Notes under the pieces: generated by a model
The model's input: only the letters and a program-made list of their open reading frames with translations
Database searches by the model: none
What the model was told of the DNA's origin: nothing
Virus record (IMG/VR): IMGVR_UViG_3300021399_000003
Location: 1-64,000 of that record
Length of the DNA: 64,000 bases
Reading direction: 5' to 3' (one strand)
From: a virus
Lineage: Duplodnaviria > Caudoviricetes
In this document: positions 1 through 64,000 of the stretch, piece by piece
Layout of the letters: the number at the start of each line of letters is the position of its first letter
Numbering within the stretch: the first letter of the stretch is position 1
Made by a program: the position numbers and the translations under genes

Positions 1-78
1 ACCGCTCTAATTAAGACATATTGCGGCGTTGATGTAATTCAGGCTATTTCTGTAAAGCATCAAGCTGAAGAGAAGTAA
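1..78 (+). CDS. 3' end of upstream virion/head-associated gene (partial)
   Basis: Frame 1 is open from base 1 (TALIKTYCGVDVIQAISVKHQAEEK) to TAA at 76-78, just before the next start. Confidence 0.6.
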   Translation, partial: TALIKTYCGVDVIQAISVKHQAEEK

Positions 79-81
79 CAT

Positions 82-570
82 ATGGCAACACCCTTTCTCA
101 AGGTATATGATGCCTTTCTAGCACGAATAACCGCGGATGAATGGACTCTTGAGGAAGAACTCGCAATCGTAGAGCGGGATTGGCAAGAACTCCTTAACAT
201 CGCAATTTTTAGGTTCAAGTATCCGCGTGTTAGCTTAGAGAGAGAAGAAGTTGAGCCTAGCGGCGACGATAATCCACATGAATTGAAAATGTATCAGTTT
301 GTTGAAGATTTAACAAATGATGAAATTCAATTGCTTGCTCTTTATATGAAACATGAGTGGGTAAAACGTTGTATTGCTAGTTGGGAGAATATTAGACAGC
401 TCTATGCAGATAAAGATTTTTCACAAGCAAATCATTTAGATAAATTAAATAAATTGGAGGCCGCGATTGCCAACGACGTGCGGCGCGCAGAAGGTATTTA
501 TGATCGTTCGCGCGGAAAGCGGCCAGCAAACTTATTTAAAAAGTTAGCGGGTAAGAAAAATGCCTTATGA
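82..570 (+). CDS. putative head-tail adaptor/connector protein
   Basis: 162 aa; MATPFxxVYDAFL start and helical body typical of SPbeta-like neck proteins; lies upstream of the tail genes. Confidence 0.55.
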   Translation: MATPFLKVYDAFLARITADEWTLEEELAIVERDWQELLNIAIFRFKYPRVSLEREEVEPSGDDNPHELKMYQFVEDLTNDEIQLLALYMKHEWVKRCIASWENIRQLYADKDFSQANHLDKLNKLEAAIANDVRRAEGIYDRSRGKRPANLFKKLAGKKNAL

Positions 571-832
571 AGTAACTTTTGACGGCTATAAAAATAAGTT
601 AAAGGGTCGTCTTTATGGCGTGCTTTGTGAAAAAGAAAAAAATGGTGAATGGGAAAAATTTCTTGATTCTATTATAATTGAACTTGAAGGATTAGGGCCA
701 ACTTGTATTAACTATTGGCCACTTCTTGGTAAGCTAAATTCATTGCGTCATTTATCATATGAATACTTTAGAAAAACTATTTTTGAATGTATGAATTTGG
801 TAGGCGCGCTTGAATTAAAGGATAATGAATGA
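560..832 (+). CDS. hypothetical virion morphogenesis protein
   Basis: 90 aa ORF overlapping both neighbours (translational coupling). Confidence 0.6.
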   Translation: MPYEVTFDGYKNKLKGRLYGVLCEKEKNGEWEKFLDSIIIELEGLGPTCINYWPLLGKLNSLRHLSYEYFRKTIFECMNLVGALELKDNE

Positions 833-2034
833 ATTATTTAGACGTATATTTTTCCCGCATTAATCATATGGGAGAAACTACAGCAGAGCGTATTCGTAAT
901 GGCGGTATAAGGTCATTTGAAAAATGGCTCGCTGAATCTCCTCATACAATAAGAAATTTATCTGTTGAGCGTGGAATTTATTTTGATGGAATTATTCTTA
1001 CAAGTAAGGATAAAGAATATGAAAAAATTATGTTTCTTGAAGTTGCCAATAATGTTCCTCTTTTAATTGGAGACATTATGAACTGGACTCTTGATAATGG
1101 TGATATTGAAAAATGGATTATTATACAAGAGGAAAAGAAAGTTAATGGCACTTTTAGAAGTTTTTGGATTGTAAGGTGTAATTATCTTATGAAATGGATT
1201 GATGCACAAGGACATTTACAGCAGTCTTGGTCATATTTTGTTAGTTCATTAGATAGCAAGATAAAAGGTAATTTCCGTACTTGGAATAATTTAATTACAC
1301 CGCAACCTAATAAATATGCTGAATTACTTATGCCTCGTTATCCAATAAATAGAGCGACAAATTTTATTATTGAAGAAGAATCTTGGACAGTAGTTGAATA
1401 TGATCATACAAGTGTTCCAGGCGTAATTTATCTTTCTTTAACTGAAGGTAAAATTAACTCTATTTATGATGATATTGAAAATAATATTGCTGATTTAGAT
1501 AAATTGGCTAAATATACTTTAGATATACCACCATTAACCCAAATTTTTCATTTAGGAGATCATATTAATCCTATATGTACTCTTACTAAGAATGGTAAGC
1601 CTAGTAATGAAGAATTAGAGTGGTTAACTAGTGATAAAAAAATCGTTCGTAATATTGACGGAGAATTAATTGCCGTCGGTAAAGGTACTGTTACAATTAT
1701 AGCTCAATTAAAAAATTATCCAGATATTAAACAATCTATTGAGGTTACAATAGGAGAACAGGAGGAAGTACAACAATTTACTGGTTATATTGAGGGTCCA
1801 GATAAAATTCGTTTAGATCGTGAAGCTACTTATCAATTAAAAGGAACTAACGAAATTAATATTGAAATTGTTGAATTTTCTATTAATAATGAGCTTGCTC
1901 GTATTGTTTCTTCATTTAATAATGAGTGTATTATTCATGCTAATGCTAAAAATAAATTAGGAACAGTTATTTTAACTGCTGTATATAATGATCAACAGTT
2001 TACAAAAGAAATAAAAATTATTCCATTATGGTAG
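829..2034 (+). CDS. putative head-closure/neck protein with C-terminal Ig-like domains
   Basis: 401 aa; C-terminal half has an Ig-like pattern (WLTSDKKIVRNIDGELIAVGKGTVTIIA); neck module position. Confidence 0.6.
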   Translation: MNYLDVYFSRINHMGETTAERIRNGGIRSFEKWLAESPHTIRNLSVERGIYFDGIILTSKDKEYEKIMFLEVANNVPLLIGDIMNWTLDNGDIEKWIIIQEEKKVNGTFRSFWIVRCNYLMKWIDAQGHLQQSWSYFVSSLDSKIKGNFRTWNNLITPQPNKYAELLMPRYPINRATNFIIEEESWTVVEYDHTSVPGVIYLSLTEGKINSIYDDIENNIADLDKLAKYTLDIPPLTQIFHLGDHINPICTLTKNGKPSNEELEWLTSDKKIVRNIDGELIAVGKGTVTIIAQLKNYPDIKQSIEVTIGEQEEVQQFTGYIEGPDKIRLDREATYQLKGTNEINIEIVEFSINNELARIVSSFNNECIIHANAKNKLGTVILTAVYNDQQFTKEIKIIPLW

Positions 2035-2043
2035 GTGATTTGA

Positions 2044-2565
2044 ATGGATTTAGGTAATACACAAAGACGATTTGCCGTAATGGGTAATAATACTTTTAGA
2101 ATTGCTAATAAATTAATGCAAAGTCAACGTATTTGTCGATTATTAAAATATCAGACAAAAGATCCTTTTTTATTAAAAGACCCAATAACTGGGAAAGACC
2201 AACCTGATGTTGATGGTATAGAACTAATTCATAAGCAAATTCTTATTGTTCCTAAGGTATTTGATGATAGTACTGAAAAAATGTCATATGTTGTTTCAGT
2301 TTTTGATGATTTTACTGTTAATCAACTTAATCCTGAATTTAAAATTTCAACCGTACGTTTTGATATAGCTTGTCCATATGATGAATGGATTTTAAATGAA
2401 CAATCTTTACGTCCATATTTAATTATGGAAGAAATAGACCGCATGTTTAATGGACAGCCATTAGCTGGCATAGGTAATTTACAATTTTATCGCGCAGATA
2501 ATTTAACTCTTTCTCCTTGGATTGGAGGATATTCAATGAGGTATAAAATTAATGAATTTAACTGA
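2044..2565 (+). CDS. putative tail completion/terminator protein
   Basis: 173 aa; RPYLIMEEIDRMFNG...GIGNLQF...GYSMRY pattern; position before the tail tube gene. Confidence 0.55.
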   Translation: MDLGNTQRRFAVMGNNTFRIANKLMQSQRICRLLKYQTKDPFLLKDPITGKDQPDVDGIELIHKQILIVPKVFDDSTEKMSYVVSVFDDFTVNQLNPEFKISTVRFDIACPYDEWILNEQSLRPYLIMEEIDRMFNGQPLAGIGNLQFYRADNLTLSPWIGGYSMRYKINEFN

Positions 2566-3331
2566 TGATGAAATTTTAAAATTTCAACGTGGTACTCCAA
2601 TTTTTTTAGATGATATATGCGCGATTTATCCAGCTAAAATGGGAGAAATTATAGATGAAGGTTATTCTAATTTTCAAAAATATTTGAGTGTTTTAATAGC
2701 GGAAAAACCAGTTATTAATAAAAGTTCAGATAGTGAATTAAAAGATTTAATGGAACAACTTACTGATTTTCAATACCTATTAATGATGACTGCAATTGAT
2801 CCAGAAATTAATCAAACCGTAAAAGATGCTTTTAGATTTTTTACGCATGAAAATATTGTTTTTTCATTGGATCCCGCGCAAATCATTATAGGGCCAATTG
2901 AAGAAAAACACTTATTAACAGAGGAAAAGTTTTATGATTTTCAGCGCATCCTCAAACGCATGTATTTCATAGAACAAGAAGGAGAAGAAATTATTATTTC
3001 TCAAGATGACCCACCGGCAGTAAGAAGATTAAAAGAACAAATGCGAAGAAATAGAGAAAAAGTTCGTAAAGCAAAAGCAAAACAGACTGCTCAAGAGGGG
3101 CCAGATTTAAAATTCTCCGACCTTATAGGCAGTATCACAATTGATAACTGCGGTCTAAATATGGAAAATATTTGGAATATTACATATTACGCTTTTCACG
3201 ACCAGCTGAAAAGAATGGGATGGCGTGATCAGTTTAATATAAACAATCAAGCCGCTTTGGCTGGTGCAAAATTGAAAAAGAATCAATTAAAGCATTGGAT
3301 GCGTTCCATTGCGAGCTCTGACAAATCATGA
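2552..3331 (+). CDS. putative tail assembly chaperone-like protein
   Basis: 259 aa, helical; C-terminal NIWNITYYAFHDQLKR resembles chaperone C-termini; inferred mainly from position. Confidence 0.4.
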   Translation: MNLTDDEILKFQRGTPIFLDDICAIYPAKMGEIIDEGYSNFQKYLSVLIAEKPVINKSSDSELKDLMEQLTDFQYLLMMTAIDPEINQTVKDAFRFFTHENIVFSLDPAQIIIGPIEEKHLLTEEKFYDFQRILKRMYFIEQEGEEIIISQDDPPAVRRLKEQMRRNREKVRKAKAKQTAQEGPDLKFSDLIGSITIDNCGLNMENIWNITYYAFHDQLKRMGWRDQFNINNQAALAGAKLKKNQLKHWMRSIASSDKS

Positions 3332-3350
3332 TTTATAGGAGGTAACTCAC

Positions 3351-4334
3351 ATGGCTGTTAATATTTTTGATAAGTATGGTATTAAGGAAGTTGCCAACGT
3401 TTATTTTGAAGCCCTAGAGGACGATCCTAAGTCTAATGTATATAAGGGCGACATCGTTCTATTCCTAGATACCCTAAAGGTTTCTACTATTGAGACCACT
3501 GCTGAGACCACTGATGCTACTGGTGGTTGGGGCAATCCTAAGCTAATTTCTTGGGACTATGGCAAGGAGATTACTATTACTCTAGAAGATGCTCTAATTT
3601 CTCTTGAATCTCTACGTTTCATGCTTGGTGGTGCTATTCATAAGCCAGCTACTGATGACACTGTAATCGTTCATCACACTGAAGAAGTTATTGCTGGTGA
3701 AAATGGTGCTCTACCATTACCAAAGGATCATATCACCGGTAATACTCTAACTCCAAAAGCTACCGCTAATCACCCAATTCGTTTTATTAACTACGGTGGC
3801 GGTATTGGAAGCACTGTCGCGGGCGTTCGTACTCAGATTGTTGCTGCAGTAGGCCAGGATGGAACAGTAACTGACAAGACTATGGCTGCAAATGATATTC
3901 TAAAGTTTAAGAATACCGCTATGGGCGTAACCACAGCTGCTCCTGCTGCTGAAGGTGACCATATTCGTATTTTCTGGGATGAGTTAGTAACTGGTGCTGC
4001 TAATGCAGATGCTGCTGTTGAAGTAACCATTTCTCCTGATACATTCCCAGGTACTTATCGTGTAGTTGGTGATACTTTCATGCGTTCACAGAAGACTGGT
4101 AAGGATGAGGCTTTCCAGTTTGTAATTGGTAAGGCTAAGGTTCAGTCTGAGGTTACTATTACTCTAGAAGCTGAAGGCGATCCTTCTACTTTTGAAATGA
4201 CTCTAAACGTACTACGTGATGATAATGAACGTGGTGACAAGGAAATGATGAAGCTAATTCGTTACGGTGGAGCTGCTGCTGATGCTGCCAACTCTGGTGA
4301 TGACATTGGTTCTCTTTCCGCTGATGGTCAGTAA
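3351..4334 (+). CDS. major tail tube protein
   Basis: 327 aa; KYGIKEVANV, GGWGNPKLISWD, TLEAEGDPSTFEM motifs; strong SD (AGGAGG); high-expression codon bias; terminator follows. Confidence 0.8.
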   Translation: MAVNIFDKYGIKEVANVYFEALEDDPKSNVYKGDIVLFLDTLKVSTIETTAETTDATGGWGNPKLISWDYGKEITITLEDALISLESLRFMLGGAIHKPATDDTVIVHHTEEVIAGENGALPLPKDHITGNTLTPKATANHPIRFINYGGGIGSTVAGVRTQIVAAVGQDGTVTDKTMAANDILKFKNTAMGVTTAAPAAEGDHIRIFWDELVTGAANADAAVEVTISPDTFPGTYRVVGDTFMRSQKTGKDEAFQFVIGKAKVQSEVTITLEAEGDPSTFEMTLNVLRDDNERGDKEMMKLIRYGGAAADAANSGDDIGSLSADGQ

Positions 4335-4347
4335 TTAAATATGCTAT

Positions 4348-4380
4348 AAACTAGGGGCATTAAGCCCCTAGTTTTTATTT
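4348..4380 (+). terminator. intrinsic terminator after major tail gene
   Basis: AAACTAGGGGC-ATTAA-GCCCCTAGTTT followed by TTATTT. Confidence 0.85.
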
Positions 4381-4383
4381 TAG

Positions 4384-5244
4384 GTGGTGAATCAAATGAT
4401 TGACCAATATTTTGGTGTAAAAGAACTTTATGAGGTTGTATTAAAAGCTAAAGTTCCTATGCAATTTGGTTCAAGACGCCTAGAAGAAGGAGAGCCAGTT
4501 CTCTATTTTGAGAATGTAAGTATTTCCATGCTTTCTGAACGTTCTTCCCCTATAATGGCGCGGGGCGGTTGGTCCAATATGCCTCGTGTTATTTGGGAAG
4601 ATCGTTCAGAAGTTACTTTTTCTTTAACAGAGGGCGTTATGTCATCTATTAGCATGGGAGTTTTATTAAGTGCTAATATGACTGAAAAACAAGAGGGAAC
4701 TTCTATCGCAGTTCCTATGCGTGAAGGACCTTTTGAATTAGATTCAGATAATAGTTTTGTTTTAAATCATATGCCTATTTTGCCACCGCGAAAAAAAGTT
4801 TTTATTTATGAATATGAACGAGACGTAGGACAAAAGAAAGTATATGGTAATATTATACAAGAAATACATAATATTGCGGGTGAAGTAGTTCCTCGTATAA
4901 AAGTAAAAGAAGCGGACGCTACCAAACATTATATGGTAGATTATTATTATGAGTATAAGGATGAAGCGTTAATATATTTGATTCAAAAAGAACGCTTTAA
5001 TGGATTGTTCACTCTTGAGGGTAAGTTTTACTCCAAGGATGAAAATGAAGGCTTAAATTATACAAATTTAATTTATATGCCAAAAGTAAGAGTTGTGAGT
5101 GATATTAACTTGCGCTTGGGAGAAAGGGCTGATCCAACTACGTCCGTTTTTAACATCGTTGGTATGCCAGAAAAAACGGATGATAGTAATAATTTAATAG
5201 TGAGAATAACGCGTCTTAATCAAGACATTGATGCTGATATATGA
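4384..5244 (+). CDS. tail tube protein paralogue (minor tail protein)
   Basis: Shares motifs with 3351-4334 (YFGVKELYEV, ARGGWSNMPRVIWE, LGERADPTTSVF); likely true start is ATG at 4396. Confidence 0.7.
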   Translation: MVNQMIDQYFGVKELYEVVLKAKVPMQFGSRRLEEGEPVLYFENVSISMLSERSSPIMARGGWSNMPRVIWEDRSEVTFSLTEGVMSSISMGVLLSANMTEKQEGTSIAVPMREGPFELDSDNSFVLNHMPILPPRKKVFIYEYERDVGQKKVYGNIIQEIHNIAGEVVPRIKVKEADATKHYMVDYYYEYKDEALIYLIQKERFNGLFTLEGKFYSKDENEGLNYTNLIYMPKVRVVSDINLRLGERADPTTSVFNIVGMPEKTDDSNNLIVRITRLNQDIDADI

Positions 5245-5284
5245 GCCACTTTCCTAGGTGTAGGGAAGTGGCTCTTTTTTATTT
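5243..5284 (+). terminator. intrinsic terminator/attenuator upstream of tape measure gene
   Basis: GAGCCACTTTCCTA-GGTG-TAGGGAAGTGGCTC followed by TTTTTTATTT. Confidence 0.8.
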
Positions 5285-5307
5285 GGTGAAAAAGGAGAGT
5301 GAGATAG

Positions 5308-8300
5308 ATGGCTGAAATTACTGTTGATGTTGGTGTAAGACTGAATGTTATACAAGGCACAATTGATGATTTGAAAAAACAATTGGCTAATATAGAAATA
5401 GGAAGTCCTAAGCATAATCAATTAAGTAAAACTATTCAACAATTAGAAAGAGAATGGGAAAAATTACAAATATTAACTTCTAAAGGTTTTACATCTGAAC
5501 AACAATTTAATCAAGCTGGAAAATCAATTGAAAAAATGGAAGGTTCAATTGCTAAAGTCCAGATGATAATGAATAATATTAAATTTTCTGATTTAAAATT
5601 GAATCCAGCGCAACAAAAAGAATTTGAACAAGTTGAACAACGTATAGTAGAAGCTGACACGGCCTTTACTCAATTTCAAGAAAAAATAAAGCAAGGCTTA
5701 TTAGACAAAGCAGGCAGTAAGGGTTTAGAGTTATTAGGAACAGAAAATTTAAAGAAGCCGTTTGAAGAGTTGGATCGTGTTATTGATAATACTGTCACCA
5801 ATAGTAATAAAAAATTAACTACATTACAAGAAAATATAGCAAAAATTGAAGGACAAATAACTAAAAGTCGAGATGTACATACGAAGCAAGCCGCAGGATT
5901 AACCCCTCAAACTTATAAAGATTTGGGTTTAGAGCAATATTTAACAACTTATAAAGACGGTTTACGCTATAAACCAGGGGTTAAAAATAATAATAGTGAC
6001 TTATTAAACACTTTAGCAGATAATTTAGGATTGTCGCAATCTAAACGTTTAGAATGGCTTGATCAATTAAAAAATGCTAGTGTAAAAGATATTCAAGAAG
6101 CAGTTAAAAGTATTTCAGAAACTGATTTTTTAAAAGGATTACAATCAAAAACTGCTGATAGTTTAACATCTCAAAAAACTGGATTAGAAACAGAATATAA
6201 TCAATTGATAGAAAAAGTACAACAATTACAACAATTACAAACTCAATTTAAAGATACTCAAGGTGATAATGGCCAACTTTCTGGCGCAATGGAAAAATAT
6301 AATGCCGTATTAACTGAATGCGAACAAATTTTGACTCGAATGCGTGGACAAGCTGTTAGCGGCTTTCAAAAAGACATGCATAAAAGTACTAACGCTTTAA
6401 CTAATGATTTAGATAATTTTAATAAACAATTAGGAGAAGCAAGTGCACAATTTTTAAAGTTACAAAATCAAAAACAAACTTTTAATTCAATGCGAATGGC
6501 GGTTACTAATTTTATGGGATTTAATCAAGTATTAAATCTTACAAAACGCGCGGTTCGTGATGCTATGAATCATATTAAACAATTAGATACTACAATGAAT
6601 GGTATATCTATTGTTACAGATATGACTACTAGCGATTTATGGAAGCAAGTAGATGTATATAGTGCTATGGCACAAAAATATGGCACTACAATTCAAGGAG
6701 CATATGATGTTTCTAAAATTTATTATCAGCAAGGTCTAGAAACAAAAGATGTTATGACTTTAACTGAAGAAACATTAAAGTTATCTAAAGTTTCTGGATT
6801 AGATTATGCCACAACTACAGACTATATGACTACAGCTTTGCGTGGCTTTAAAATGGAAATGTCTGATGCTTCAACTATAGTTGACGTATATTCTAATTTA
6901 GCTGCTAATACTGCCGTTTCACAGGAAGAATTGGCTGTTGCTATGAGTAAAACTGCTTCTTCTATGGAATCAGTTGGTTCTACTTTTGAAGAGAGCTCTG
7001 CTATGATTGCTACAATGGTAGCGGTTACTCGTGAATCTGCGACCAATATAGGTTCAGCTATGAAATCTATTGCTTCTCGTTATGGTGAATTAACTAAAGA
7101 TCCTCAGAAATTATTAGATTCTGAAGGAGAGGCAATGAGTTTCAACAAAGTTGATGCTGCGTTGAAATCTGTTGGCATTTCAATGCAAACAACCGATCAT
7201 CAATTCCGTGAATTTACTGATGTTATTGTTGAATTATCAGAAAAATGGGATACTTTAGATAGCACACAGCAACGTTATATTGCTACTCAATTTGCTGGTA
7301 ACAGACAACAATCTCGTTTCTTAGCATTAGTTTCTAATGGTGATTTATTAAAAGAAAATATGGAAACTGCTGCTAATAGTGAAGATGTTGGCACTTTGCA
7401 AAGTTTAAAAGCAATGGATTCAATTGAATCTAAAATGAACCAAGTGCAAGTCGCTGCTCAACAGTTTTATACTACTTTGGGTGCAGAAGGAGTATGGAAA
7501 AGCGCATTAGATGGAATTAGAAATTATGTTGATGGACTAAATAATTTACCAAAATTATTTGATAAAATTCCTATTGGTGCTATTGCTATGGTTGGTAGCA
7601 TGCTTACTCTTGTAAAATCAGCTTTATATAAGGGTATAGAAGGGGTAGCCAAAATATGGCAAAGTGTTATTTCACCTCCTGATCAGGTTTCAACTCAACA
7701 AGCTTCAGGCACACAAGCAGGAGAAAGTTGGGGACAAGGATATATAAATGCGTTAAAATCTATTGCACCCGCAATAAAAGCGGCAAAAGATCATATTGCA
7801 AATTCTTTTAAAGATGAAAAATCTAAAGAACAAAATATACAGGCTAATCAGGAACAAAAACCAAGTGAACCATCTTCGACTACCACTTTAACTGAAAATA
7901 ATGCAGCTATAGAATCAAGTAGTGCTCAAGAAACTTTAGCCATGGAACAGCAAGTTTCACAAGAAAGAATACGTAATGCTGCCGCTACAAGAGAAGAGGT
8001 AGTGGCTAATGAAAGGCAAATGCAAAGTGAATTACAACAGGTTATAGCAGAAGCGAAACAAAATAAATTAGAGCAAGAAAATGCTTCAAGAACTGCATTA
8101 AATCAAGCAGCTCAAGAACAGATTACTGATTTACAATCTCTTATTGATTCTGGAACAGCCTCTCCTATAACGATAACGGGAGCAGAGCAGGGGATAGCTG
8201 ATCTTCGAGCGGAAATAGAAAGTCGTCCTATATTAGCTACAATAGAATTAAATGCTGAAGAAGAAGCAGGAGCTGCATTACAATATTTACAATCAAAATT

Positions 8301-11300
8301 TGATCAAGTTAAGGCGGATATTTCTGTAAATGCTGATACTTCTGAAGCTACTGCTAAAATAATGGCAATAGATACTCTATTAGGTAATTTAGATGATATA
8401 GTAGCGCATCCAGAAGTAGCGGACGACGCAATATTAGATTTGGGTATAAAAATATCAGACATTTTAAGACAGATACGAGAAGTAAATGAGAATCCAATAA
8501 CGCCTGTTGTAGAATCATCAGATGAATCACAGGGAGGTTCAGAAGAGCAAGAGGAATCAGGCGATTCAAGTACTTCAATACCAGAAATAGCTGATGAAGT
8601 AATTGGTAAAATTCAAGAAGAAACACAAGCTCATATCGAAGGTGCGGCTGCGGCTGAACAATATGCAAATGAAGAGGACCAATCTGCACAAAGTAGTGTT
8701 AATGCAGGAGAAGGAGCTCAGGTCTCTGCGGCTGGAACTCAAGCAGAAACACAAGAACACGTCGAAGCAGCTGGTGCCGCAAGAGAACACGCAGCTGCGG
8801 ATGAACAGGTTGCACAAAGTGCGACTGCAGCAGGAGAGGCAGCAGCACAAGCTAGGCAAAATGCTTCTAATTTAGGCAGTATTTCTATGGCTTTAAATAT
8901 GATAGCTGGTTTGCTTGATAAATCTTCTGCAGGCGGTCGTATTTTTGCTGGAGTTCTAATGACAATTGCTGGAGTAATGAAGCTTGTACAAGCTTATAAT
9001 TTAGCAATAGCTAATTCTTCTCCTTGGATGGCAGTAGGAACTGCAATTGTAGGAATTATTAGTGGTATTTCTACAATGATAGAAGATGCAGAAGAAAAAA
9101 CAGAACGTTTAACTAAAGCGGCTGAAGAAGCTAACAATAAAGCAAAAGAGAAAAATGCTGATTATAAATTATTAGATAGATCGATAAGTAAATTACAAGA
9201 ATTAGAAAAAGCTCGCTATGACAGTGCAGAAGCGGCTGAAGAATATCAAACTGCTGTTGATGAATTGGCTAGTAAATATCCTCAATTAATTACTGGGTTA
9301 GACGCGGCTGGTAATGCTACTATTGAAGCTGCTAATTTAGACTATGAATTGGAAAAAGCTAGAAGAGCCGCGGCAGAAGCTACTTTAGAAGCTGCAAAGG
9401 CTGAAAGAGAAAAGGCTGAGAATGAATTGGAAAACGCCAAAACGGACGTAAATGATAAAAAAAATGAAATATTAGGTGAAGATGGCAGAGTTTCATCAAG
9501 GTATTATAGTGCAAATTTAACTGATATCTCTACTGGAAAAATAAGTTTTGATAAAAATGTATTAGGCATTCAAAAAGGCTGGTTTGGAAGAGAAAGTAGT
9601 AATTTAGAGGCATTGGGATTAAAAAGTGATCAAGAATATAGTACTCAAGAAATATTAGATATGTTATATAGACATAATGATACTCTAAAAGGTTTTATGT
9701 CGTTGAGTAATAATGGTCTATATGAAATATTGGATGAAGGCGGTTTTAGTAGAGAAATACAAGAGCTTACCGGGGCAGATCAATCATCTGTAGAAAATTT
9801 TTTAAATATGATAAAAAGCAATCCACTTAGTAAAGAAAATAAATTTAATGTTGATGATATACAGAAAATTTCTTCAGAAATTGCCGAATTAAACCCTGCA
9901 AGTGAGAATTTTAATCAAACAGTAAAAGAATTATCAACAAAAATTAGTAATGCTGGAATGCAGAGCATATTTTCTGATTTTATGGACTATGCTAGTGAAT
10001 TAGCAATTGGATTAGAAAAAGTAGAAAATTTTAAAGGTGTTTTAAAGGCCACTGAAAAAACAGTGCTTTCTGCCGCAGTTAATAATATGGGAAAAGAACA
10101 ACAAGAATTTGTAGAAAGTCTTGGTGACGCTTCTGGATTATTAACTGCTTATATTTATCAATTAGCAGAAGGTAAAGATAATATAGAAGATTATATAAAA
10201 ACACAACTTGAGGGTGATTATCAAGCATTTCAAGAGGCTTATAAAACCATTTCTGCTAGTAATGTAAAGACTGAACAATTCCAAGACATGTGGAAAAATC
10301 GTCAAAATTATACAGCAGAAGATTTTTATAGTGAATTTGGAATTAATAGTGAAGGAGATCCATTAGGTATATTAGCTTATTATGAGCAAAATATGATGGA
10401 TGTAAAAACATTGAAAAAAAGGTTAGAAGAAAAATTGGATGTTAATCCATTTGATTCTTCTATACCAATGGAACAATTTAGTGCACAATTTGATTTATCT
10501 AAATTAATAAAAAATCAAAATATACAATTATCTCCTGCTTTAGCTAGTTTTGTAACAGACGCTATTAATCAAGCTCAAGAGTATTTTGAAGAAGGATTTG
10601 TTGATAAAGGAACAGAAGTTTTAAATGCTACAGGACAAGTTATTAGTGCTATAAACCAAGAAGGGGTAGATACTAGTGCTATTAATGCGTTAATTAAACA
10701 ATATGGAATTTCTAATATAAGTTCAATTTCTAATATCATTGAAAATTTACCAGACGGAACACCGCCAGAGGTTCAAACTGCTTTTCAACAATTGCAAAAT
10801 GCTCTTTTATATAATTTACCTCTAGCGATTCAAGCTTATACAGAAGATTTGGTTTCTAATGTTGAAGATTATGAAAGTAAGATAAAAAAGACAAGTTCTG
10901 GTATGACAGTTAATGAAGCCATGCAAGCTTTAGAATTAATAAATTCAAATATAGAAGGAGATACTAAGCCTTCTCATTTAACTGAATTTAAAAGTAAGAA
11001 TGGCAAGTTAATTATGGATGCTGATTTACGGCAAAAGTATACAGATGCCGTACTTCATGGATTAGAAAATGATTATCAAGAAATTGAAAATAAAATTAAT
11101 GAATTTATTGGAACAAATGGCCAGGAAACGGAACAAAGTAAATTATTAAAAGAATTAAAATATACTACAGAACCTCTTTCTATTGATGATGCTGATATAA
11201 CAAATCTTTTATCTGATTTACATATTATTGATAAGAATGCGGATGGCGAGTGGCATTATGTCGAAGACATGGTTGATTCTACTACTGATATTTTTGCCCT

Positions 11301-14300
11301 TGTTTCAGATTTATTAAATCAACAAAGTACTAATGCTAAAGAACTTCATGAGTATGCTAAAAAACAAATTCCAGCCGAAGCGGCTTTAGAAGCGGGAGAT
11401 ATACAAGGATATTTTCAGTCTTTACTAGATACTACAGAAAGCATAGATTTAAATAAAATTGCTACTGGAGATTTTTCAGAAATTAATGAATTAACTTATG
11501 AGCAAGCAAAAGCTGGTAAAGATAAAATTAATGAAGTATATAGTCAATTTATTTCAGATGTATTTTCTAAAGGATTAGAAAATATTAATTTACAAGATTA
11601 TAGTGGAATTTATGAACAAGCGGATGCTGAATTAAAAACTGCTATTGAAGCCGCGATCTCTACTGGCAATTATCAAGAGATTGTAAGACTAACTGCCGAT
11701 TTAGCTGGCAAAACTGTTCAAGAAACTAATGAACTAGTAATACAAGCAATTCAAGCTTCTGATTCCTATAAAAAGCAAATTGAAGCTTCAGATGTCATAA
11801 AAGACATTAATTTTTTAACTTCTAATATTGCTTATGCTTCTTTAGAAACTATTCAATCATTAGCAGATTCTTTAAATATATCTGAAGAAGATTTTAATAC
11901 TTTATTTGATATTGATTCATATGACGCAGCATTAGGTGGATTTAAACTTAATATGGACACTTTGGCTGCGAATGGACTTAATGAGATTGTTAATAAAACA
12001 AATATAGTAGCTGATAGTGTTAAGGCTTTTTTAGATTCGCTTGCTGAAGGTATAGGACAAGGATTAGAAGGAAAGTTAGATTTCGCTGGAAGAGATAATT
12101 TAATTTCTAATTTAAGTAAATTTGGTATTGAATTAAATGAAACTGATTTTACTCGTACTGCAGATGGATTGAAGTTAAGTCAACAAAGAGCTATTGAATT
12201 ATATAATACTTTAAAACAAATTGATAGTATTAGTGCAAAGACTACTTTTGATGCTTTGGCTAAATCATTAGAAAGTACGAATGAAAATTATACAAATATT
12301 TCTACTATAGCAAAACGTATTGCTGATTTACAGAATTTAATTAATAATCCAGATGTAAGCGATGCGCGACGTCAAGAGTATGAAGCGGAATTGGCTGTAG
12401 CTGAAGAAATATATCGTGTTCGTTCTTCTACTGATAATAAAGATTTTGATTTTATGAGCCGTAGTTTACCTAATGGCATGCAAAATCCAATTGATTATTG
12501 GGATGCTACTGGTAAAGCTTATAAGAGTATGAATCAGGCCGCAAAATCTGGCTATATGGAGATAGCTGATTTTTATAATATTGTTAATGAAATGAATAAT
12601 ATGGCGGCGGCCAGCGGCCAAGTATTATCTTTTATGGGACAAACTTTAAGTGGAAAAGCGGAAGATGCGGCTGCGTTAATTGAACAGGCTATGAGCACAC
12701 TAACTAACATTGATGGAGAGGGTGCTAAAATAGCTTTAGGAAAATTAGGTGTTGATTTTTCTACTGGCGCAGCTGACATGTCAGGTAATTTTGATAGTGG
12801 TGTTAAAGCCATGGCAAAATCTCAAATTAAAATGCTTGATGCTGCGATCAATATGCTTGAAGCTATTGTTGCTATGGAAGAACTTGATGTAGCTGGCGAT
12901 GGACTAGATATAGGAGATATTTTTAGTGGAACATTTGATAGTAATGGATTACCGGAATTTACAGAAAAAGCTGAACAGTGGTTTGATGATGTTGAAAATC
13001 TTTATGGCGGTATTAGAATAGGAGAACAATCTTTAAAAGAAGCTATACAAGAATTAGGAAAAGAAGATCCTCAAAAAGCAGTTGATATGTTAAAAAATAT
13101 TATGAGTATTGATTGGACTTTGGGGGATATGGATGTTATTGGACAAATTCAAAATGTAGTTTCTGCCTTTTTCCCTGGAAAAATTGTGACACAAGGACAA
13201 AGTGTATTTGATATTTTAAGAGTGCCTAAGGATTTAGATCCAGAAAAAGATGCTGAGAAGATTAGTAAGTGGGCAAAAAATATGAAAATTTCTACAGAAG
13301 ATGCCATGACACTTATTAGTCAGATTAAAAAAGGATCTTTAGAAGCACAAAAAGGTACGTCATTATATGAAAGTGTTGAAAAATTATTAGGATTAACTGG
13401 AAAGGGAAATAAAGAAAAGCGAAATTTGTTTGAAGGATTTGCTGGAGGTACTATTACTGACACCACAATAGAACAATGGGAAAACATTGGTTTTAAATAT
13501 GATGAAAAGGGAAAAATTGAAAGTGGTATATATCACGGTACTGATGGTGGCTCTATTACTTTAAGTAAAGATTCTCCTGAAAGTTGGGGAAAACAAATAG
13601 AACAGTATGAAACTGCTTTAGCTAAGGCCAGAGAATTAGGAGGTTCAGTTGTTAAAGCGGTTGAAGGTAGTAATAATTCTGAATTTACATTTAATACTTC
13701 TTTAGGAGCTAAAACTATTGTAACAGTAGTTGACAATAAGGGAGAAGTTACATATCAGTTTCCTAATGGATTTTCTTGTACTGCTAGTACTCCGGCTGAA
13801 GCGGCGGGAAAATATGTTCAATATTTACGTGACAATACTGAAGGATATTTAGGAGTTAAATATCAATCAATGTCTGATGAAGAAATATTAATTGAACAGG
13901 GATATCTACTTAAGCAAAGTACAGAAGTAACATTTGATACATCTGATCCAAAGAATAATCCTGCAGAAAAAATAAAAGAAGCTAGTGATAAGGAATTACA
14001 AGAAGCTTTAGATGGAGCGAAAAGTACTTATAATAAAAAAACACAACAATATGATTGGGATATTACGTTAGGTGGCGAAAATATTCAGTTTTCAACAAAT
14101 GGTAAAGAAATTGATGCTGATACTTTAAGACAAAAAGCATTAGAAAGCTTAGGCATTGATAATAAATTAGTTGAGAGTATTGCGACTGGTATTAAAGATG
14201 CTTTTGCACAAGCTAATTTAGGAGAAGCTATAGGGACTGCGTTCTCTGAAGCTTTTACTGGTGAAGGTATAAATACGCCATTAGATTTAGTTATGAAATT

Positions 14301-17300
14301 AAATGACAATGGTACATATACCATAGAAGGTGGTCGTGCAACTGGTACAGGAACAGATGTTAATAGTGCTCTTACTAATTGGTGGTCAAATTATAAGTCT
14401 GTTCAAGGAATTGGAGAAGAAACTTCAGTTCCATTACCAGCTATTACTCTAAAAGCTCAAACAGAAGGCGGTACAGCATTATGCACTATTAATATGAGCA
14501 ACGATGGTATGCAATGTGTACTTGCTGGAAATGGTAGTGGAACAGGAAGTGGAGAAGCTGCTGATTTAACTTCACAAATACAAGATTGGGTTAATACTGA
14601 GTTTGGAAAAGTAAGTTATGAAACAACTTATACTACTGAAGAAGCTTTAAAAAATATTACTGCTACTGCTAATGGAACTGCCAATTTCTCTGTTGTTATT
14701 ACTCAGCCAGATGGTCAAGGTAAAAGTCACGTTATAGTGGATGGCAAAGATATAGGGGCAGGTAAAGCACCGGGCGATATACTTCAAACTTATTTTAATA
14801 CACAATTACTCTTAATGAAGGGAAAAATTGAAAATGAATATAAAGAAGAAGCACCTGCAATAACGGCCACAATAACTATAGGAGATCAAACTTATAGTAT
14901 AGTTGTAAATGGAGACAATACTTGGACAATTACAGGAATGGGAGAAGATGCGCCAGGAATAGAAAACCCTTCTGATTGGATAAATAGCGAAGTTCAAAAG
15001 AAAGTAGATAATGATACTAGTGGTATTTTATTTGAACTTCCTACTGAAAAAGGTCGAGCTATTACTCGTACTTTTTCTATTGGAGGTTTAAATTTTGCTG
15101 TTACTATTACTAGTTTAGGTAATGGTAATTGGTTAGTAGACTTTCCCGATCGAAAGGGTGTACCTTCCACGAATCCTGCCGGTACTATAGAGGATTATGT
15201 AAACGAAAAATTAAATCCTCAAGTAGCTGCGATAAATGCTTTAGGTAGTGATGAGCCACAAGCATCAGTAGATACAATAACTGAATTTGTTGAAATTAAT
15301 GGTATGGTTTTTGCTATTACAATTAAAGATAATGGTGATGGTACTTATATAGTCAATATTCCTGGTTTAGGAGAATATGCTACTTCAAAGCCTACAGAAA
15401 CAATACAGTTATGGAAAGAAAATAAATTAAAACAAATAGAAATGCAAACAATAATGGCCTTAAAAAACAAAGGCGAATTTGTTCCTGGCACTACAATTCC
15501 TATAACTGTTGACGGAATAACTTATAATTTAACAATTGGTGAAGATTCTTATACTGTTAATGGTCAAGAATATGGTAGTTTAGCAGAAGCTCTTCGTGCT
15601 ATTGCTACTGGTACCGCTCCTACAGGTGCAGAAGGGGATATAGAACTCCCAGAACAGCATGTTGTTCAAGATGTTGAAGAAGAATATAATATTGATGATG
15701 GCGGAGGACCAGAGTTTCCAGAAATAGAAGACCCGCCAGAAAAAAAAGTAACTCAACAAATAACTGTAGATACAGAACGTGTTAAAGATACTGAAGATTG
15801 GTTTTCAGGAGATAGATCTTGGGGGCTATCTCGGCAAGAGCAGCGCAAAATGAACAGGCTTAATAACCCTCTAGGATTAGATACAACATTTAGACCTGGA
15901 AGATCTCTTCAACGCCAAGGAGATCCTAATAAACAAATTGAAATACCTGCTGAATTAGAAAAAGCTTATACTAATTTGGCTTCTGCTTATGGAGACTATG
16001 TAGGTGGATTAACTGTAGGTGGATTAACTACTGATGGAAAGCCTACATTTGATAATTTTGATACTTCTGCTGCTACTGAATTTAATGCACAGTTAGATCA
16101 AGCCGTGAATAGTGGTTTAAAATTAGAAGAAATTTTCCAAAGTTTGGGTATGCCTGAGCAATTAATAGAATTATTAGACAAAATAAAAAATGAGCCAACT
16201 AATTTAGAGGTTAATGAAACTACACAACTCGATTCAGAAGGACAGGTTTTAATAGATGGTACCGCTACTGGGGAAATGACTGTTAAGATTAATACAGAAA
16301 CTCCGGAGAATGGAGGAACAGGACTTGATTTAGACAGTAATTTAGGATTTATATATGAAAATAATAATGATTTAGTAAATGTTCAAGATAATATTAATAA
16401 ATATTTAGAGAAATCAGCTAATCCTGAATTAGCGGCAACAAATTTAAATAATGCACTACAAAACGCATTAATGGAGGGAGGCCCAGAAGCTGCTAAGGGA
16501 CTAATTGATGGCTTAGGATTGGGATTACAAGAAAATGGTGAAGCAACTAATGCGGCAACTACTTTTGGAGAAGATGTGATAGATTCCATTGATAGTGCTC
16601 TTGGAGTGGCATCTCCTTCAACTAAAACAATGGAAGCCGGTCAATACTTAGTTCAAGGACTCGCACAAGGTATTCAACAAGATTCTGCCGCAATCTCTGC
16701 TGCGCAAACATTAGCACAACGAGTTATAACCACTATTCAAAATGCTTTTGCTAATAGTCCTTTAGGAAAAATTTTTCAATTGTTAGGATTAAGTGGCACC
16801 CCGGGAGAATCTTTAACGTTACCAGGCTATACGCCAATACCAAATCCTGGACAGCAAAAAGACGAAGGCCCTAGCACTATTCAAGTAAATGGTGCTACAA
16901 TAGAAGCCGAAGGTTCTGATATAAACGCTGAAGGATCGAAACTGGATACTGGAAAACAAAAACCTCCTGAGAAGAAATCAGATTCAGGTAATGCAGGAAC
17001 TTCTACAGAGAAAAATTCTGAAGGAACAGTACAGACTGTACAAGTACAGCAAGTTGCTGCACAGCCTACAGCCGCGCCTAAGCCTGCTGCGCCAGAAACT
17101 CCTACTATTGATACTTCTGCTATTGCTAATGCTATTTCTGCTGTTCAATCAGCTATAGATGGATTGGATGCTTCTAATGCACAAACTGCCGCAACTAAAT
17201 TTAATACTGCTATGAAGAATACTATGAATAGTGTTCCTAGTAGTAAAACAGTTAATATTAAAATTAATACTCCTGAAAAAATTAATGTTACTGCTAGTGT

Positions 17301-20300
17301 TAATGTAAATGTTAGTGTTAGTGGTGGAACGCAAAGCGGTCCTCCTGGCGTAACAGGTAAAGGAGCTCCTAATACGCCAGCAAAAATTTTATCAGTTTCT
17401 GCTAGCTCCAAAACAAAAGGCAACGTCGCTCTAGCTAAAGGCCGTGAAACCCTTATGGGTGAATTAGGTCGCGAATTAGTAGTTTCTGGTGGTAAATACT
17501 ATACTGTAGGTGATAATGGCGCAGAATTTGTTGATTTACCAGATGATGCCATTGTATTTAATCATAAACAAACTAAACGCTTATTAGGCACAAAACGTGC
17601 TACTGGTGGAAGTCGAGGAAAGCCTGTAAAATCGGAAGCCGCTGCGCTTTCTTTTGCTGCTGGTAACGTTTCTGGACCTGCATTTGCTAGTGCTAGTGCT
17701 GCTTTAGCTCAATTAAAAGCTATTCGTGCCATGTGGCAAAGAATGCTTGACGCATCAGCCAAAGAACTAGGTTCACAAGCCGGCCGCGGAGGCGGCGGTG
17801 GCGGAGGCGGTGGTGGTGGCGGTGGAGACGAAGAAGGACCACCAACAACAACAACCGCCGATATTCAACGTTGGTATAACTGGTTACGTCAGATTGATCA
17901 TATTGAAATGCATATTGCTGAACAGGAAAAATTGCAGACTAAATATGAAAATGATAGAATTGCTAATGGCGAAAAAATATATGAGTCTCAAAAGCGTCAA
18001 TATGAATTATTAGGTGAAGAACTAAAGCGTAATGAAAAATTAGTTGAATTGCAAAAGAGTTGGTATGATAATAAGCGAGCAGAGTTAGCCGCATCTTCTT
18101 ATGGTAAGATTTTTACTTATAATGAAGATGGACTGCAGCAGTACGTTGGTGATGATAGACCGGGTTCTGGCGTTGGTCTTGATATTCTTGAAAATCTTAC
18201 TCGTCGTGATGTAAATGGTAAAGCTATTGGTAATGCCGCAACAGCAGAAAAACAATTAAAATATTTGCAATCTGTTGGCTTTAATTTAAATGATTTATTA
18301 TATAATGACGATGGCACAATGATTGCTAAGTCTTTTAATGTTAATGCAAAGAAAAATAAAAAGTTTACTAGTAAAACTGATAAAAAGGCTACAGACAATG
18401 ATTTAATGACTCAAATGATGGAGAATTTCTGGAATAATGTTGATTCTTGGCGTGATGAGCTTGATAGTTTGTATGATAGTTATCATGAACAATATGAAAA
18501 AATGATTGAAAATCAAAATAAACAAAATGAAATTCTTCAATCACTCATAGATAATGAATTAGATGTAGAGCAAGCATTAGTAGAAGCTATTGAATCTCGT
18601 GAACAAGCGGTTATAGATAAGTTACAGGAACAGAAAGATGCCCTCCAAAATTCTAATGAGAAATTTATAAAAGGCTTAACCGATAGTTTAAATAAAGAAA
18701 AAGAAACTCGTGATAAACAAAATAAAGATACTGAACTTACTAAGTTACAACGTCAATTAGCTATTTTACAACGTTCTGGTGGTTCTGCTTCTCAAATTAA
18801 ATCTTTGCAAGATCAAATTTCTACTAAGCAACAAGATGCATATTATGATGCTAGACAGCAAGAAATTGATGCTATTCAAGAAGCTTCTGATAAACAATTA
18901 GAAAAACTTGATACTCAAATTCAAATCCTTTCTGATACATTAGATTATCAAAAAGCAAATGGATTATTGTGGAATGAAGTCCGAGATATAATGGCTACAA
19001 ATACTCCAGAACAGGCTGCACAAAAAATATTACAATGGAATACTGAATATTTAGCTAAATCTGCATTAGATATAGAACAATCTTTAAAAGATATTCAAGA
19101 AAAATTTGGTATTTGGGCAAGTGAACGTGATGATGAAAATAATCCTTTAAAGAATGTAGAAGATTATACTCGTTCTCAAGCCATTCAAGAAATTGAAGGA
19201 CATGTGCAAGGTTTTTCTGGATTATCTGAGACTTCTCGTGGAAAACTAAGAAGCGGTGCCGAAAAAGCGGCAAAAAAAGCATATAAAGAAAAAATTGATG
19301 CTGGAGGTTCTGAATCAGAAGCTGAACAGGCTTATAGAGAAGCTTATCAAGGATATATAAATACGAATGTACAGCAATATAAAAATGTTGATACTCATGG
19401 GGCGGCTGCAGAACAAATTTGGGATAATATAGTAGCAAATGCTAAAAATGATCCAAAATCATTTGTAAATAAAGCTTATTATGGTGATTATGAAGATGAG
19501 TTAAAAGATAACTTTATTAAACAGCTTACTAATAATAAGAATATTACTTTTAATGAAGATGGCACTATTAGTGGAGACATTGCGACCGCTGCAGAAAATG
19601 CATTAAATACAGCTGGTAATGAATTAGAAAAAGAATATAATTTACAAGATAGCAAAACTGAATTATATAATCTTCCTCTGCCAAATGGTGCAACTGCTTA
19701 TACCTTTGGTGGGACTGGAAAAATTGGTAAAACCAAGTTTACTAAATTAAAAGAGAATAGTTATATTGAGGGTGGAAAAATAGTAGGATTTACTGGCGAG
19801 ACCACAGAGAAAACTATTAGTACAACCAATACTAGTAAAGGAAAAGCTAAAAAGCTATCATTCTTAGAAGCTAAATTGGAAGATGGAACGAAAGTTTATT
19901 TTAAATCTTCTTCTTTACCTGGAATATTAGATTCAATAAACGAGTCAAAAGAAGCAAGGGCAATTAATAAAAATATACAGAGCACAGAATCTAACATTAA
20001 GAAATTGGAATCACGTTCTTTTAAAATGCAAAAAATGACTCCATATTCATTTGATGATGGTAAAACTTCTTATACAATTAAAGAGGGGACTGAAGTTGGT
20101 ATTACTCATATTAATTTTTCTAAGAAAAAGAATGCAATTAATGGAGTAGATTCTGTTACTATTAGTTCAATTGATGGTAAAACTTTAAGTAAAGAAGTTA
20201 CTTTATCTGGTAATAAATTAAGTAAGACTAATAACGTTGCTTTATTAAAAGCGTTTGCTACGCCCAAAAAGACAGGAAAGGGTAAAAAGAAAAAAACGAT

Positions 20301-20697
20301 TTGGAATCCTATACCGGAGTTAAAAGCTTATTATAAAACTGGTGGCATGGCTGATTTCACTGGTCCTGCATGGTTAGATGGTACTTCAACGAAACCAGAA
20401 GCCGTTCTTAATGCCGCACAAACTGATTTCTTACGCAATGACTTATTGGGTAATTCTCGCACTTCATTAGTTTCAATTGTTTCTGCACTACAAACTGCAA
20501 TAGAAAACACAGCCTCTGGTAGTATTGGTAATACTAATACTACTGATGACAGCGTTATAATTGAGAATGTAGCTGTTACATTTGAAGCCGGTACAATTGC
20601 AAGTGATTATGACGCACGTCGCGCGGGCGCCTTATTCAAGGAAGAGCTTGTAAAAATCGCGCGAAAAGCTGGAAACAATAGCGTTTCAAGGAGGTAA
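5308..20697 (+). CDS. tape measure protein (5129 aa)
   Basis: TP901-type TMP core near aa 410-740 (IGSAMKSIASR, YIATQFAGNRQQSRFLALV); later TMP motifs LGVASPS, LMGELGRELVV and GGMADFTGPAWLDGT...PEAVLNAAQT; long coiled coils. Confidence 0.9.
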   Translation: MAEITVDVGVRLNVIQGTIDDLKKQLANIEIGSPKHNQLSKTIQQLEREWEKLQILTSKGFTSEQQFNQAGKSIEKMEGSIAKVQMIMNNIKFSDLKLNPAQQKEFEQVEQRIVEADTAFTQFQEKIKQGLLDKAGSKGLELLGTENLKKPFEELDRVIDNTVTNSNKKLTTLQENIAKIEGQITKSRDVHTKQAAGLTPQTYKDLGLEQYLTTYKDGLRYKPGVKNNNSDLLNTLADNLGLSQSKRLEWLDQLKNASVKDIQEAVKSISETDFLKGLQSKTADSLTSQKTGLETEYNQLIEKVQQLQQLQTQFKDTQGDNGQLSGAMEKYNAVLTECEQILTRMRGQAVSGFQKDMHKSTNALTNDLDNFNKQLGEASAQFLKLQNQKQTFNSMRMAVTNFMGFNQVLNLTKRAVRDAMNHIKQLDTTMNGISIVTDMTTSDLWKQVDVYSAMAQKYGTTIQGAYDVSKIYYQQGLETKDVMTLTEETLKLSKVSGLDYATTTDYMTTALRGFKMEMSDASTIVDVYSNLAANTAVSQEELAVAMSKTASSMESVGSTFEESSAMIATMVAVTRESATNIGSAMKSIASRYGELTKDPQKLLDSEGEAMSFNKVDAALKSVGISMQTTDHQFREFTDVIVELSEKWDTLDSTQQRYIATQFAGNRQQSRFLALVSNGDLLKENMETAANSEDVGTLQSLKAMDSIESKMNQVQVAAQQFYTTLGAEGVWKSALDGIRNYVDGLNNLPKLFDKIPIGAIAMVGSMLTLVKSALYKGIEGVAKIWQSVISPPDQVSTQQASGTQAGESWGQGYINALKSIAPAIKAAKDHIANSFKDEKSKEQNIQANQEQKPSEPSSTTTLTENNAAIESSSAQETLAMEQQVSQERIRNAAATREEVVANERQMQSELQQVIAEAKQNKLEQENASRTALNQAAQEQITDLQSLIDSGTASPITITGAEQGIADLRAEIESRPILATIELNAEEEAGAALQYLQSKFDQVKADISVNADTSEATAKIMAIDTLLGNLDDIVAHPEVADDAILDLGIKISDILRQIREVNENPITPVVESSDESQGGSEEQEESGDSSTSIPEIADEVIGKIQEETQAHIEGAAAAEQYANEEDQSAQSSVNAGEGAQVSAAGTQAETQEHVEAAGAAREHAAADEQVAQSATAAGEAAAQARQNASNLGSISMALNMIAGLLDKSSAGGRIFAGVLMTIAGVMKLVQAYNLAIANSSPWMAVGTAIVGIISGISTMIEDAEEKTERLTKAAEEANNKAKEKNADYKLLDRSISKLQELEKARYDSAEAAEEYQTAVDELASKYPQLITGLDAAGNATIEAANLDYELEKARRAAAEATLEAAKAEREKAENELENAKTDVNDKKNEILGEDGRVSSRYYSANLTDISTGKISFDKNVLGIQKGWFGRESSNLEALGLKSDQEYSTQEILDMLYRHNDTLKGFMSLSNNGLYEILDEGGFSREIQELTGADQSSVENFLNMIKSNPLSKENKFNVDDIQKISSEIAELNPASENFNQTVKELSTKISNAGMQSIFSDFMDYASELAIGLEKVENFKGVLKATEKTVLSAAVNNMGKEQQEFVESLGDASGLLTAYIYQLAEGKDNIEDYIKTQLEGDYQAFQEAYKTISASNVKTEQFQDMWKNRQNYTAEDFYSEFGINSEGDPLGILAYYEQNMMDVKTLKKRLEEKLDVNPFDSSIPMEQFSAQFDLSKLIKNQNIQLSPALASFVTDAINQAQEYFEEGFVDKGTEVLNATGQVISAINQEGVDTSAINALIKQYGISNISSISNIIENLPDGTPPEVQTAFQQLQNALLYNLPLAIQAYTEDLVSNVEDYESKIKKTSSGMTVNEAMQALELINSNIEGDTKPSHLTEFKSKNGKLIMDADLRQKYTDAVLHGLENDYQEIENKINEFIGTNGQETEQSKLLKELKYTTEPLSIDDADITNLLSDLHIIDKNADGEWHYVEDMVDSTTDIFALVSDLLNQQSTNAKELHEYAKKQIPAEAALEAGDIQGYFQSLLDTTESIDLNKIATGDFSEINELTYEQAKAGKDKINEVYSQFISDVFSKGLENINLQDYSGIYEQADAELKTAIEAAISTGNYQEIVRLTADLAGKTVQETNELVIQAIQASDSYKKQIEASDVIKDINFLTSNIAYASLETIQSLADSLNISEEDFNTLFDIDSYDAALGGFKLNMDTLAANGLNEIVNKTNIVADSVKAFLDSLAEGIGQGLEGKLDFAGRDNLISNLSKFGIELNETDFTRTADGLKLSQQRAIELYNTLKQIDSISAKTTFDALAKSLESTNENYTNISTIAKRIADLQNLINNPDVSDARRQEYEAELAVAEEIYRVRSSTDNKDFDFMSRSLPNGMQNPIDYWDATGKAYKSMNQAAKSGYMEIADFYNIVNEMNNMAAASGQVLSFMGQTLSGKAEDAAALIEQAMSTLTNIDGEGAKIALGKLGVDFSTGAADMSGNFDSGVKAMAKSQIKMLDAAINMLEAIVAMEELDVAGDGLDIGDIFSGTFDSNGLPEFTEKAEQWFDDVENLYGGIRIGEQSLKEAIQELGKEDPQKAVDMLKNIMSIDWTLGDMDVIGQIQNVVSAFFPGKIVTQGQSVFDILRVPKDLDPEKDAEKISKWAKNMKISTEDAMTLISQIKKGSLEAQKGTSLYESVEKLLGLTGKGNKEKRNLFEGFAGGTITDTTIEQWENIGFKYDEKGKIESGIYHGTDGGSITLSKDSPESWGKQIEQYETALAKARELGGSVVKAVEGSNNSEFTFNTSLGAKTIVTVVDNKGEVTYQFPNGFSCTASTPAEAAGKYVQYLRDNTEGYLGVKYQSMSDEEILIEQGYLLKQSTEVTFDTSDPKNNPAEKIKEASDKELQEALDGAKSTYNKKTQQYDWDITLGGENIQFSTNGKEIDADTLRQKALESLGIDNKLVESIATGIKDAFAQANLGEAIGTAFSEAFTGEGINTPLDLVMKLNDNGTYTIEGGRATGTGTDVNSALTNWWSNYKSVQGIGEETSVPLPAITLKAQTEGGTALCTINMSNDGMQCVLAGNGSGTGSGEAADLTSQIQDWVNTEFGKVSYETTYTTEEALKNITATANGTANFSVVITQPDGQGKSHVIVDGKDIGAGKAPGDILQTYFNTQLLLMKGKIENEYKEEAPAITATITIGDQTYSIVVNGDNTWTITGMGEDAPGIENPSDWINSEVQKKVDNDTSGILFELPTEKGRAITRTFSIGGLNFAVTITSLGNGNWLVDFPDRKGVPSTNPAGTIEDYVNEKLNPQVAAINALGSDEPQASVDTITEFVEINGMVFAITIKDNGDGTYIVNIPGLGEYATSKPTETIQLWKENKLKQIEMQTIMALKNKGEFVPGTTIPITVDGITYNLTIGEDSYTVNGQEYGSLAEALRAIATGTAPTGAEGDIELPEQHVVQDVEEEYNIDDGGGPEFPEIEDPPEKKVTQQITVDTERVKDTEDWFSGDRSWGLSRQEQRKMNRLNNPLGLDTTFRPGRSLQRQGDPNKQIEIPAELEKAYTNLASAYGDYVGGLTVGGLTTDGKPTFDNFDTSAATEFNAQLDQAVNSGLKLEEIFQSLGMPEQLIELLDKIKNEPTNLEVNETTQLDSEGQVLIDGTATGEMTVKINTETPENGGTGLDLDSNLGFIYENNNDLVNVQDNINKYLEKSANPELAATNLNNALQNALMEGGPEAAKGLIDGLGLGLQENGEATNAATTFGEDVIDSIDSALGVASPSTKTMEAGQYLVQGLAQGIQQDSAAISAAQTLAQRVITTIQNAFANSPLGKIFQLLGLSGTPGESLTLPGYTPIPNPGQQKDEGPSTIQVNGATIEAEGSDINAEGSKLDTGKQKPPEKKSDSGNAGTSTEKNSEGTVQTVQVQQVAAQPTAAPKPAAPETPTIDTSAIANAISAVQSAIDGLDASNAQTAATKFNTAMKNTMNSVPSSKTVNIKINTPEKINVTASVNVNVSVSGGTQSGPPGVTGKGAPNTPAKILSVSASSKTKGNVALAKGRETLMGELGRELVVSGGKYYTVGDNGAEFVDLPDDAIVFNHKQTKRLLGTKRATGGSRGKPVKSEAAALSFAAGNVSGPAFASASAALAQLKAIRAMWQRMLDASAKELGSQAGRGGGGGGGGGGGGGDEEGPPTTTTADIQRWYNWLRQIDHIEMHIAEQEKLQTKYENDRIANGEKIYESQKRQYELLGEELKRNEKLVELQKSWYDNKRAELAASSYGKIFTYNEDGLQQYVGDDRPGSGVGLDILENLTRRDVNGKAIGNAATAEKQLKYLQSVGFNLNDLLYNDDGTMIAKSFNVNAKKNKKFTSKTDKKATDNDLMTQMMENFWNNVDSWRDELDSLYDSYHEQYEKMIENQNKQNEILQSLIDNELDVEQALVEAIESREQAVIDKLQEQKDALQNSNEKFIKGLTDSLNKEKETRDKQNKDTELTKLQRQLAILQRSGGSASQIKSLQDQISTKQQDAYYDARQQEIDAIQEASDKQLEKLDTQIQILSDTLDYQKANGLLWNEVRDIMATNTPEQAAQKILQWNTEYLAKSALDIEQSLKDIQEKFGIWASERDDENNPLKNVEDYTRSQAIQEIEGHVQGFSGLSETSRGKLRSGAEKAAKKAYKEKIDAGGSESEAEQAYREAYQGYINTNVQQYKNVDTHGAAAEQIWDNIVANAKNDPKSFVNKAYYGDYEDELKDNFIKQLTNNKNITFNEDGTISGDIATAAENALNTAGNELEKEYNLQDSKTELYNLPLPNGATAYTFGGTGKIGKTKFTKLKENSYIEGGKIVGFTGETTEKTISTTNTSKGKAKKLSFLEAKLEDGTKVYFKSSSLPGILDSINESKEARAINKNIQSTESNIKKLESRSFKMQKMTPYSFDDGKTSYTIKEGTEVGITHINFSKKKNAINGVDSVTISSIDGKTLSKEVTLSGNKLSKTNNVALLKAFATPKKTGKGKKKKTIWNPIPELKAYYKTGGMADFTGPAWLDGTSTKPEAVLNAAQTDFLRNDLLGNSRTSLVSIVSALQTAIENTASGSIGNTNTTDDSVIIENVAVTFEAGTIASDYDARRAGALFKEELVKIARKAGNNSVSRR

Positions 20698-20703
20698 AGG
20701 AGT

Positions 20704-22425
20704 ATGGCAAATATATTAATAGGAACCGAAGAATTTACTGATTATGGAAAACATGGTCAAGTGTATTTAGCAACGCATGACGGGAAAGGCAATCGCCTTT
20801 CCCCTATGCGCCGTTCATTCATTAGTTTCTCCTATGGTGGAAAATATATTGAAGATTTTAATTTATTGGTTGCCTATGGAGACAGACTAAATAAAAATGT
20901 TTATTCTGAATTTGAAGATTCTACAAGTGATTATGAAACATTGGATGGTCAATACTATTGGGGGACGCATATGTCCCCCAATGGTTTAGAGTTTTCTCTT
21001 GCTACTGATTATATGACTCAAAATGATATGGAAGCATTTAAAAGGTGGTTTAGACCGGGTGTTGAGCGCGAACTTATTTTAATGGAACACCCAAATCGTG
21101 CCATACTCGCGCGAGTCGCGGCACCGCCTTCTATTTCTATGATACCATATGAAGAGCCTACTGAAGTAGTTATTGGTGGAATTAAACGCACAACTTCTAC
21201 TACGGTTTATAAAGGGGAAATTATATTATCATTTGTTATGGATGAGCCTTATTGGTATGGAAAATTAAATCATATGCCATATAAGCTAGATTTAGAGACA
21301 ATGACTCAAAGTGATAGTGGTATTGAAACTAAAACAAATGATGACTGCATTAAAATTATATTAGAAGATAATGTTCCTTATATAGATGATATACATACTT
21401 CTACTTTTTTGGGTAATAATCAATTGGTTTATTATGAACCAAAAGTTGGTTCCGCAACTGTAGGGACAGCAGTTTTAGCAACTCTTACTACTGAAAGTGA
21501 AGGAATAAATAGTAATGATAATATACAATTATTTTACAGTGGAACTGCTCCTTCATATCCTACAATTAAATTTTCTATTGCTCCTATTTTAGCACAAGCA
21601 GGAAATGTTAATAAATATGAATTTGGTTTTGATAATGACGATTATCAAATAGGGGTTGCTGGTACTGATACTAATAACAATTCTATTCCTTCTACCACTA
21701 TAAAATCTACTTTTAGAATTACTGATGGAAATTTAGAACTAGCATCTAATTTAGCAACATCCTATATGTTAACTAAAGACGGCGAATTTGTTTCAGTTGG
21801 AAGTCCGCCTTACATTAAGAATCCTTTAAATAAAATTTTTCAAGATACCAATGAAAAAGAAGAATATTCTTATATAAAATTAACATATGATGAGAATGAA
21901 TTATTTACTTTTAAATTTACTACTCCTGCAATTTGGACGGGATATAATCAAGTTATCAAAATTATATATGAGTTTGGAGACACAGGTAGTGCACTAGATT
22001 TAAAAGAAAAAATAAATGAATTGGTTAGTGAACGTTATTCGCGCGCGTGGGCCAATTATATTATAGGCAATACAGAGGATGTAAAAAACGATGATGATAG
22101 TTTAAAAGCTGGTTATAAAGATATTTTATATAGAAGAATGATTGAATTTTTAGATAATTGCGCGCCAGCAACTTTCATCATTAACTCTAAAACTGGTGAG
22201 GCTACTGGTACATTTAGTGTAAAATATGCTGAAAAAGAAGATAATGAAAGTACTATTATAATTGAAGAAAATATTGGTGATATGATACGGTCTGATTACT
22301 TAATTATAGATTATAAGAATTTATTAGATGATAATGGACAATTAACAGATAATAATTGTATTAAAATAGAATCTAATGAATCATTAACTAATTTCTTAAT
22401 TTTATATCAGAATATGTATCTATAA
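20704..22425 (+). CDS. distal tail protein (Dit), probably with inserted domain
   Basis: Directly follows the TMP; FSYGG...DGQYYWGTH...F...DEPYWY Dit-like pattern; 573 aa is long for a plain Dit. Confidence 0.65.
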   Translation: MANILIGTEEFTDYGKHGQVYLATHDGKGNRLSPMRRSFISFSYGGKYIEDFNLLVAYGDRLNKNVYSEFEDSTSDYETLDGQYYWGTHMSPNGLEFSLATDYMTQNDMEAFKRWFRPGVERELILMEHPNRAILARVAAPPSISMIPYEEPTEVVIGGIKRTTSTTVYKGEIILSFVMDEPYWYGKLNHMPYKLDLETMTQSDSGIETKTNDDCIKIILEDNVPYIDDIHTSTFLGNNQLVYYEPKVGSATVGTAVLATLTTESEGINSNDNIQLFYSGTAPSYPTIKFSIAPILAQAGNVNKYEFGFDNDDYQIGVAGTDTNNNSIPSTTIKSTFRITDGNLELASNLATSYMLTKDGEFVSVGSPPYIKNPLNKIFQDTNEKEEYSYIKLTYDENELFTFKFTTPAIWTGYNQVIKIIYEFGDTGSALDLKEKINELVSERYSRAWANYIIGNTEDVKNDDDSLKAGYKDILYRRMIEFLDNCAPATFIINSKTGEATGTFSVKYAEKEDNESTIIIEENIGDMIRSDYLIIDYKNLLDDNGQLTDNNCIKIESNESLTNFLILYQNMYL

Positions 22426-22441
22426 AGGAGGAAGAGACTTT

Positions 22442-25400
22442 ATGATTAATAGCAAAAATCCTAGAAGTTATGAAGTCTCTATTTGGACGCTTCAAGATAG
22501 TTTTATTACTATCTTGAAGCAATCCAATTTAGAGCATAAAGGACAAATAGAAGAACCAAAAATATCATTAAAAGATGATAGTGAAGATACGTTTTCTTTT
22601 AAGATACCTATGTATATTAGGCGTAATGGACAGAAAATAGAAAATCCAATTTGGTATAATACTACTAATGGTAATCTTATGGCGAATTTGAGAAAATTAA
22701 AAGTTATTTTTAATAAGCAAACTGAATATGAAAAAGTATTGGAGTTTCTTATTACAAAAGTAACTGAAACTCATGAAGGTTATCAAACTTATTGTGAAAT
22801 AGAAAGTGAAGGATTAGCTTTTAATGAGTTGGGTAAGGTCGGTTATAAGATTGACTTATCAGAAGATTTATATAATATGGAATATAATGAATGGGCTGAT
22901 GCTTCTGAAGATATGAAAACTTATCTAGATAATCATAATATTATATATGAAGAGGGTAAAATTAAAGAAGCGTATGAAGCGGCTAAACCTATTAACAATA
23001 TTGATTATTGGCTAGATAAAGTATTTCCAAATAAAAATAAAGAAAGTTGGGATACAAATTGGAAATACGAGATTAAAATGGATTGGAGTGATTTTTCTGG
23101 CTATGAAGAAACAGAACCTACTTTATCTGCTGAAAAAATTTATGAAGATCCATATGTTGAAAATTGGAGGTCTGAAAATAATCAGTTTATTCCTAAAGCA
23201 CTTGTGCGCGCGAAAGAAAAGTGTCGTTTAGTAAGCGCTTCTCAAAGTAATAAATATAATATCACACAAACCATAGCGGAAACTTTTAATGTATTTTGCG
23301 AATATGTGTATGAATATGATGATAATTATCATATCATAGGGCGTACTGTTCGTTTTTTTAATAAAACATTAAAAGAAGCACCAATAGACTTTAATTATTA
23401 CTACGATACTGAAGATATTAGTAGAGAAATGGATAGCGCAGACCAAATCACTAAAATGATTGTGTTATCTAATAATTCTGATGCTGATAGTGTAAATAAT
23501 AGTATTACAGAGGTAGATGCTAATAAAAGTTTAGAAGATTATCTTTTAAATTTTGATTATTTACATACTATTGATGCTATTACAGAAGAACAGTATGAAG
23601 CGGTTGGGATTTTTGAAGCGGAGATGCGTAAATATAATGAGCAATTAAAGAGAATTAATAGCCAAATTACTATTTTAGAAGATAAACTTATAGAATATCA
23701 TGCTTTATTGGAAAATGCGCGAATTGCAAAAGCCGAAGATGAAAACCGTATTGAAGATGAAGGAACTTATATTAAGCATTTATTAAATTCTGACAAGTCA
23801 GATTATGATAATGATCCTAAAACTTTATCTACTACCTTTTTGAATCCTGATATACAAGTAGTACATACTACTGAAGAAAATGGGCGGTGCGTTGAATTTA
23901 AACAAGAGTGTGTTATCTATGAAATGAAAAAAGAACCAAAACACCCCATGTTTTGTTTTTACAATAAATCTGACTTAGAAAGCTGTGCTAATCAGATACA
24001 AGACACTCAAGAAAATTTAAGTCTAATACAACAAAATAATAAGTATTATGTAGTTGATCAAGTAAATGATGAAGGAAATCCTACAGATGACGCAATAATG
24101 GTAGAATATACTAAAAAAGCAATTCCAGATAATGCCACCGCAGAAGACAAAGCTTCTATTGAAAAAGAAAATAATGAAGCTATACAAGCAGCGAAAAATA
24201 CTGTTATGCATTCATGGACTATTAAAACTTTTAGTCAATATGAAATTGCCACTCAAAATTTAAGTTTAATAAAATCTGATACATTGAGAGGACAAACATA
24301 TTACTCAGGATTAACAGGTATTCCCGCAAAAGATAAAAATAATTACACTATTTATTATGCTTATCTTGTTTACAGTTATGAGCCTTATACCTATCACGCT
24401 ATTTTGCTGAATGATTTAAATAAAAAGAAAGATGAAGATCGGGCTAAAATAGATAAATATCAAAAAATAGTAGATAAGTTGCATGGTGCGCGTGAACAAA
24501 ATGATTTTGATGGAAAGTTTGCTACAAATGATCATGGCATATTACAAGAATTATATGATAAATATGATAAACTTTTAAAGAAAAAAGAAGAAGCAATTTT
24601 AAAGTTTGAACGATTAATGGGGCCAGCGCTACGTGAAGGTACCTGGCAACCAGAAGATGAATATGCTAAATATGGAGATAAAAGACAGGCCGCGATTAAT
24701 ATAAGATTAGATAATAGTGATGTGTGGGATAATGAATTATTTGACCATGAAGAAAAAAATTATTATGAAGAGGGGATAGGACAAGCTCCTGTTTATTATC
24801 CTTGTATTAAATTAAATAATACCATAATGAAATATTTAACAAATGAACATTTGATAGTATCTGAAGAAAATAACTTCGATATAGACTTTTTATCTAAAGA
24901 GGAAAAAGCTAAGATAAATGATGCTACTAACCCTCAAACAATTACTATTCCATTACATGAAATTGGTTTCTGCTGGGATGATGGTACAATTCCAGGTACT
25001 AAAAAGCTTATTGAAGATTATAATGATACTGTTACAGATGATAAAAAATTACCTGTTAATAATTTTCCTTACAGTTTAAATATAGGTTCAGAAGCGCAAT
25101 TATGTTTTATTCGTGAAAAGCAACAAGAAGATTCTACTTCTGAAACTGCAAGTGATGCTATACCAGTTTTAATGCTTACTGGAGCAGAATCATACATTGA
25201 AGTTAGTGATGGAGAGACTTTAATTGAAAAATTAGATAGTTTGCATGGTGTTATTGGACGTATAACAACTGAAGTTGTAGAAGAAAAGGTATCTACTGGA
25301 CAAGACTCTGATGAGACAATAAGTACTTTAGTTCGTGTTATTAATACTCCTGCATTGTCTATTGATTCTAATAGTTGGATAGAAAATTTAGATGATTATG

Positions 25401-27793
25401 AAATAGTCTATCCTCGCTATTCAATAGAAGGTTCTTATAAATTTAAAGATAACACAGACAATTACTCCTTAAAACTAACTGATGGTACCATTCTTTCTCC
25501 TTTTTTTGATTATGAGATTTATGGTAGGTTTCCTGAAGTAAACTTGGAAGATCCAAATAAAGAATTAAATATAGAAAAATTAAATACTGATTATACATAC
25601 TTTCTTACCATTAAACCAGAAACAATGTTTAAATATTACAGCCCTAGTTCTGGAACGACCCTAGGAACTTGGCCCGGCTTTAATTTTAATTATGAATTAT
25701 CTAATACTGGTCTTGCTATTTATTTAGATGCGCGAAAGGTTATGCGGGAAAATGCTTGGCCTAAAGTTACATATGAAATTACTCCAAAAATAGTTAAAAC
25801 TAATTTTATGATTAATGCATATGACAGAATGCATCAATTAATTCATATAAATGACCATGATTTAAAACTTGAAAATGTTATGGGTTATATATCTGGGTTA
25901 GAACTAGATTTAGATAAGCCTTGGGAAGATGGTATTGAAATTAAAAATTATAAAACAAAATTTGAAGATTTATTTTCTTCAATTGTGGCTTCAACCGCAC
26001 AAGTAGAAAAAAGCTCTAATGTTCTTGATGCTCTTGCTTCTACTATGTCAACAAGCGGTGTATTATCTCCAAGTAGTATACAAGAAACACTTCTTAATGG
26101 CGGCTTACAATTAGCATATAGCAATGTAAATAATGGCACCTTTTCTATGGATGAAAACGGTATTTTAGCGACTAATAGTAATGGCGCTGTTACGTATACT
26201 TCTGCTGGTATTTTTACTTCAACTGAAAAAGATGATAACGGACAATGGATTTGGAATACAGGCATTCTTCCTACCGGTATTAGTGCAAAGGCAATAACTT
26301 CTGGTCAAATTGATACTAATTTAGTTAGAATCTATAGTGGTTCTGATTTACGTTTGGTATTGAAAGAAGATGGATTATTTGCTTATAAATCTTGGTTAAG
26401 TGATACTAATCCTCCAACAGATGGCAGTGTATTGGTCGCGACCAATGGGTTAGACCCTGCACAGTATGTTGTTCATAATTCAGATGGATTGTTCTTAGTG
26501 GCTAAAAAGGGAGCAGAACCAGAATATCAGCAAATATCATATAGAAATAATTTACCAATTACTGTAAATGGAAAAGAATATATTTTGAATAAAGCTCCTA
26601 TATTTACTGAACGTGGTATATTTCAATATGATACTCTTAAACATGATTCACTTGAACAGAATGTTAATCGTGTAGAAATAAGTTGGGATGGTTTAAAATT
26701 ACGTAATTGGAATAATGACGTTACTTTTTATGCTGATCCAAATACTGGTGATTTAATTCTTAGTGGGACATTAATTGGAGATACCTCATATTTAACCGTG
26801 CCGGAAGGTATTTTAAATGCTATATATGACGCAGAACAAAATTCACCTGAAAATAATGGTGCGGGTGAAAATGAAGAAGATAATGAGACTTCTCAATTAT
26901 CACCTTTTGAAGAATATATAATTAACGCTATGAACGTAGATAATGAAAACGTGCGATATTTGCGTCCAAATGTTGCCGCGATTAAAATGGATAACTATAT
27001 TGATTATAAAGCAGGGTATAGCAGTAGTATTTTAAGTAATTATATAGGTTATAAATATGTACCTATTTTAAAAAATCTACAAAATGAGATTGTGAATTGG
27101 GATGATACAACTTTACCCGCGGTGGAAGATGAAGAAGATATGTTATTTAGAGTTTATAGATTAAATAATAGTATTGAGAGTGAAAATAAAACATATGAAG
27201 CGGGTACTACAATATGGTATGCTGGTAATGGTAATTGGGAAACACTAGAAAGTAGTGATATATATATTGGTACTGGTGGCTCTCTTAATGTTTTAGGCGG
27301 TAATATTACTATGGGTTCACGTAGTGAATTAAATTTATTATCAGGAAGTTCTTTTAAAGCAATTGCGGGAAATGAGGTTTTGATAGCCACAGCTACCGAT
27401 GAAAATGATATACCTGAAGGTAGTTATATTTGGATGCATAGTATAAATAATGGTACTGAGGAAACTCCTAATTATATTCAACAATTAGATATTAATACTA
27501 CTGGTAAATTAGTGGTTAATGGTGGTATAATTGATATTGATACTGATAATTTAAAAATTCACTCTAATGCCAGTGGTTCTGATCCTATATTTAAAGTAGT
27601 AAAAATAGATAATAATAAAGAAACTAGTTTATCATTTAATGAAGATGAAGGACTGTCAATTATAACTAGTGGTGATAGTGAAACTACGCCACGTTTTCTT
27701 TTGAATAATAATAACTTTACATTAGGAGATTTTTCTATTCAAGTGTTAACTGAAAATGATAGCACAAGCTTAAGTTTTATTTATAATATATGA
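22442..27793 (+). CDS. baseplate hub / Tal-like tail protein (1783 aa)
   Basis: Follows Dit; hub-type N-terminus (SNKYNITQTIAETF, ISREMDSADQITKMIV), coiled-coil insert, spike-like region (TGISAKAITSGQIDT). Confidence 0.7.
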   Translation: MINSKNPRSYEVSIWTLQDSFITILKQSNLEHKGQIEEPKISLKDDSEDTFSFKIPMYIRRNGQKIENPIWYNTTNGNLMANLRKLKVIFNKQTEYEKVLEFLITKVTETHEGYQTYCEIESEGLAFNELGKVGYKIDLSEDLYNMEYNEWADASEDMKTYLDNHNIIYEEGKIKEAYEAAKPINNIDYWLDKVFPNKNKESWDTNWKYEIKMDWSDFSGYEETEPTLSAEKIYEDPYVENWRSENNQFIPKALVRAKEKCRLVSASQSNKYNITQTIAETFNVFCEYVYEYDDNYHIIGRTVRFFNKTLKEAPIDFNYYYDTEDISREMDSADQITKMIVLSNNSDADSVNNSITEVDANKSLEDYLLNFDYLHTIDAITEEQYEAVGIFEAEMRKYNEQLKRINSQITILEDKLIEYHALLENARIAKAEDENRIEDEGTYIKHLLNSDKSDYDNDPKTLSTTFLNPDIQVVHTTEENGRCVEFKQECVIYEMKKEPKHPMFCFYNKSDLESCANQIQDTQENLSLIQQNNKYYVVDQVNDEGNPTDDAIMVEYTKKAIPDNATAEDKASIEKENNEAIQAAKNTVMHSWTIKTFSQYEIATQNLSLIKSDTLRGQTYYSGLTGIPAKDKNNYTIYYAYLVYSYEPYTYHAILLNDLNKKKDEDRAKIDKYQKIVDKLHGAREQNDFDGKFATNDHGILQELYDKYDKLLKKKEEAILKFERLMGPALREGTWQPEDEYAKYGDKRQAAINIRLDNSDVWDNELFDHEEKNYYEEGIGQAPVYYPCIKLNNTIMKYLTNEHLIVSEENNFDIDFLSKEEKAKINDATNPQTITIPLHEIGFCWDDGTIPGTKKLIEDYNDTVTDDKKLPVNNFPYSLNIGSEAQLCFIREKQQEDSTSETASDAIPVLMLTGAESYIEVSDGETLIEKLDSLHGVIGRITTEVVEEKVSTGQDSDETISTLVRVINTPALSIDSNSWIENLDDYEIVYPRYSIEGSYKFKDNTDNYSLKLTDGTILSPFFDYEIYGRFPEVNLEDPNKELNIEKLNTDYTYFLTIKPETMFKYYSPSSGTTLGTWPGFNFNYELSNTGLAIYLDARKVMRENAWPKVTYEITPKIVKTNFMINAYDRMHQLIHINDHDLKLENVMGYISGLELDLDKPWEDGIEIKNYKTKFEDLFSSIVASTAQVEKSSNVLDALASTMSTSGVLSPSSIQETLLNGGLQLAYSNVNNGTFSMDENGILATNSNGAVTYTSAGIFTSTEKDDNGQWIWNTGILPTGISAKAITSGQIDTNLVRIYSGSDLRLVLKEDGLFAYKSWLSDTNPPTDGSVLVATNGLDPAQYVVHNSDGLFLVAKKGAEPEYQQISYRNNLPITVNGKEYILNKAPIFTERGIFQYDTLKHDSLEQNVNRVEISWDGLKLRNWNNDVTFYADPNTGDLILSGTLIGDTSYLTVPEGILNAIYDAEQNSPENNGAGENEEDNETSQLSPFEEYIINAMNVDNENVRYLRPNVAAIKMDNYIDYKAGYSSSILSNYIGYKYVPILKNLQNEIVNWDDTTLPAVEDEEDMLFRVYRLNNSIESENKTYEAGTTIWYAGNGNWETLESSDIYIGTGGSLNVLGGNITMGSRSELNLLSGSSFKAIAGNEVLIATATDENDIPEGSYIWMHSINNGTEETPNYIQQLDINTTGKLVVNGGIIDIDTDNLKIHSNASGSDPIFKVVKIDNNKETSLSFNEDEGLSIITSGDSETTPRFLLNNNNFTLGDFSIQVLTENDSTSLSFIYNI

Positions 27794-27811
27794 GTAAAAG
27801 GAGGAAGGTCA

Positions 27812-29182
27812 ATGGCAACTTATGGTTTTAATAATTTAGTTGAATACAATTCTGAAGAAGGGGATCCAACTATTTTAAGGGCGGGAGATATTATTACTTA
27901 TCATGCTAGTTCATCAAATGCAATAGCACCCGATATTATTTTGCAAATTAAAGATACAAATGAAACTATTTTTTATGAAGATACTTTTGTTACTGGTTCT
28001 AATATAAATCAAGTATCTATACCCAATTATTTATTTGTTTCTTCTACTGTTCTTTCTCCAATAATATTTATAACTATTGATAATATTTCTAAAATATGTT
28101 GGTTTATTTTTGATAACCATATACTCATTGATGATTTTCGCGCTCATAGAGTAAATGAAGAAAAAATAGCTACTTCTAATGGAAATTATCTTTTTATTGA
28201 TCATTTTAAATGTACATTTAATAATGGTTATATACCTAGTGATTATAATCCTGATTCTGCTGAGGAACCGCCATCTGTAGGTATGAAAGTAACTAAATTA
28301 CATATATTAGAATTAGAACCTATAATAGAGGGGGAAGAAGATGAAGCAGAGCCTGTCCAATATATAGAAGATTTTAATATAATTGTGAGTGATGAAGGAT
28401 ATCAAGATTCAATACAAGGGGAATTATTATTTCCTACAGCAGTTAATTTCCCTAAAAATGCAGTATATTGGACTTTTTCTTTCTTAATAACACTTTATTA
28501 TAATAACTATTCTATGGCTGGAGAAACTACTTTGATAAATAAAAAAGTAAAAGTATTAGATAGTTTAATTCCTTTTCAGATTATAGGCGAAACACAAATA
28601 AATGATAATTTAACAGTGTATGGAGGTATTGCTATAGGTAAAACTAGTGATATAAAAACGATAGGACAGCCTGCATTTGAATGTGGGTATCCTGCTTATT
28701 TCAACGGTATAAAATTTGGATATTATGAAGGAGATATATATGAATTACCACTTTTATGTCAAGTTCCTGGCATTCTTACTGGCGGTAGAACAGTAATTAG
28801 ATTTGATCTTAATTTGGGACAACCTATTTTTGCAAATAATGTGGAATTATATTCAGCTGATAGTACATTAGTTATTCGCGGCGTTAATGGATATCTTACT
28901 GATTTTGACTATGATACTTATGGTGGAAAAATTGGCAGTAATAAGTTTATAACCTCCATAAATATTAAAGACAAAAAAACCGGAATTATTACTTTTGAAA
29001 TTCGTAAATCTAATAAAGGTGAGTTTTCTACAAATTTAAATAATACACCTCTTATGATTACTTCTGGTTATAAGGAAGGATTTATATTAAAAACAGCTAA
29101 TAATCCAACAGGTACTGGAATAGTAAACAATGGTGTTTATTATACTTTTTTTAAACCTTTATCTATTAAATTTTTAAAATAA
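27812..29182 (+). CDS. putative distal tail/receptor-binding protein
   Basis: 456 aa, beta-rich, last gene of the tail module; GGIAIGK motif; strong SD. Confidence 0.45.
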   Translation: MATYGFNNLVEYNSEEGDPTILRAGDIITYHASSSNAIAPDIILQIKDTNETIFYEDTFVTGSNINQVSIPNYLFVSSTVLSPIIFITIDNISKICWFIFDNHILIDDFRAHRVNEEKIATSNGNYLFIDHFKCTFNNGYIPSDYNPDSAEEPPSVGMKVTKLHILELEPIIEGEEDEAEPVQYIEDFNIIVSDEGYQDSIQGELLFPTAVNFPKNAVYWTFSFLITLYYNNYSMAGETTLINKKVKVLDSLIPFQIIGETQINDNLTVYGGIAIGKTSDIKTIGQPAFECGYPAYFNGIKFGYYEGDIYELPLLCQVPGILTGGRTVIRFDLNLGQPIFANNVELYSADSTLVIRGVNGYLTDFDYDTYGGKIGSNKFITSINIKDKKTGIITFEIRKSNKGEFSTNLNNTPLMITSGYKEGFILKTANNPTGTGIVNNGVYYTFFKPLSIKFLK

Positions 29183-29215
29183 AAAAAGCCCGGCATAAGC
29201 CGGGCTTTTTATTTT
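29176..29215. terminator. bidirectional intrinsic terminator between convergent modules
   Basis: AAAAAAAGCCCGGC-ATAA-GCCGGGCTTTTT between stops at 29182 (+) and 29214 (-). Confidence 0.9.
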
Positions 29216-29597
29216 ATTCCTCAATAAAATTCTCCAATCCTAAAACTTGTGCTGGAGTTAATTCAATCTCTCCGAAATCAGCAATATTAATCTTATCACA
29301 ATTAATTTCAATCGTGGTATTAAGTAAATCAATTATTTCTCGGTTACAATTATTAACCTCTTCTGGCTTAATAATTATGTTGCCATTTTCATCTTGCTTT
29401 AATGCTCCATTTTCATCATATTCGCCATAAGTTTCAATGATCTTTCGGCGCGATTCATCAAATGTAGAACTTTCTTTATCTAATTCTCGTATTAATCGCG
29501 CAATGCGAAATGCAGTTTTTACTGGCACTGCTTTGTTACTAATTTCACGAAAAATTTCTAAATTATTTAAAATGTCATTCAGTGTGACAGTAATCAT
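29214..29597 (-). CDS. DUF1617-like phage protein
   Basis: 127 aa; PVKTAFRIAR...RRKIIETYG.DENG...DENGN pattern. Confidence 0.55.
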   Translation of the reverse strand: MITVTLNDILNNLEIFREISNKAVPVKTAFRIARLIRELDKESSTFDESRRKIIETYGEYDENGALKQDENGNIIIKPEEVNNCNREIIDLLNTTIEINCDKINIADFGEIELTPAQVLGLENFIEE

Positions 29598-30337
29598 ATA
29601 TCTTCACCCCAAGTGGAATTCTTATTCTTTAATATATTACAAAAATATTTACCAATACAGATGGCATCAGCTTCATCTTGTGTACATTTTTGTTTATACC
29701 ATAATTCAACTTTATCTTGTGCTTGTTTCTTTTTATTTTCACGCCCTTTACCGTCACCAACGCCACAATATTTGCGCCATTCACTTGAATAACATAAGGC
29801 ATGGTCAATACATTTTTCAAATAATGTATCTACCAACACGCCTTGTAGATTAGCAAGTATACGATACATTTCAACCTGATATTTTCCATTGCTTCCAAAA
29901 GATTGTAATTGAATATTCTCAATACCTACAAAATCAGGTTCCCATTCTTCTAGCGCTGCTTCAAGCCAATGTTTTACTTCATTTATACGCTCTGTTGCTT
30001 CTTTATTTTCATCAGCGTGGTAGGTTCCATAACTTACTAGGACTCCATCATCATAAATAGAATATCCGGTAATTTTAGTGGCGGCATCAAGCGCCAAAAT
30101 TCTTTGCGTGTCAATCGTTTTGATTGGCACTTTATTTTTTTTGACTTTATAAGGGTCACCAGCAAGACACTGTTCACATATTGGATGTTTTCTCCATTGC
30201 CCATAACTTATAAATTGTGTATGACCTTCTGGACACCTCATTTCTAATTCTGTATTTAAGTTTTTATATGAAGTACTAATCAGTTTCCAACCTTCTTCTT
30301 CAAGATGGTTAGAAACTGAATAGACATTGATTGCCAT
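29594..30337 (-). CDS. ruvC: RuvC-like Holliday junction resolvase with N-terminal Zn-binding module
   Basis: ILALDAATKITGYS, VGIENIQ and QDEADAICIG catalytic motifs; N-terminal CPEGH...CEQC. Confidence 0.8.
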   Translation of the reverse strand: MAINVYSVSNHLEEEGWKLISTSYKNLNTELEMRCPEGHTQFISYGQWRKHPICEQCLAGDPYKVKKNKVPIKTIDTQRILALDAATKITGYSIYDDGVLVSYGTYHADENKEATERINEVKHWLEAALEEWEPDFVGIENIQLQSFGSNGKYQVEMYRILANLQGVLVDTLFEKCIDHALCYSSEWRKYCGVGDGKGRENKKKQAQDKVELWYKQKCTQDEADAICIGKYFCNILKNKNSTWGEDI

Positions 30338-30340
30338 AGA

Positions 30341-31150
30341 TTACTTACCGGTAGAACCAAATCCGCCTTCTCCACGTTCACTTGCGGGTAGAATATCAAC
30401 TACATCAGCTTTGAACTTATAAGAAGGCATAACGAGCATTTGTGCTACACGGTCTCCAGCTTTAATTTCATAATCAGAATCAGAAAGATTGTCATATAAA
30501 ACGCCAAGTTGGCCACGATATTCACTATCAATAATACCAACACTATTTGATAGACGATTCTGCGTCTTGGCTCCAATACTAGAGCGTGGGAAAATCATTG
30601 CCATCCAGCCTTCTGGAAGAGCAATATGAACACCAGTCTTAACCATATTACTAAAACTATGTGCAGGTAGCGTTATATTTTCTGCCGCGTATAAATCTGC
30701 GCAAGCATCGGTTTCATGCGCATAAGTGGGAACAGTCGCGCCCTCATCTAGCTTAATTGGAAGAACGATATTGTAATTATGATAACGTTCTAATGCGGCA
30801 TCAAAAATATTATAGAAAATTGAAAAAATTTCATCAAATAAACGGCGCTTGTTTGCCGAAGGCTTTAGCTCATTAATTGCTTCATCAATTGCTAATTTAG
30901 AGGCTTCTACATTTTCGCGCGCGGCAGCTCTAGAAAGATTTTCATCTTCAAAATTTTTGACCATTTCATTTACTGATTCATTGCGAATTTTATCTGTAAA
31001 AGCACCAGTTATCATACCAGCTATAATATCAATATTTTCTTCGGTAAGATTTTCTTCTGGGATACCCATTATTTGTTCAATAACATCCATAAGTGGTTGT
31101 AAATTTGTATCACTTGAAATAATATCAGCAAAATTATTTTCCATAATCAT
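30341..31150 (-). CDS. dut: trimeric dUTPase with ~125-aa N-terminal extension
   Basis: Five motifs: ACADL, PRSSIG, GIIDSEYRG, GDRVAQ, RGEGGFGSTG. Confidence 0.93.
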   Translation of the reverse strand: MIMENNFADIISSDTNLQPLMDVIEQIMGIPEENLTEENIDIIAGMITGAFTDKIRNESVNEMVKNFEDENLSRAAARENVEASKLAIDEAINELKPSANKRRLFDEIFSIFYNIFDAALERYHNYNIVLPIKLDEGATVPTYAHETDACADLYAAENITLPAHSFSNMVKTGVHIALPEGWMAMIFPRSSIGAKTQNRLSNSVGIIDSEYRGQLGVLYDNLSDSDYEIKAGDRVAQMLVMPSYKFKADVVDILPASERGEGGFGSTGK

Positions 31151-31157
31151 TATCTCC

Positions 31158-31388
31158 TTATTCTGTAAAAGTTCTCTCTACTGTTACGATAGCCCAACTA
31201 TCAATAATTTCACCCTTGGACTTCTTATTCTTTAGAACATAGCCTGACTTGGTTAGAGAGTAACCTTCTGTATTTTGATTATTCTTGTATTCTTCAATTA
31301 GGCGAACAGCCTCTTCTTCATCTTCAACACGAAAAGTATCAACAGTCTTCAGTAGCATCTTCATAATTTTCATTCTCCTTTTTTTCAT
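31158..31388 (-). CDS. hypothetical protein
   Basis: In-operon ORF; likely start at 31364 after AAAGGAG. Confidence 0.6.
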   Translation of the reverse strand: MKKRRMKIMKMLLKTVDTFRVEDEEEAVRLIEEYKNNQNTEGYSLTKSGYVLKNKKSKGEIIDSWAIVTVERTFTE

Positions 31389-31629
31389 TTAGTTCTCGTA
31401 GTTGTTCAATCAGATTTATATAGTTAAGCTTTTTAGCTGTTTCTGATATAGTGCCCATTTTCGCGCGACCAGACTTACCAAGTTTCTTTGCGAAGGCTCT
31501 GCGCTGGGCACGATTGTGGAATTGTAATTCTTGTGATTTGTTTTCAATAGCGGCCGTTGTTTCGGCTTCAATTGACTCTAGGTTATCATGCTCTGTAGTT
31601 AAGCCAGTAACAAAAGCTTCTTCACTCAT
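31339..31629 (-). CDS. hypothetical protein (NRAQRR motif)
   Basis: 96 aa, SD GGAGG, coupled to neighbours. Confidence 0.6.
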   Translation of the reverse strand: MSEEAFVTGLTTEHDNLESIEAETTAAIENKSQELQFHNRAQRRAFAKKLGKSGRAKMGTISETAKKLNYINLIEQLRELNEKKENENYEDATEDC

Positions 31630-31919
31630 AGTAAATCCTCCACTACTGTTTTAATTAAATCATATGCTTTTTCATTATCTACTTGAATAATGGAGAATAC
31701 CTTATTTCCTCTTTGAAGAAGAGGAATATTTATTGTGAAATCTCTTTTAAAACTGAATCTAGTTTTTATACGTTCATAGCCATCTAAGACATTAATATCC
31801 TCTAATTCACTATTTAGTATTAATGAATCAGTGCGTGCGTAAAAAACATATAATTTTTCTTCTTCTTTATATAAAATAATTATATAGTTTGAATTACCTT
31901 CATACTTAATAATTTCCAT
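31626..31919 (-). CDS. hypothetical protein
   Basis: 97 aa, coupled to neighbours. Confidence 0.55.
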   Translation of the reverse strand: MEIIKYEGNSNYIIILYKEEEKLYVFYARTDSLILNSELEDINVLDGYERIKTRFSFKRDFTINIPLLQRGNKVFSIIQVDNEKAYDLIKTVVEDLL

Positions 31920-32932
31920 TATCCGCCACCACCTACATTTTTATTATATCCAAATTCTTGGCTTTTAAAGAAATCTATATAATATTTTTCTAATTCATTT
32001 AATTGTTCTTTTTCACAATAGATAATTATTTCAATTGTCCAATTCCAAAATCCAGTTTTCCATATTTCATGGTGTACCGCTTGGTCTGCGATTGTTTTTA
32101 TACCAATTGAACTTTTAAAATGGTCGGCAATTCGTTTCTTAACATTGGTACTTTTACCAATATAGCATTTGCCAGTATCAATATTTGTGATTTTATAAAT
32201 GCCGGGTTTATCTTCTATTCCAACCCGTTTAAAAGTCCCATCTATATAAGGTTTTACATATTCAGCCCATACAAGTTTATTTATAATATCAGGATGCTGA
32301 ACTTTTTGTGAAACAGTGGTAATTAGAAAGCTTATATCTTCTTTATATTCATCAGGAACTTGTATTGTATAAAATAAGCGTTCTTGTTGTTTCATCTCAT
32401 ATTGTCTTAAAGGAAGTAATAATCCTTCAAAACGCTCTTGTTGTGCGCGAGTTTCCGCAAGAATATCTTCTTGGCTTTCGCGCGCGGAATCAATCACTTT
32501 TTGAACTTCTTCTTTAAATTTATATTCTTTCTCTAGTTCTTCGCGCTCAAATTGAATGTATTTGGTTTTTAAGTTTTCTTCTTTTTCACGCCACAATCGT
32601 TCAAAATCTGTATCCATTTCTGATTGGCGCGTAAGTTTTTGATTTTCAAAATATAAGTCTAAATCTGTCGTTTTTTTATTTAGTTCTCGTTTATATTTGT
32701 TTTGAATTTCAATTAATTTATCATTATATTCACTAACTAAATTAGTTTGTGTCTTAATATCTTTTGTTAATTCATCTTTTTGAAAACGAAGTTTTTCAAC
32801 TCTTCCTTCTGCTTCAGAGATTTCTTTTTTATAAACTTCTAATTGTTTATTGTCAATTGAAACCTTCTGTCCTAATTTTATACTTAATACAATTATTATA
32901 ATCGTAAGTATTCCTATTATTCCATATAACAT
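31919..32932 (-). CDS. membrane-anchored coiled-coil protein with C-terminal GIY-YIG nuclease domain
   Basis: N-terminal hydrophobic helix (GIIGILTIIIIVLSI), ~160-aa coiled coil, then GIYKITN...CYIGKS...R...E...GYN. Confidence 0.8.
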   Translation of the reverse strand: MLYGIIGILTIIIIVLSIKLGQKVSIDNKQLEVYKKEISEAEGRVEKLRFQKDELTKDIKTQTNLVSEYNDKLIEIQNKYKRELNKKTTDLDLYFENQKLTRQSEMDTDFERLWREKEENLKTKYIQFEREELEKEYKFKEEVQKVIDSARESQEDILAETRAQQERFEGLLLPLRQYEMKQQERLFYTIQVPDEYKEDISFLITTVSQKVQHPDIINKLVWAEYVKPYIDGTFKRVGIEDKPGIYKITNIDTGKCYIGKSTNVKKRIADHFKSSIGIKTIADQAVHHEIWKTGFWNWTIEIIIYCEKEQLNELEKYYIDFFKSQEFGYNKNVGGGG

Positions 32933-32965
32933 CTACATCACAACCACTCCTTTACTTTATAATTA

Positions 32966-32994
32966 ATTATATCATGGTTTTTTGAAAAAGTCAA
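32966..32994 (-). promoter_or_regulatory. sigma-A type promoter
   Basis: TTGACT-17-TATAAT with extended TG. Confidence 0.85.
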
Positions 32995-32996
32995 GT

Positions 32997-33027
32997 AAAA
33001 AAGAAAAGAGCAGGCTTATGCCTGCTC
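32997..33027 (-). terminator. intrinsic terminator at end of GIY-YIG gene
   Basis: GAGCAGGC-ATAA-GCCTGCTC followed by TTTTCTTTTTT on the - strand. Confidence 0.8.
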
Positions 33028-33702
33028 ATTTTTATATTTCCATTTATATCCACCGCAAGTTTTCTTTATACCGCGGCAAACTCCACTTATATTTTGGGCA
33101 TGTAAACCAGTTTGTCGCGCCGCTTCGCTTGCACTAATATATTCGGTAATAAAATTATTATCTAAGTCATATTGAATAACTGCTTTGCCTATAGGGCCAC
33201 TTTTCTTTTTGATAAAAGGTTTTATTGTAATTGTATCATCATTTTTAGTTTTAAATTGAAAACCTTTCGCTGTTGGCCTGCGTTGTTGTATTACAGCATT
33301 TATAAGAGAAAGATTACACTTTAATTCACGAGCGGCCGCACTCATAGAGGGAAAATCTTTTATGTAATTTCCATCTAAATCATACATTTCTATTTGACGA
33401 TTACAAATAGTATGAAGTGGTCGTTTTCCTCCAGAAGTTTCATTATAGCCATTAAAATAACTATCGTAATAATTAATCCAATAAATTTCTTTTTCGTCTA
33501 ATAATTTTTCATCACATTCTTCAAGAATTGAAAAGGTAAAATTATCAACCCCATATTTACTTATTGCTCTATGAATAGTGCAATCATCATATCGTGCTTT
33601 ATGTTGTCGCCATCTTTGATATATATCTATCGCTTGACCAATATAATCTTTATTATTAAGATTATTATGAATGCGATATATTCCACAAATAATATCTCGC
33701 AT
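33016..33702 (-). CDS. free-standing GIY-YIG homing endonuclease with two NUMOD1-like domains
   Basis: GIYRIHN...DYIGQA...R...E...GYN; two QYDLDGN..F.S..EAAR repeats. Confidence 0.88.
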   Translation of the reverse strand: MRDIICGIYRIHNNLNNKDYIGQAIDIYQRWRQHKARYDDCTIHRAISKYGVDNFTFSILEECDEKLLDEKEIYWINYYDSYFNGYNETSGGKRPLHTICNRQIEMYDLDGNYIKDFPSMSAAARELKCNLSLINAVIQQRRPTAKGFQFKTKNDDTITIKPFIKKKSGPIGKAVIQYDLDNNFITEYISASEAARQTGLHAQNISGVCRGIKKTCGGYKWKYKNEQA

Positions 33703-33796
33703 ATTTTTAACTCCTTCAACTCCAAAATAAAAGATAAAGGAAGCGGGAGTTGAACGCTTATCAGAAAGGTAGCTAATCTTTCCTATCCTTTATCTT
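33703..33796 (-). ncRNA. putative structured cis-regulatory leader RNA, copy 1
   Basis: P1 AAGATAAAGG/CCTTTATCTT; P2 GAAAG/CTTTC with loop ATTAGCTAC; P3 AAGCG/CGCTT with loop TTCAACTCC, complementary to GGAGTTGAA abutting the SD; homologous copy at 49949-50034. Confidence 0.7.
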
Positions 33797-33825
33797 AATA
33801 TATCATAAATTTTAGAAAAAGTCAA
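33797..33825 (-). promoter_or_regulatory. sigma-A type promoter
   Basis: TTGACT-17-TATATT with extended TG. Confidence 0.75.
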
Positions 33826-33828
33826 GTG

Positions 33829-36087
33829 TTAACCGCATTTACTCCAACCACAGCTGCTACAAATAACACATCCGCCCTCTCTGCGAATGGACTCTCCACA
33901 TTCTGGACACTTTTCGCTTATATCCTGAACACTTTTTGTAGCTGCGAGTTCAGTAGCTTTTTTGCTTTTTACTATGTTCTTTTGAGGTTTTTCTTCTTCT
34001 CCATAATAAAAAGTTTGAAGTGTTTTTGCCATAATATCTGGACAAGATAATCCATCTACAGGTTTGCTAGTTTTTGCACAAGCGGGACAATAAATACCAC
34101 GAAGTTGGTCAATAATTTCTTCAACTTTTACTCCAGAGCGTAGGCCAACTGAAATTAATCTATTTACTGCCGCCGTATTAGCTTTACAGATACCACCTTT
34201 GCTGCTTTCAATAAAAGTCTCAACAAGATTACCCTCATCATCACAATTAACAGTAATATATAATGTGCCACAAGCACAATGTCTGCAATAAGTATTGCCA
34301 TGAGTTGTTCCTAATGTTTTTCGTGATACTGGAATAATAGAATCAAAAATAACCGGAATATCTTCTGGATGAATAGTTTTTGTTTCTGATTTCTTTTCGG
34401 TTGTTAAAATGCCCGCTCTGCGGCAGTTATTTCTAAATACAGTAATACCTTTAAGACCTTTTTGCCACGCTTCCATATAAATATTCATAATATCTTCTAC
34501 AGTAGCTTCTTCCGGTAAATTAACAGTGGAAGAAATAGAAGCATCAATATAATTTTGCCAAGTAGCTTGCATATCAATTCTTTGATGATAATTTAAATCA
34601 CCGGCGGTTACGAAATAATCTGGAAGCATTTTATCATCTTTAATATTGTGCTTCTCCATATATTCCTTTACAATAGGCGTATAAATTTTATATTCTACAT
34701 CTCTACCATACAAGCTTTCTGTCTTACGTGTATAATAGTTTGCAAAAATTGGTTCTATGCCTCCACTAATACCAAGCATAGTGCTTAGAGTCCCTGTCGG
34801 TGCAATTGTTAATAATTGGCTATTTGCAAGACCATTTCTTGCAATAATCGCACGGACCTTATCATCTAGATTACTAAGATAAAAATCTGATTGGTTTAAC
34901 TTATGAAAATCATATTTAGGAAATGGGCCTTTCTGTACAGCTAAATTACAAGACGCATATGCTGCGAAATTTAGAATGTCATGTGCAATAGTATCGCATA
35001 ATTCAAGAGATTCTTGACTTCCATAGCGAATACCCATTTTGATTAGCATATCGGCAATTCCCATTACTCCAAGACCTATTTGACGCCAGTTTTTAACGCT
35101 TTCTCGCTGCTCTGCTAGTGGGTGAAGTGGCAGTCCTTCATCCAAGACATCATTCAGCGCTTCTACTGCTGAATAAGTAGTTTCAGCCAAATCATCAAAA
35201 TCAAAATAAATCGCGCCCGCTGGGCTTTCTTTTACGAAAGCCGCTAAGTTAAGAGAACCCAATAAACAACTGCCACCAGCCGGTAATGGCTCTTCGGCAC
35301 AAGGATTAGTTCCTGCGTATTCAAATTCTTCAAAACCAGAAAGTAGATTGTGCTTTGTAATTCTATCCCAGAATAGCATTCCTGGTTCTCCCATATCCCA
35401 ATTATTGTAAGCTATTTTTTTGAATAATTCATAAGCATCTATAGTTTTATTAATTACTTCGCCAGTTTCTTCTCTTGTAAAAGATAGGACATATGGCTTA
35501 TGATTTTTCGCGGCTTCCATAAAATCGTTAAATACTTTAATAGAAGTATTAGCTTTAGTTACTCTTTCTAAATCGCTCTTAATATCTATAAATTCTTCTA
35601 TATCGGGATGGTTACAATTCATAGAAAGCATAAGAGCTCCTCTACGGCCATTTTGACTAATAAGTCCAGTCACCATAGAATATAAATCCATAAAAGATAC
35701 AGCACCCGAACTTTCTTTCGCAGCATTTCTAACTCTTGCACCCTTAGGAGCCAATTTAGATAAATCTACGCCAACACCGCCTCCATAAGAATAAGTTCTT
35801 GCTAGACTTTTTGCACAATCAAAAATAGATTCAAGATTATCTTCTGGAGGAGAGACAACATAACAATTAGAGTATGTAATTTTTGCCTTATCTGCTAATC
35901 CACGATTGGCCAAGATACGGCCGCCAAATAAAAACTTTTTATCTCTAATGATTTGTTTAACATTTTCTTTTTTACCACTTACTCTATCTAGCCATTCTTC
36001 AAATGTTTCATTATTATATCTATATTTTCTTTCCCAAATTGAAATACCCACTTCATTATTTTCGCCAAGCCAATCTTGAATTTTCAT
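33829..36087 (-). CDS. nrdJ: class II (adenosylcobalamin-dependent) ribonucleotide reductase
   Basis: SNCYV, GRRGALM, TNPCAEEPL, TIAPTGT, KGITVFR; C-terminal SCPD domain and Zn ribbon; no NrdB in the window. Confidence 0.92.
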   Translation of the reverse strand: MKIQDWLGENNEVGISIWERKYRYNNETFEEWLDRVSGKKENVKQIIRDKKFLFGGRILANRGLADKAKITYSNCYVVSPPEDNLESIFDCAKSLARTYSYGGGVGVDLSKLAPKGARVRNAAKESSGAVSFMDLYSMVTGLISQNGRRGALMLSMNCNHPDIEEFIDIKSDLERVTKANTSIKVFNDFMEAAKNHKPYVLSFTREETGEVINKTIDAYELFKKIAYNNWDMGEPGMLFWDRITKHNLLSGFEEFEYAGTNPCAEEPLPAGGSCLLGSLNLAAFVKESPAGAIYFDFDDLAETTYSAVEALNDVLDEGLPLHPLAEQRESVKNWRQIGLGVMGIADMLIKMGIRYGSQESLELCDTIAHDILNFAAYASCNLAVQKGPFPKYDFHKLNQSDFYLSNLDDKVRAIIARNGLANSQLLTIAPTGTLSTMLGISGGIEPIFANYYTRKTESLYGRDVEYKIYTPIVKEYMEKHNIKDDKMLPDYFVTAGDLNYHQRIDMQATWQNYIDASISSTVNLPEEATVEDIMNIYMEAWQKGLKGITVFRNNCRRAGILTTEKKSETKTIHPEDIPVIFDSIIPVSRKTLGTTHGNTYCRHCACGTLYITVNCDDEGNLVETFIESSKGGICKANTAAVNRLISVGLRSGVKVEEIIDQLRGIYCPACAKTSKPVDGLSCPDIMAKTLQTFYYGEEEKPQKNIVKSKKATELAATKSVQDISEKCPECGESIRREGGCVICSSCGWSKCG

Positions 36088-36090
36088 ATT

Positions 36091-36348
36091 TTAGTTTTCC
36101 TCCCAATTCAATCTATCTTGATAAATACCGCCAGTGCTAAAATGGAAACCACAATAAGGACAAGTGTCATTTGTAATTTCCCAATTATACTTTGTGCTTG
36201 TATGCGGGCAATGCTTTTGATTGTCAATAATGGCAAGCTTTATTTTTTGTATGGTATCTTTTCGCTCCATAGTGGAAAGAGCCATTCTTAATTCTTTATT
36301 AAGCTGTTCGCGAGTTTGAATAATATCATCAATCCTCATATTCTCCAC
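36091..36348 (-). CDS. small Zn-finger protein
   Basis: 85 aa; HCPH...CPYCG. Confidence 0.6.
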   Translation of the reverse strand: MENMRIDDIIQTREQLNKELRMALSTMERKDTIQKIKLAIIDNQKHCPHTSTKYNWEITNDTCPYCGFHFSTGGIYQDRLNWEEN

Positions 36349-37415
36349 CTTCCTCCTTTCGCAACCATCTCGTGAGACTGTGTAAATAAGTCTTTTGCTG
36401 ATGGATAAAATTTTAATAATAGTTCTCGTTCATCCATTGCTGGATTTTTCTTTTTAGTATTTATTCTATCATTTAAAATTATTGAATAATTATCTTTTCT
36501 GGTGACATCCGCCCACCGTTCAATGCGAATAGATAAATTCGCTAATGGATTTTTATACCCAATAAATGGTGGTTCATATAAGATTTTTATTGGTATATCT
36601 ACACTCCAAAGACAATATAATAAATTCATTTTATAAATCATATCTTTGAAGTATTGAAAGTTTGTAGCAAAATTTCCACCTAGTTGTATATAAACATTAG
36701 AATAAGGAGTAATATCGGCTTTTAAATAATTTTTATATTTATTAGTCATGTAATACACTTCATCTAATGGTATATCTAAATCAAATATAATTGTATTTGA
36801 ACGAGTCATTTTAGGATAATTTCTTATTTCAAAAAACTCGGATAACTTTTTACAAACAATAGGATGTATTCTTACAATAGAAGATGGCTTTCTATTGCTA
36901 ATATCTTCTAATATGTCGCGCCAATCTGGATAGAAAAATTCACGGTCATACATTATTAATCGTTTGTTTGACATGATAGGCGGAACTGGTAATTTCTCTT
37001 CGCCCGCATAACAGCGATAATAGCTATTATCTAATACATTAGATATAACTTTTGCTTTTATACCGTCATCGTATTTTCCCTTAAGGTATTCTTTATAGAT
37101 TGCTGGCCGCGGAATGGTAAAGTCTATAATTGAATTTTCAAATGGAATATATTTTCCATTCGTAAAAGCAGTGCCGCCATATTCTACAGCAGGCGAGCGC
37201 AAGAATTTTTCTGGCACTTTTGGAACTGCGTGCCCTTCACTGAAAAAATAAATCTTTTCATATCCAGACAAATCTTCTTCATCCAAAGATAACAATCTAC
37301 AAAACCGATTTTCTTCGGTTTTGTAATAAGTTGCTAATTTCATTATTTCAAGATTAGGAATGATAAATTTAGAGGAAGAAAAATTAGATATATCATAATC
37401 AACTAGCCCTATCAT
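36336..37415 (-). CDS. degenerate radical-SAM-like protein lacking CxxxCxxC
   Basis: IGLVDYD...PNLEIMKLATYYK...YGGTAF resembles the N-terminus of a phage radical SAM family; no cluster motif present. Confidence 0.5.
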   Translation of the reverse strand: MIGLVDYDISNFSSSKFIIPNLEIMKLATYYKTEENRFCRLLSLDEEDLSGYEKIYFFSEGHAVPKVPEKFLRSPAVEYGGTAFTNGKYIPFENSIIDFTIPRPAIYKEYLKGKYDDGIKAKVISNVLDNSYYRCYAGEEKLPVPPIMSNKRLIMYDREFFYPDWRDILEDISNRKPSSIVRIHPIVCKKLSEFFEIRNYPKMTRSNTIIFDLDIPLDEVYYMTNKYKNYLKADITPYSNVYIQLGGNFATNFQYFKDMIYKMNLLYCLWSVDIPIKILYEPPFIGYKNPLANLSIRIERWADVTRKDNYSIILNDRINTKKKNPAMDERELLLKFYPSAKDLFTQSHEMVAKGGRWRI

Positions 37416-40400
37416 TCTTCTACCTCCGCGCGCTCATATTGGAAAGTTAAATTTCCATATTCGTCTACATTTGTTATTTTAGAAATAATCGGATAGATTG
37501 ACTGTTTCTTTTTCTTTGGGATAAAATCATTTCCACGGCGAATACCTTGAACCATAAGTTTTGTTCCTCTTTGAAACCAACTTCGCTCAAGAATTTTTTT
37601 GTGACCGTCATCTCCACGCTGGCTTAATTGCTTATCATAAATCGCATACTGATTCTTATAAATCTTTACATTTACAACGCCAGTCGGGGTTAAGAGCGTA
37701 ACTGTATTACGATTCTTATCCTTATCAATTACAGTTCCAATAATTTTAAATAACTTATATACTTTGATTTCTTGGCCATTACTTCCAGGGAAACTATACT
37801 CAATTTCAGGCTCTTCTGATAATTTGAAGAAATCATCAAAATCATTCTTGGCCTTTGCTAATTCGTGCTCATGATAGTAGAATGAGATACTATCCATTTC
37901 CCACTTACTAATATTACCATCAGCATATTTATCGGCAATTTCATCATATAAAGCCTTATTTAGCTTGGCCAATGCTTCTTCTTTATTATCTTTTAAATAC
38001 TGGCGCATTGGTTCCATTGCCTTCTTATAGATATTATCCCAAGTTTTCTGTAAAACTCTTGTGCCATCTTCAACTATATCTATATCAAAATGATTATCAA
38101 TAAAGTTAATTGCGGCTTCATTTAATTCGTAATAAATTCCATCCTTACAAGTTTTTAGAAACTTATTAAATGAAAATAATTTCGCATAGAATTGCATATC
38201 AGCCGGTATCTGATTTTTCGCAATTAACATTGACATATTTTGAAGAGTTAATCTTTGCTTCTTATCAGCAATCATGTCAATATATTTTGCCATAATTTCT
38301 TCGCGCGGAATATTCTCAATATTATCAAACGCGCCAGACTTAATTAAATTTATCATTTGAAGTTTATTCACCTTAATTTTCATTAAGAAATCTTTCAATG
38401 ACTCATATGGTCGCATAGCCATAATTTCATTAATCTTGTCCGTGGAGACGCGAGTGATGCCGCGTAGCCCATAAAGAATAACATTATCTTTTGCGACAGG
38501 TGTAAATGTAAAAGAAGACTGGTTGATGTCAGGTGGAGATACTTTAATTCCATAATCGCCCATTTTACCAATAATTGAGGCAATACGCCCATAGTCAACG
38601 ACTTTGTTCTTTTTCTTTTTCTTATCTGCCGTTGTTTCGGTTGTTTCTTCATTTGCTTCTTCCCATTCTTCTTCATCTTCTTCATCTAAATATTCAGAAG
38701 TATTCATATATTCAACACTATTTTCTAATAAGACAGCTTGAATTTCATCTTCATCTTCTTCATCAATATCTTCGGTTTGAACTCCACCGCTATCTACTAT
38801 CAGATTTGCTGTGTTCCAATACACAATTGGATACCTATATGCCAGATTCATTTCTTGAAGAGCAATAATGGAATAAGCATAAGTATGACTTGCGTTAAAA
38901 CCGTATCCGCGGCTTAACGCGATTTGAACATCCCAGACATAATGACAAAATCTTTTACTAAGATTCTTTTCATCTACTCGTTCATAAAATTCTTTGGTTA
39001 GTTGCTCATATTCTTTTGGGTTCTTCTTCGCAATACTCTTACGAAGTCTATCAGCCCATTGTAAGTCCCAGCCGCCGCATTCTGGTAGCTGAACTAATTT
39101 CATAAATTGTTCCTGTGTAATTGACAAACCGTCTGAAACATCTAATTGCTCATGAAGCAATTCTCGTTCCTTATTTGAAAGACCATACTGAATCATTTCA
39201 GTTTCCCAATCATTAGGATGCTTACGAAAACGAGCATATTTATCTAGTGGTGATTCTGCACCTTTTTCTGACGCCATAAGACGAATAACCGAGTTTAAAG
39301 TTGCTAAGTCATCAACATTTTTTGGATGAGTTAGTGAAATACCACGAATACCACTTGCCTTTTCCATTTGAAAAAGACTTACAATCTTATGTTCATCTAC
39401 TAACTTCCACATATCTTCGTCATCACGAAGAATGTTATATACACCCAATGCTTTTTCATATGTTTCACGTAAAGTCGGATACTTTTCAATATATCCATCT
39501 TTAATTAACATTTCAAGACAGGTCTGGATTTTATCTGCGGCTTCAACCGATAGAAGGTCCATTTTAATTTCTGAAACATCCTCCAAATCGTGAAGCTCAA
39601 ACTGAGTAATAATTGTTCCATCGGGCGCGCGCATAAGAGCACTAGACTCAGTGAAATCCTTATCCTTAAACACGACACCGCCCGCATGGATACCATATCC
39701 ACAAATTAGTCCTTCAATTTTACTAGCAACTTCCCATAACTTATCATACTTATTTATTTCTTCAACAAATGTTGGATTTGGTTTAATACCATTTTCTTCA
39801 TCACCATAATACATTTGATGTAATGTATATGCTTGGCCACGTTCCTGCGTAACCAGCGAAGAAATATACTGCGCATTATCTACATCAATTCCTAAACCGC
39901 GACATGCGGTAAGAATTGCTGATTTAGACTTTTCTAGTTTGAATGTTGCTACATTTGATACTCGGTTTTCACCATAATACTTTCTCAAATGTTCCAACAC
40001 TTGCGCGCGCTTAATACCAGAAATATCTACATCAATATCAAGAACAGACACACGTGCAGGATTAAGGAAACGCCAAGGATACATGGCTGTCTTTTCGCGC
40101 AAAGCATTAATTTGAATAATGTCTAACGCATATAAAAGTAAGAATCCGCCACCAGAACCACGTGCGGGCATAACTAATGTTCCAGCATTCCAACACTCAT
40201 CTATGATTTTTTGAAGATTAAGGAAGTAGGCGGACCATCTTGCTTTATTTACTTCACTAGAAACCCAAGTCATATTTAGACACTCATTAAGCGCATCATA
40301 TGCTTTTTGATTCTGTAAATCTTCGTGCTTTTGGATTCCATCAATAACAGCAAAGAATAATTCATTATCAGCACGATAAAAGGAATGAAGAAATTTATCT

Positions 40401-41401
40401 AATTCTGGAATATAATTAATATACTTATCTATTTCCTCTTGCGTGCGCGCGTGAAACTCGCGCCAAGGCAGCATAGGAATTTCTAACGGCTTTAAGATTG
40501 AAAAATCTTCACACTTATCTTTAATTTCTCTAATATAATAATATGCGGCTTCAATTTCTTCTTTTTCAAGATAAGGAAAAAACGAACGAATTTCCTCATC
40601 ACTCATCATATAAGTCGTTTCATAAAAACTTCTTACTTCGCGCTCACCATCCTGCGCATTAAGAAATGATTCGTGAATGAATGAATCTTCTGGCCGCAGA
40701 TAATGACTATCGGTTGTAATGATATATGGAAGTTTTAATTCTCTTGCTATCTTAATGAGATGTTGATTAATAAAAATTTGCTCTTTATTATTAGATGGTT
40801 GTAATTCAAGATAAAAATTACCACGACCAAATATATCTTCTATATATAGACACCATTGTTTAGCGGTTTTATAAAACTCTTCATCACCGGTATCCATATA
40901 TCTTAAAAGGAATTTATCAAGCTGTGAACCAAGACAAGCTGACGATGCAATTAAATGTCCTTGATTTGGCTTAACGACTTCTTTTAAATCTCGGTAGTAA
41001 GTTGGACGCCTCCTTAACCTACGACTAATATAAGAACGACGCCACGCGCGAGTAGAAAGTTCACAAATCTGATGATAACCTTCCAAATCACGACAAAGAA
41101 GAATAAAGTGGAAATACCTATCTTTATTCTTATCATAATTTGTCGCATTTAAATCATTTCGCGTAAGATAAATCTCATTACCACGAATAAGTTTAAAATC
41201 TGGATGTTCCTTTTTAATTTTATTGTAATATTTTTCAGCCTTAATATAACTTGAAATAGTTTCATGGTCTGTGATTGCTACACACTCATGATCTAATTCA
41301 ATAGCCGTATCAATCAGAGAATTTACTTTATTAATACAATCTCGTAAAGTCTCATTACTATAATCCGTGTGATTATGAAGACTACCAGGGTATTTACTCA
41401 C
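37412..41401 (-). CDS. dnaE: DNA polymerase III alpha subunit (C-family)
   Basis: PHP domain (LHNHTDYS, AITDHE, TTDSHY), ARGSGGG, LDIDVD catalytic motif, GIHAGGV, YGFNASH, C-terminal OB fold. Confidence 0.95.
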   Translation of the reverse strand: MSKYPGSLHNHTDYSNETLRDCINKVNSLIDTAIELDHECVAITDHETISSYIKAEKYYNKIKKEHPDFKLIRGNEIYLTRNDLNATNYDKNKDRYFHFILLCRDLEGYHQICELSTRAWRRSYISRRLRRRPTYYRDLKEVVKPNQGHLIASSACLGSQLDKFLLRYMDTGDEEFYKTAKQWCLYIEDIFGRGNFYLELQPSNNKEQIFINQHLIKIARELKLPYIITTDSHYLRPEDSFIHESFLNAQDGEREVRSFYETTYMMSDEEIRSFFPYLEKEEIEAAYYYIREIKDKCEDFSILKPLEIPMLPWREFHARTQEEIDKYINYIPELDKFLHSFYRADNELFFAVIDGIQKHEDLQNQKAYDALNECLNMTWVSSEVNKARWSAYFLNLQKIIDECWNAGTLVMPARGSGGGFLLLYALDIIQINALREKTAMYPWRFLNPARVSVLDIDVDISGIKRAQVLEHLRKYYGENRVSNVATFKLEKSKSAILTACRGLGIDVDNAQYISSLVTQERGQAYTLHQMYYGDEENGIKPNPTFVEEINKYDKLWEVASKIEGLICGYGIHAGGVVFKDKDFTESSALMRAPDGTIITQFELHDLEDVSEIKMDLLSVEAADKIQTCLEMLIKDGYIEKYPTLRETYEKALGVYNILRDDEDMWKLVDEHKIVSLFQMEKASGIRGISLTHPKNVDDLATLNSVIRLMASEKGAESPLDKYARFRKHPNDWETEMIQYGLSNKERELLHEQLDVSDGLSITQEQFMKLVQLPECGGWDLQWADRLRKSIAKKNPKEYEQLTKEFYERVDEKNLSKRFCHYVWDVQIALSRGYGFNASHTYAYSIIALQEMNLAYRYPIVYWNTANLIVDSGGVQTEDIDEEDEDEIQAVLLENSVEYMNTSEYLDEEDEEEWEEANEETTETTADKKKKKNKVVDYGRIASIIGKMGDYGIKVSPPDINQSSFTFTPVAKDNVILYGLRGITRVSTDKINEIMAMRPYESLKDFLMKIKVNKLQMINLIKSGAFDNIENIPREEIMAKYIDMIADKKQRLTLQNMSMLIAKNQIPADMQFYAKLFSFNKFLKTCKDGIYYELNEAAINFIDNHFDIDIVEDGTRVLQKTWDNIYKKAMEPMRQYLKDNKEEALAKLNKALYDEIADKYADGNISKWEMDSISFYYHEHELAKAKNDFDDFFKLSEEPEIEYSFPGSNGQEIKVYKLFKIIGTVIDKDKNRNTVTLLTPTGVVNVKIYKNQYAIYDKQLSQRGDDGHKKILERSWFQRGTKLMVQGIRRGNDFIPKKKKQSIYPIISKITNVDEYGNLTFQYERAEVEE

Positions 41402-41431
41402 ACAATCACTTCCTTTCTTTATTCTATAATT

Positions 41432-41460
41432 ATTATATCATAGAATTTTATTTTTGTCAA
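41432..41460 (-). promoter_or_regulatory. sigma-A type promoter for dnaE
   Basis: TTGACA-17-TATAAT with extended TG (perfect consensus). Confidence 0.9.
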
Positions 41461-41621
41461 TTATAAGGATATTCATGTTCTTTATAATCCCAAGCTACCT
41501 GTTCTTCATATTCATCTTTTTCTTGACGAATAGTCAAACAAGCAGCGTTATTTCTAGACCAAAATACAGGACAATTTTCTCCATACTTACATTCAAAACA
41601 TTCAATATCTTTAAAAATCAT
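41457..41621 (-). CDS. small Cys-rich hypothetical protein (54 aa, not in ORF track)
   Basis: MIFKDIECFECKYGENCPVFWSRNNAAC...; overlaps recJ stop; its TGA lies inside the -35 TTGACA. Confidence 0.5.
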   Translation of the reverse strand: MIFKDIECFECKYGENCPVFWSRNNAACLTIRQEKDEYEEQVAWDYKEHEYPYN

Positions 41622-43389
41622 ATTTATTTTCATCCTTTAAAAGTTCATAATCATCAACAAACACTTGAATTGATGTGCGGCCAGCGAAAGTGTTTAGATT
41701 TGCACGCCCATAAACCGTAAGCTTATCCATTCTATTATTCATAACGGCATCAACAAAATCCATATCCTTAAATCTTACATAATCAACACCATTACAAGAA
41801 ATCTTCATACTATCCTTATTCGCGCCCATAGTCATAACATTTGAAAGTGTAATGTTTTTAATTACAAATTTAATTTCATCTATATGATTACCGAAAAACT
41901 CTGGGTGTGAAGCTAACACCGTGAGTAGCTCAGTATTATTATCGCCAGCATCAAGAATATAATCCACGGTATAACACTTTTTAAAATCATCATCATTAAG
42001 AACTGTGTTACTATAATTTAATAACCGCTCATCTAATGTAGCATTAATTCCAAAGCCTGCCGCGGCATCGTGTCCAGCGACATAATTCATTAGATTACTT
42101 TCTTCAAGAAACTGCTTAAAACTGGGCAGACCAGCAAAATTTCCGCTGCTACGAATACTTCCATTGATTTCACCTTTATCATTGCGGCGACCAATCATAA
42201 CTGGCTTATTATATTTATTTACAATAGCCATTGCGACTAGTCCAGTTAGTTCAGGCGGAATATTATCTTCTGGTTCAATTTCTACTAAAATAATATTATT
42301 GCTTGCCAAATCATTCTTTTGAATTTTGAAATCAATTAAGTCAATGGCCTTTTCTTTTAACTTATCTTGGCGGGCCTTTGCGTTTTTACCTACACGCGCG
42401 GTTTGCTCTGCGGCAGTCTCTGTGTCTCCTGGTCTTGCACCACGCTTCGTGCTTGGAAGGACTCTATCTGGTTCTACAAAGCAGTAGAACATTGCTTCTT
42501 TTTCTTTCATTGATCCAACACGAGTTAGAGCATTGATTAAAGGAGCGATATAAAAGGCAATATCAATGGGAGTTAAACCGCTCCATGGAAAAGTAGCTTT
42601 TTCTTTTAAGGAATATGATTGTGATGCCAGTAAAGTTTGAAAGCCCTTATTTTGAATATTAGAAAGACCTTCAAGCATAAGATAGTTAGTTTCAGCTGTT
42701 GTCCTATCCATAACATCAGCGATTTCTCCAAGAGCAACTAAATCCATATATTCTTGTGCTTGATGAATGCCGAGAATTTCATCCAGCACCTCACAAAACT
42801 TATATACTACACCCGCACCACAAAGAGATTTATTTTCATAATGTGGAGAAAGCTGATTATTTACTATTACTGTATTTGTAGCAGTAGAAATAACAGGATT
42901 GCCATCAGTATCATAAAGTTGTTCGTGATGGTCTAGCACAAGACAGTCAATATTTAAGTCTGCTAATCGTGCGTGTTCTTCTACATCATAACTCGCGGAA
43001 TCTGGACAAATGACTAAATCAATATCATTTAAAGTTTCTAACCAATCAATCTTGTCATCTAGACCATGCTGCTTATGCTCATGTAGCGTAAAATTAAGAT
43101 TAGCCTTTGGAAAAATATGCTTAATATAAAGCCATAAAATTGAGGAAGAAGTAAAGCCATCGCAGTCTGAATCTACGATAAACATAATTTTACTATCAGC
43201 GCGCAAATGCCGTAAGAGCATATCTGCGGCTAAATCAATATTTTCAAGTCCATATGGATCTAATTCGCATTTTGAAGTTGGATATAAAAAATTTTCAATA
43301 TCTTTTACGCCACGATCAATTAGAATTTCTTGAAGCGCGTAGTCTGGATTCATTGTATAATAATTTCTTAGTCTGTAAATCATAAACAT
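41611..43389 (-). CDS. recJ: RecJ-like DHH ssDNA exonuclease
   Basis: DSDCDG, LDHH, SLCGAGV, GEIADVM, GSIRS, AGHDAAAG. Confidence 0.9.
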   Translation of the reverse strand: MFMIYRLRNYYTMNPDYALQEILIDRGVKDIENFLYPTSKCELDPYGLENIDLAADMLLRHLRADSKIMFIVDSDCDGFTSSSILWLYIKHIFPKANLNFTLHEHKQHGLDDKIDWLETLNDIDLVICPDSASYDVEEHARLADLNIDCLVLDHHEQLYDTDGNPVISTATNTVIVNNQLSPHYENKSLCGAGVVYKFCEVLDEILGIHQAQEYMDLVALGEIADVMDRTTAETNYLMLEGLSNIQNKGFQTLLASQSYSLKEKATFPWSGLTPIDIAFYIAPLINALTRVGSMKEKEAMFYCFVEPDRVLPSTKRGARPGDTETAAEQTARVGKNAKARQDKLKEKAIDLIDFKIQKNDLASNNIILVEIEPEDNIPPELTGLVAMAIVNKYNKPVMIGRRNDKGEINGSIRSSGNFAGLPSFKQFLEESNLMNYVAGHDAAAGFGINATLDERLLNYSNTVLNDDDFKKCYTVDYILDAGDNNTELLTVLASHPEFFGNHIDEIKFVIKNITLSNVMTMGANKDSMKISCNGVDYVRFKDMDFVDAVMNNRMDKLTVYGRANLNTFAGRTSIQVFVDDYELLKDENKYDF

Positions 43390-43394
43390 TACTC

Positions 43395-44519
43395 CTATCT
43401 TACTTTTACTCTTGTTTTATATAAATGTTCAAAAACTTCTTTTCCTTTATCAAATGGAGAATCTTTTTCCTCCAATACATTATCATAATCCCATATGTAA
43501 GAAAAAACAGCCTGGTTGCTATATTTACGGCACATAGATATTATTCGTTCTTTATATTTTCTGGCTTTTTCGGTTCTCCAATCTGTGTACTCTTTATCTA
43601 AAGCAATAATGATTTCATTTGCGCCAAGAACATTAGTTAATAAACTAATGTGATATTTATTAAAGGTGGAACCGCAGCAGGCAACACAATTACTTAAATC
43701 TCCATAATACCCATCATCTAGTAATACTGATTTTTCAGCTTCTGCTATAATGGCTTGTCGCCGCATTTTAATTCCATTTTGATGCTCATGTATACCATAC
43801 AAATTGAATTGCAACGGATGAGCGTAAGTTATTCTACCGATTTGTAATGGCCTGTATTTGCCATATGCTTCAGCTTCTTTTTTATCTAATGTACGCCCGC
43901 GAATACCAACTAATCTTCCATTTATATCAAAGTGCGGAATAATGATTTTATTTTGTCCCAGTGAAAATCCAATATGAAATTTATCCATAGCTTCTGGAGT
44001 TATTCCATCCCGCAGCCAAGTTGGATGATAATAATGTGTGAAGTAAGATAAAACTTCTTTAGGATATTCATCAAGAATGGGAATGTTATTATTAAATTGA
44101 TATTTGTTTAAATCTAATTCATAATTATATGATACTTTGTTTGTATTTATAACAATGTGTTTTAAACATTGTTTTACATATTCTTCAGCCTCTTCTATTG
44201 TAACTGGATAATGATTTAATGCCATATATTTTTGATATAATCCAAATATAGACATTGCTTCATTACATTCAGTATAGCATCTAAATATTTTATTATTTTG
44301 ATACCAATATAATTTCATAGATTCAGCTTCATTGATAGGATTATGACAAATTGTTGGACATACAAGATATTGTTTATCTTCATTCACCGTAATCTGTGTT
44401 ACTCCAAGACTTTCAAGAAAATTCTTTACATCATGAAGTGTAATTGAATCTACAATATCTTTTTTACTTGCTATTGCTAAATCAAGTTCACTATCTTGAT
44501 TTTGTAATGTCGTTAGCAA
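43395..44519 (-). CDS. dnaG: DNA primase (Zn finger + TOPRIM)
   Basis: CPTICHN...CYTEC Zn finger, IIIPHFD...GIRGR, AEAEKS, IIIALDKE. Confidence 0.85.
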   Translation of the reverse strand: MLTTLQNQDSELDLAIASKKDIVDSITLHDVKNFLESLGVTQITVNEDKQYLVCPTICHNPINEAESMKLYWYQNNKIFRCYTECNEAMSIFGLYQKYMALNHYPVTIEEAEEYVKQCLKHIVINTNKVSYNYELDLNKYQFNNNIPILDEYPKEVLSYFTHYYHPTWLRDGITPEAMDKFHIGFSLGQNKIIIPHFDINGRLVGIRGRTLDKKEAEAYGKYRPLQIGRITYAHPLQFNLYGIHEHQNGIKMRRQAIIAEAEKSVLLDDGYYGDLSNCVACCGSTFNKYHISLLTNVLGANEIIIALDKEYTDWRTEKARKYKERIISMCRKYSNQAVFSYIWDYDNVLEEKDSPFDKGKEVFEHLYKTRVKVR

Positions 44520-46139
44520 TTATGTTTCCTCCTTTATCATTTCGCGCCAATCACCTATCATTTCTTCTATTACCGTTTGGAATGTATCCGTTTTCCATTC
44601 TATTGGTGAATTATTTGAAGAAGTCATAAATAAATCTACTCTTCTTCCAGTGCCAAGATGGATGTGTGACCAGATTCTTATACCACGATAACGTCCACGA
44701 CGCATCTTATAAATATCTATAATATGAGTTGGACGATAATCAGGATTTTCTAGATATATTGCATCAATAATTCCTTCTCTTACATATGGTCTTAATTTTG
44801 GAATTAAATCATCCCACATTTTCGTATCTACTCTACTCATTACGCAACCCATATCGCATTTATCTGCTACTGCTTTTGAACCACGAATACAAGATTCATC
44901 TTTAAATTCTCCATCACTTTCCATGCCTTTCGCATTTACCTGCGTAGCAGAAAAAATAAAAACATTATAATCCTTTGCGATTTGCTTTAATTGATTTGCC
45001 ATCATCATAAGAATAACATCTTCGCGCAAACCATTTTTCGCAAACTGATTCATCATGCTCGCGGTTGAATGAATGTAATCAAAGAATACATATTTTACTC
45101 CATCTACTGTTGCATACTTTTTTATTGTCGCTTCAACATTTACAAGATTCGGTTCACTAATTTCCTCAATTAAAAAATAGCCTTGATATTCCTGCATTAT
45201 TGTCGCCGCAAACTTGACTCGTTGTAATTCTCCTGGTTCATATCTACCAGTAAGAATATGCGCTTCATCTACACCAGATAAATATGCTAACATCATTGTT
45301 TGAATTTCTTCAACATCCATCTCTGTGACAATAAATAAAACTTTACGAGGTTGTCGTGGTTCATCAAAATTTATTTCATGAATAAATGTTCCTTTTTCAT
45401 GCGACCATCTTTTTGGATATGCTAAACGACACGCATCAAAAACTGATGTTCTACTTTTACCAGCATTTGTGCTTGCGGATTTCAAAAAGAAACAACCTTC
45501 TCGCGCGCCACGACAAGCTGAACTAAAAATATCTCCTTCAAGATCAGGACCTATATTTGGAGTTTTTTGTAAATTATCAATAAGTTCAAAAATACTATTC
45601 GCGGGGTCACCATTTCTTTTTGTCCCATTAACAAAATCATTTCTAATTTCGTTAAATTTTCCCTCGACTTCTGCTAAAATATCATCAAGACTAGAATCTT
45701 CGCAATGTTTTTGAACTTCACTCGCTTTTAATGGGTCATCTACATCTTTATCATCTATATAAAAATTACTAATATCATAATGTGCTTTCTTTAATTGATA
45801 AAGTAATGAATACTTTTTTAATCGGTTATAATACATTTGAAAATTGCTTGGTTCAGCAAATTCATATGCATTTTTTAAATATTCTAAACCGCCATTACTA
45901 AAATATTGTGTCGCGGCCGCAGTACCTTTTTGATTTTCAAATTCCTTATCTACTTCATATACACTTAAACTTTTTGCTCCTGCTTCGTACATACCTCGTA
46001 TTACTAGAAAGCAGGCTCTATCAACTTTTGCTTCTACAAAGTCATAAGGATTTATATCTGGATATTCTATAAACAAAAGAAGATTATGCATTAAACTTCC
46101 TACTATCTGACGATATGCCGTCTTATCTGATAGTGTCAT
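44520..46139 (-). CDS. dnaB: replicative DnaB-like helicase
   Basis: Walker A ASTNAGKS, IVTEM, VFFDYI, SATQVN, KMRRG. Confidence 0.88.
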   Translation of the reverse strand: MTLSDKTAYRQIVGSLMHNLLLFIEYPDINPYDFVEAKVDRACFLVIRGMYEAGAKSLSVYEVDKEFENQKGTAAATQYFSNGGLEYLKNAYEFAEPSNFQMYYNRLKKYSLLYQLKKAHYDISNFYIDDKDVDDPLKASEVQKHCEDSSLDDILAEVEGKFNEIRNDFVNGTKRNGDPANSIFELIDNLQKTPNIGPDLEGDIFSSACRGAREGCFFLKSASTNAGKSRTSVFDACRLAYPKRWSHEKGTFIHEINFDEPRQPRKVLFIVTEMDVEEIQTMMLAYLSGVDEAHILTGRYEPGELQRVKFAATIMQEYQGYFLIEEISEPNLVNVEATIKKYATVDGVKYVFFDYIHSTASMMNQFAKNGLREDVILMMMANQLKQIAKDYNVFIFSATQVNAKGMESDGEFKDESCIRGSKAVADKCDMGCVMSRVDTKMWDDLIPKLRPYVREGIIDAIYLENPDYRPTHIIDIYKMRRGRYRGIRIWSHIHLGTGRRVDLFMTSSNNSPIEWKTDTFQTVIEEMIGDWREMIKEET

Positions 46140-46151
46140 TTACATCTCTCC

Positions 46152-46661
46152 TTAATCATCAAAAAAATCATCAAGACTCCAATTTTTCTTTCCAACTGTA
46201 GAAGTGTTTTCTTTGATTTTTACCATTCGTGGCTTAACTGTTGAGTTCATACTTTCTGCAAAAGCACTAGCCAGCTTATTTTGTTCATATTCTTGACGTC
46301 GCTTATATTTCATCATCTTCTCAACTGTTGGCGGATTAACTAAACATAGAGACTCTGATAATTTTTGTGCTTTTTCTACTAAATAAATATAATTTAAACA
46401 ATCAATAATTATTTGATCGGTATAGCCATAAGTATCCATAAGACGCTTGCGTTCAGCCCATATACGAGGCCCTGGCGCCTTTAATCCAAAAATATTACAA
46501 ACACTTTCTGAAAACTTATCACGTGATTGTTGTTCTTTTAGACAATTCGGACAATATTTATGAAATGTAGTTGAACGTGGACTAGCATATTCTACTAGCT
46601 CATTTCGTAAAAATTGTTGCTTACACTTAAAACATTGTAATGTTGCTTTTGCCATAATCAT
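46152..46661 (-). CDS. Zn-finger replication accessory protein (possible helicase loader)
   Basis: CFKC...CPNC; sits between the Sak4-like ATPase and helicase as in SPbeta-like replication clusters. Confidence 0.5.
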   Translation of the reverse strand: MIMAKATLQCFKCKQQFLRNELVEYASPRSTTFHKYCPNCLKEQQSRDKFSESVCNIFGLKAPGPRIWAERKRLMDTYGYTDQIIIDCLNYIYLVEKAQKLSESLCLVNPPTVEKMMKYKRRQEYEQNKLASAFAESMNSTVKPRMVKIKENTSTVGKKNWSLDDFFDD

Positions 46662-46675
46662 CCCTCCTACTATTT

Positions 46676-46704
46676 AGTATATCACAGATTTGAAAAAAAG
46701 TCAA
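46676..46704 (-). promoter_or_regulatory. sigma-A type promoter
   Basis: TTGACT-17-TATACT with extended TG. Confidence 0.8.
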
Positions 46705-46730
46705 TAAAAAAAGACCTATACAGGTCTTTT
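46705..46730 (-). terminator. intrinsic terminator
   Basis: AAAAGACC-TGTATA-GGTCTTTT followed by further Ts. Confidence 0.7.
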
Positions 46731-46731
46731 C

Positions 46732-47736
46732 TTATTCCATAATTTCTTTCATTTCATCTATGAATAACTCAACAAGGTCGCTTTGCGAGGGAACTGCTTG
46801 ACTAAGCTTAAACGTTTCTGTGCCAAACACACGCTTGATAATATCTTTAGCAATATTAAAGTGTTGCTCTTTTGCTTCGTCTGTTTCAGCTTCATTAATA
46901 TACGCTTGCCAAATTGCCTTGGCTTCTTCCATAATTTCATTAAATGGACGAGCCTTAATTTGCGCGATAACTGTATGGTCAGTTACTTCTGCTCCATCCT
47001 TTTCAACAGCTTGGTCAATTGCATCACCAATCGCATCAACCAATTCTTGATAACCAAACTTAATCTTTGGCGCCAAGTATTGATAACGACTGCCCGCAAA
47101 TACTGTCGGTGTAGAGCGTGTGTATAGATAGCGTTCAGAAGTGCCGTCATTATTCATCTGAACTTGTAAATATCCAATAATATCTACAATACTGTTTACA
47201 ATTTGATAGCACTGATTCGGCAAGTCAGGCGCTACCGCGGTGATTTCATTACCCTCTTCATCGCGCATTTCGGTTGGCTTTTCCTTACTATGCGCGATAA
47301 ATAAAATACCAAAACCAAGAAGTGTAATTTCACGCCAGCATTCAGAGAACTCATTTCGTAGCATACCCCAGCCTTGGCCCCAAGGAATTTCTCGGATGGA
47401 ATCAACACTTTCACGCTGACAAATATACTTCTCACAAAGTTGCCATGCGATAGAAGCGGTATCTACTACAATACTATCATACATTTCACGTGCCTGTGGC
47501 TTACGTAGTTGTGTAAGAACCTTGCGGAAATCACTCCAACGAAGAATAGGAACACTACGAATACCAGCTAAGGCATTAGTGCCTTGCTCAAAATTTAGAA
47601 ATAGTGAGCGAGGTAATTGCGAGCCAAATGTGGATTTACCCGTTTTAGGCTGCCCATAAATAAGTAAAAACTTTCCTTTTAGGTCGCGGGAAATCTTACT
47701 TGGTTCAAGAGAGAAAATATCAATATCGTTTGCCAT
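46732..47736 (-). CDS. AAA_24/Sak4-like ATPase (recombinase)
   Basis: YGQPKTGKST Walker A, IVVDT Walker B, FIAHSKE, AGSR; adjacent to SSB. Confidence 0.82.
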   Translation of the reverse strand: MANDIDIFSLEPSKISRDLKGKFLLIYGQPKTGKSTFGSQLPRSLFLNFEQGTNALAGIRSVPILRWSDFRKVLTQLRKPQAREMYDSIVVDTASIAWQLCEKYICQRESVDSIREIPWGQGWGMLRNEFSECWREITLLGFGILFIAHSKEKPTEMRDEEGNEITAVAPDLPNQCYQIVNSIVDIIGYLQVQMNNDGTSERYLYTRSTPTVFAGSRYQYLAPKIKFGYQELVDAIGDAIDQAVEKDGAEVTDHTVIAQIKARPFNEIMEEAKAIWQAYINEAETDEAKEQHFNIAKDIIKRVFGTETFKLSQAVPSQSDLVELFIDEMKEIME

Positions 47737-47751
47737 ATGCTATCCCTCCTT

Positions 47752-47784
47752 AGAAAATGAGAATAAGGTTTTCACCTTATTCCC
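47752..47784 (-). terminator. terminator/attenuator after ssb
   Basis: GAATAAGGT-GAAA-ACCTTATTC followed by TCATTTT. Confidence 0.65.
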
Positions 47785-48682
47785 AATCATAGGACTTAGC
47801 AGCCTTGGCTGGCTCCTTAGCCGCCTTTGGAGCATTACCCTTCTTGGCATCAATCTGTAGCTGTTCAATCATTGCCTTACGGACATTGAACGCCTTCTTG
47901 ATGTCAGTCTTATCATAGGCAAACTCTTCCTCATAAGGTTCATCACTGCCCTTGGTAATGACTAGCTGACGTACCGTGCGAGTTGTAGTCTCGGGTACAT
48001 CCTCACCCCAAGAGCTTTCAGTAGCCTTTGGCTTATCTTCAATAGAAGTAACACGAATACGACCGCGAACCTCTACAGTGTCATCAATATTCCAGTTGCG
48101 CTCAATGTAATCAATAGTATCGGGATTCTCAACTACAAACTCAATCACATCTAGCTTACCCTGATACTGAACAATTGCGCCCTTGATGATTAGCTTGCCA
48201 GTCTCTTCACCCTCACGGTCAACCTCTGGCTTCATATCCATGATATAAATATCAATAATGAAAGAAGCTACATCTGCGGTCGCACCAGAGTTAATGAAGC
48301 TAGTATTAATCTGCCAGCCATGAATTAGCTGACCGCTATTACGAGAAACAAAGTTATTCTCGCGTAGATTCGCGCCAGAAATACGAACAGTATCGGCATT
48401 ATCAATGCCAACCATCTGTGCGGTCTTCATTTCGGCTAGATTCTCAATCTGAGTATAACCCGGATTTAGCTTATTTTGCTGAGTATATTGTGCAGCGAAC
48501 ATACTGACTGGGATTTCACTAGTCTCTTCGCGCCCGCCATAAGTCTGAGTTACACGAATTGTAAGATTCGCACGCTTATACTTGCGGCCATCACTTAATG
48601 TGCCATCGTTAATTACTGCGTCTAGTAGCTTGCCAACAACATTAATTTTGTTATTTGCTTGTGTCATAATATCCTTGCTCAT
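47777..48682 (-). CDS. ssb: single-stranded DNA-binding protein (tandem OB folds)
   Basis: NKINVVGKL...; second OB fold (TVEVRGRI); acidic/aromatic C-terminus YDWE; high-expression codon bias; next to Sak4. Confidence 0.7.
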   Translation of the reverse strand: MSKDIMTQANNKINVVGKLLDAVINDGTLSDGRKYKRANLTIRVTQTYGGREETSEIPVSMFAAQYTQQNKLNPGYTQIENLAEMKTAQMVGIDNADTVRISGANLRENNFVSRNSGQLIHGWQINTSFINSGATADVASFIIDIYIMDMKPEVDREGEETGKLIIKGAIVQYQGKLDVIEFVVENPDTIDYIERNWNIDDTVEVRGRIRVTSIEDKPKATESSWGEDVPETTTRTVRQLVITKGSDEPYEEEFAYDKTDIKKAFNVRKAMIEQLQIDAKKGNAPKAAKEPAKAAKSYDWE

Positions 48683-48714
48683 ATTACATTTCTCCTTATC
48701 TTTTCTTTACATTT

Positions 48715-48743
48715 ATTATATCATAATTTTTATATGTTGTCAA
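48715..48743 (-). promoter_or_regulatory. sigma-A type promoter for ssb
   Basis: TTGACA-17-TATAAT with extended TG. Confidence 0.9.
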
Positions 48744-48744
48744 G

Positions 48745-48780
48745 ATAAAACTAAGGCGATTCCACGAGGGAATCGCCCTC
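48745..48780 (-). terminator. intrinsic terminator
   Basis: GGCGATTCC-CTCGT-GGAATCGCC followed by TTAGTTTTAT. Confidence 0.7.
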
Positions 48781-48790
48781 ATTTATTCTA

Positions 48791-49150
48791 TTAGGCGTTC
48801 TCCTTGGCAGCCTTAGCAGCAGCGCGCTCAGCGGCCTTACGCTCCTTCTCAGCAGCTTTAGCCGCCTGCTTGGCCTCTTCCTCAGCTACTGGGTCATAGG
48901 CTAGACCAGCCTCAGTTAGTGTCTCATGACGAACAGTCTTAACCTTTGCCTTGCGAGTCTCGGTAGCATCTTCAACAACCTTCTCTTCTAGACGCTCAGT
49001 AACATAGCCCTTCTTAACTAGGCCATTAATGGAACCGGTAACGGCGGGAATGGAAATACCTAGGGTCTCTGCAATCTCATTCTTGGTAAACTCCTGGCCA
49101 AAGTGCTTCTTAAGAAAATTTAATACTAACTCTGAGTTGGGTGTGATCAT
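48791..49150 (-). CDS. winged-helix DNA-binding protein with Ala/Lys/Glu-rich tail
   Basis: TKNEIAETLGISIPAVTGSINGLVKKGYV wHTH; C-terminal AAKAAEKERKAAERAAAKAAK. Confidence 0.75.
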   Translation of the reverse strand: MITPNSELVLNFLKKHFGQEFTKNEIAETLGISIPAVTGSINGLVKKGYVTERLEEKVVEDATETRKAKVKTVRHETLTEAGLAYDPVAEEEAKQAAKAAEKERKAAERAAAKAAKENA

Positions 49151-49233
49151 AAAACATCAATCTCCTTTATTAAATAATTATTTTTATATTTGTAAGCGGC
49201 AGGAATTTTACTCCTTTTCCTCTTTACAATCTT

Positions 49234-49262
49234 ATTATATCAGATTTTTATATAAAAGTCAA
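49234..49262 (-). promoter_or_regulatory. sigma-A type promoter
   Basis: TTGACT-17-TATAAT with extended TG; the -35 contains the TGA stop of the upstream GIY-YIG gene. Confidence 0.85.
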
Positions 49263-49948
49263 ATATTAGTTAAGTATTTTGCTACTGTTTGACGAGAAAT
49301 TTTTAATTCTTTTCCTATTTCATTTAAAGTATATCCCTGTTGTCGAAGTTCACGGGCTCTTGTTTTATTATTTTCTCGTTGATTTGTTGTTAATAAATCA
49401 GGTCGTAGTCGCTGTAAAACTCTATTTATTGTAGTTGTTCCACAATTTAAAATACTTGCTATTAATACAGTGCCGTATCCAGCCTCTTTCATTTCACAAA
49501 TTAAAGCATCTTTAGCGTGAGCAGTATTTAAATTATGATTTTTTAAAATATCAACTACTGTTTCTCTACTACATTTTAATTCTTGACAAATTTCAAAAAT
49601 CTTTTTATTTTGTTGCCGTAATATTAAAACTTGTTTTTCAATGCCCTCATTTAATCGTTTATTGCCACAACCACCTAATGTAGAATTATAACCATTATAA
49701 TAACTATTATAATAATTAATCCAATACATTTCTCTTTCATCTAATAAAGAATCTGAAACTTCTTCTATTAAAAAAACATGAAACTTTTCTTGGCCTATTA
49801 AATGAATAGCATTATAAAATTTATTTTTAATATTATTATTAGAATTATATAAATGTTGTTTAAAACGAGTTTCAATAGATAACGTAGTTTGACCAATATA
49901 AACCTTGTCATTCACATCATTTGTGATTTTATAAATATATCCCATCAT
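49259..49948 (-). CDS. free-standing GIY-YIG endonuclease with three C-terminal HTH modules
   Basis: GYIYKITN...VYIGQT...R...ERE...GYNSTLGG; HTH repeats such as GYTLNEIGKELKISRQTVAKYL. Confidence 0.88.
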   Translation of the reverse strand: MMGYIYKITNDVNDKVYIGQTTLSIETRFKQHLYNSNNNIKNKFYNAIHLIGQEKFHVFLIEEVSDSLLDEREMYWINYYNSYYNGYNSTLGGCGNKRLNEGIEKQVLILRQQNKKIFEICQELKCSRETVVDILKNHNLNTAHAKDALICEMKEAGYGTVLIASILNCGTTTINRVLQRLRPDLLTTNQRENNKTRARELRQQGYTLNEIGKELKISRQTVAKYLTNI

Positions 49949-50034
49949 AATCCCTCCCAGGATATTGATTATATAAGAGGCTTGTGTGGGAGCACATTAT
50001 CTCAAAGAGTAGCTAATTCTTTGCTTCCCTCTTA
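49949..50034 (-). ncRNA. putative structured cis-regulatory leader RNA, copy 2
   Basis: P1 TAAGAGG/CCTCTTA; P2 CAAAGA/TCTTTG with loop ATTAGCTAC; P3 TGTG/CACA with loop CTCCCA, complementary to TGGGAG of the SD. Confidence 0.7.
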
Positions 50035-50042
50035 CTATAATA

Positions 50043-50071
50043 ATTATATTATAAATTTAGAAAAAAGTCAA
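50043..50071 (-). promoter_or_regulatory. sigma-A type promoter
   Basis: TTGACT-17-TATAAT. Confidence 0.85.
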
Positions 50072-50072
50072 A

Positions 50073-50474
50073 TTATTCAGAATCTTCTTCATTTAATTCT
50101 ATATCTTCCTTAATTTCAAATAAATTTTCTGCGAGTTCTGCAGTTTCAGAAGCGTCAGCATTATTAATTTGATCTAGCTTAGGAATGATATCAATCTTAT
50201 ATCCTTGTAGGGCTTTTTGCTCACTCTTAATACGGGCATCTAGTTGATTGGTGACAATAATCGCACCAACAAGTAAACGAGCATAATCAGCCTTATCTAA
50301 TGCCTCGTCAGTTCCTAGCTTATCATGTAAATTAAGGAAATCATTTCGCATTGTTTCTGCGGTTTGATAGCCTTTTTCTTCGTTATTCTTCTTATGCTCT
50401 TCCATTACTTGTTCTGCTAGGTTAGCAGTAGTCTGAGCAATCAAAGTAAATAATTCTACATATCTCTTATCCAT
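50073..50474 (-). CDS. hypothetical helical protein
   Basis: 133 aa, SD GGAG, downstream of gyrA. Confidence 0.65.
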   Translation of the reverse strand: MDKRYVELFTLIAQTTANLAEQVMEEHKKNNEEKGYQTAETMRNDFLNLHDKLGTDEALDKADYARLLVGAIIVTNQLDARIKSEQKALQGYKIDIIPKLDQINNADASETAELAENLFEIKEDIELNEEDSE

Positions 50475-50486
50475 ATTATTTCTCCA

Positions 50487-52874
50487 TTACATAATTTCAA
50501 TTCCACTTTCTACTCCGCGCGCATCAATAATGCGAATTCCACTAGTTACGCGGTTTTGAATGGGAATAGAATCAACATTTAATAAAACCGCTTTATTATT
50601 GGTAGTAATAAATATCTTTTCTTGTGTTTCGGGCACAGCAAATACTGTTGCTAAAGTTTCTATCTTTAAATCCATTACTTGTGGGCCTTTAATCGCGCGA
50701 CTAGTCATATTGAAATCTTCTATCCTAGTAATTTTACCTTTACCAGTAGTAGTAATAGTTAAAAGACCACGATAGTTTATGTCTTTCTTTACTAGGGTCG
50801 CCGCACAAATAGTTTCAGTTGTTCCTAACTTAATGGCCTTAACGCCCTTAGTCATTCTTCCAGTAGTAGAAACCTCGCCAATTTCATAGAAGTTATAATT
50901 ACCAGCACTACCCGTAATAAAAATCTTGTCTTCATCGTTCATAGAAAGATATACTCCGACAAGCCTATCGTCAGTATCTAGCTTCATTACAGCAGTGCCC
51001 TTCTTAGCCCGCACATTATATTCACGAGTAACTGTCTTTTTAATATAACCTTTCTTACTTATGGTTACTAAATTATGATATGCATTGAAGGAAGTTGTAT
51101 CTATTAGTAGCAGGACTTTTTCATTATCTTGTAGAACAATTAGTTCATAAACAGAATAGTCCTTTCCATAATCTAAATCAGCCAAAGAAAAATTATACAT
51201 ACGACCAGCATTGGTGAATGCGGCAACAACTCCAAGGTTGGTTGTATACAAAGTATTGATTAGGTTCGCACCCTTCGGAGGCTTAATATTTACACCCTTT
51301 CGCCCACGTTTTCCACCCTGTAAATCTTCTTTCTTAACAAGACGCAACATATTGTTATCAAATAACATTACGCCGACTTCTTCTTCTTGAATTTGCTGTT
51401 CCTCGTTATCTTCATTCTCTACAATATTTAAAATCTTAGTACGACGAGCGTCGCCATATTTATCAGCCACTATCTGTAGTATTTTAATTAGTTCATTGTT
51501 CAAAGCGGTAGTATCAGATAATAAGTGGCGATACTCCTCTATTTTTCTTTTAAGTTCTTCTAGTTCATCATTTAATTTGATAGCATCTATTTTTGTTAAT
51601 GAAGAAAGCTTCATAGCGAGAATTGCCTTTGTTTGTTCTTCATTAAACTTAAAACGAGCAATAAGTTTTTCAGATGCTTCTGCTGGATTTTGAGAAGAGC
51701 GAATAATCGCGACAACTTCATCAATAGAGGCCGCCGCAAGAATAAGTCCTTCTACTACATTTTCGCGTGCGAGTGCTTTATCTAAATCAAATTGAATAAT
51801 GTTGCGCTTACATTCACGAATGTGGGTTATGTAGGCATCACATGCTTCGCGCCAACCAAATACTTTTGGAAAGCGTCCATTATCCAGTAGAATCATATTA
51901 ATAGCATACCAATTCTCAAGTCTTGTATCCTTGTAAAGCTTGGCTATCATTCGCTTTGGATTTGCGCCTTTTGAAAGATAAATACGAATATCGGCTATTT
52001 TCTTGGTATGGTCTACAACTCGTTCTATTCCATAACTTTCATTTTCATTTGTAAGGGCGGCTAGCTGGTCAATAATAGTGTTTGTAAAGACACCATAAGG
52101 TAGTTCAGTAGCCTGAATCATATGCTGGTCGGGGAAATATTCAAGTTTTGCCTTTAAACGAATAGATTCGCCCTTACCGTTTTTTAAGCTTTCGCGCACC
52201 GCTTTAGCATTTGTAATTGTTCCACCTGTTGCGAAATCAGGAGCACAATAAATTTCATTAAAACTTACATTGGGATTCTGAATAATTTTGATTAGTGCCT
52301 CGTTGACTTCGCGCAGATTGAATTGAGGAACTGACGTGGCCATTGCAACCGCAATACCAGAACATCCATTTACAATATTCCAAAATCCAATAGAAGGCAA
52401 TACAGAAGGAATCATTTCTGTATCGTCATAATTAGAATACCATTGTTCTCCGATAGCGTTTTTCTTTAAACCAGCAAAGAAATAATCTGCCATTTCACCA
52501 GCACGCATTTCAACATAACGTGCGGCCGCATGGCTATCTGGGGAAGATGGATTGCCATAGTTGCCTTGAACTTCTTCAATCGGATAACGATATGACCACG
52601 GACGAGCGGTTCGTATGAAAGTATCATACATTGCTACATCACCATGGACATATGACTGAGCCATTGCCGCGGCAACAGACTTTTGTGCTTTCTGAAATTT
52701 ATCTTTATGTGTTATCTTATTAGAAAATTGAGCGTACAATCCTTGACGTAAGCCAATCTTTAGAAAATCCCTAGCATCCGGTATTGCACGTTCCTGTGCC
52801 ACCGAAGCGGCGTAAGTCAAGAAAGCTCCTTCAATTTGTTTTTGAAAATCAGTTTCGTAAATCAAATTGTTCAC
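50487..52874 (-). CDS. gyrA: type IIA topoisomerase subunit A (GyrA/ParC)
   Basis: RAIPDARD, HGD, QGNYG, AAARY active-site Tyr, PDFATGG, C-terminal beta-pinwheel blades; start may be TTG at 52865. Confidence 0.93.
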   Translation of the reverse strand: MNNLIYETDFQKQIEGAFLTYAASVAQERAIPDARDFLKIGLRQGLYAQFSNKITHKDKFQKAQKSVAAAMAQSYVHGDVAMYDTFIRTARPWSYRYPIEEVQGNYGNPSSPDSHAAARYVEMRAGEMADYFFAGLKKNAIGEQWYSNYDDTEMIPSVLPSIGFWNIVNGCSGIAVAMATSVPQFNLREVNEALIKIIQNPNVSFNEIYCAPDFATGGTITNAKAVRESLKNGKGESIRLKAKLEYFPDQHMIQATELPYGVFTNTIIDQLAALTNENESYGIERVVDHTKKIADIRIYLSKGANPKRMIAKLYKDTRLENWYAINMILLDNGRFPKVFGWREACDAYITHIRECKRNIIQFDLDKALARENVVEGLILAAASIDEVVAIIRSSQNPAEASEKLIARFKFNEEQTKAILAMKLSSLTKIDAIKLNDELEELKRKIEEYRHLLSDTTALNNELIKILQIVADKYGDARRTKILNIVENEDNEEQQIQEEEVGVMLFDNNMLRLVKKEDLQGGKRGRKGVNIKPPKGANLINTLYTTNLGVVAAFTNAGRMYNFSLADLDYGKDYSVYELIVLQDNEKVLLLIDTTSFNAYHNLVTISKKGYIKKTVTREYNVRAKKGTAVMKLDTDDRLVGVYLSMNDEDKIFITGSAGNYNFYEIGEVSTTGRMTKGVKAIKLGTTETICAATLVKKDINYRGLLTITTTGKGKITRIEDFNMTSRAIKGPQVMDLKIETLATVFAVPETQEKIFITTNNKAVLLNVDSIPIQNRVTSGIRIIDARGVESGIEIM

Positions 52875-52894
52875 TTCCTTTTCTTATTTATTAT

Positions 52895-52923
52895 ATTATA
52901 GCATAATTTTAAAGAGAAGTCAA
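52895..52923 (-). promoter_or_regulatory. sigma-A type promoter for gyrA
   Basis: TTGACT-17-TATAAT with extended TG. Confidence 0.85.
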
Positions 52924-53082
52924 TTATTTAAAAAGCTCTGGAGCATAGTGCTCTAATGCCTGATAAATACGAAAGACCGGAATTAGTCTTCCACCATTTG
53001 TATAAATTTGTTCGTTATCAAAGAAACTATAATCGTCTATAAATTCGTTAATAGTTTCAGGAAAAATCATCATATCTGCCAT
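52924..53082 (-). CDS. small hypothetical protein (52 aa, not in ORF track)
   Basis: MADMMIFPETINEFIDDYSFFDNEQIYTNGGRLIPVFRIYQALEHY...; SD GAGG. Confidence 0.6.
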   Translation of the reverse strand: MADMMIFPETINEFIDDYSFFDNEQIYTNGGRLIPVFRIYQALEHYAPELFK

Positions 53083-53092
53083 ATTATTAGCC

Positions 53093-53230
53093 TCATTTTA
53101 TTTTTTCATTTAATTCTTTGAAAATTTTCCATAAGCACTTAAAATTGCCTTCTTCATCTTTTATTGAAATATTGTAGAATTGACACATTCTATAAAATAA
53201 ATTTTCCCAATCATCTAATAAATCAAACAT
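53093..53230 (-). CDS. small hypothetical protein (45 aa, not in ORF track)
   Basis: MFDLLDDWENLFYRMCQFYNISIKDEEGNFKCLWKIFKELNEKIK fills the gap after gyrB. Confidence 0.45.
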   Translation of the reverse strand: MFDLLDDWENLFYRMCQFYNISIKDEEGNFKCLWKIFKELNEKIK

Positions 53231-53251
53231 ATTTCCATCCAAAATTATTTT

Positions 53252-55114
53252 TTAATTATTAAGAATACTAAAATCAACATTCTCAAATAGAAATTCTCTT
53301 CTCGGTTCAACATCAATACCCATAAGCATCTTTAAACTTTCAGCCGCGGCTTCAACATCTTTCATAGAGAGAATTTCAAGACGACGATTTTGTGGATGAA
53401 GCATAGACTGCTCCATATCTTCTGGATTGAGCTCTCCCAAGCCCTTCGCTCTTGTGATGTCCCAACTTTCGTGGCCTTTACGCACTTGCGCTAATTCATT
53501 ATCATCATAAGCAAACAAACGATTATTTCCTTTCTGAAGCTTGTAGAGCGGTGCACGCAACCAACAAAGTCTATTTTCAAGAATAAATTCCGGCATTAAT
53601 ACATAGAACATTGTTGCTACAAGACACATAATGTTATAGCCGTCAACATCAGCATCAACCGCGATAGCAACCTTACCATAATTTAACTTTTTACTATTAT
53701 ATCGGTTTTGAATGCCGCAACCAAGAGCCATAATAATATCCGAAACTTCCTGATTTTCAAGACATTCATCAAGTGGATGCTTTAATAAATTCTTTACCTT
53801 ACCGCGCACTGCATAAAGGGCTTCTGTATTAACATCGCGTGCAGGAAGCAATCCGCCCAACGCAGAATTACCCTCGCAAACAATTAGCATAGAATCTTGT
53901 CCATGCTTTTCACAATCTTTAAATTTATCAGAAGAAGTAATTTTTTGTTTCTTATGCTCGGTTTCCTTTTTCTCCATATTAAGGACGGCATTGCGGGCTT
54001 TTTCTGCCGCGGCTTCCGCTTTTTCAATTTTCTTTAACATCTCTACAATAGTGGTAAATTCATTATTATATTTAATGTTCATTTCTTTTAAAGCCGCGGT
54101 GAAAGCAGTTGTAGCCAGTGTTCGTAGAGAAGGGTTATTAATCTTGGTTTTTGTTTGGTTAGCAAATGAAGGATTTTCTACTTTACAATTAACTACATAA
54201 AATAGATTTTTACGAATATATTCTCCGTCAAAGTTCTGACCAGATAGATTGTTAAAAGTCTTAGTTATTGCCGCGCGAGCACCAGTTACTGGAGTCCCAA
54301 GTTCGGGGCAACGAAGACCGTTCACGAATACATATGGGGTTTCGCGCTTAGTTCCCCATTGAAACGCGATTTCTATTGTATCTGTTCCATCAGTAGCAGA
54401 ACCAGTAATGATATGTTTTTGTAGCGGCTTTTGAACCATTTCTTTTACAAAATCTACAATTCCTTCTTTCGCACAATAAGTTTTAGTTTCTTTCCCGCAA
54501 GAAACTATAAATTCAATGCCAGGATATAAATATGAAATGTCTTTGATGTCTGTGCAAATACGCTCATAAGAATATCCAATTTCTCCATTGGAAAATACTT
54601 CTGGGTCAGGCTTAAAGCGCACATATGTGCCATTGGCATCTTTTGTGGTTCCTTCTTTATAAGTAACTAAGTTACCCTTTTCAAAAAAGGCACAGGCACA
54701 CTTACCATCACGATTACTTTGAACTTCAAATTTTTCAGAAGATAGACAAGTACAACTAGCACCTAGGCCATTAAGACCACTAGAATTTTTATAAGCATTA
54801 TGATTAAATTTGCCGCCAGTATGAGATTGAGTGTAGACAGAAACTAATACATTTTCACCGTTTTCACGGATACCAAAGGGAACGCCGCGGCCATAATCAC
54901 GCACCATAACGGCATTTTCTTTTTCGTCTACATCAATTTCAATACGCTTGCCGAAACCGGCAAGTGCTTCATCTGTGCTATTATTTATAATTTCCTTTAA
55001 AGCCTGATAAGTTCCTTCTATGTCATCCGACCCTAAATACATCTGAATACGGGTACGAACACCAGTACGAAAATCCAACCTTTCAATGGAGTTAATGTCA
55101 TAATTTTGATTCAC
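53252..55114 (-). CDS. gyrB: type IIA topoisomerase subunit B (GyrB/ParE)
   Basis: EIINNSTDE, DYGRGVP, HTGGKF, GLNGLGAS, EGNSA, VRGK, DADVDG, KGLGE. Confidence 0.93.
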   Translation of the reverse strand: MNQNYDINSIERLDFRTGVRTRIQMYLGSDDIEGTYQALKEIINNSTDEALAGFGKRIEIDVDEKENAVMVRDYGRGVPFGIRENGENVLVSVYTQSHTGGKFNHNAYKNSSGLNGLGASCTCLSSEKFEVQSNRDGKCACAFFEKGNLVTYKEGTTKDANGTYVRFKPDPEVFSNGEIGYSYERICTDIKDISYLYPGIEFIVSCGKETKTYCAKEGIVDFVKEMVQKPLQKHIITGSATDGTDTIEIAFQWGTKRETPYVFVNGLRCPELGTPVTGARAAITKTFNNLSGQNFDGEYIRKNLFYVVNCKVENPSFANQTKTKINNPSLRTLATTAFTAALKEMNIKYNNEFTTIVEMLKKIEKAEAAAEKARNAVLNMEKKETEHKKQKITSSDKFKDCEKHGQDSMLIVCEGNSALGGLLPARDVNTEALYAVRGKVKNLLKHPLDECLENQEVSDIIMALGCGIQNRYNSKKLNYGKVAIAVDADVDGYNIMCLVATMFYVLMPEFILENRLCWLRAPLYKLQKGNNRLFAYDDNELAQVRKGHESWDITRAKGLGELNPEDMEQSMLHPQNRRLEILSMKDVEAAAESLKMLMGIDVEPRREFLFENVDFSILNN

Positions 55115-55140
55115 ATTATCCCTCCTTTTCTTTACATTTA

Positions 55141-55169
55141 ATTATAACATAAAATAAAGAAAAAGTCAA
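55141..55169 (-). promoter_or_regulatory. sigma-A type promoter for gyrB
   Basis: TTGACT-17-TATAAT with extended TG. Confidence 0.85.
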
Positions 55170-55184
55170 CTAATTAGTTGACTT
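55163..55184. repeat. perfect 22-bp palindrome overlapping the gyrB -35 (terminator and/or operator)
   Basis: AAGTCAACTAATTAGTTGACTT equals its own reverse complement. Confidence 0.85.
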
Positions 55185-55572
55185 ATTTATGCCAAGTTTC
55201 TCTAGCCCTTAATCTATATGAATAACGAGTAAATTCTTCTCCGCTCTCTAGGTCTCTTACTAACCAAGCATATCCATCATGTGGAACACGATACCCCAAT
55301 TCTTTAATTAATACACAATTATTATATTCCAATCCGGGTTTTAAATCTAGTTTTGGTAAACCGCCATTTTTACATTTTGGACATGCTTTTGGATAAGAGG
55401 TAAGATTATCTTGACGAACTGCGCCCCAAGGATTGTCTTTATTCTTTCCAGGGTTTTCTCTGCCGCAATATTTACATATTACATTCCAAAGTGGGCCACG
55501 TTGAAAATATTCTGTTGCTTCTTTATTAATACTAATTGGATTATAAGGGCTATATTCACTTATTTTAATCAT
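55183..55572 (-). CDS. Zn-binding protein resembling homing-endonuclease DNA-binding modules
   Basis: WNVICKYCG...VRQDNLTSYPKACPKC followed by a second degenerate unit; no nuclease motif seen. Confidence 0.5.
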   Translation of the reverse strand: MIKISEYSPYNPISINKEATEYFQRGPLWNVICKYCGRENPGKNKDNPWGAVRQDNLTSYPKACPKCKNGGLPKLDLKPGLEYNNCVLIKELGYRVPHDGYAWLVRDLESGEEFTRYSYRLRARETWHK

Positions 55573-55589
55573 TAGATTTATATTTCTCC

Positions 55590-55748
55590 TTATACTATCA
55601 TCGTAATAAAACTTAAAATCGGATGTTCTTTTTCTAATGGTTTAATTCTATTTTCATATATCCATTCTGCTTTTGGATAAGGTCCCCAATTATAGCAATA
55701 ATTAAAGAAAGACCAGTAATTACGTAATTCTTTATATATTTTCCACAT
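55590..55748 (-). CDS. small hypothetical protein (52 aa, not in ORF track)
   Basis: MWKIYKELRNYWSFFNYCYNWGPYPKAEW...; start overlaps upstream stop (TAATG). Confidence 0.45.
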   Translation of the reverse strand: MWKIYKELRNYWSFFNYCYNWGPYPKAEWIYENRIKPLEKEHPILSFITMIV

Positions 55749-56212
55749 TATGTTAATACCGTTTCGCACTCTTTCTGCTGATAAAGTAATAAAGTCGGGT
55801 CAAGAATAATTTCAGCAATCTTTTTAATACTCTCATAAAGATTCTTTTTATTTGTGTTCCAAAAATGAGAGCATCCACAGAAAGTCATTAAAGAAGTTGA
55901 TTCTTCTGTAATTTGAATAACATAAACGATTTTTTTCTTCGCAAAGGCATATCCTTGTTCCCAATTTGTACCGGCTGTGCTATGTCTTCCAAGACTAATC
56001 ATTAGAAAAACATCACAATTATCAATTGCTTCTACATCTTTCCAAAATACTTGTGCACCCCAACTTTCTTGTGACATGTGCCAAGCATCTTCAATTTTAA
56101 GTTCCCAAGGACAATAAACTTCAAAACTCGGCTCATGACGAAGCCAACCAGCAATATTCATCATGGTTGTACGATTTTCAGTATCACAAGGGCCGGCAAG
56201 ATAGATTTTCAT
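55748..56212 (-). CDS. nucleoside 2-deoxyribosyltransferase / nucleotide N-glycosidase family protein
   Basis: KIYLAGP, VYCPWE, FWKDVEAIDNCD, STAGTNWEQGYA, SLM. Confidence 0.8.
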   Translation of the reverse strand: MKIYLAGPCDTENRTTMMNIAGWLRHEPSFEVYCPWELKIEDAWHMSQESWGAQVFWKDVEAIDNCDVFLMISLGRHSTAGTNWEQGYAFAKKKIVYVIQITEESTSLMTFCGCSHFWNTNKKNLYESIKKIAEIILDPTLLLYQQKECETVLT

Positions 56213-56214
56213 AG

Positions 56215-56580
56215 TTACTCCTTCCAAATTTCATTTAAAACATCATAAAGAACTTCTCCAAGTAAATAGCATCGTATAGTACAATCTAGATATCTAGCTA
56301 AATCATTGCTATGCAAATGAGTCAAAATAGTTTTCATTTCAACACCAAATTCTTCACATGCTATCATAGCCTTCTCTAAATTATGCGATAAATATGTTTC
56401 GCAATTATATTCATTATCATAATAATTACCGCCATTACCAGTAATAGAATCATCCGCCCATAGTTCACTATAAAGATAATCTTCAAGGTCAGTACGAAAT
56501 TCCCAGTCATCTAATGTAATATTACGATTAATATAATCTAATATATCTTGTTTCATTTCTGTTCTATAATGGTAACTCAT
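56215..56580 (-). CDS. acidic helical conserved phage protein
   Basis: 121 aa, D/E-rich; DDSITGNG and DCTIRCYLLG motifs. Confidence 0.65.
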   Translation of the reverse strand: MSYHYRTEMKQDILDYINRNITLDDWEFRTDLEDYLYSELWADDSITGNGGNYYDNEYNCETYLSHNLEKAMIACEEFGVEMKTILTHLHSNDLARYLDCTIRCYLLGEVLYDVLNEIWKE

Positions 56581-56717
56581 GATTTACGCTCCATAATTTG
56601 TCTAATTTTTCGTAATTCTCTTTCAATACCATTTAATGAATAAAGAGAAATCCAAGGTAAAATAATACCTAATCCAATTATTGTAATTAGAATAATAATA
56701 ACTATTTCTTCAATCAT
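56577..56717 (-). CDS. small single-pass membrane protein (46 aa, not in ORF track)
   Basis: MIEEIVIIILITIIGLGIILPWISLYSL...; ATGA overlaps at both ends. Confidence 0.55.
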   Translation of the reverse strand: MIEEIVIIILITIIGLGIILPWISLYSLNGIERELRKIRQIMERKS

Positions 56718-57435
56718 GCTATCTCCCATCTACCATCAGGCATAATTTCAAGTATATCTTGGTAAAGTATATTAAATTTTTGGTCATCATATGAACGGTC
56801 AACATGATAATGAGCCATATACCACTTATTAAAAGTAGTAGTCATTCTTACAAACTTTTCGAGAAAGTTTGTAATATCATCATGCGCGTTTTCATAAGGA
56901 AAAAGTTTATCTACAATATAATTTGGGCCACAATGAGTAATTATATTATTAATTTGGAAGTTATGTGCGCGAAGATTGTTTGCGGCATAATCCATTTCAT
57001 TCCAAGTAGGTATCTCTTGCGGCCACCAAGATTTACCTTCCTTACGATAAGCTTTATCTACAGAAGTGGCACCACCCATACAGAAAAAAGTTTGATTATT
57101 AATAGTGAAAATTTCACCATTTTCTATATACATTACATGCGGTCGCACTCTACGAACTTTCGCACCATGCCACTCGGTAATTGGAATCACGCGAAGAAGG
57201 TCATAATTCTCATGATTGCCAAGAACAGAAATTACTGTATAAGGTCTATCTTCAAGCCAATCACACCAATATTTAACTTCGTTTGAACTATCCCAAGTTA
57301 ATCCAGCGTCACCGCAAATGATAACTGTATCTTCTTTATCAAGTTCACGTGAATTGGGCCAATTTTTAAAATTTAGCTTTTTTATATCTATATTAAGGTG
57401 AATATCACCTAACCAGTCACGAAAATTCGTGACAC
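56714..57435 (-). CDS. calcineurin-like metallophosphoesterase, frame interrupted after codon 8 (recoded or pseudogene)
   Basis: SD AAGGAG, GTG start at 57435, MSRIFVTG then TAG; other frame continues DIH...CGDAG...LGNHENY...ITHCGP...AHYH; removing 5 nt gives an intact 238-aa enzyme. Confidence 0.8.
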
Positions 57436-57436
57436 A

Positions 57437-57646
57437 TTAATCATCTCCTTTTTTATCCCATTTTTCACAATGATTAAATTTATTTTCAATCATCCCATAA
57501 CAAACTAAAAATGGACAATTATCTAAATAATAATCGCGCGATTCCATACGATAATAACATCCGTAGCAATTACCATTACAATCCAATGCTTCTTTATCAA
57601 ATTTTTGTAGAAGATTTAGAAGTTGTAGTATTTCGGTCTGTGTCAC
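57437..57646 (-). CDS. small Cys-rich hypothetical protein
   Basis: 69 aa; CNGNCYGC...CPF. Confidence 0.55.
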   Translation of the reverse strand: MTQTEILQLLNLLQKFDKEALDCNGNCYGCYYRMESRDYYLDNCPFLVCYGMIENKFNHCEKWDKKGDD

Positions 57647-57648
57647 TA

Positions 57649-57828
57649 TTAATCTTCCTTTCTTTGATTATAAATGTCATCTCCGCCATAATAACGCGAT
57701 TCCGCGCAACCTTCATTAGCAAAATTAAAAGAGCATCCATAAAAATTAATTATAGTGCCAGTAGTTTCAAACTGTTCCTCAATTATTTTTTTAATTTCTT
57801 CTTCTATATTCATAATATTTTCTGCCAT
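57649..57828 (-). CDS. small hypothetical protein (59 aa, not in ORF track)
   Basis: MAENIMNIEEEIKKIIEETVETTGTIINFYGCSF...; SD GGAGG. Confidence 0.5.
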   Translation of the reverse strand: MAENIMNIEEEIKKIIEEQFETTGTIINFYGCSFNFANEGCAESRYYGGDDIYNQRKED

Positions 57829-57829
57829 G

Positions 57830-58072
57830 TTATCCCTCCCATGAGTATTTTTCTATTTTCTTTGGCTTTTCGTTATACCACTTTTTGCGGGCACCGCAAT
57901 GTGGGCAATAGGAATAAATGTATTTTATCTTTGATTTCCAATAGCCTTCTTCATCTTTTTCATATGAAGAACAAGCATATTGAAAACCGCATTTACAATG
58001 GGCATAAATTGCGACATCTGCATAGTATCGCCGCATTTCCCACCAATGATCAGTTCCTCTTTTCATCTTCAT
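57830..58072 (-). CDS. Zn-ribbon protein
   Basis: HCKCG...YCPHCGAR. Confidence 0.65.
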   Translation of the reverse strand: MKMKRGTDHWWEMRRYYADVAIYAHCKCGFQYACSSYEKDEEGYWKSKIKYIYSYCPHCGARKKWYNEKPKKIEKYSWEG

Positions 58073-58355
58073 TTATTGTTACACTGAAACCTACAATTTC
58101 TAGTCCATAAAATTTGTTGAGCAAATAATCACAAACAGAATCAATATTATCAATAAGCACATCTTTACCTAAAGAAAAATTATCGTTATCTAAATCGCCA
58201 AATCCAATAATTTCTACATCTCTATATCCTAGACTCTTTGCTTTTTCTCGTAAAGCGCGAGAATTAGATGTAAGAATTATATTGTTCTTTTCTCTTGCGG
58301 CTTGAAGTAACTTTATAGTTTTGCCGCTACCGCGAGGTCCAATAATATTAATCAT
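58050..58355 (-). CDS. minimal P-loop NTPase
   Basis: GPRGSGKT Walker A and VLIDN Walker B in only 101 aa. Confidence 0.7.
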   Translation of the reverse strand: MINIIGPRGSGKTIKLLQAAREKNNIILTSNSRALREKAKSLGYRDVEIIGFGDLDNDNFSLGKDVLIDNIDSVCDYLLNKFYGLEIVGFSVTINEDEKRN

Positions 58356-58701
58356 TTTCTAGTTCCTCCACCGTATAGACATCAGTGTATTTTGTATGTT
58401 CTATGATTTTATAATTATCATAGATTTCATTTATTGATGTATTGTCATTTACTTTTATAATATATTGCTTGCGGCCAGTATCCACTTTAGGCTCAATAAT
58501 TGTAAGAACAAGTCCAATTAAAAAAACTAATAATCCAATAGCAACAAAACAAGTTAATATTGTCGCGCTTATTTCATGACTCTCGCCATACAGCAATCCT
58601 GCTAAAATTAAGCATATGACAGCACCTGCTAAACCATATAACATAAAGTTTATATAATTTCCTGGCGCTTCAATAATAGGAATTGTTTCAAGTATAGTCA
58701 T
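58348..58701 (-). CDS. two-TM membrane protein (paralogue of 58688-59059)
   Basis: Two hydrophobic helices, then YIIKVNDN..INEIYDNYKIIE. Confidence 0.7.
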   Translation of the reverse strand: MTILETIPIIEAPGNYINFMLYGLAGAVICLILAGLLYGESHEISATILTCFVAIGLLVFLIGLVLTIIEPKVDTGRKQYIIKVNDNTSINEIYDNYKIIEHTKYTDVYTVEELEND

Positions 58702-59059
58702 CTACATAATCTCCTTCAATTATATAAATTTCTTTTGTTTCATAAGGTTTTTCTTTTACTGTATAATTGGGACCGAGTTCTTTCCATGCGTTATCATCGG
58801 TTATTTCAATTGTATATTCAATTTTAGATGGATAATTAAAGATGGTTTTACTTTCTTCAATAAAAGTTAAAGCGATACAAACAATAAATAAAACGAAGAA
58901 AATCCAACAAACTGGGCCAGCCCATTCTTCACACCCATCTAGCCACATTAAAGCAAAGAAGAAAGTAAGACACATCATAATGGCCCACGCGGCAATACCA
59001 TACCACATTGGACTAAAAATAGTTCGTTGAGAAAGAATACATACGCCTTGAATATTCAT
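58688..59059 (-). CDS. two-TM membrane protein (paralogue of 58348-58701)
   Basis: Two hydrophobic helices, then YTIEITDD..WKELGPNYTVKE. Confidence 0.7.
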   Translation of the reverse strand: MNIQGVCILSQRTIFSPMWYGIAAWAIMMCLTFFFALMWLDGCEEWAGPVCWIFFVLFIVCIALTFIEESKTIFNYPSKIEYTIEITDDNAWKELGPNYTVKEKPYETKEIYIIEGDYVDDYT

Positions 59060-59079
59060 TTTATTTCTCCTTTTTCTTT

Positions 59080-59108
59080 ATTATAACATAGTTTTAAGAT
59101 TGTGTCAA
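59080..59108 (-). promoter_or_regulatory. sigma-A type promoter
   Basis: TTGACA-17-TATAAT with extended TG. Confidence 0.9.
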
Positions 59109-59109
59109 A

Positions 59110-59380
59110 TATTGCGCGCGTTCGCGCCATATTTTTTCTTTTTCTATATATTTTTATTTTTTACATATTTATATATATATTTATATTACTATACCAAAAT
59201 TTGACCGCGAATATACCAATTTTTGGTATATAGATTTTTGAAACTACCAAAAATTGACTTTCAATATACCAATTTTTGACCGTTGGAACTATCAAAAATT
59301 GGGTTATTGAGAAACTACCAAAAATTGGTAGTTTCCCGCAGTCAATTTTTGGGTTATTTATGAAGTCAATTTTTGGTATA
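59110..59380. repeat. probable replication origin: 8 iterons plus AT-rich tract
   Basis: YCAA-WWW-TTGR boxes with CAA at 59195, 59217, 59248, 59270, 59293, 59319, 59343, 59367; near-pure A/T tract ~59129-59192; GCGCGCG block at 59115. Confidence 0.65.
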
Positions 59381-59720
59381 TTAAATCGGCATGACCGCAA
59401 GGATAAAAGTAATATACATTTTGTGAAACTTCTATCATATACTTTTTTTGAATAAGTTCGTCTTTTATTGTTCGTATTGTATTTTTGCTTCCTATTCCTA
59501 ATGCTTCACAAAGATGAACTGGCGAAAAATCATAATATCCTTTACCTTGCCATTTTAGAAGATAGAGCCATAGTTTAAAGGCATTGCCGCTAAGATTCTG
59601 TAAAGCGACTTCATAATATTCCCAATTTATTGGCTGTAAGAAACTATCATTAGTTCCTTCTTTATGAGTAATTGAATCAAATAATTTAATTTCAATTCTT
59701 TTTTGATTTTTATAATTCAT
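59358..59720 (-). CDS. short winged-helix protein, putative replication initiator
   Basis: LSGNAFKLWLYL...HLCEALGIGSKNTIRTIKDELIQKKY resembles initiator N-terminal domains; 3' end overlaps the iteron array. Confidence 0.6.
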   Translation of the reverse strand: MNYKNQKRIEIKLFDSITHKEGTNDSFLQPINWEYYEVALQNLSGNAFKLWLYLLKWQGKGYYDFSPVHLCEALGIGSKNTIRTIKDELIQKKYMIEVSQNVYYFYPCGHADLIYQKLTS

Positions 59721-59750
59721 ACTGCTTCCTCCTGAATAATAACCTGTATA

Positions 59751-59933
59751 TTAACGTTTAGCGCGTTTAACCGCTAATGGAATGGCCGCACGTAATTCTG
59801 GTGTATCTTCAAACCAATAAACATCGTATTGAGGCTTTTTAGTATTGGCAGTAGTTTTTATTAGTTTAAATCCTAAATCGCGTAATGCGGCCGCAACTCT
59901 TGGCATATAGATTATATAAAGTTTATCATTCAT
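59751..59933 (-). CDS. DUF5659-like small protein
   Basis: IYMPRVAAALRDLGFKL...VYWFEDTPEL. Confidence 0.6.
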   Translation of the reverse strand: MNDKLYIIYMPRVAAALRDLGFKLIKTTANTKKPQYDVYWFEDTPELRAAIPLAVKRAKR

Positions 59934-60114
59934 AATTATACTCCTTCATTTTTTCTTCCATTCGCATTAATAGGGATAGAGATGGCTTATCTCTTTTATG
60001 AATTATTTTGTTAAAATGAGAACGGCTGATACTTAATGCTCCAGCGGCTTCACCCTGATTTTTAAAATATAAAGGCCAAAATTTAATATATTTATTTATA
60101 ATTTCTTCAATCAA
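59926..60114 (-). CDS. XRE-family HTH protein
   Basis: NQGEAAGALSISRSHFNKII...KPSLSLL; TTG start at 60114 after GGAGGTG. Confidence 0.7.
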   Translation of the reverse strand: MIEEIINKYIKFWPLYFKNQGEAAGALSISRSHFNKIIHKRDKPSLSLLMRMEEKMKEYNYE

Positions 60115-60174
60115 TATTCCCACACCTCCAACATAAAGAAATAATCCTATCATAAGATAGGTATTATTTCTAAT

Positions 60175-60333
60175 TTATTTCTTGAACATTTTATTCCATT
60201 CTTTTCTTGAAATTTGTAATAACCCTCTTCTCAACATATACTGCGCTCGCGTATAATTCTTTTTTCTTACTCGTTTCTTCTTATGCCAACAAGCACGCTG
60301 ATAGGTTTTATTAAACATGACAATTATTTTCAT
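60175..60333 (-). CDS. small basic protein (52 aa, not in ORF track)
   Basis: MKIIVMFNKTYQRACWHKKKRVRKKNY...; ATGA overlap with upstream gene; hairpin downstream. Confidence 0.55.
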   Translation of the reverse strand: MKIIVMFNKTYQRACWHKKKRVRKKNYTRAQYMLRRGLLQISRKEWNKMFKK

Positions 60334-60533
60334 ATGTTGTTCATTGAGTTGCATTCTTTTCTCCGTTGAATTAAGATGTTCATATTATCATAATCTAATT
60401 GCCAAGGCCAATATAAACTAGCATTTTTACAATCTTTTACATGAGGATGATGACAATCATCTATTTCAAAATATTTACAATGCGTATTGCCGCAAGTCTC
60501 TGCTAAATAAGAATACTCATGCCATTGAATCAT
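60330..60533 (-). CDS. small Cys/His-rich protein
   Basis: 67 aa; CGNTHC...CHHPH...C; first gene after a promoter, SD AAAGGA. Confidence 0.6.
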   Translation of the reverse strand: MIQWHEYSYLAETCGNTHCKYFEIDDCHHPHVKDCKNASLYWPWQLDYDNMNILIQRRKECNSMNNI

Positions 60534-60553
60534 ATTTTTTCCTTTCTAAAATA

Positions 60554-60582
60554 AGTATACCATAATTTTATATAGAGGTCAA
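60554..60582 (-). promoter_or_regulatory. sigma-A type promoter
   Basis: TTGACC-17-TATACT with extended TG. Confidence 0.7.
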
Positions 60583-60587
60583 AGAAA

Positions 60588-61283
60588 TTAATAAGGTCTT
60601 ATGCGTCCTGATGTTTTCATTTTATTTTTATTCATTTTAACAATTTCTTCTATTGATAAAGTGTCATTAATTCTACGCCAAAGAAAATGTTTATGCGAAT
60701 AAGCATAGTGGGCACAACATCTATTTACTTCGTTTCTGTCAAAACCTGCTTCTTTGACTTCTTTTGAAGTATTAAAACGCCGGATAAAATTACCCTCCAA
60801 ATCATATTGTTCTATTGGAATACTATTTTTATTTTCTCGTATTTTAGCGGAGCGTTGTTTCTTTTGTTCGGTGTCAATACCTAAATTAGATAAAGTATAA
60901 CTGGCTGTCATATAAGTACATCCCAATTCATTACTAATATCAGAGCAAGAATAGCCTCTATTCCATAAATTAAGAATTTCTTTTTCAGAATATTTTTTAT
61001 CGCCCTCTCCGCCAATGGTAGAATTATATCCCTTTTTATAGGAATCATAGAAATTAATCCAATAAATTTCTCTTTCATTTAATTGTTCTTCAGGTATATT
61101 ATCTTCTATTATAGAAGGATAAAAATGTTCAATTCCATATTTACGAATTGCGTAATAAAATTTATTATTTGTATAATAGCTATCTTTTTGATGGTCTTTC
61201 CAACGAATTTCTAAAGTTCTTGTAGTTTTTCCTACATAAACCTTATTATTAATATCATTGATTATCTTATAAATTAAACCCAT
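60588..61283 (-). CDS. free-standing GIY-YIG endonuclease (HTH + NUMOD1-like)
   Basis: GLIYKIIN...VYVGKT...R...ERE...GYNSTIGG; IEQYDLEGNFIRRF. Confidence 0.88.
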   Translation of the reverse strand: MGLIYKIINDINNKVYVGKTTRTLEIRWKDHQKDSYYTNNKFYYAIRKYGIEHFYPSIIEDNIPEEQLNEREIYWINFYDSYKKGYNSTIGGEGDKKYSEKEILNLWNRGYSCSDISNELGCTYMTASYTLSNLGIDTEQKKQRSAKIRENKNSIPIEQYDLEGNFIRRFNTSKEVKEAGFDRNEVNRCCAHYAYSHKHFLWRRINDTLSIEEIVKMNKNKMKTSGRIRPY

Positions 61284-61287
61284 AAAA

Positions 61288-61485
61288 TCACATCCATATA
61301 TCTTCTAATTGTTTAATAAAAGATTGAATATGGTGTTCTATTGATTCTTCCATTCGTTTGGAAATATTGTAATCTGTTTTCATCCATTTAGAAATACTAG
61401 TTGCGTGGCATTCGCAAATTTTCCCTAATTGATTGAATGAAAAACCGTTGTCAATTAAATATTGAATTTTTTCCTTTAAAGTCAT
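61288..61485 (-). CDS. small HTH protein
   Basis: GFSFNQLGKICECHATSISKWM; ATG at 61485 after GGAGG. Confidence 0.7.
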   Translation of the reverse strand: MTLKEKIQYLIDNGFSFNQLGKICECHATSISKWMKTDYNISKRMEESIEHHIQSFIKQLEDIWM

Positions 61486-61560
61486 ATTCAATCCCTCCAT
61501 AGGGATAGTGATGGAGAAAGAGAAGAAATATGTTAATTTCTTCTCATTTCTCTGATTTTT

Positions 61561-62859
61561 TTAAACATTTTCTAGATTTTTGTCTTTTAAAATAATATTT
61601 AAAATAATTCCCACAATAATTGCAAGACAGATGCCTGAAATATTAAAAGCTCCAGAAGTAATTGCTAAACCAGAAGTTCCTACCATTAGCATAATAGCAA
61701 AAATCCACATAGTTTTTTGATTTTCAAAGTTAATATTTGCTTGTTTTAAATATTTCATTGCACTCGCCCCAATCATACCATAGCAGCAAATTGATGCTCC
61801 CGCGAATACTGCATTAGGCATTGCTTGAAGTGCGGCATTAAAAGGCCCCAAGAACGCTAATAAAATTAATTCTATTGCTGCGAGTAATGTAATATATACA
61901 CTTGCACATTTGCTAATAAGAATAGCTGAAAGATTTTCTGTATAAGTTGTGTTTGGTTGAGCCCCAATGATAGTTCCAATTAAAGAACCTAAACCATCGC
62001 CGCATAGTGTCCTTGATAAACTAGGATCTTTTAGAAAATCTCTTCCGCAAATATTTGAAGCATTTATCATATCTCCAAGATGTTCAGCTAATGCCGCGGC
62101 GGAAACTAACGTGAAACTAATAATAATTTGTGGTAAAACACTCCAATCAAAATTCTTAAATGAAACGTGTAAAAATGCAAAATCTGGAATAGTGATTAAT
62201 TTCATATTTTGGAAGTGTGTTAAATCTACTAATGGAGCAAAATTAGTTAAAGTTAAAATTAAACTTAAAATATAACCTCCTAAAACTCCAAAAAGAATAG
62301 GCCAACGTTTAACAATTCCTTTTCCATAAAAAGCACAAAGTAAAGTAATTAACATATCAAATAATGCTATTCCAACACCAAGTAATGAATAAGAACCATT
62401 GATTTGTGCGTAAGTGGGAATAAAAAATCCTAATTGAATAGAAATAATTAATATAATTGCTCCTGACATTACTGGCGTAATTAATTTAGTTATCCAATCT
62501 ACGCCAAATCGTTTAATAAATAATGCTGCAAGACAGTAAATAGTTGCAATAACTATACCACCTAAAATTACCCCAGCAAAATTTTTTTGAATTGGTCCCG
62601 CGAGAGCAATAGCCCCAATAACTGCGGAAACTGTCGCACCACTATTTGAAATTACAATAGGAGCTCTAAATTTTGTGATAAATAGAAAAAATATTGTTGA
62701 AATACCTGCGGCACACATACCAGCAGTTAAATTTGTGCCCGCGATTAAGCAAATTAAAAGTGTCGCTGTAATACAAGATAAAACAACTTGTAAAGAATAG
62801 CCAATCCATTCTTTTAAGGTTTGTGGCTTATCGTTAATGCCATATAACATATTATTCAT
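61561..62859 (-). CDS. NCS2-family nucleobase (uracil/xanthine) permease, UraA/PyrP-like
   Basis: Multi-TM; AEHLGD, RTLCGDGLG, PNTTYTEN NAT signature, YGMIGASA. Confidence 0.9.
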   Translation of the reverse strand: MNNMLYGINDKPQTLKEWIGYSLQVVLSCITATLLICLIAGTNLTAGMCAAGISTIFFLFITKFRAPIVISNSGATVSAVIGAIALAGPIQKNFAGVILGGIVIATIYCLAALFIKRFGVDWITKLITPVMSGAIILIISIQLGFFIPTYAQINGSYSLLGVGIALFDMLITLLCAFYGKGIVKRWPILFGVLGGYILSLILTLTNFAPLVDLTHFQNMKLITIPDFAFLHVSFKNFDWSVLPQIIISFTLVSAAALAEHLGDMINASNICGRDFLKDPSLSRTLCGDGLGSLIGTIIGAQPNTTYTENLSAILISKCASVYITLLAAIELILLAFLGPFNAALQAMPNAVFAGASICCYGMIGASAMKYLKQANINFENQKTMWIFAIMLMVGTSGLAITSGAFNISGICLAIIVGIILNIILKDKNLENV

Positions 62860-63511
62860 CTTTATATTTCTCCTTTAAAATTGGTAAAATTTCATCAAAT
62901 GAATTATGTAAAGTCCCATCAGCTGTTGCCGCGAGAATTATACCATAAAGGAATTGATTTATAGAAAAACTACGACGCCAATCTTTTTCATTTAGGTGAT
63001 TGGTGCGAATATCAAAGTAATGGGCATAATTTTGTTTTTGCCATTGCTTATTCATTACTTCATAAAAGCAATCATACATATATGCTTTTTCTTCTTGAGT
63101 CATGTTTTTGTAACTAGAAGCTAATCTTTGCGCTGTTTCATCATCATTATTATATTTTTGCCAAAACTTTTCCTTAGCTTCGTCAGCAATATGTTCAAGC
63201 ATATACTTCCATCCATATAAAATCCCCATCTCGCACATAGTGCCAATGGCCGATTGTTCTGGACACATAACAGTATAATCACTATTCCATAGACGCTCTA
63301 CATCCGCGGCGACAATCTTTTCAGCTAAACAATTATTTTCTTCTTCTGTCATATTAGATTTATCATTAATAGACTTATTTTGAACTGGGCTATAAACTTC
63401 ACCAGGGATACCTGCTTCTAGAAATTTATCATATTCTTCTTGCCGCGCAAGGTTGCTCCCGCGAGTCATTATATCCCCGCCTAAATATCCAAGTGGCTTT
63501 TTATTTTTCAT
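62852..63511 (-). CDS. nucleoside 2-deoxyribosyltransferase-like protein
   Basis: YLGGDIM, VYSPVQNKSINDK, IVAADVERLWNSD, AIGTMCEMG, SINQFLYG. Confidence 0.75.
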   Translation of the reverse strand: MKNKKPLGYLGGDIMTRGSNLARQEEYDKFLEAGIPGEVYSPVQNKSINDKSNMTEEENNCLAEKIVAADVERLWNSDYTVMCPEQSAIGTMCEMGILYGWKYMLEHIADEAKEKFWQKYNNDDETAQRLASSYKNMTQEEKAYMYDCFYEVMNKQWQKQNYAHYFDIRTNHLNEKDWRRSFSINQFLYGIILAATADGTLHNSFDEILPILKEKYKDE

Positions 63512-63624
63512 ACTACGCCTCCAAAAATTTTACAAATTTTAATCCATAATTTTCGTTTAAAACAAGTAGACCATTTATAACAATCTTCTTTTTTAGGATT
63601 GCATTTAACACAAGGACTATTCAT
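63508..63624 (-). CDS. small Cys-rich peptide (38 aa, not in ORF track)
   Basis: MNSPCVKCNPKKEDCYKWSTC...; SD GGAGG; ATGA overlap with next gene. Confidence 0.45.
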   Translation of the reverse strand: MNSPCVKCNPKKEDCYKWSTCFKRKLWIKICKIFGGVV

Positions 63625-63635
63625 AAAATCCTCCA

Positions 63636-63935
63636 TTAATCTAAAGTATCAAAATACCAACTTTTTTCATCAGAAGTCCCGTGGGCTTCAAGCCAATCCC
63701 ATTCTAATTCATTATACTTATAATAAAGGTCTGAATAGATTTTAGAAAGTTTTTCATTTCCATTATCGTACCAATACCAGCATTTATGATTTAGGGCAGT
63801 CACAAATGCGGCCATTGCTTGGACATCATCACAATAGGTTTCATAAGTTTGAGTAGTCCATTCTTCAAGATAATCTTCGTTTAGGCCTGATAGAATCCAA
63901 AACTTTAGCTTAAGTTCTTCAAAATAATTATTCAT
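63636..63935 (-). CDS. acidic, aromatic-rich hypothetical phage protein
   Basis: 99 aa; FVTALNHKCWYWY...LSKIYSDLY; own promoter and SD AAAGGAG. Confidence 0.7.
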   Translation of the reverse strand: MNNYFEELKLKFWILSGLNEDYLEEWTTQTYETYCDDVQAMAAFVTALNHKCWYWYDNGNEKLSKIYSDLYYKYNELEWDWLEAHGTSDEKSWYFDTLD

Positions 63936-63956
63936 ATTTTGCTCCTTTTTTCTTTT

Positions 63957-63985
63957 ATTATAACATAAATTTTAAAAGAAGTCAA
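63957..63985 (-). promoter_or_regulatory. sigma-A type promoter
   Basis: TTGACT-17-TATAAT with extended TG. Confidence 0.85.
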
Positions 63986-64000
63986 GATAAAGTAAAAGAG

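Follow-up and report, generated by a model that had tools for sequence, protein, structure and literature searches.

Homing-endonuclease genes of the T-even phages are translationally repressed by structures that sequester their ribosome-binding sites (Edgell, Gibb and Belfort 2010, PMC2988022, section 12). I-TevI, I-TevII, I-TevIII and segB are examples, as is mobE of phage Aeh1 (PMC2988022). In T4 I-TevI, segB and others, late promoters located inside the inhibitory structure give rise to transcripts with a free ribosome-binding site (PMC2988022). Homing endonucleases need to be expressed enough to spread without harming their own phage, and only the gene-specific hairpins of T-even phages were previously known to manage this. 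These hairpins are simple and share no common sequence or fold. In preQ1-II, SAM-II and similar pseudoknot-type riboswitches and anti-Shine-Dalgarno leaders, an upstream loop pairs with the Shine-Dalgarno region and blocks initiation. Kissing loops that mediate dimerisation are known from the HIV-1 DIS and from a loop in the 3' UTR of oskar (review PMC7357161).

The DNA analyzed here, referred to as the window, is the first 64 kb (64,000 nucleotides) of a 169,459-bp IMG/VR phage record with direct terminal repeats. Covariance-model searches located four copies of a structured leader in the phage genome, at 50.0, 33.8, 73.1 and 74.4 kb. The leader under study, near 50.0 kb, is called copy 2 and the leader near 33.8 kb copy 1. 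The features of the copy 2 locus are as follows.

50071-50043, minus strand: sigma-70-type cassette promoter (-35 box 50071-50066, 17-nt spacer, -10 box 50048-50043)
50034-49974, minus strand: three-way-junction core P1-P2-P3, from the minimum-energy fold and the covariance model
50034-50028 with 49980-49974, minus strand: helix P1
50027-50024, minus strand: junction strand J1
50023-50018 with 50008-50003, minus strand: helix P2, closing a 9-nt loop (50017-50009)
50017-50009, minus strand: P2 loop, composed of 2 nt, the palindrome UAGCUA (50015-50010) and 1 nt; candidate dimerisation loop
50002-49997, minus strand: junction strand J2
49996-49993 with 49986-49983, minus strand: helix P3, with the loop CUCCCA (49992-49987)
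49982-49981, minus strand: junction strand J3
49973-49964, minus strand: A/U-rich single-stranded linker between P1 and P4, starting with TATAAT (49973-49968)
49963-49950, minus strand: hairpin P4 (stem 49963-49960 with 49953-49950, 6-nt loop UGGGAG at 49959-49954)
49958-49952, minus strand: Shine-Dalgarno sequence, with GGAGG at 49957-49953
49259..49948, minus strand: free-standing GIY-YIG homing endonuclease gene, identified with Pfam
49262-49234, minus strand: resident promoter (with TG; 11 of 12 consensus matches), serving the next gene (48791-49150)

As in the T-even leaders, the ORF of a phage homing endonuclease is closely preceded by a structured RNA that pairs with the Shine-Dalgarno sequence. 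The latter is base-paired within a conserved structure, and the presumed purpose is the same, namely to limit or delay synthesis of the selfish nuclease. The sequestered ribosome-binding site of a homing-endonuclease gene is already known from T-even phages. The conserved four-helix fold, the covarying kiss, the palindromic loop and the use of one fold across unrelated nucleases are not. Whereas each T-even hairpin belongs to its own gene, a single modular four-helix architecture serves nuclease genes of at least three superfamilies and moves with the cassette. The best explanation, to which a probability of roughly 0.75 is assigned, is that copy 2 is the leader of a mobile GIY-YIG cassette mRNA in which a P3-P4 kiss and the P4 stem lock the ribosome-binding site and throttle translation of the nuclease.

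Leaders were collected by pattern scans of viral and metagenome contigs, followed by searches with two covariance models (R1 and R2) derived from the matches. A loose loop pattern gave mostly chance hits among the viral-contig matches listed; tighter patterns worked. The resulting collection, from related uncultured phages, comprises 48 non-identical leaders with 39 distinct cores and 26 different P3 loops. Four complete related phage records (123-184 kb) carry two to four copies each, and a partial related record of 63 kb carries one. The pattern scan of bacterial and archaeal genomes returned chance matches only among the 80 listed loci examined, none of which matched the covariance model. 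The specificity of the covariance model was checked on 576 kb of bacterial DNA containing chance loose-pattern matches, which served as a negative control and gave 0 matches. Rfam 15 gave no match over the whole window at gathering thresholds, and when both window leaders were searched up to E 10, the best hits were unrelated snoRNA, miRNA and sRNA models with E values of at least 0.1. A blastn search of the locus against GenBank phages produced only short nrdD-like matches, to Lak and Vibrio phages, indicating that the locus has no annotated phage relative in GenBank. No description of the leader motif was found in a full-text literature search.

The cassette promoter, with 11 of 12 consensus matches, follows the stop codon of a 133-aa ORF on the minus strand. 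The -10 box is separated from P1 by 8 nt, placing the predicted transcript start 1-2 nt before P1. Other copies of the leader start within a few nucleotides of the 3' end of a tRNA gene. The sequence thus places the leader at the 5' end of its transcript. The cassette promoter is one of at least 10 near-identical promoter repeats of the phage (families D2-D9). The repeat, TTGAC-N17-TATAAT with a common A/T-rich spacer, heads minus-strand genes of the window; examples, all on the minus strand, are found at 33004-32962, 46714-46672, 48753-48711, 50081-50039, 55173-55122 and 63995-63953.

The minus-strand coordinates and fold proposed in the initial annotation of this DNA proved correct to the base. 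The minimum-energy structure calculated by RNAfold is exactly the P1-P2-P3 three-way junction, and the fold was confirmed by covariation in relatives. The thermodynamic z-score of the whole 97-nt leader, -0.79, is unremarkable. The core scored 79.7 bits with R1 and 76 bits with R2 (E about 1e-19). Among 17 model-aligned relatives, 98.1% of the cells in P1-P3 were paired and double changes occurred in 14 of 16 pairs, counts that overstate independence, as the sequences share ancestry and were aligned by fitting to the model. None of 500 shuffles scored as high, and partners that had been slid out of position were 34-53% paired. Despite the overstated independence, the predicted helices P1-P3 are not in doubt. 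The junction nucleotides are also kept across the 39 distinct cores, J1 as G/A-N-A-G/A, J2 mostly as AGAUAA and J3 as AG. A hammerhead-type core was compared with the junction strands by eye and did not fit.

The P3 loop CUCCCA (49992-49987) is a perfect 6-nt complement of UGGGAG at 49959-49954, which overlaps the Shine-Dalgarno sequence. It mimics the anti-Shine-Dalgarno sequence, and the predicted duplex energy is -8.6 to -10.0 kcal/mol. In copy 2 alone, a 6-nt complement within 39 nt was found in 26 of 2000 composition-preserving shuffles (1.3%), and in a single sequence such a complement is only suggestive. The weight of evidence for the kiss comes from the relatives, where loop and target change together. 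Since the MAFFT alignments (A1, A6) placed the two subtypes of the leader and the P4 loops out of register, the kiss was counted by script on structurally parsed leaders. A perfect complement of at least 5 nt, located 10-17 nt after P1, accompanied 25 of the 26 P3 loops. The complement in the leader's own ribosome-binding region reached at least 6 nt for 22 of 26, and the whole P3 loop was paired with its target in 19 of 26 variants. When the ribosome-binding regions were reassigned among leaders, a mean of about 1 in 26 reached 6 nt, with a maximum of 9 in 20,000 permutations. In the closest relatives of copy 2, the pair CUCCCA:UGGGAG is replaced by CUCCAC:GUGGAG, with further coordinated changes to CUCCG:CGGAG and CUCCUU:AAGGAG. 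The complementarity between the P3 loop and the Shine-Dalgarno region, claimed earlier for copy 2, was thus borne out and is kept by compensatory change.

In all 26 loop variants, the target is enclosed by a stem of 4-12 bp with varied, covarying sequence. It follows that the target is itself the loop of a fourth hairpin, P4, and that the lock is a loop-loop kiss. The P4 stem of copy 2 has 4 bp only, and the GGAGG of the Shine-Dalgarno sequence straddles the P4 loop and its 3' strand. At the level of comparative sequence analysis, the four helices and the P3-P4 kiss are demonstrated. The arrangement resembles preQ1-II and SAM-II in that an upstream loop pairs with the Shine-Dalgarno region, but the partner is a hairpin loop rather than the single strand of the riboswitches, and there is neither a sign of a ligand nor an Rfam match.

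The two leaders of the window belong to different subtypes. J1/J2/J3 read GAAG/AGAUAA/AG in copy 2 versus AUAG/UGAUAA/UU in copy 1, which represents subtype A, and every helix differs, in agreement with the earlier view that the two did not arise by recent duplication. The P4 loop of the subtype A leaders (window 33702-33797, minus strand; L003, L046, L171 and L184) is large and contains the complement of the P3 loop twice, the second time at the Shine-Dalgarno position. Both complements change with the P3 loop in five of five types; they measure 9 nt and 6 nt in copy 1 and are GGGAAUG and GGGAAU in L184. The double complement is possibly a decoy site or a two-state switch.

It had been suggested that different P3 loops keep each lock specific to its own gene. 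This held for copy 2 within its genome, the loop of which forms 6 bp with its own site versus 4 bp with the three other sites, but not for the 74.4-kb copy, the loop of which matches the ribosome-binding site of copy 1 and its own equally well. Of the non-cognate loop:site pairs in the whole family, 4% reached 6 nt. Orthogonality is not needed, since the interaction takes place within one molecule. The variation of the loops is better read as probable compensated drift of an intramolecular pairing than as selection for orthogonal locks.

According to the proposed mechanism, the transcript would start 1-2 nt before P1 and fold into the three-way junction. The 6-nt P3 loop would mimic the 3' end of 16S rRNA and pair with the 6-nt P4 loop, which would hold the first half of the Shine-Dalgarno sequence. 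The other half, together with part of the spacer before the start codon, would be contained in the 3' strand of P4. The ribosome-binding site would then be held twice, by the loop-loop kiss and by the P4 stem, and the nuclease, which is potentially harmful, should consequently be translated late or only at a low level. Repression by the fold is the outcome predicted by this model. The Shine-Dalgarno sequences are long and strong, and 30S subunits may compete well with the lock.

Two routes of relief can be envisaged, both of which involve the linker. The hexamer TATAAT was found in 11 of 26 distinct linkers versus 0.89 expected from shuffles, and it is not accompanied by a -35 element. It may act as a -10 element within the leader or provide for ribosome standby. 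Translation might leak through ribosome standby on the A/U-rich linker, or the TATAAT box might initiate transcripts within the leader, in the manner of T4 I-TevI. An internal -10 box is a further possible likeness to the T-even leaders, although for release by an embedded late promoter there is proof in T4 and only a hint here.

A simple hairpin would be enough for repression, and consequently the conserved junction nucleotides and the palindromic P2 loop are not explained by repression alone. The P2 loop had been treated as constant in the initial annotation; it is constant only among sequences that were fetched with the loop as bait. Model-based and loop-agnostic searches together yielded 11 types of P2 loop, nine of which contain a perfect 6-nt palindrome of the form U-NNNN-A. 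Six palindrome sequences occur: UAGCUA, UAAUUA, UGGCCA, UUGCAA, UGAUCA and UCAUGA. In eight of the nine types, with 9-nt loops, the first base of the palindrome is at loop position 3, and in the ninth, a 10-nt loop, it is at position 4; the palindrome always ends one base short of the stem. A tenth type is palindromic with one G.U pair, and one other type keeps only GGCC. An additional, non-palindromic P2 loop belongs to a decayed copy.

The HIV-1 DIS loop has the same 9-nt arrangement of 2+6+1. The P2 loop also resembles DIS and oskar in carrying a 6-nt palindrome in an apical hairpin loop, one that stays self-complementary as its sequence changes. Unlike in DIS, the flanks of the palindrome are not the conserved purines, and many of the palindromes are composed of A and U only and are weak. 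Furthermore, the P2 loop of the putative dimer is situated in an mRNA leader rather than serving genome packaging. The free-strand duplex energies of the palindromes range from -0.4 to -9.1 kcal/mol; the weakest duplex, at -0.4 kcal/mol, is that of UAAUUA, the second commonest, which has almost no predicted duplex stability. A second copy of the palindrome was absent from the 1 kb downstream of copy 2. When an intramolecular partner was sought in each mRNA, 18 occurrences were found in 41.8 kb, about the number expected by chance, and none was in the nuclease gene. Because the palindrome cannot pair within a 9-nt loop and has no downstream copy, pairing between two molecules is the simplest reading. 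That the palindromic P2 loops make two leaders kiss, and so dimerise, is put forward tentatively, at slightly under even odds. It is a good deal more doubtful that the leader is a portable RNA "safety catch" of selfish nuclease cassettes that works as a homodimer through its P2 loops, with concentration-dependent pairing setting the P3-P4 lock. If it were so, nuclease synthesis would be tied to the abundance of its own mRNA, which would make the leader a natural example, in a bacterial or phage mRNA, of regulation through RNA self-association.

The nuclease encoded downstream of copy 2 consists of an N-terminal GIY-YIG catalytic domain (Pfam, residues 1-87, E 1.3e-11) and a C-terminal DNA-binding module. 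The HTH modules described previously correspond to Pfam matches at residues 195-226 (HTH_7, E 4.7e-14) and, more weakly, at 105-135 and 162-187. Likewise, the GIY-YIG gene behind copy 1 has two NUMOD1 domains, as annotated. The start codon needs correction. The relatives begin at MGYIYK, which makes the second ATG (49945), 7 nt after GGAGG, the likely start of a protein of 228 aa.

The initial annotation had also concluded that the RNA travels with the GIY-YIG class. This was not the case. Other leaders precede HNH genes of several PHROG families, a NUMOD4-HNH gene, a PD-(D/E)XK_5-NUMOD1 gene, and GIY-YIG genes with NUMOD3. The genes downstream of the leaders are all homing-endonuclease-like, and two of the four GIY-YIG genes of the window (31919-32932 and 60588-61283) have no leader. 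The leader was also absent from 16 GIY-YIG relatives with 35-54% identity, fetched by protein from other phages, and the idea of an RNA that follows the GIY-YIG class was rejected on this ground. By its distribution, the leader is a module of homing-endonuclease cassettes within a related phage group and not as a companion of GIY-YIG. An intact leader without a nuclease gene was sought among the relatives and none was found; in one relative, the leader precedes an apparently broken nuclease gene.

Several minor observations concern the surrounding nuclease genes. In L228 (1480-1560, minus strand; G007), a 126-aa ORF with no obvious nuclease identity is joined at its start to a leader remnant comprising the P1 5' strand, P2 and J2, the start codon falling in what would be J2/P3; this looks like the scar of a cassette loss. 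The leaderless gene at window 31919-32932 (minus strand) has its own promoter and encodes 337 aa, with GIY-YIG at the C-terminal end (residues 243-330) and no family match in the preceding 240 residues; it may have arisen by fusion or by rearrangement of a nuclease gene. At window 60588-61560 (minus strand), the fourth GIY-YIG gene (231 aa, weak NUMOD1), also leaderless, overlaps the end of a 70-aa ORF, the Shine-Dalgarno sequence of which is contained in a small hairpin, with a 4-nt loop on a 6-bp stem, just after a long hairpin. In the distant phages represented by L206, L207, L208, L216 and L220, elements resembling a group I intron core were recognized by eye upstream of position 1500, before GIY-YIG genes. 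These nucleases are probably intron-encoded and without a leader of the copy 2 kind.

The mobility of the cassette was evaluated by aligning window 47700-52000 to relatives. The three relatives compared differ in what they carry at this one intergenic site, which thereby shows presence/absence polymorphism. In G001, about 740 nt (roughly 50024-49285) are missing and the flanking genes are joined through a single promoter, with which the resident promoter at 49262-49234 aligns; this promoter marks where the cassette ends on the right. At this site G002 carries another GIY-YIG gene, of 273 aa, preceded by a leader of the same kind, and G003 has the cassette of copy 2 at 91% identity. An empty site lacking promoter, RNA and ORF together had been predicted, and G001 supplies it. 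Judged from these alignments, the mobile unit is promoter, leader and ORF, inserted upstream of the resident promoter. The copy 2 cassette is located just downstream of the topoisomerase II genes and copy 1 just downstream of the large subunit of ribonucleotide reductase, surroundings that are typical for homing endonucleases. Additionally, L222 and L223 (both 1501-1620) share an identical 61-nt leader, linker and Shine-Dalgarno sequence ahead of different HNH ORFs, and diverge from a few nucleotides before the start codon, a pattern that would fit recombination at the leader.

The possibility was considered that the fold is operated by something other than its own pairing. The lock might be stabilised or opened by a protein bound to the junction or to the P2 hairpin, either an RNA-binding protein of the phage or host or the nuclease itself. 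In favour of this, both the closing pair of P2 and the junction are conserved, and T4 offers a precedent for protein control in the RegA-type translational repressors. A second T4 precedent is the autorepression of I-TevI at a DNA operator (PMC2988022). However, the downstream nucleases have at least three unrelated folds and different DNA-binding modules, which makes autoregulation by the product unlikely, and the P2 loop varies freely as long as it is palindromic, a behaviour that suits RNA-RNA pairing better than recognition by a protein. A translational operator of this kind is considered improbable. It is a little less probable that the element is a riboswitch, with the three-way junction as the aptamer for a small molecule or ion and the P3-P4 kiss as the expression platform. 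A pairing that occludes the Shine-Dalgarno sequence is a usual platform of riboswitches and the conservation of unpaired junction nucleotides across 39 distinct cores would suit an aptamer, but conservation is confined to about 12 junction nucleotides, several of which are swapped together in subtype A. Moreover, Rfam gave no riboswitch match up to E 10, the downstream selfish nucleases have no metabolic logic, and ligand binding does not explain a self-complementary loop.

Several copies begin within a few nucleotides of a tRNA 3' end, and small ribozymes typically contain three-way junctions with tertiary loop contacts. Both observations could point to a self-cleaving element, or to an RNase site that frees the nuclease mRNA from tRNA-containing transcripts. 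Copy 2, however, has its own promoter and needs no release, and none of the ribozyme families of Rfam 15 matches, so that a processing element is very unlikely. Least credible of all is an explanation at the DNA level, for instance a site of recombination or homing or a palindrome bound by a protein, or else a chance complementarity of GGAG-related words. The kiss partners do resemble Shine-Dalgarno and anti-Shine-Dalgarno sequences, so that 4 bp come free, and the leader marks the boundary at which cassettes differ, L222 and L223 having the same leader before different ORFs. Against this, covariation includes the bases on either side of the GGAG core, and the observed count was approached in no permutation; G.U pairs occur in the helices and once in a palindrome; and the 2+6+1 asymmetry of the loop breaks the dyad symmetry of DNA. 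Repression through the P3-P4 kiss and the P4 stem remains the preferred reading. The leader provides a natural system for studying translational locks based on loop-loop kisses, for testing natural mRNA self-dimerisation, and for annotating and exactly delimiting homing-endonuclease cassettes in the genomes of uncultured phages, and the many matching natural loop-pair variants are a ready set of near-orthogonal RNA locks for synthetic biology.

Two further features were noted in these genomes. In several related phages, including G002 and G004, TAG is read as sense (L004, L007, L010, L036, L195, L234 and L239); there are 3-7 in-frame TAG codons per gene, and a sense TAG fits glutamine in the YIGQ motif of the GIY-YIG genes. 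The phage of the window uses the standard code. Finally, a single ORF of 5129 aa extends over window 5308-20697 (plus strand) within a block of plus-strand ORFs.

What the first reader, a model, noticed from the sequence alone, without database searches (positions are those of the whole stretch)
57390..57450. Candidate programmed stop-hop (GGT-TA-GGT) in a metallophosphoesterase gene
Seen: SD AAGGAG, then GTG TCA CGA ATT TTC GTG ACT GGT TAG GT GAT ATT CAC. Codon 8 is GGT (57414-57412), followed by a TAG stop, with a matching GGT 5 nt on (57409-57407) in the frame encoding the rest of an otherwise intact enzyme. Re-pairing there yields the canonical IFVTGDIH motif I. The site lies between two hairpins, GTCACGAA-TT-TTCGTGAC and AGGTGA-TAT-TCACCT. 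Established: T4 gene 60 bypassing uses matched Gly take-off and landing codons, an adjacent UAG and a stem-loop. Inference: a minimal bypass that throttles expression. Equally possible: a recent 5-nt insertion or element footprint (pseudogene), or an assembly error.
Basis: partly seen in the sequence, partly recalled or inferred. Interest (0 to 1): 0.72.

Follow-up and report, generated by a model that had tools for sequence, protein, structure and literature searches.

The report
Homing-endonuclease-linked ribosome hop in phage phosphoesterase
A phage enzyme gene is interrupted after its eighth codon by a stop codon and five extra bases, and because many distantly related phages keep the same interruption with a matching RNA hairpin and often a selfish nuclease gene beside it, ribosomes most likely skip the extra bases rather than the gene being dead.

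Summary
On the minus strand the gene reads GTG TCA CGA ATT TTC GTG ACT GGT TAG, and the rest of an intact metallophosphoesterase (MPE) follows 5 nt out of frame from a second GGT. Independent contigs from two studies carry the same 5 nt.

The 8 nearest relatives lack the insert, yet it is not a fresh lesion. I found the same interruption at the same codon in 25 contigs, window included.
- Class A, as here: GGT-TA-GGT-GAY, 5 nt.
- Class B: GGT-TAG-C-GAY, 4 nt.
- Class C, one locus: ACC-TA-ACT-CAT, 5 nt, two codons later.

All 14 loci that reach the gene's end keep a full shifted frame. dN/dS between interrupted pairs is 0.06-0.38.

Every interrupted leader folds into a hairpin of -7.7 to -9.8 kcal/mol running from the start codon to just before the take-off codon. 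Unrelated leader sequences and compensatory changes preserve it. Intact leaders give 0 to -2.6.

A Vsr-like homing endonuclease gene lies directly upstream in 7 of 10 interrupted loci and 0 of 68 intact ones.

Best reading: a mobile endonuclease cassette, analogous to T4 gene 60, whose 4-5 nt insert is crossed by a short forward ribosome hop. The protein product was not observed.

The parts
57440..57450 (-). Extended Shine-Dalgarno AAGGAGATGAT, 4 nt before the start codon
   Evidence: Over 17 interrupted leaders the median is -13.7; over 38 intact leaders it is -10.75.
57409..57435 (-). Leader ORF GTG TCA CGA ATT TTC GTG ACT GGT TAG (VSRIFVTG*). It corresponds to the first beta-strand of intact relatives.
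57416..57433 (-). 5' hairpin GUCACGA-AUUU-UCGUGAC. It starts at the last base of the start codon and ends 1 nt before the take-off codon.
   Evidence: -9.8 kcal/mol. 84 of 84 pair cells are paired across 12 distinct leaders, and 2 pairs show compensatory changes. Non-homologous leaders in L042, L044, L068 and L129 form their own hairpins.
57412..57414 (-). Take-off codon GGT (Gly 8)
   Evidence: GGT was invariant although the search pattern allowed GGN.
57409..57411 (-). TAG stop in the A site at take-off. Its G is the first base of the landing codon.
57407..57409 (-). Proposed landing codon GGT. Decoding resumes at GAT 57406-57404.
   Evidence: Parallel ACC-TA-ACT design in L129.
57407..57411 (-). 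The 5 nt (TAGGT, or an equivalent placement) that are absent from the 8 nearest relatives
   Evidence: Alignment A1. A coexisting intact allele appears in run X1.
56714..57406 (-). MPE body in the shifted frame (DIH ... GDAG ... GNHE ... GHYH-type motifs), 230 codons plus stop
   Evidence: 93% identical to the intact protein P0002.
57396..57410 (-). Local 3' hairpin AGGUGA-UAU-UCACCU. Window-specific, and probably a by-product of the G-D-I-H codons.
   Evidence: z -2.7 in the window, -0.1 and -0.3 in the other class A lineages, no consistent 3' hairpin in class B.
57437..57646 (-). 69-aa Cys-rich ORF of no known family. It occupies the slot that holds the homing endonuclease gene in other carriers, and the nearest relatives lack it.
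   Evidence: The joint in X1 record 5 shows the allele without it.

Best explanation
The window carries an endonuclease-less copy of a mobile cassette that repeatedly invades the 5' end of one family of phage metallophosphoesterase genes.

The full cassette has three parts:
1. a free-standing Vsr-like homing endonuclease gene placed just before the MPE start;
2. a replacement ribosome-binding site and 8-10-codon leader that folds into a hairpin;
3. a stop codon plus 1-2 further bases, inserted inside the codons of the invariant T-G-D-x-H motif.

Inferred: the insert splits the DNA sequence that the endonuclease would otherwise cut. This parallels the 50-nt insert of T4 gene 60.

Inferred: the enzyme is still made because ribosomes move forward over the insert. 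With Gly-tRNA on GGU in the P site and UAG in the A site, decoding stalls. The leader hairpin starts to re-form behind the ribosome, right at the E site, and favours forward movement of the mRNA. In the window the peptidyl-tRNA re-pairs with the second GGU 5 nt on and decoding resumes at GAU, giving ...IFVTGDIH....

The 4-nt class uses the same stall and hairpin. It either lands on the near-cognate AGC or makes a +1 shift that adds a Ser.

Shown: conservation, selection, hairpin covariation, the endonuclease link, and occupied versus empty sites. Not shown: the protein product, the efficiency, and endonuclease cleavage.
For: 1. Recurrence. A degenerate pattern for the leader plus TAG found MPE genes with the same interruption in viral contigs and in 9 of 10 metagenome hits. 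Endonuclease-anchored and family-wide scans added more. In total 25 contigs carry it, window included.

2. The gene is alive. All 14 loci that reach the gene end have an open shifted frame of 216-266 codons. D-x-H follows the insert directly in every A and B locus. dN/dS between interrupted pairs is 0.06-0.38.

3. Hairpin. Twelve distinct interrupted leaders give -7.7 to -9.8 kcal/mol; 36 distinct intact leaders give 0 to -2.6. All single changes keep pairing as G.U, and L046 has two compensatory pairs that also change the amino acids. In L129 the take-off site lies two codons later, and the hairpin's 3' end moves with it.

4. Matched-codon design arose twice, as GGT-TA-GGT and ACC-TA-ACT. The stop (TAG or TAA) varies with the landing codon's first base. 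In L129 a shift without re-pairing would give D-T-T-H, which breaks the D-x-H spacing. That this spacing is invariant is established knowledge of the superfamily, recalled here.

5. Endonuclease link. A homologous gene ends 4-14 nt before the leader in L010, L029 and L034. All 7 of the 78 endonuclease loci that have a family MPE downstream are interrupted. In the family-wide sample the gene is present in 7 of 10 interrupted and 0 of 68 intact loci (Fisher p 5e-8, or 1e-4 after collapsing near-copies). The fold of residues 136-249 matches the I-Bth0305I catalytic domain (Z 9.8, rmsd 2.5 A, 88 residues aligned) and Vsr (Z 9.6). PHROG matches are labelled endonuclease.

6. Mobility. On the MPE tree, 14 interrupted rows among 73 need at least 10 state changes, at least 5 of them forced by well-supported branches. 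The window nests inside an intact clade. L010 versus L172 gives an occupied and an empty site.

7. Precedent. A refolding upstream hairpin next to the E site stimulated +1 frameshifting at a stop codon on 70S ribosomes (PMC6321510, sections 2.1 and 3.1 read). The gene 60 insert belongs to an endonuclease element and protects against its nicking (bioRxiv 2022.08.31.505936, Discussion read).
Against: - No protein, ribosome-profiling or reporter data exist. The RNA run that was laid does not cover the site.
- The 8 nearest relatives lack the insert, and an intact relative coexists in the same sample. The window's copy could therefore be a recent acquisition whose expression is unproven.
- The commoner class B has no matched landing codon.
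- The formal covariation statistic is modest: 11 of 500 shuffles reach it, and both compensatory pairs come from one lineage. The three 9-codon leaders give no signal under a single shared structure.
- The leader is too short for the nascent-peptide signal that gene 60 needs.
- In L010 an ATG opens the body frame upstream (228-aa ORF), so that lineage might not need recoding.
- The window lacks the endonuclease gene.
- The phage encodes an amber-suppressor-like tRNA, which would compete at the UAG.
- The comparisons of hairpin and SD energies treat related sequences as independent.
Confidence: 0.7

Rival explanations
1. Same cassette and same stall, but in the window the frame change is not a hop. 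Either two bases are skipped and the second GGU is decoded as an extra Gly (TGGDIH), or a -1 slip gives TGLGDIH.
For: Class B (GGT TAG C GAY) has no matched codon and looks like a +1 shift at a stop. A serine just before the first aspartate is common in this superfamily (recalled, no call). The protein collection holds an in-frame variant, P0068, reading TG-QS-D. That suggests extra residues before the Asp can be tolerated. Upstream hairpins are known to stimulate +1 shifts (PMC6321510).
Against: Two independent 5-nt designs repeat the take-off codon exactly 5 nt on. A plain +2 shift does not need that. In L129, decoding the second Thr codon would break the D-x-H spacing. For a -1 slip, GGU would have to re-pair with UGG, which is a poor match (reasoned from the sequence).
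Confidence: 0.18
2. The interrupted gene is a pseudogene: a repair scar left by endonuclease activity, on its way to decay.
For: The 8 of 8 nearest relatives are intact. An intact allele coexists in the same sample. Gene callers truncate such genes, for example P0049 and P0065.
Against: All 14 complete loci keep the shifted frame open, although their bodies have diverged, for example 43% identity to the window's for L010. dN/dS is 0.06-0.38. GGT TAG is invariant, and a hairpin exists only in the interrupted alleles. The window's exact allele was found in another study ten years later with 1 difference.
Confidence: 0.06
3. The extra bases are removed or avoided before translation. Possible routes are DNA heterogeneity (slipped-strand loss between the two GGT), RNA-level excision, or initiation in the body frame (read-through of the upstream ORF's TAA, which is in frame with the body).
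For: The 69-aa ORF and the MPE body share a frame, separated only by TAA. L010 has an ATG in that frame.
Against: Contigs covering the site show no length variant of the window's own allele, although contigs hide rare variants. In class B the body frame is closed by a TGA inside the leader (reading). No start codon lies between the TAA and the body in the window. The single leader substitution between the window and L010 (ACT to ACC) is synonymous in frame 0 and W to R in the body frame. No Rfam family matches the region.
Confidence: 0.04
4. Assembly or sequencing error.
For: None found.
Against: The same sequence appears in an independent assembly of the probable source run and in a run from a different study. 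The same insert is present in 24 other contigs.
Confidence: 0.01

Closest known systems
Phage T4 gene 60 translational bypass cassette with its homing endonuclease (Bonocora et al. 2011 as cited in PMC5009743; Manning and Atkins, bioRxiv 2022.08.31.505936)
   Same: - An insert inside codons of an invariant catalytic motif of a phage enzyme.
- A Gly take-off codon followed by UAG, with a matched landing codon.
[quoted passage not shown]
- Repeated, recent-looking invasions, and copies that have lost the endonuclease but kept the insert.
- mRNA pairing behind the ribosome is proposed as the forward driver (bioRxiv 2024.12.09.627546).
   Different: - 4-5 nt instead of 50 nt.
- A different host gene (metallophosphoesterase, not topoisomerase) and a different endonuclease family (Vsr-like).
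- The site lies at codon 8, so a long nascent-peptide signal is impossible.
- No conserved stem-loop 3' of the take-off codon.
- The conserved hairpin abuts the take-off codon, 0-1 nt away, whereas the T4 5' stem-loop lies 9 nt upstream. It also contains the start codon.
- A 4-nt form without a matched landing codon exists.
Synthetic 'stop-hops' in E. coli (Weiss, Gesteland, Atkins; described in PMC5009743 and in the introduction of bioRxiv 2024.12.09.627546)
   Same: Peptidyl-tRNA leaves a codon that is followed by a stop and re-pairs with a matched codon a few bases on.
   Different: Those were low-level events in artificial constructs without stimulators. The 2016 review (passages read) says that no natural in-frame stop hops are known. 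Here the site is natural, conserved, shifts the frame, and comes with a dedicated hairpin.
Upstream refolding hairpin as a stimulator of +1 frameshifting (PMC6321510) and RF2 (prfB) +1 frameshifting at CUU UGA
   Same: The geometry matches: a duplex next to the E site, a stop codon in the A site, and forward movement of the reading frame.
   Different: In RF2 the duplex forms between mRNA and rRNA, and the P-site tRNA re-pairs 1 nt on. The hairpin version was an engineered construct. Here GGU has no good +1 partner, and the shift is +4 or +5.
Vsr-like (I-Bth0305I type) homing endonucleases in phage 'fractured genes' (PMC2677866)
   Same: The associated gene has this catalytic fold. It sits as a free-standing insert in phage DNA-metabolism regions.
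   Different: In those loci the host gene is rescued by split inteins or introns. Here the proposed rescue is ribosomal recoding.

Membership tests
Calcineurin-like metallophosphoesterase (Pfam PF00149) | Profile match above the curated cut-off | tested here: met
   32.4 bits against a cut-off of 21.5, E 1.6e-7, for the shifted-frame product. PHROG 1649 'metallo-phosphoesterase', E 1.7e-27.
Calcineurin-like metallophosphoesterase (Pfam PF00149) | Metal-binding motifs D-x-H, G-D, G-N-H-[ED] and later His motifs (motif list recalled) | tested here: met
   GDIH, CGDAG, GNHE, ITHCG and AHYH are all present in P0001. D2, H4, D34, N65, H66, H159, H200 and H202 are invariant in alignment A4.
Calcineurin-like metallophosphoesterase (Pfam PF00149) | One continuous reading frame from start codon to stop | tested here: not met
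   A TAG follows codon 8, and the body lies 5 nt out of frame.
Gene 60-type programmed translational bypassing | Matched take-off and landing codons readable by one tRNA | tested here: met
   GGT/GGT in the window, L010/L014 and L031. ACC/ACT in L129. Not met in the 4-nt class B.
Gene 60-type programmed translational bypassing | Stop or slow codon directly 3' of the take-off codon | tested here: met
   TAG in all A and B loci, TAA in L129.
Gene 60-type programmed translational bypassing | Stem-loop beginning at the take-off or stop codon (A-site stem-loop) | tested here: inconclusive
   Predicted in the window only (z -2.7). Not conserved in 15 other leaders.
Gene 60-type programmed translational bypassing | Nascent-peptide signal in the exit tunnel | tested here: not met
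   Only 8-10 residues have been made at take-off.
Gene 60-type programmed translational bypassing | Non-overlapping coding gap of tens of nucleotides | tested here: not met
   The gap is 2 nt between the matched codons, a 5-nt displacement.
Gene 60-type programmed translational bypassing | Carried by a homing endonuclease element | tested here: met
   Met in relatives: 7 of 10 interrupted against 0 of 68 intact loci. The window itself has no endonuclease gene at the site.
Gene 60-type programmed translational bypassing | Single polypeptide shown to span the gap | not testable with these tools
   No proteomic or reporter data were available.
RF2-type +1 programmed frameshift | P-site tRNA can re-pair in the +1 frame, plus an SD-like element about 3 nt upstream | tested here: not met
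   GGU to GUU is a poor match, and no SD-like run lies inside the leader. A hairpin occupies that position instead.
Vsr-like / I-Bth0305I-type homing endonuclease (the associated gene in relatives) | Catalytic-domain fold | tested here: met
   Model pLDDT 86. 3r3p_A: Z 9.8, rmsd 2.5 A, 88 of 97 residues. 1cw0_A: Z 9.6. Foldseek E-values alone were not significant.
Vsr-like / I-Bth0305I-type homing endonuclease (the associated gene in relatives) | Present/absent polymorphism at one site among close relatives | tested here: met
   L010 versus L172. Tree scatter.
Vsr-like / I-Bth0305I-type homing endonuclease (the associated gene in relatives) | Cleaves the empty allele and spares the occupied one | not testable with these tools
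   Needs an enzyme assay.

The most novel reading that the evidence does not exclude
This is a portable, minimal bypass module. A short hairpin that re-forms against the E site, plus a stop codon, would be enough to move a bacterial ribosome 4-5 nt forward efficiently, without any nascent-peptide signal. It would then be a second, independently evolved family of endonuclease-borne recoding cassettes. In the carriers that read TAG as sense (L044, L068; the endonuclease genes there hold 4 and 9 in-frame TAGs while the MPE holds none apart from the hop site), the phage's own amber-suppressor tRNA could act as a timer. Before the tRNA accumulates, the UAG stalls ribosomes and the phosphoesterase is made. 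Afterwards the UAG is read through, the phosphoesterase is shut off and the endonuclease is made.
Probability: 0.3. Interest if true: 0.9.

Novelty: new variant of a known kind. Interest (0 to 1): 0.8.

Why it matters
Natural translational hopping in bacteria and phages has long rested mainly on T4 gene 60. Homologous gene 60 cassettes were reported only recently. The 2016 review I read in passages states that utilised bypassing is rare.

This finding offers a second, unrelated family with a much simpler signal set, and natural variants that already act as mutational series:
- 4-nt versus 5-nt inserts;
- Gly versus Thr take-off codons;
- five unrelated leader sequences that all keep the hairpin.

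It makes one question directly testable with small reporters: can folding of mRNA behind the ribosome drive forward movement?

It also shows that homing endonucleases can protect their own insertion site with a tiny insert when the ribosome repairs the damage.

There is a practical consequence as well. Gene callers truncate or split these genes, for example the 140-215-aa calls.

Tried and rejected
- Nucleotide search of the region against the phage collection: no match.
- Hairpin-only pattern in viral contigs: the two extra hits, L024 and L027, are unrelated sequence. No intact MPE with this hairpin turned up.
- Broader hop patterns gave chance hits: L009, L011-L013 and L015, L018 and L019, L037.
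- Relatives of the 69-aa upstream ORF: one weak 16-residue match only. No Pfam or PHROG family.
- Prophages and MAG contigs in genome contigs: 78 of 78 evaluable loci are intact and 2 were not evaluable. The trait was not seen there. These relatives are distant (45% identity or less).
- TAG reassignment as an explanation for the window: reading TAG as sense only extends frame 0 to a nearby TAA. Candidate TAG-containing ORFs in the genome have no family match and look non-coding.
- Amber-suppressor tRNA as a required partner: seen in the window's genome and in G005, but not among the sampled tRNA loci of G001-G004. Sampling was incomplete.
- Rfam scan of 57200-57700: no match at E up to 1.
- RNA evidence: the one RNA-labelled run has a contig ending at 57457, short of the site.
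- Sequence search of solved structures and NCBIfam for the endonuclease: nothing meaningful.
- One common structure for the three 9-codon leaders: no signal, 214 of 500 shuffles reach it. Each folds in its own register.
- Earlier findings of this scan: none by words or by sequence.
- Literature searches found no report of recoding in a phage metallophosphoesterase. Terms used: homing endonuclease + frameshift + phosphoesterase + phage; metallophosphoesterase + programmed frameshift + bacteriophage; translational bypassing + metagenom + phage + take-off codon + homing endonuclease.

Full report
**What is there.**
The window is the first 64 kb of a complete 169,459-bp phage genome with terminal repeats and 35.7% G+C.

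On the minus strand an extended Shine-Dalgarno sequence (AAGGAGATGAT, 57450-57440) precedes GTG (57435-57433). The frame then reads TCA CGA ATT TTC GTG ACT GGT TAG, which translates as VSRIFVTG*. From the second GGT (57409-57407) a different frame runs 231 codons to a stop. This product is a calcineurin-like metallophosphoesterase (MPE): Pfam PF00149 at 32.4 bits against a cut-off of 21.5, and PHROG 1649. Intact relatives start MNRIF[IV]TGD[IL]H. The eight leader codons are therefore the true N-terminus of the enzyme, and 5 nt separate it from the rest.

**The insert is real DNA.**
A contig of run X1, probably the source sample, covers 57242-57700 with no difference. A contig from a different study (X5) covers 57381-57535 with one substitution and no gap.

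The same sample also holds a relative at lower depth (6 against 25). That relative lacks both the 5 nt and the 69-aa ORF upstream, and reads MNRIFITGDLHL (joint 57394/57649).

These are contigs, not raw reads, so rare variants cannot be excluded.

**Nearest relatives lack it, distant ones share it.**
All 8 viral contigs whose MPE is 85-93% identical to the window's read ACT GGT GAT.

A degenerate pattern for the site nevertheless found a 43%-identical MPE (L010/L014) with the same leader, hairpin, GGT TAG GT and D-I-H. One metagenome scan with a pattern that left every wobble position free gave 10 hits, and 9 of them are MPE genes. Scans anchored on the neighbouring endonuclease and on the MPE family added more.

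In all, 25 contigs (window included) carry an interruption at this motif. There are three forms:
- Class A: GGT-TA-GGT-GAY, 5 nt. Found in the window, L010/L014 and L031.
- Class B: GGT-TAG-C-GAY, 4 nt. This is the majority.
- Class C: ACC-TA-ACT-CAT, 5 nt, two codons further on. Found in L129.

**The interrupted genes are under selection.**
Every locus whose contig reaches the gene's end (14 of 14) has an open shifted frame of 216-266 codons. The other five run off their contigs. In every A and B locus, D-x-H follows the insert directly.

dN/dS between pairs of interrupted alleles is 0.06-0.38 where dS could be estimated. It could not in two saturated pairs and in one near-identical pair.

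In class B the body frame is closed by a TGA inside the leader, so the frame change must happen within the last two leader codons (reading).

**A hairpin goes with the interruption.**
Twelve distinct interrupted leaders fold at -7.7 to -9.8 kcal/mol. Thirty-six distinct intact leaders fold at 0 to -2.6. The Mann-Whitney p is 2e-8, but the sequences are related, so this figure overstates independence.

In the 8-codon leaders, 84 of 84 pair cells are paired. Four single changes give G.U pairs. L046 has two compensatory pairs that also change Arg to His and Phe to Tyr. 11 of 500 shuffles reach the observed values.

The leaders of L042, L044, L068 and L129 are different sequences that build their own stems. 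The stem always starts in the start codon and ends 0-1 nt before the take-off codon. In L129 both the take-off site and the stem end lie two codons later.

Interrupted leaders also have longer SD complementarity, median -13.7 against -10.75 kcal/mol.

**A homing endonuclease travels with it.**
In L010, L029 and L034 a 249-258-aa ORF ends 4-14 nt before the leader. It matches PHROGs labelled HNH or homing endonuclease with E values from 1e-33 to 1e-19.

A model built from a 16-sequence alignment has pLDDT 86. Its C-terminal domain aligns with the catalytic domain of homing endonuclease I-Bth0305I (Z 9.8, rmsd 2.5 A, 88 residues) and with Vsr (Z 9.6). The plain Foldseek E-values were not significant.

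Of 78 loci holding relatives of this gene, 7 have a family MPE downstream, and all 7 are interrupted. In a family-wide sample of 80 MPE loci, 78 could be evaluated: 10 are interrupted and 68 intact. The endonuclease gene is present in 7 of the 10 and in 0 of the 68. Fisher's p is 5e-8, or 1e-4 after collapsing near-copies to 4 of 6 against 0 of 36.

On the MPE tree the interrupted state needs at least 10 changes among 73 rows, at least 5 of them forced by well-supported branches. The window sits inside an intact clade. This was a quick search with SH-aLRT support only, and long branches were flagged.

L010 and L172 form an occupied/empty pair. They share the same flanking genes, and L010 adds the endonuclease gene, a new leader and the insert. 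The first 60 nt or so after the insert are more divergent than the rest. A similar but weaker pattern holds for the window.

The window has no endonuclease gene at the site, only a 69-aa ORF of unknown family. Its genome holds two homologues elsewhere, and the genes downstream of those start normally.

**Mechanism (inferred).**
The architecture matches an engineered situation in which a stable hairpin refolding next to the E site stimulated forward frameshifting at a stop codon on 70S ribosomes (PMC6321510, sections 2.1 and 3.1 read). It also fits the proposal that pairing of mRNA leaving the ribosome drives gene 60 bypassing (bioRxiv 2024.12.09.627546, passages read).

For class A and class C I favour a true hop, meaning that the peptidyl-tRNA re-pairs 5 nt on. 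Three observations support this:
- The design 'codon, TA, same codon' arose with two different amino acids.
- The stop codon's last base co-varies with the landing codon.
- In L129 any route that decoded the second Thr codon would destroy the D-x-H spacing.

Class B remains open. It could land on AGC, keeping two G-C pairs, or make a +1 shift that adds a Ser.

The idea that the insert shields the endonuclease's target rests on analogy with gene 60 (bioRxiv 2022.08.31.505936, Discussion read). It was not tested here.

**Comparison with what is known.**
The system works like the T4 gene 60 cassette but is not a member of it. The host gene, the endonuclease family and the gap length differ. There is no room for a nascent-peptide signal, no conserved A-site stem-loop, and the hairpin is placed differently.

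I found no report of recoding in a phage metallophosphoesterase. Supplementary files were not consulted.

**Verdict.**
The protein product and the efficiency are unknown.

Noticed in passing
window 5299-20697 (+): A single open frame of about 5,130 codons. This is a giant gene for a 169-kb phage.
   Followed up: no
G000 91293-91369 (outside the window; locus L280): The phage encodes a tRNA with anticodon CUA (amber-suppressor type) and a normal 7-nt anticodon loop, among 13 tRNAs. I found no convincing gene with in-frame TAG in this genome.
   Followed up: partly
L044:1501-2241 and L068:1501-2349: The endonuclease genes beside these interrupted MPE genes contain 4 and 9 in-frame stops, all TAG. 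The MPE bodies contain none. L044's phage also has a tRNA(CUA). These carriers therefore appear to read TAG as sense for some genes. Other loci of the endonuclease family show only-TAG or only-TGA in-frame stops.
   Followed up: partly
proteins P0040 and P0068: Two database proteins carry in-frame two-residue inserts at the two hop positions: GDT-QT-HGS and TG-QS-D. P0040 is 84% identical to the L129 product. They may be resolved in-frame versions of the insert, or sites of in-frame hopping.
   Followed up: partly
run X3, contig record 8, laid on window 57126-57452: A relative keeps the 69-aa ORF region and the MPE 3' part, but has 1,387 other letters in place of the 325 bases that hold the leader and the MPE 5' part. 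This could be a copy with an extra gene at the site. The sequence was not shown.
   Followed up: no
L048:2240-2330: A relative of the same endonuclease family sits before an intact phosphoesterase-like gene of a different family (MNSIFFSSDLHF...), with no interruption.
   Followed up: no
G000 77682-79332 and 79609-80938 (outside the window; locus L311): Two stretches of more than 1.3 kb in the tRNA region have no ORF of 70 aa or more under the standard code. Reading TAG as sense gives no family match either. They may hold RNA genes or introns.
   Followed up: partly
L010:1476-2162: In this class A lineage an ATG just after the SD opens the body frame, giving a 228-aa ORF that starts MHYVTNFRDRLGDIH. 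Gene callers would report an apparently intact gene with an odd N-terminus.
   Followed up: partly
proteins P0049, P0050, P0064-P0066, P0069, P0090, P0095, P0102: N-terminally truncated gene calls of 140-215 aa in the protein collection correspond to interrupted loci: P0049 to L031, P0090 and P0095 to L022, P0102 to L129. Automatic annotation systematically mis-calls this gene.
   Followed up: partly
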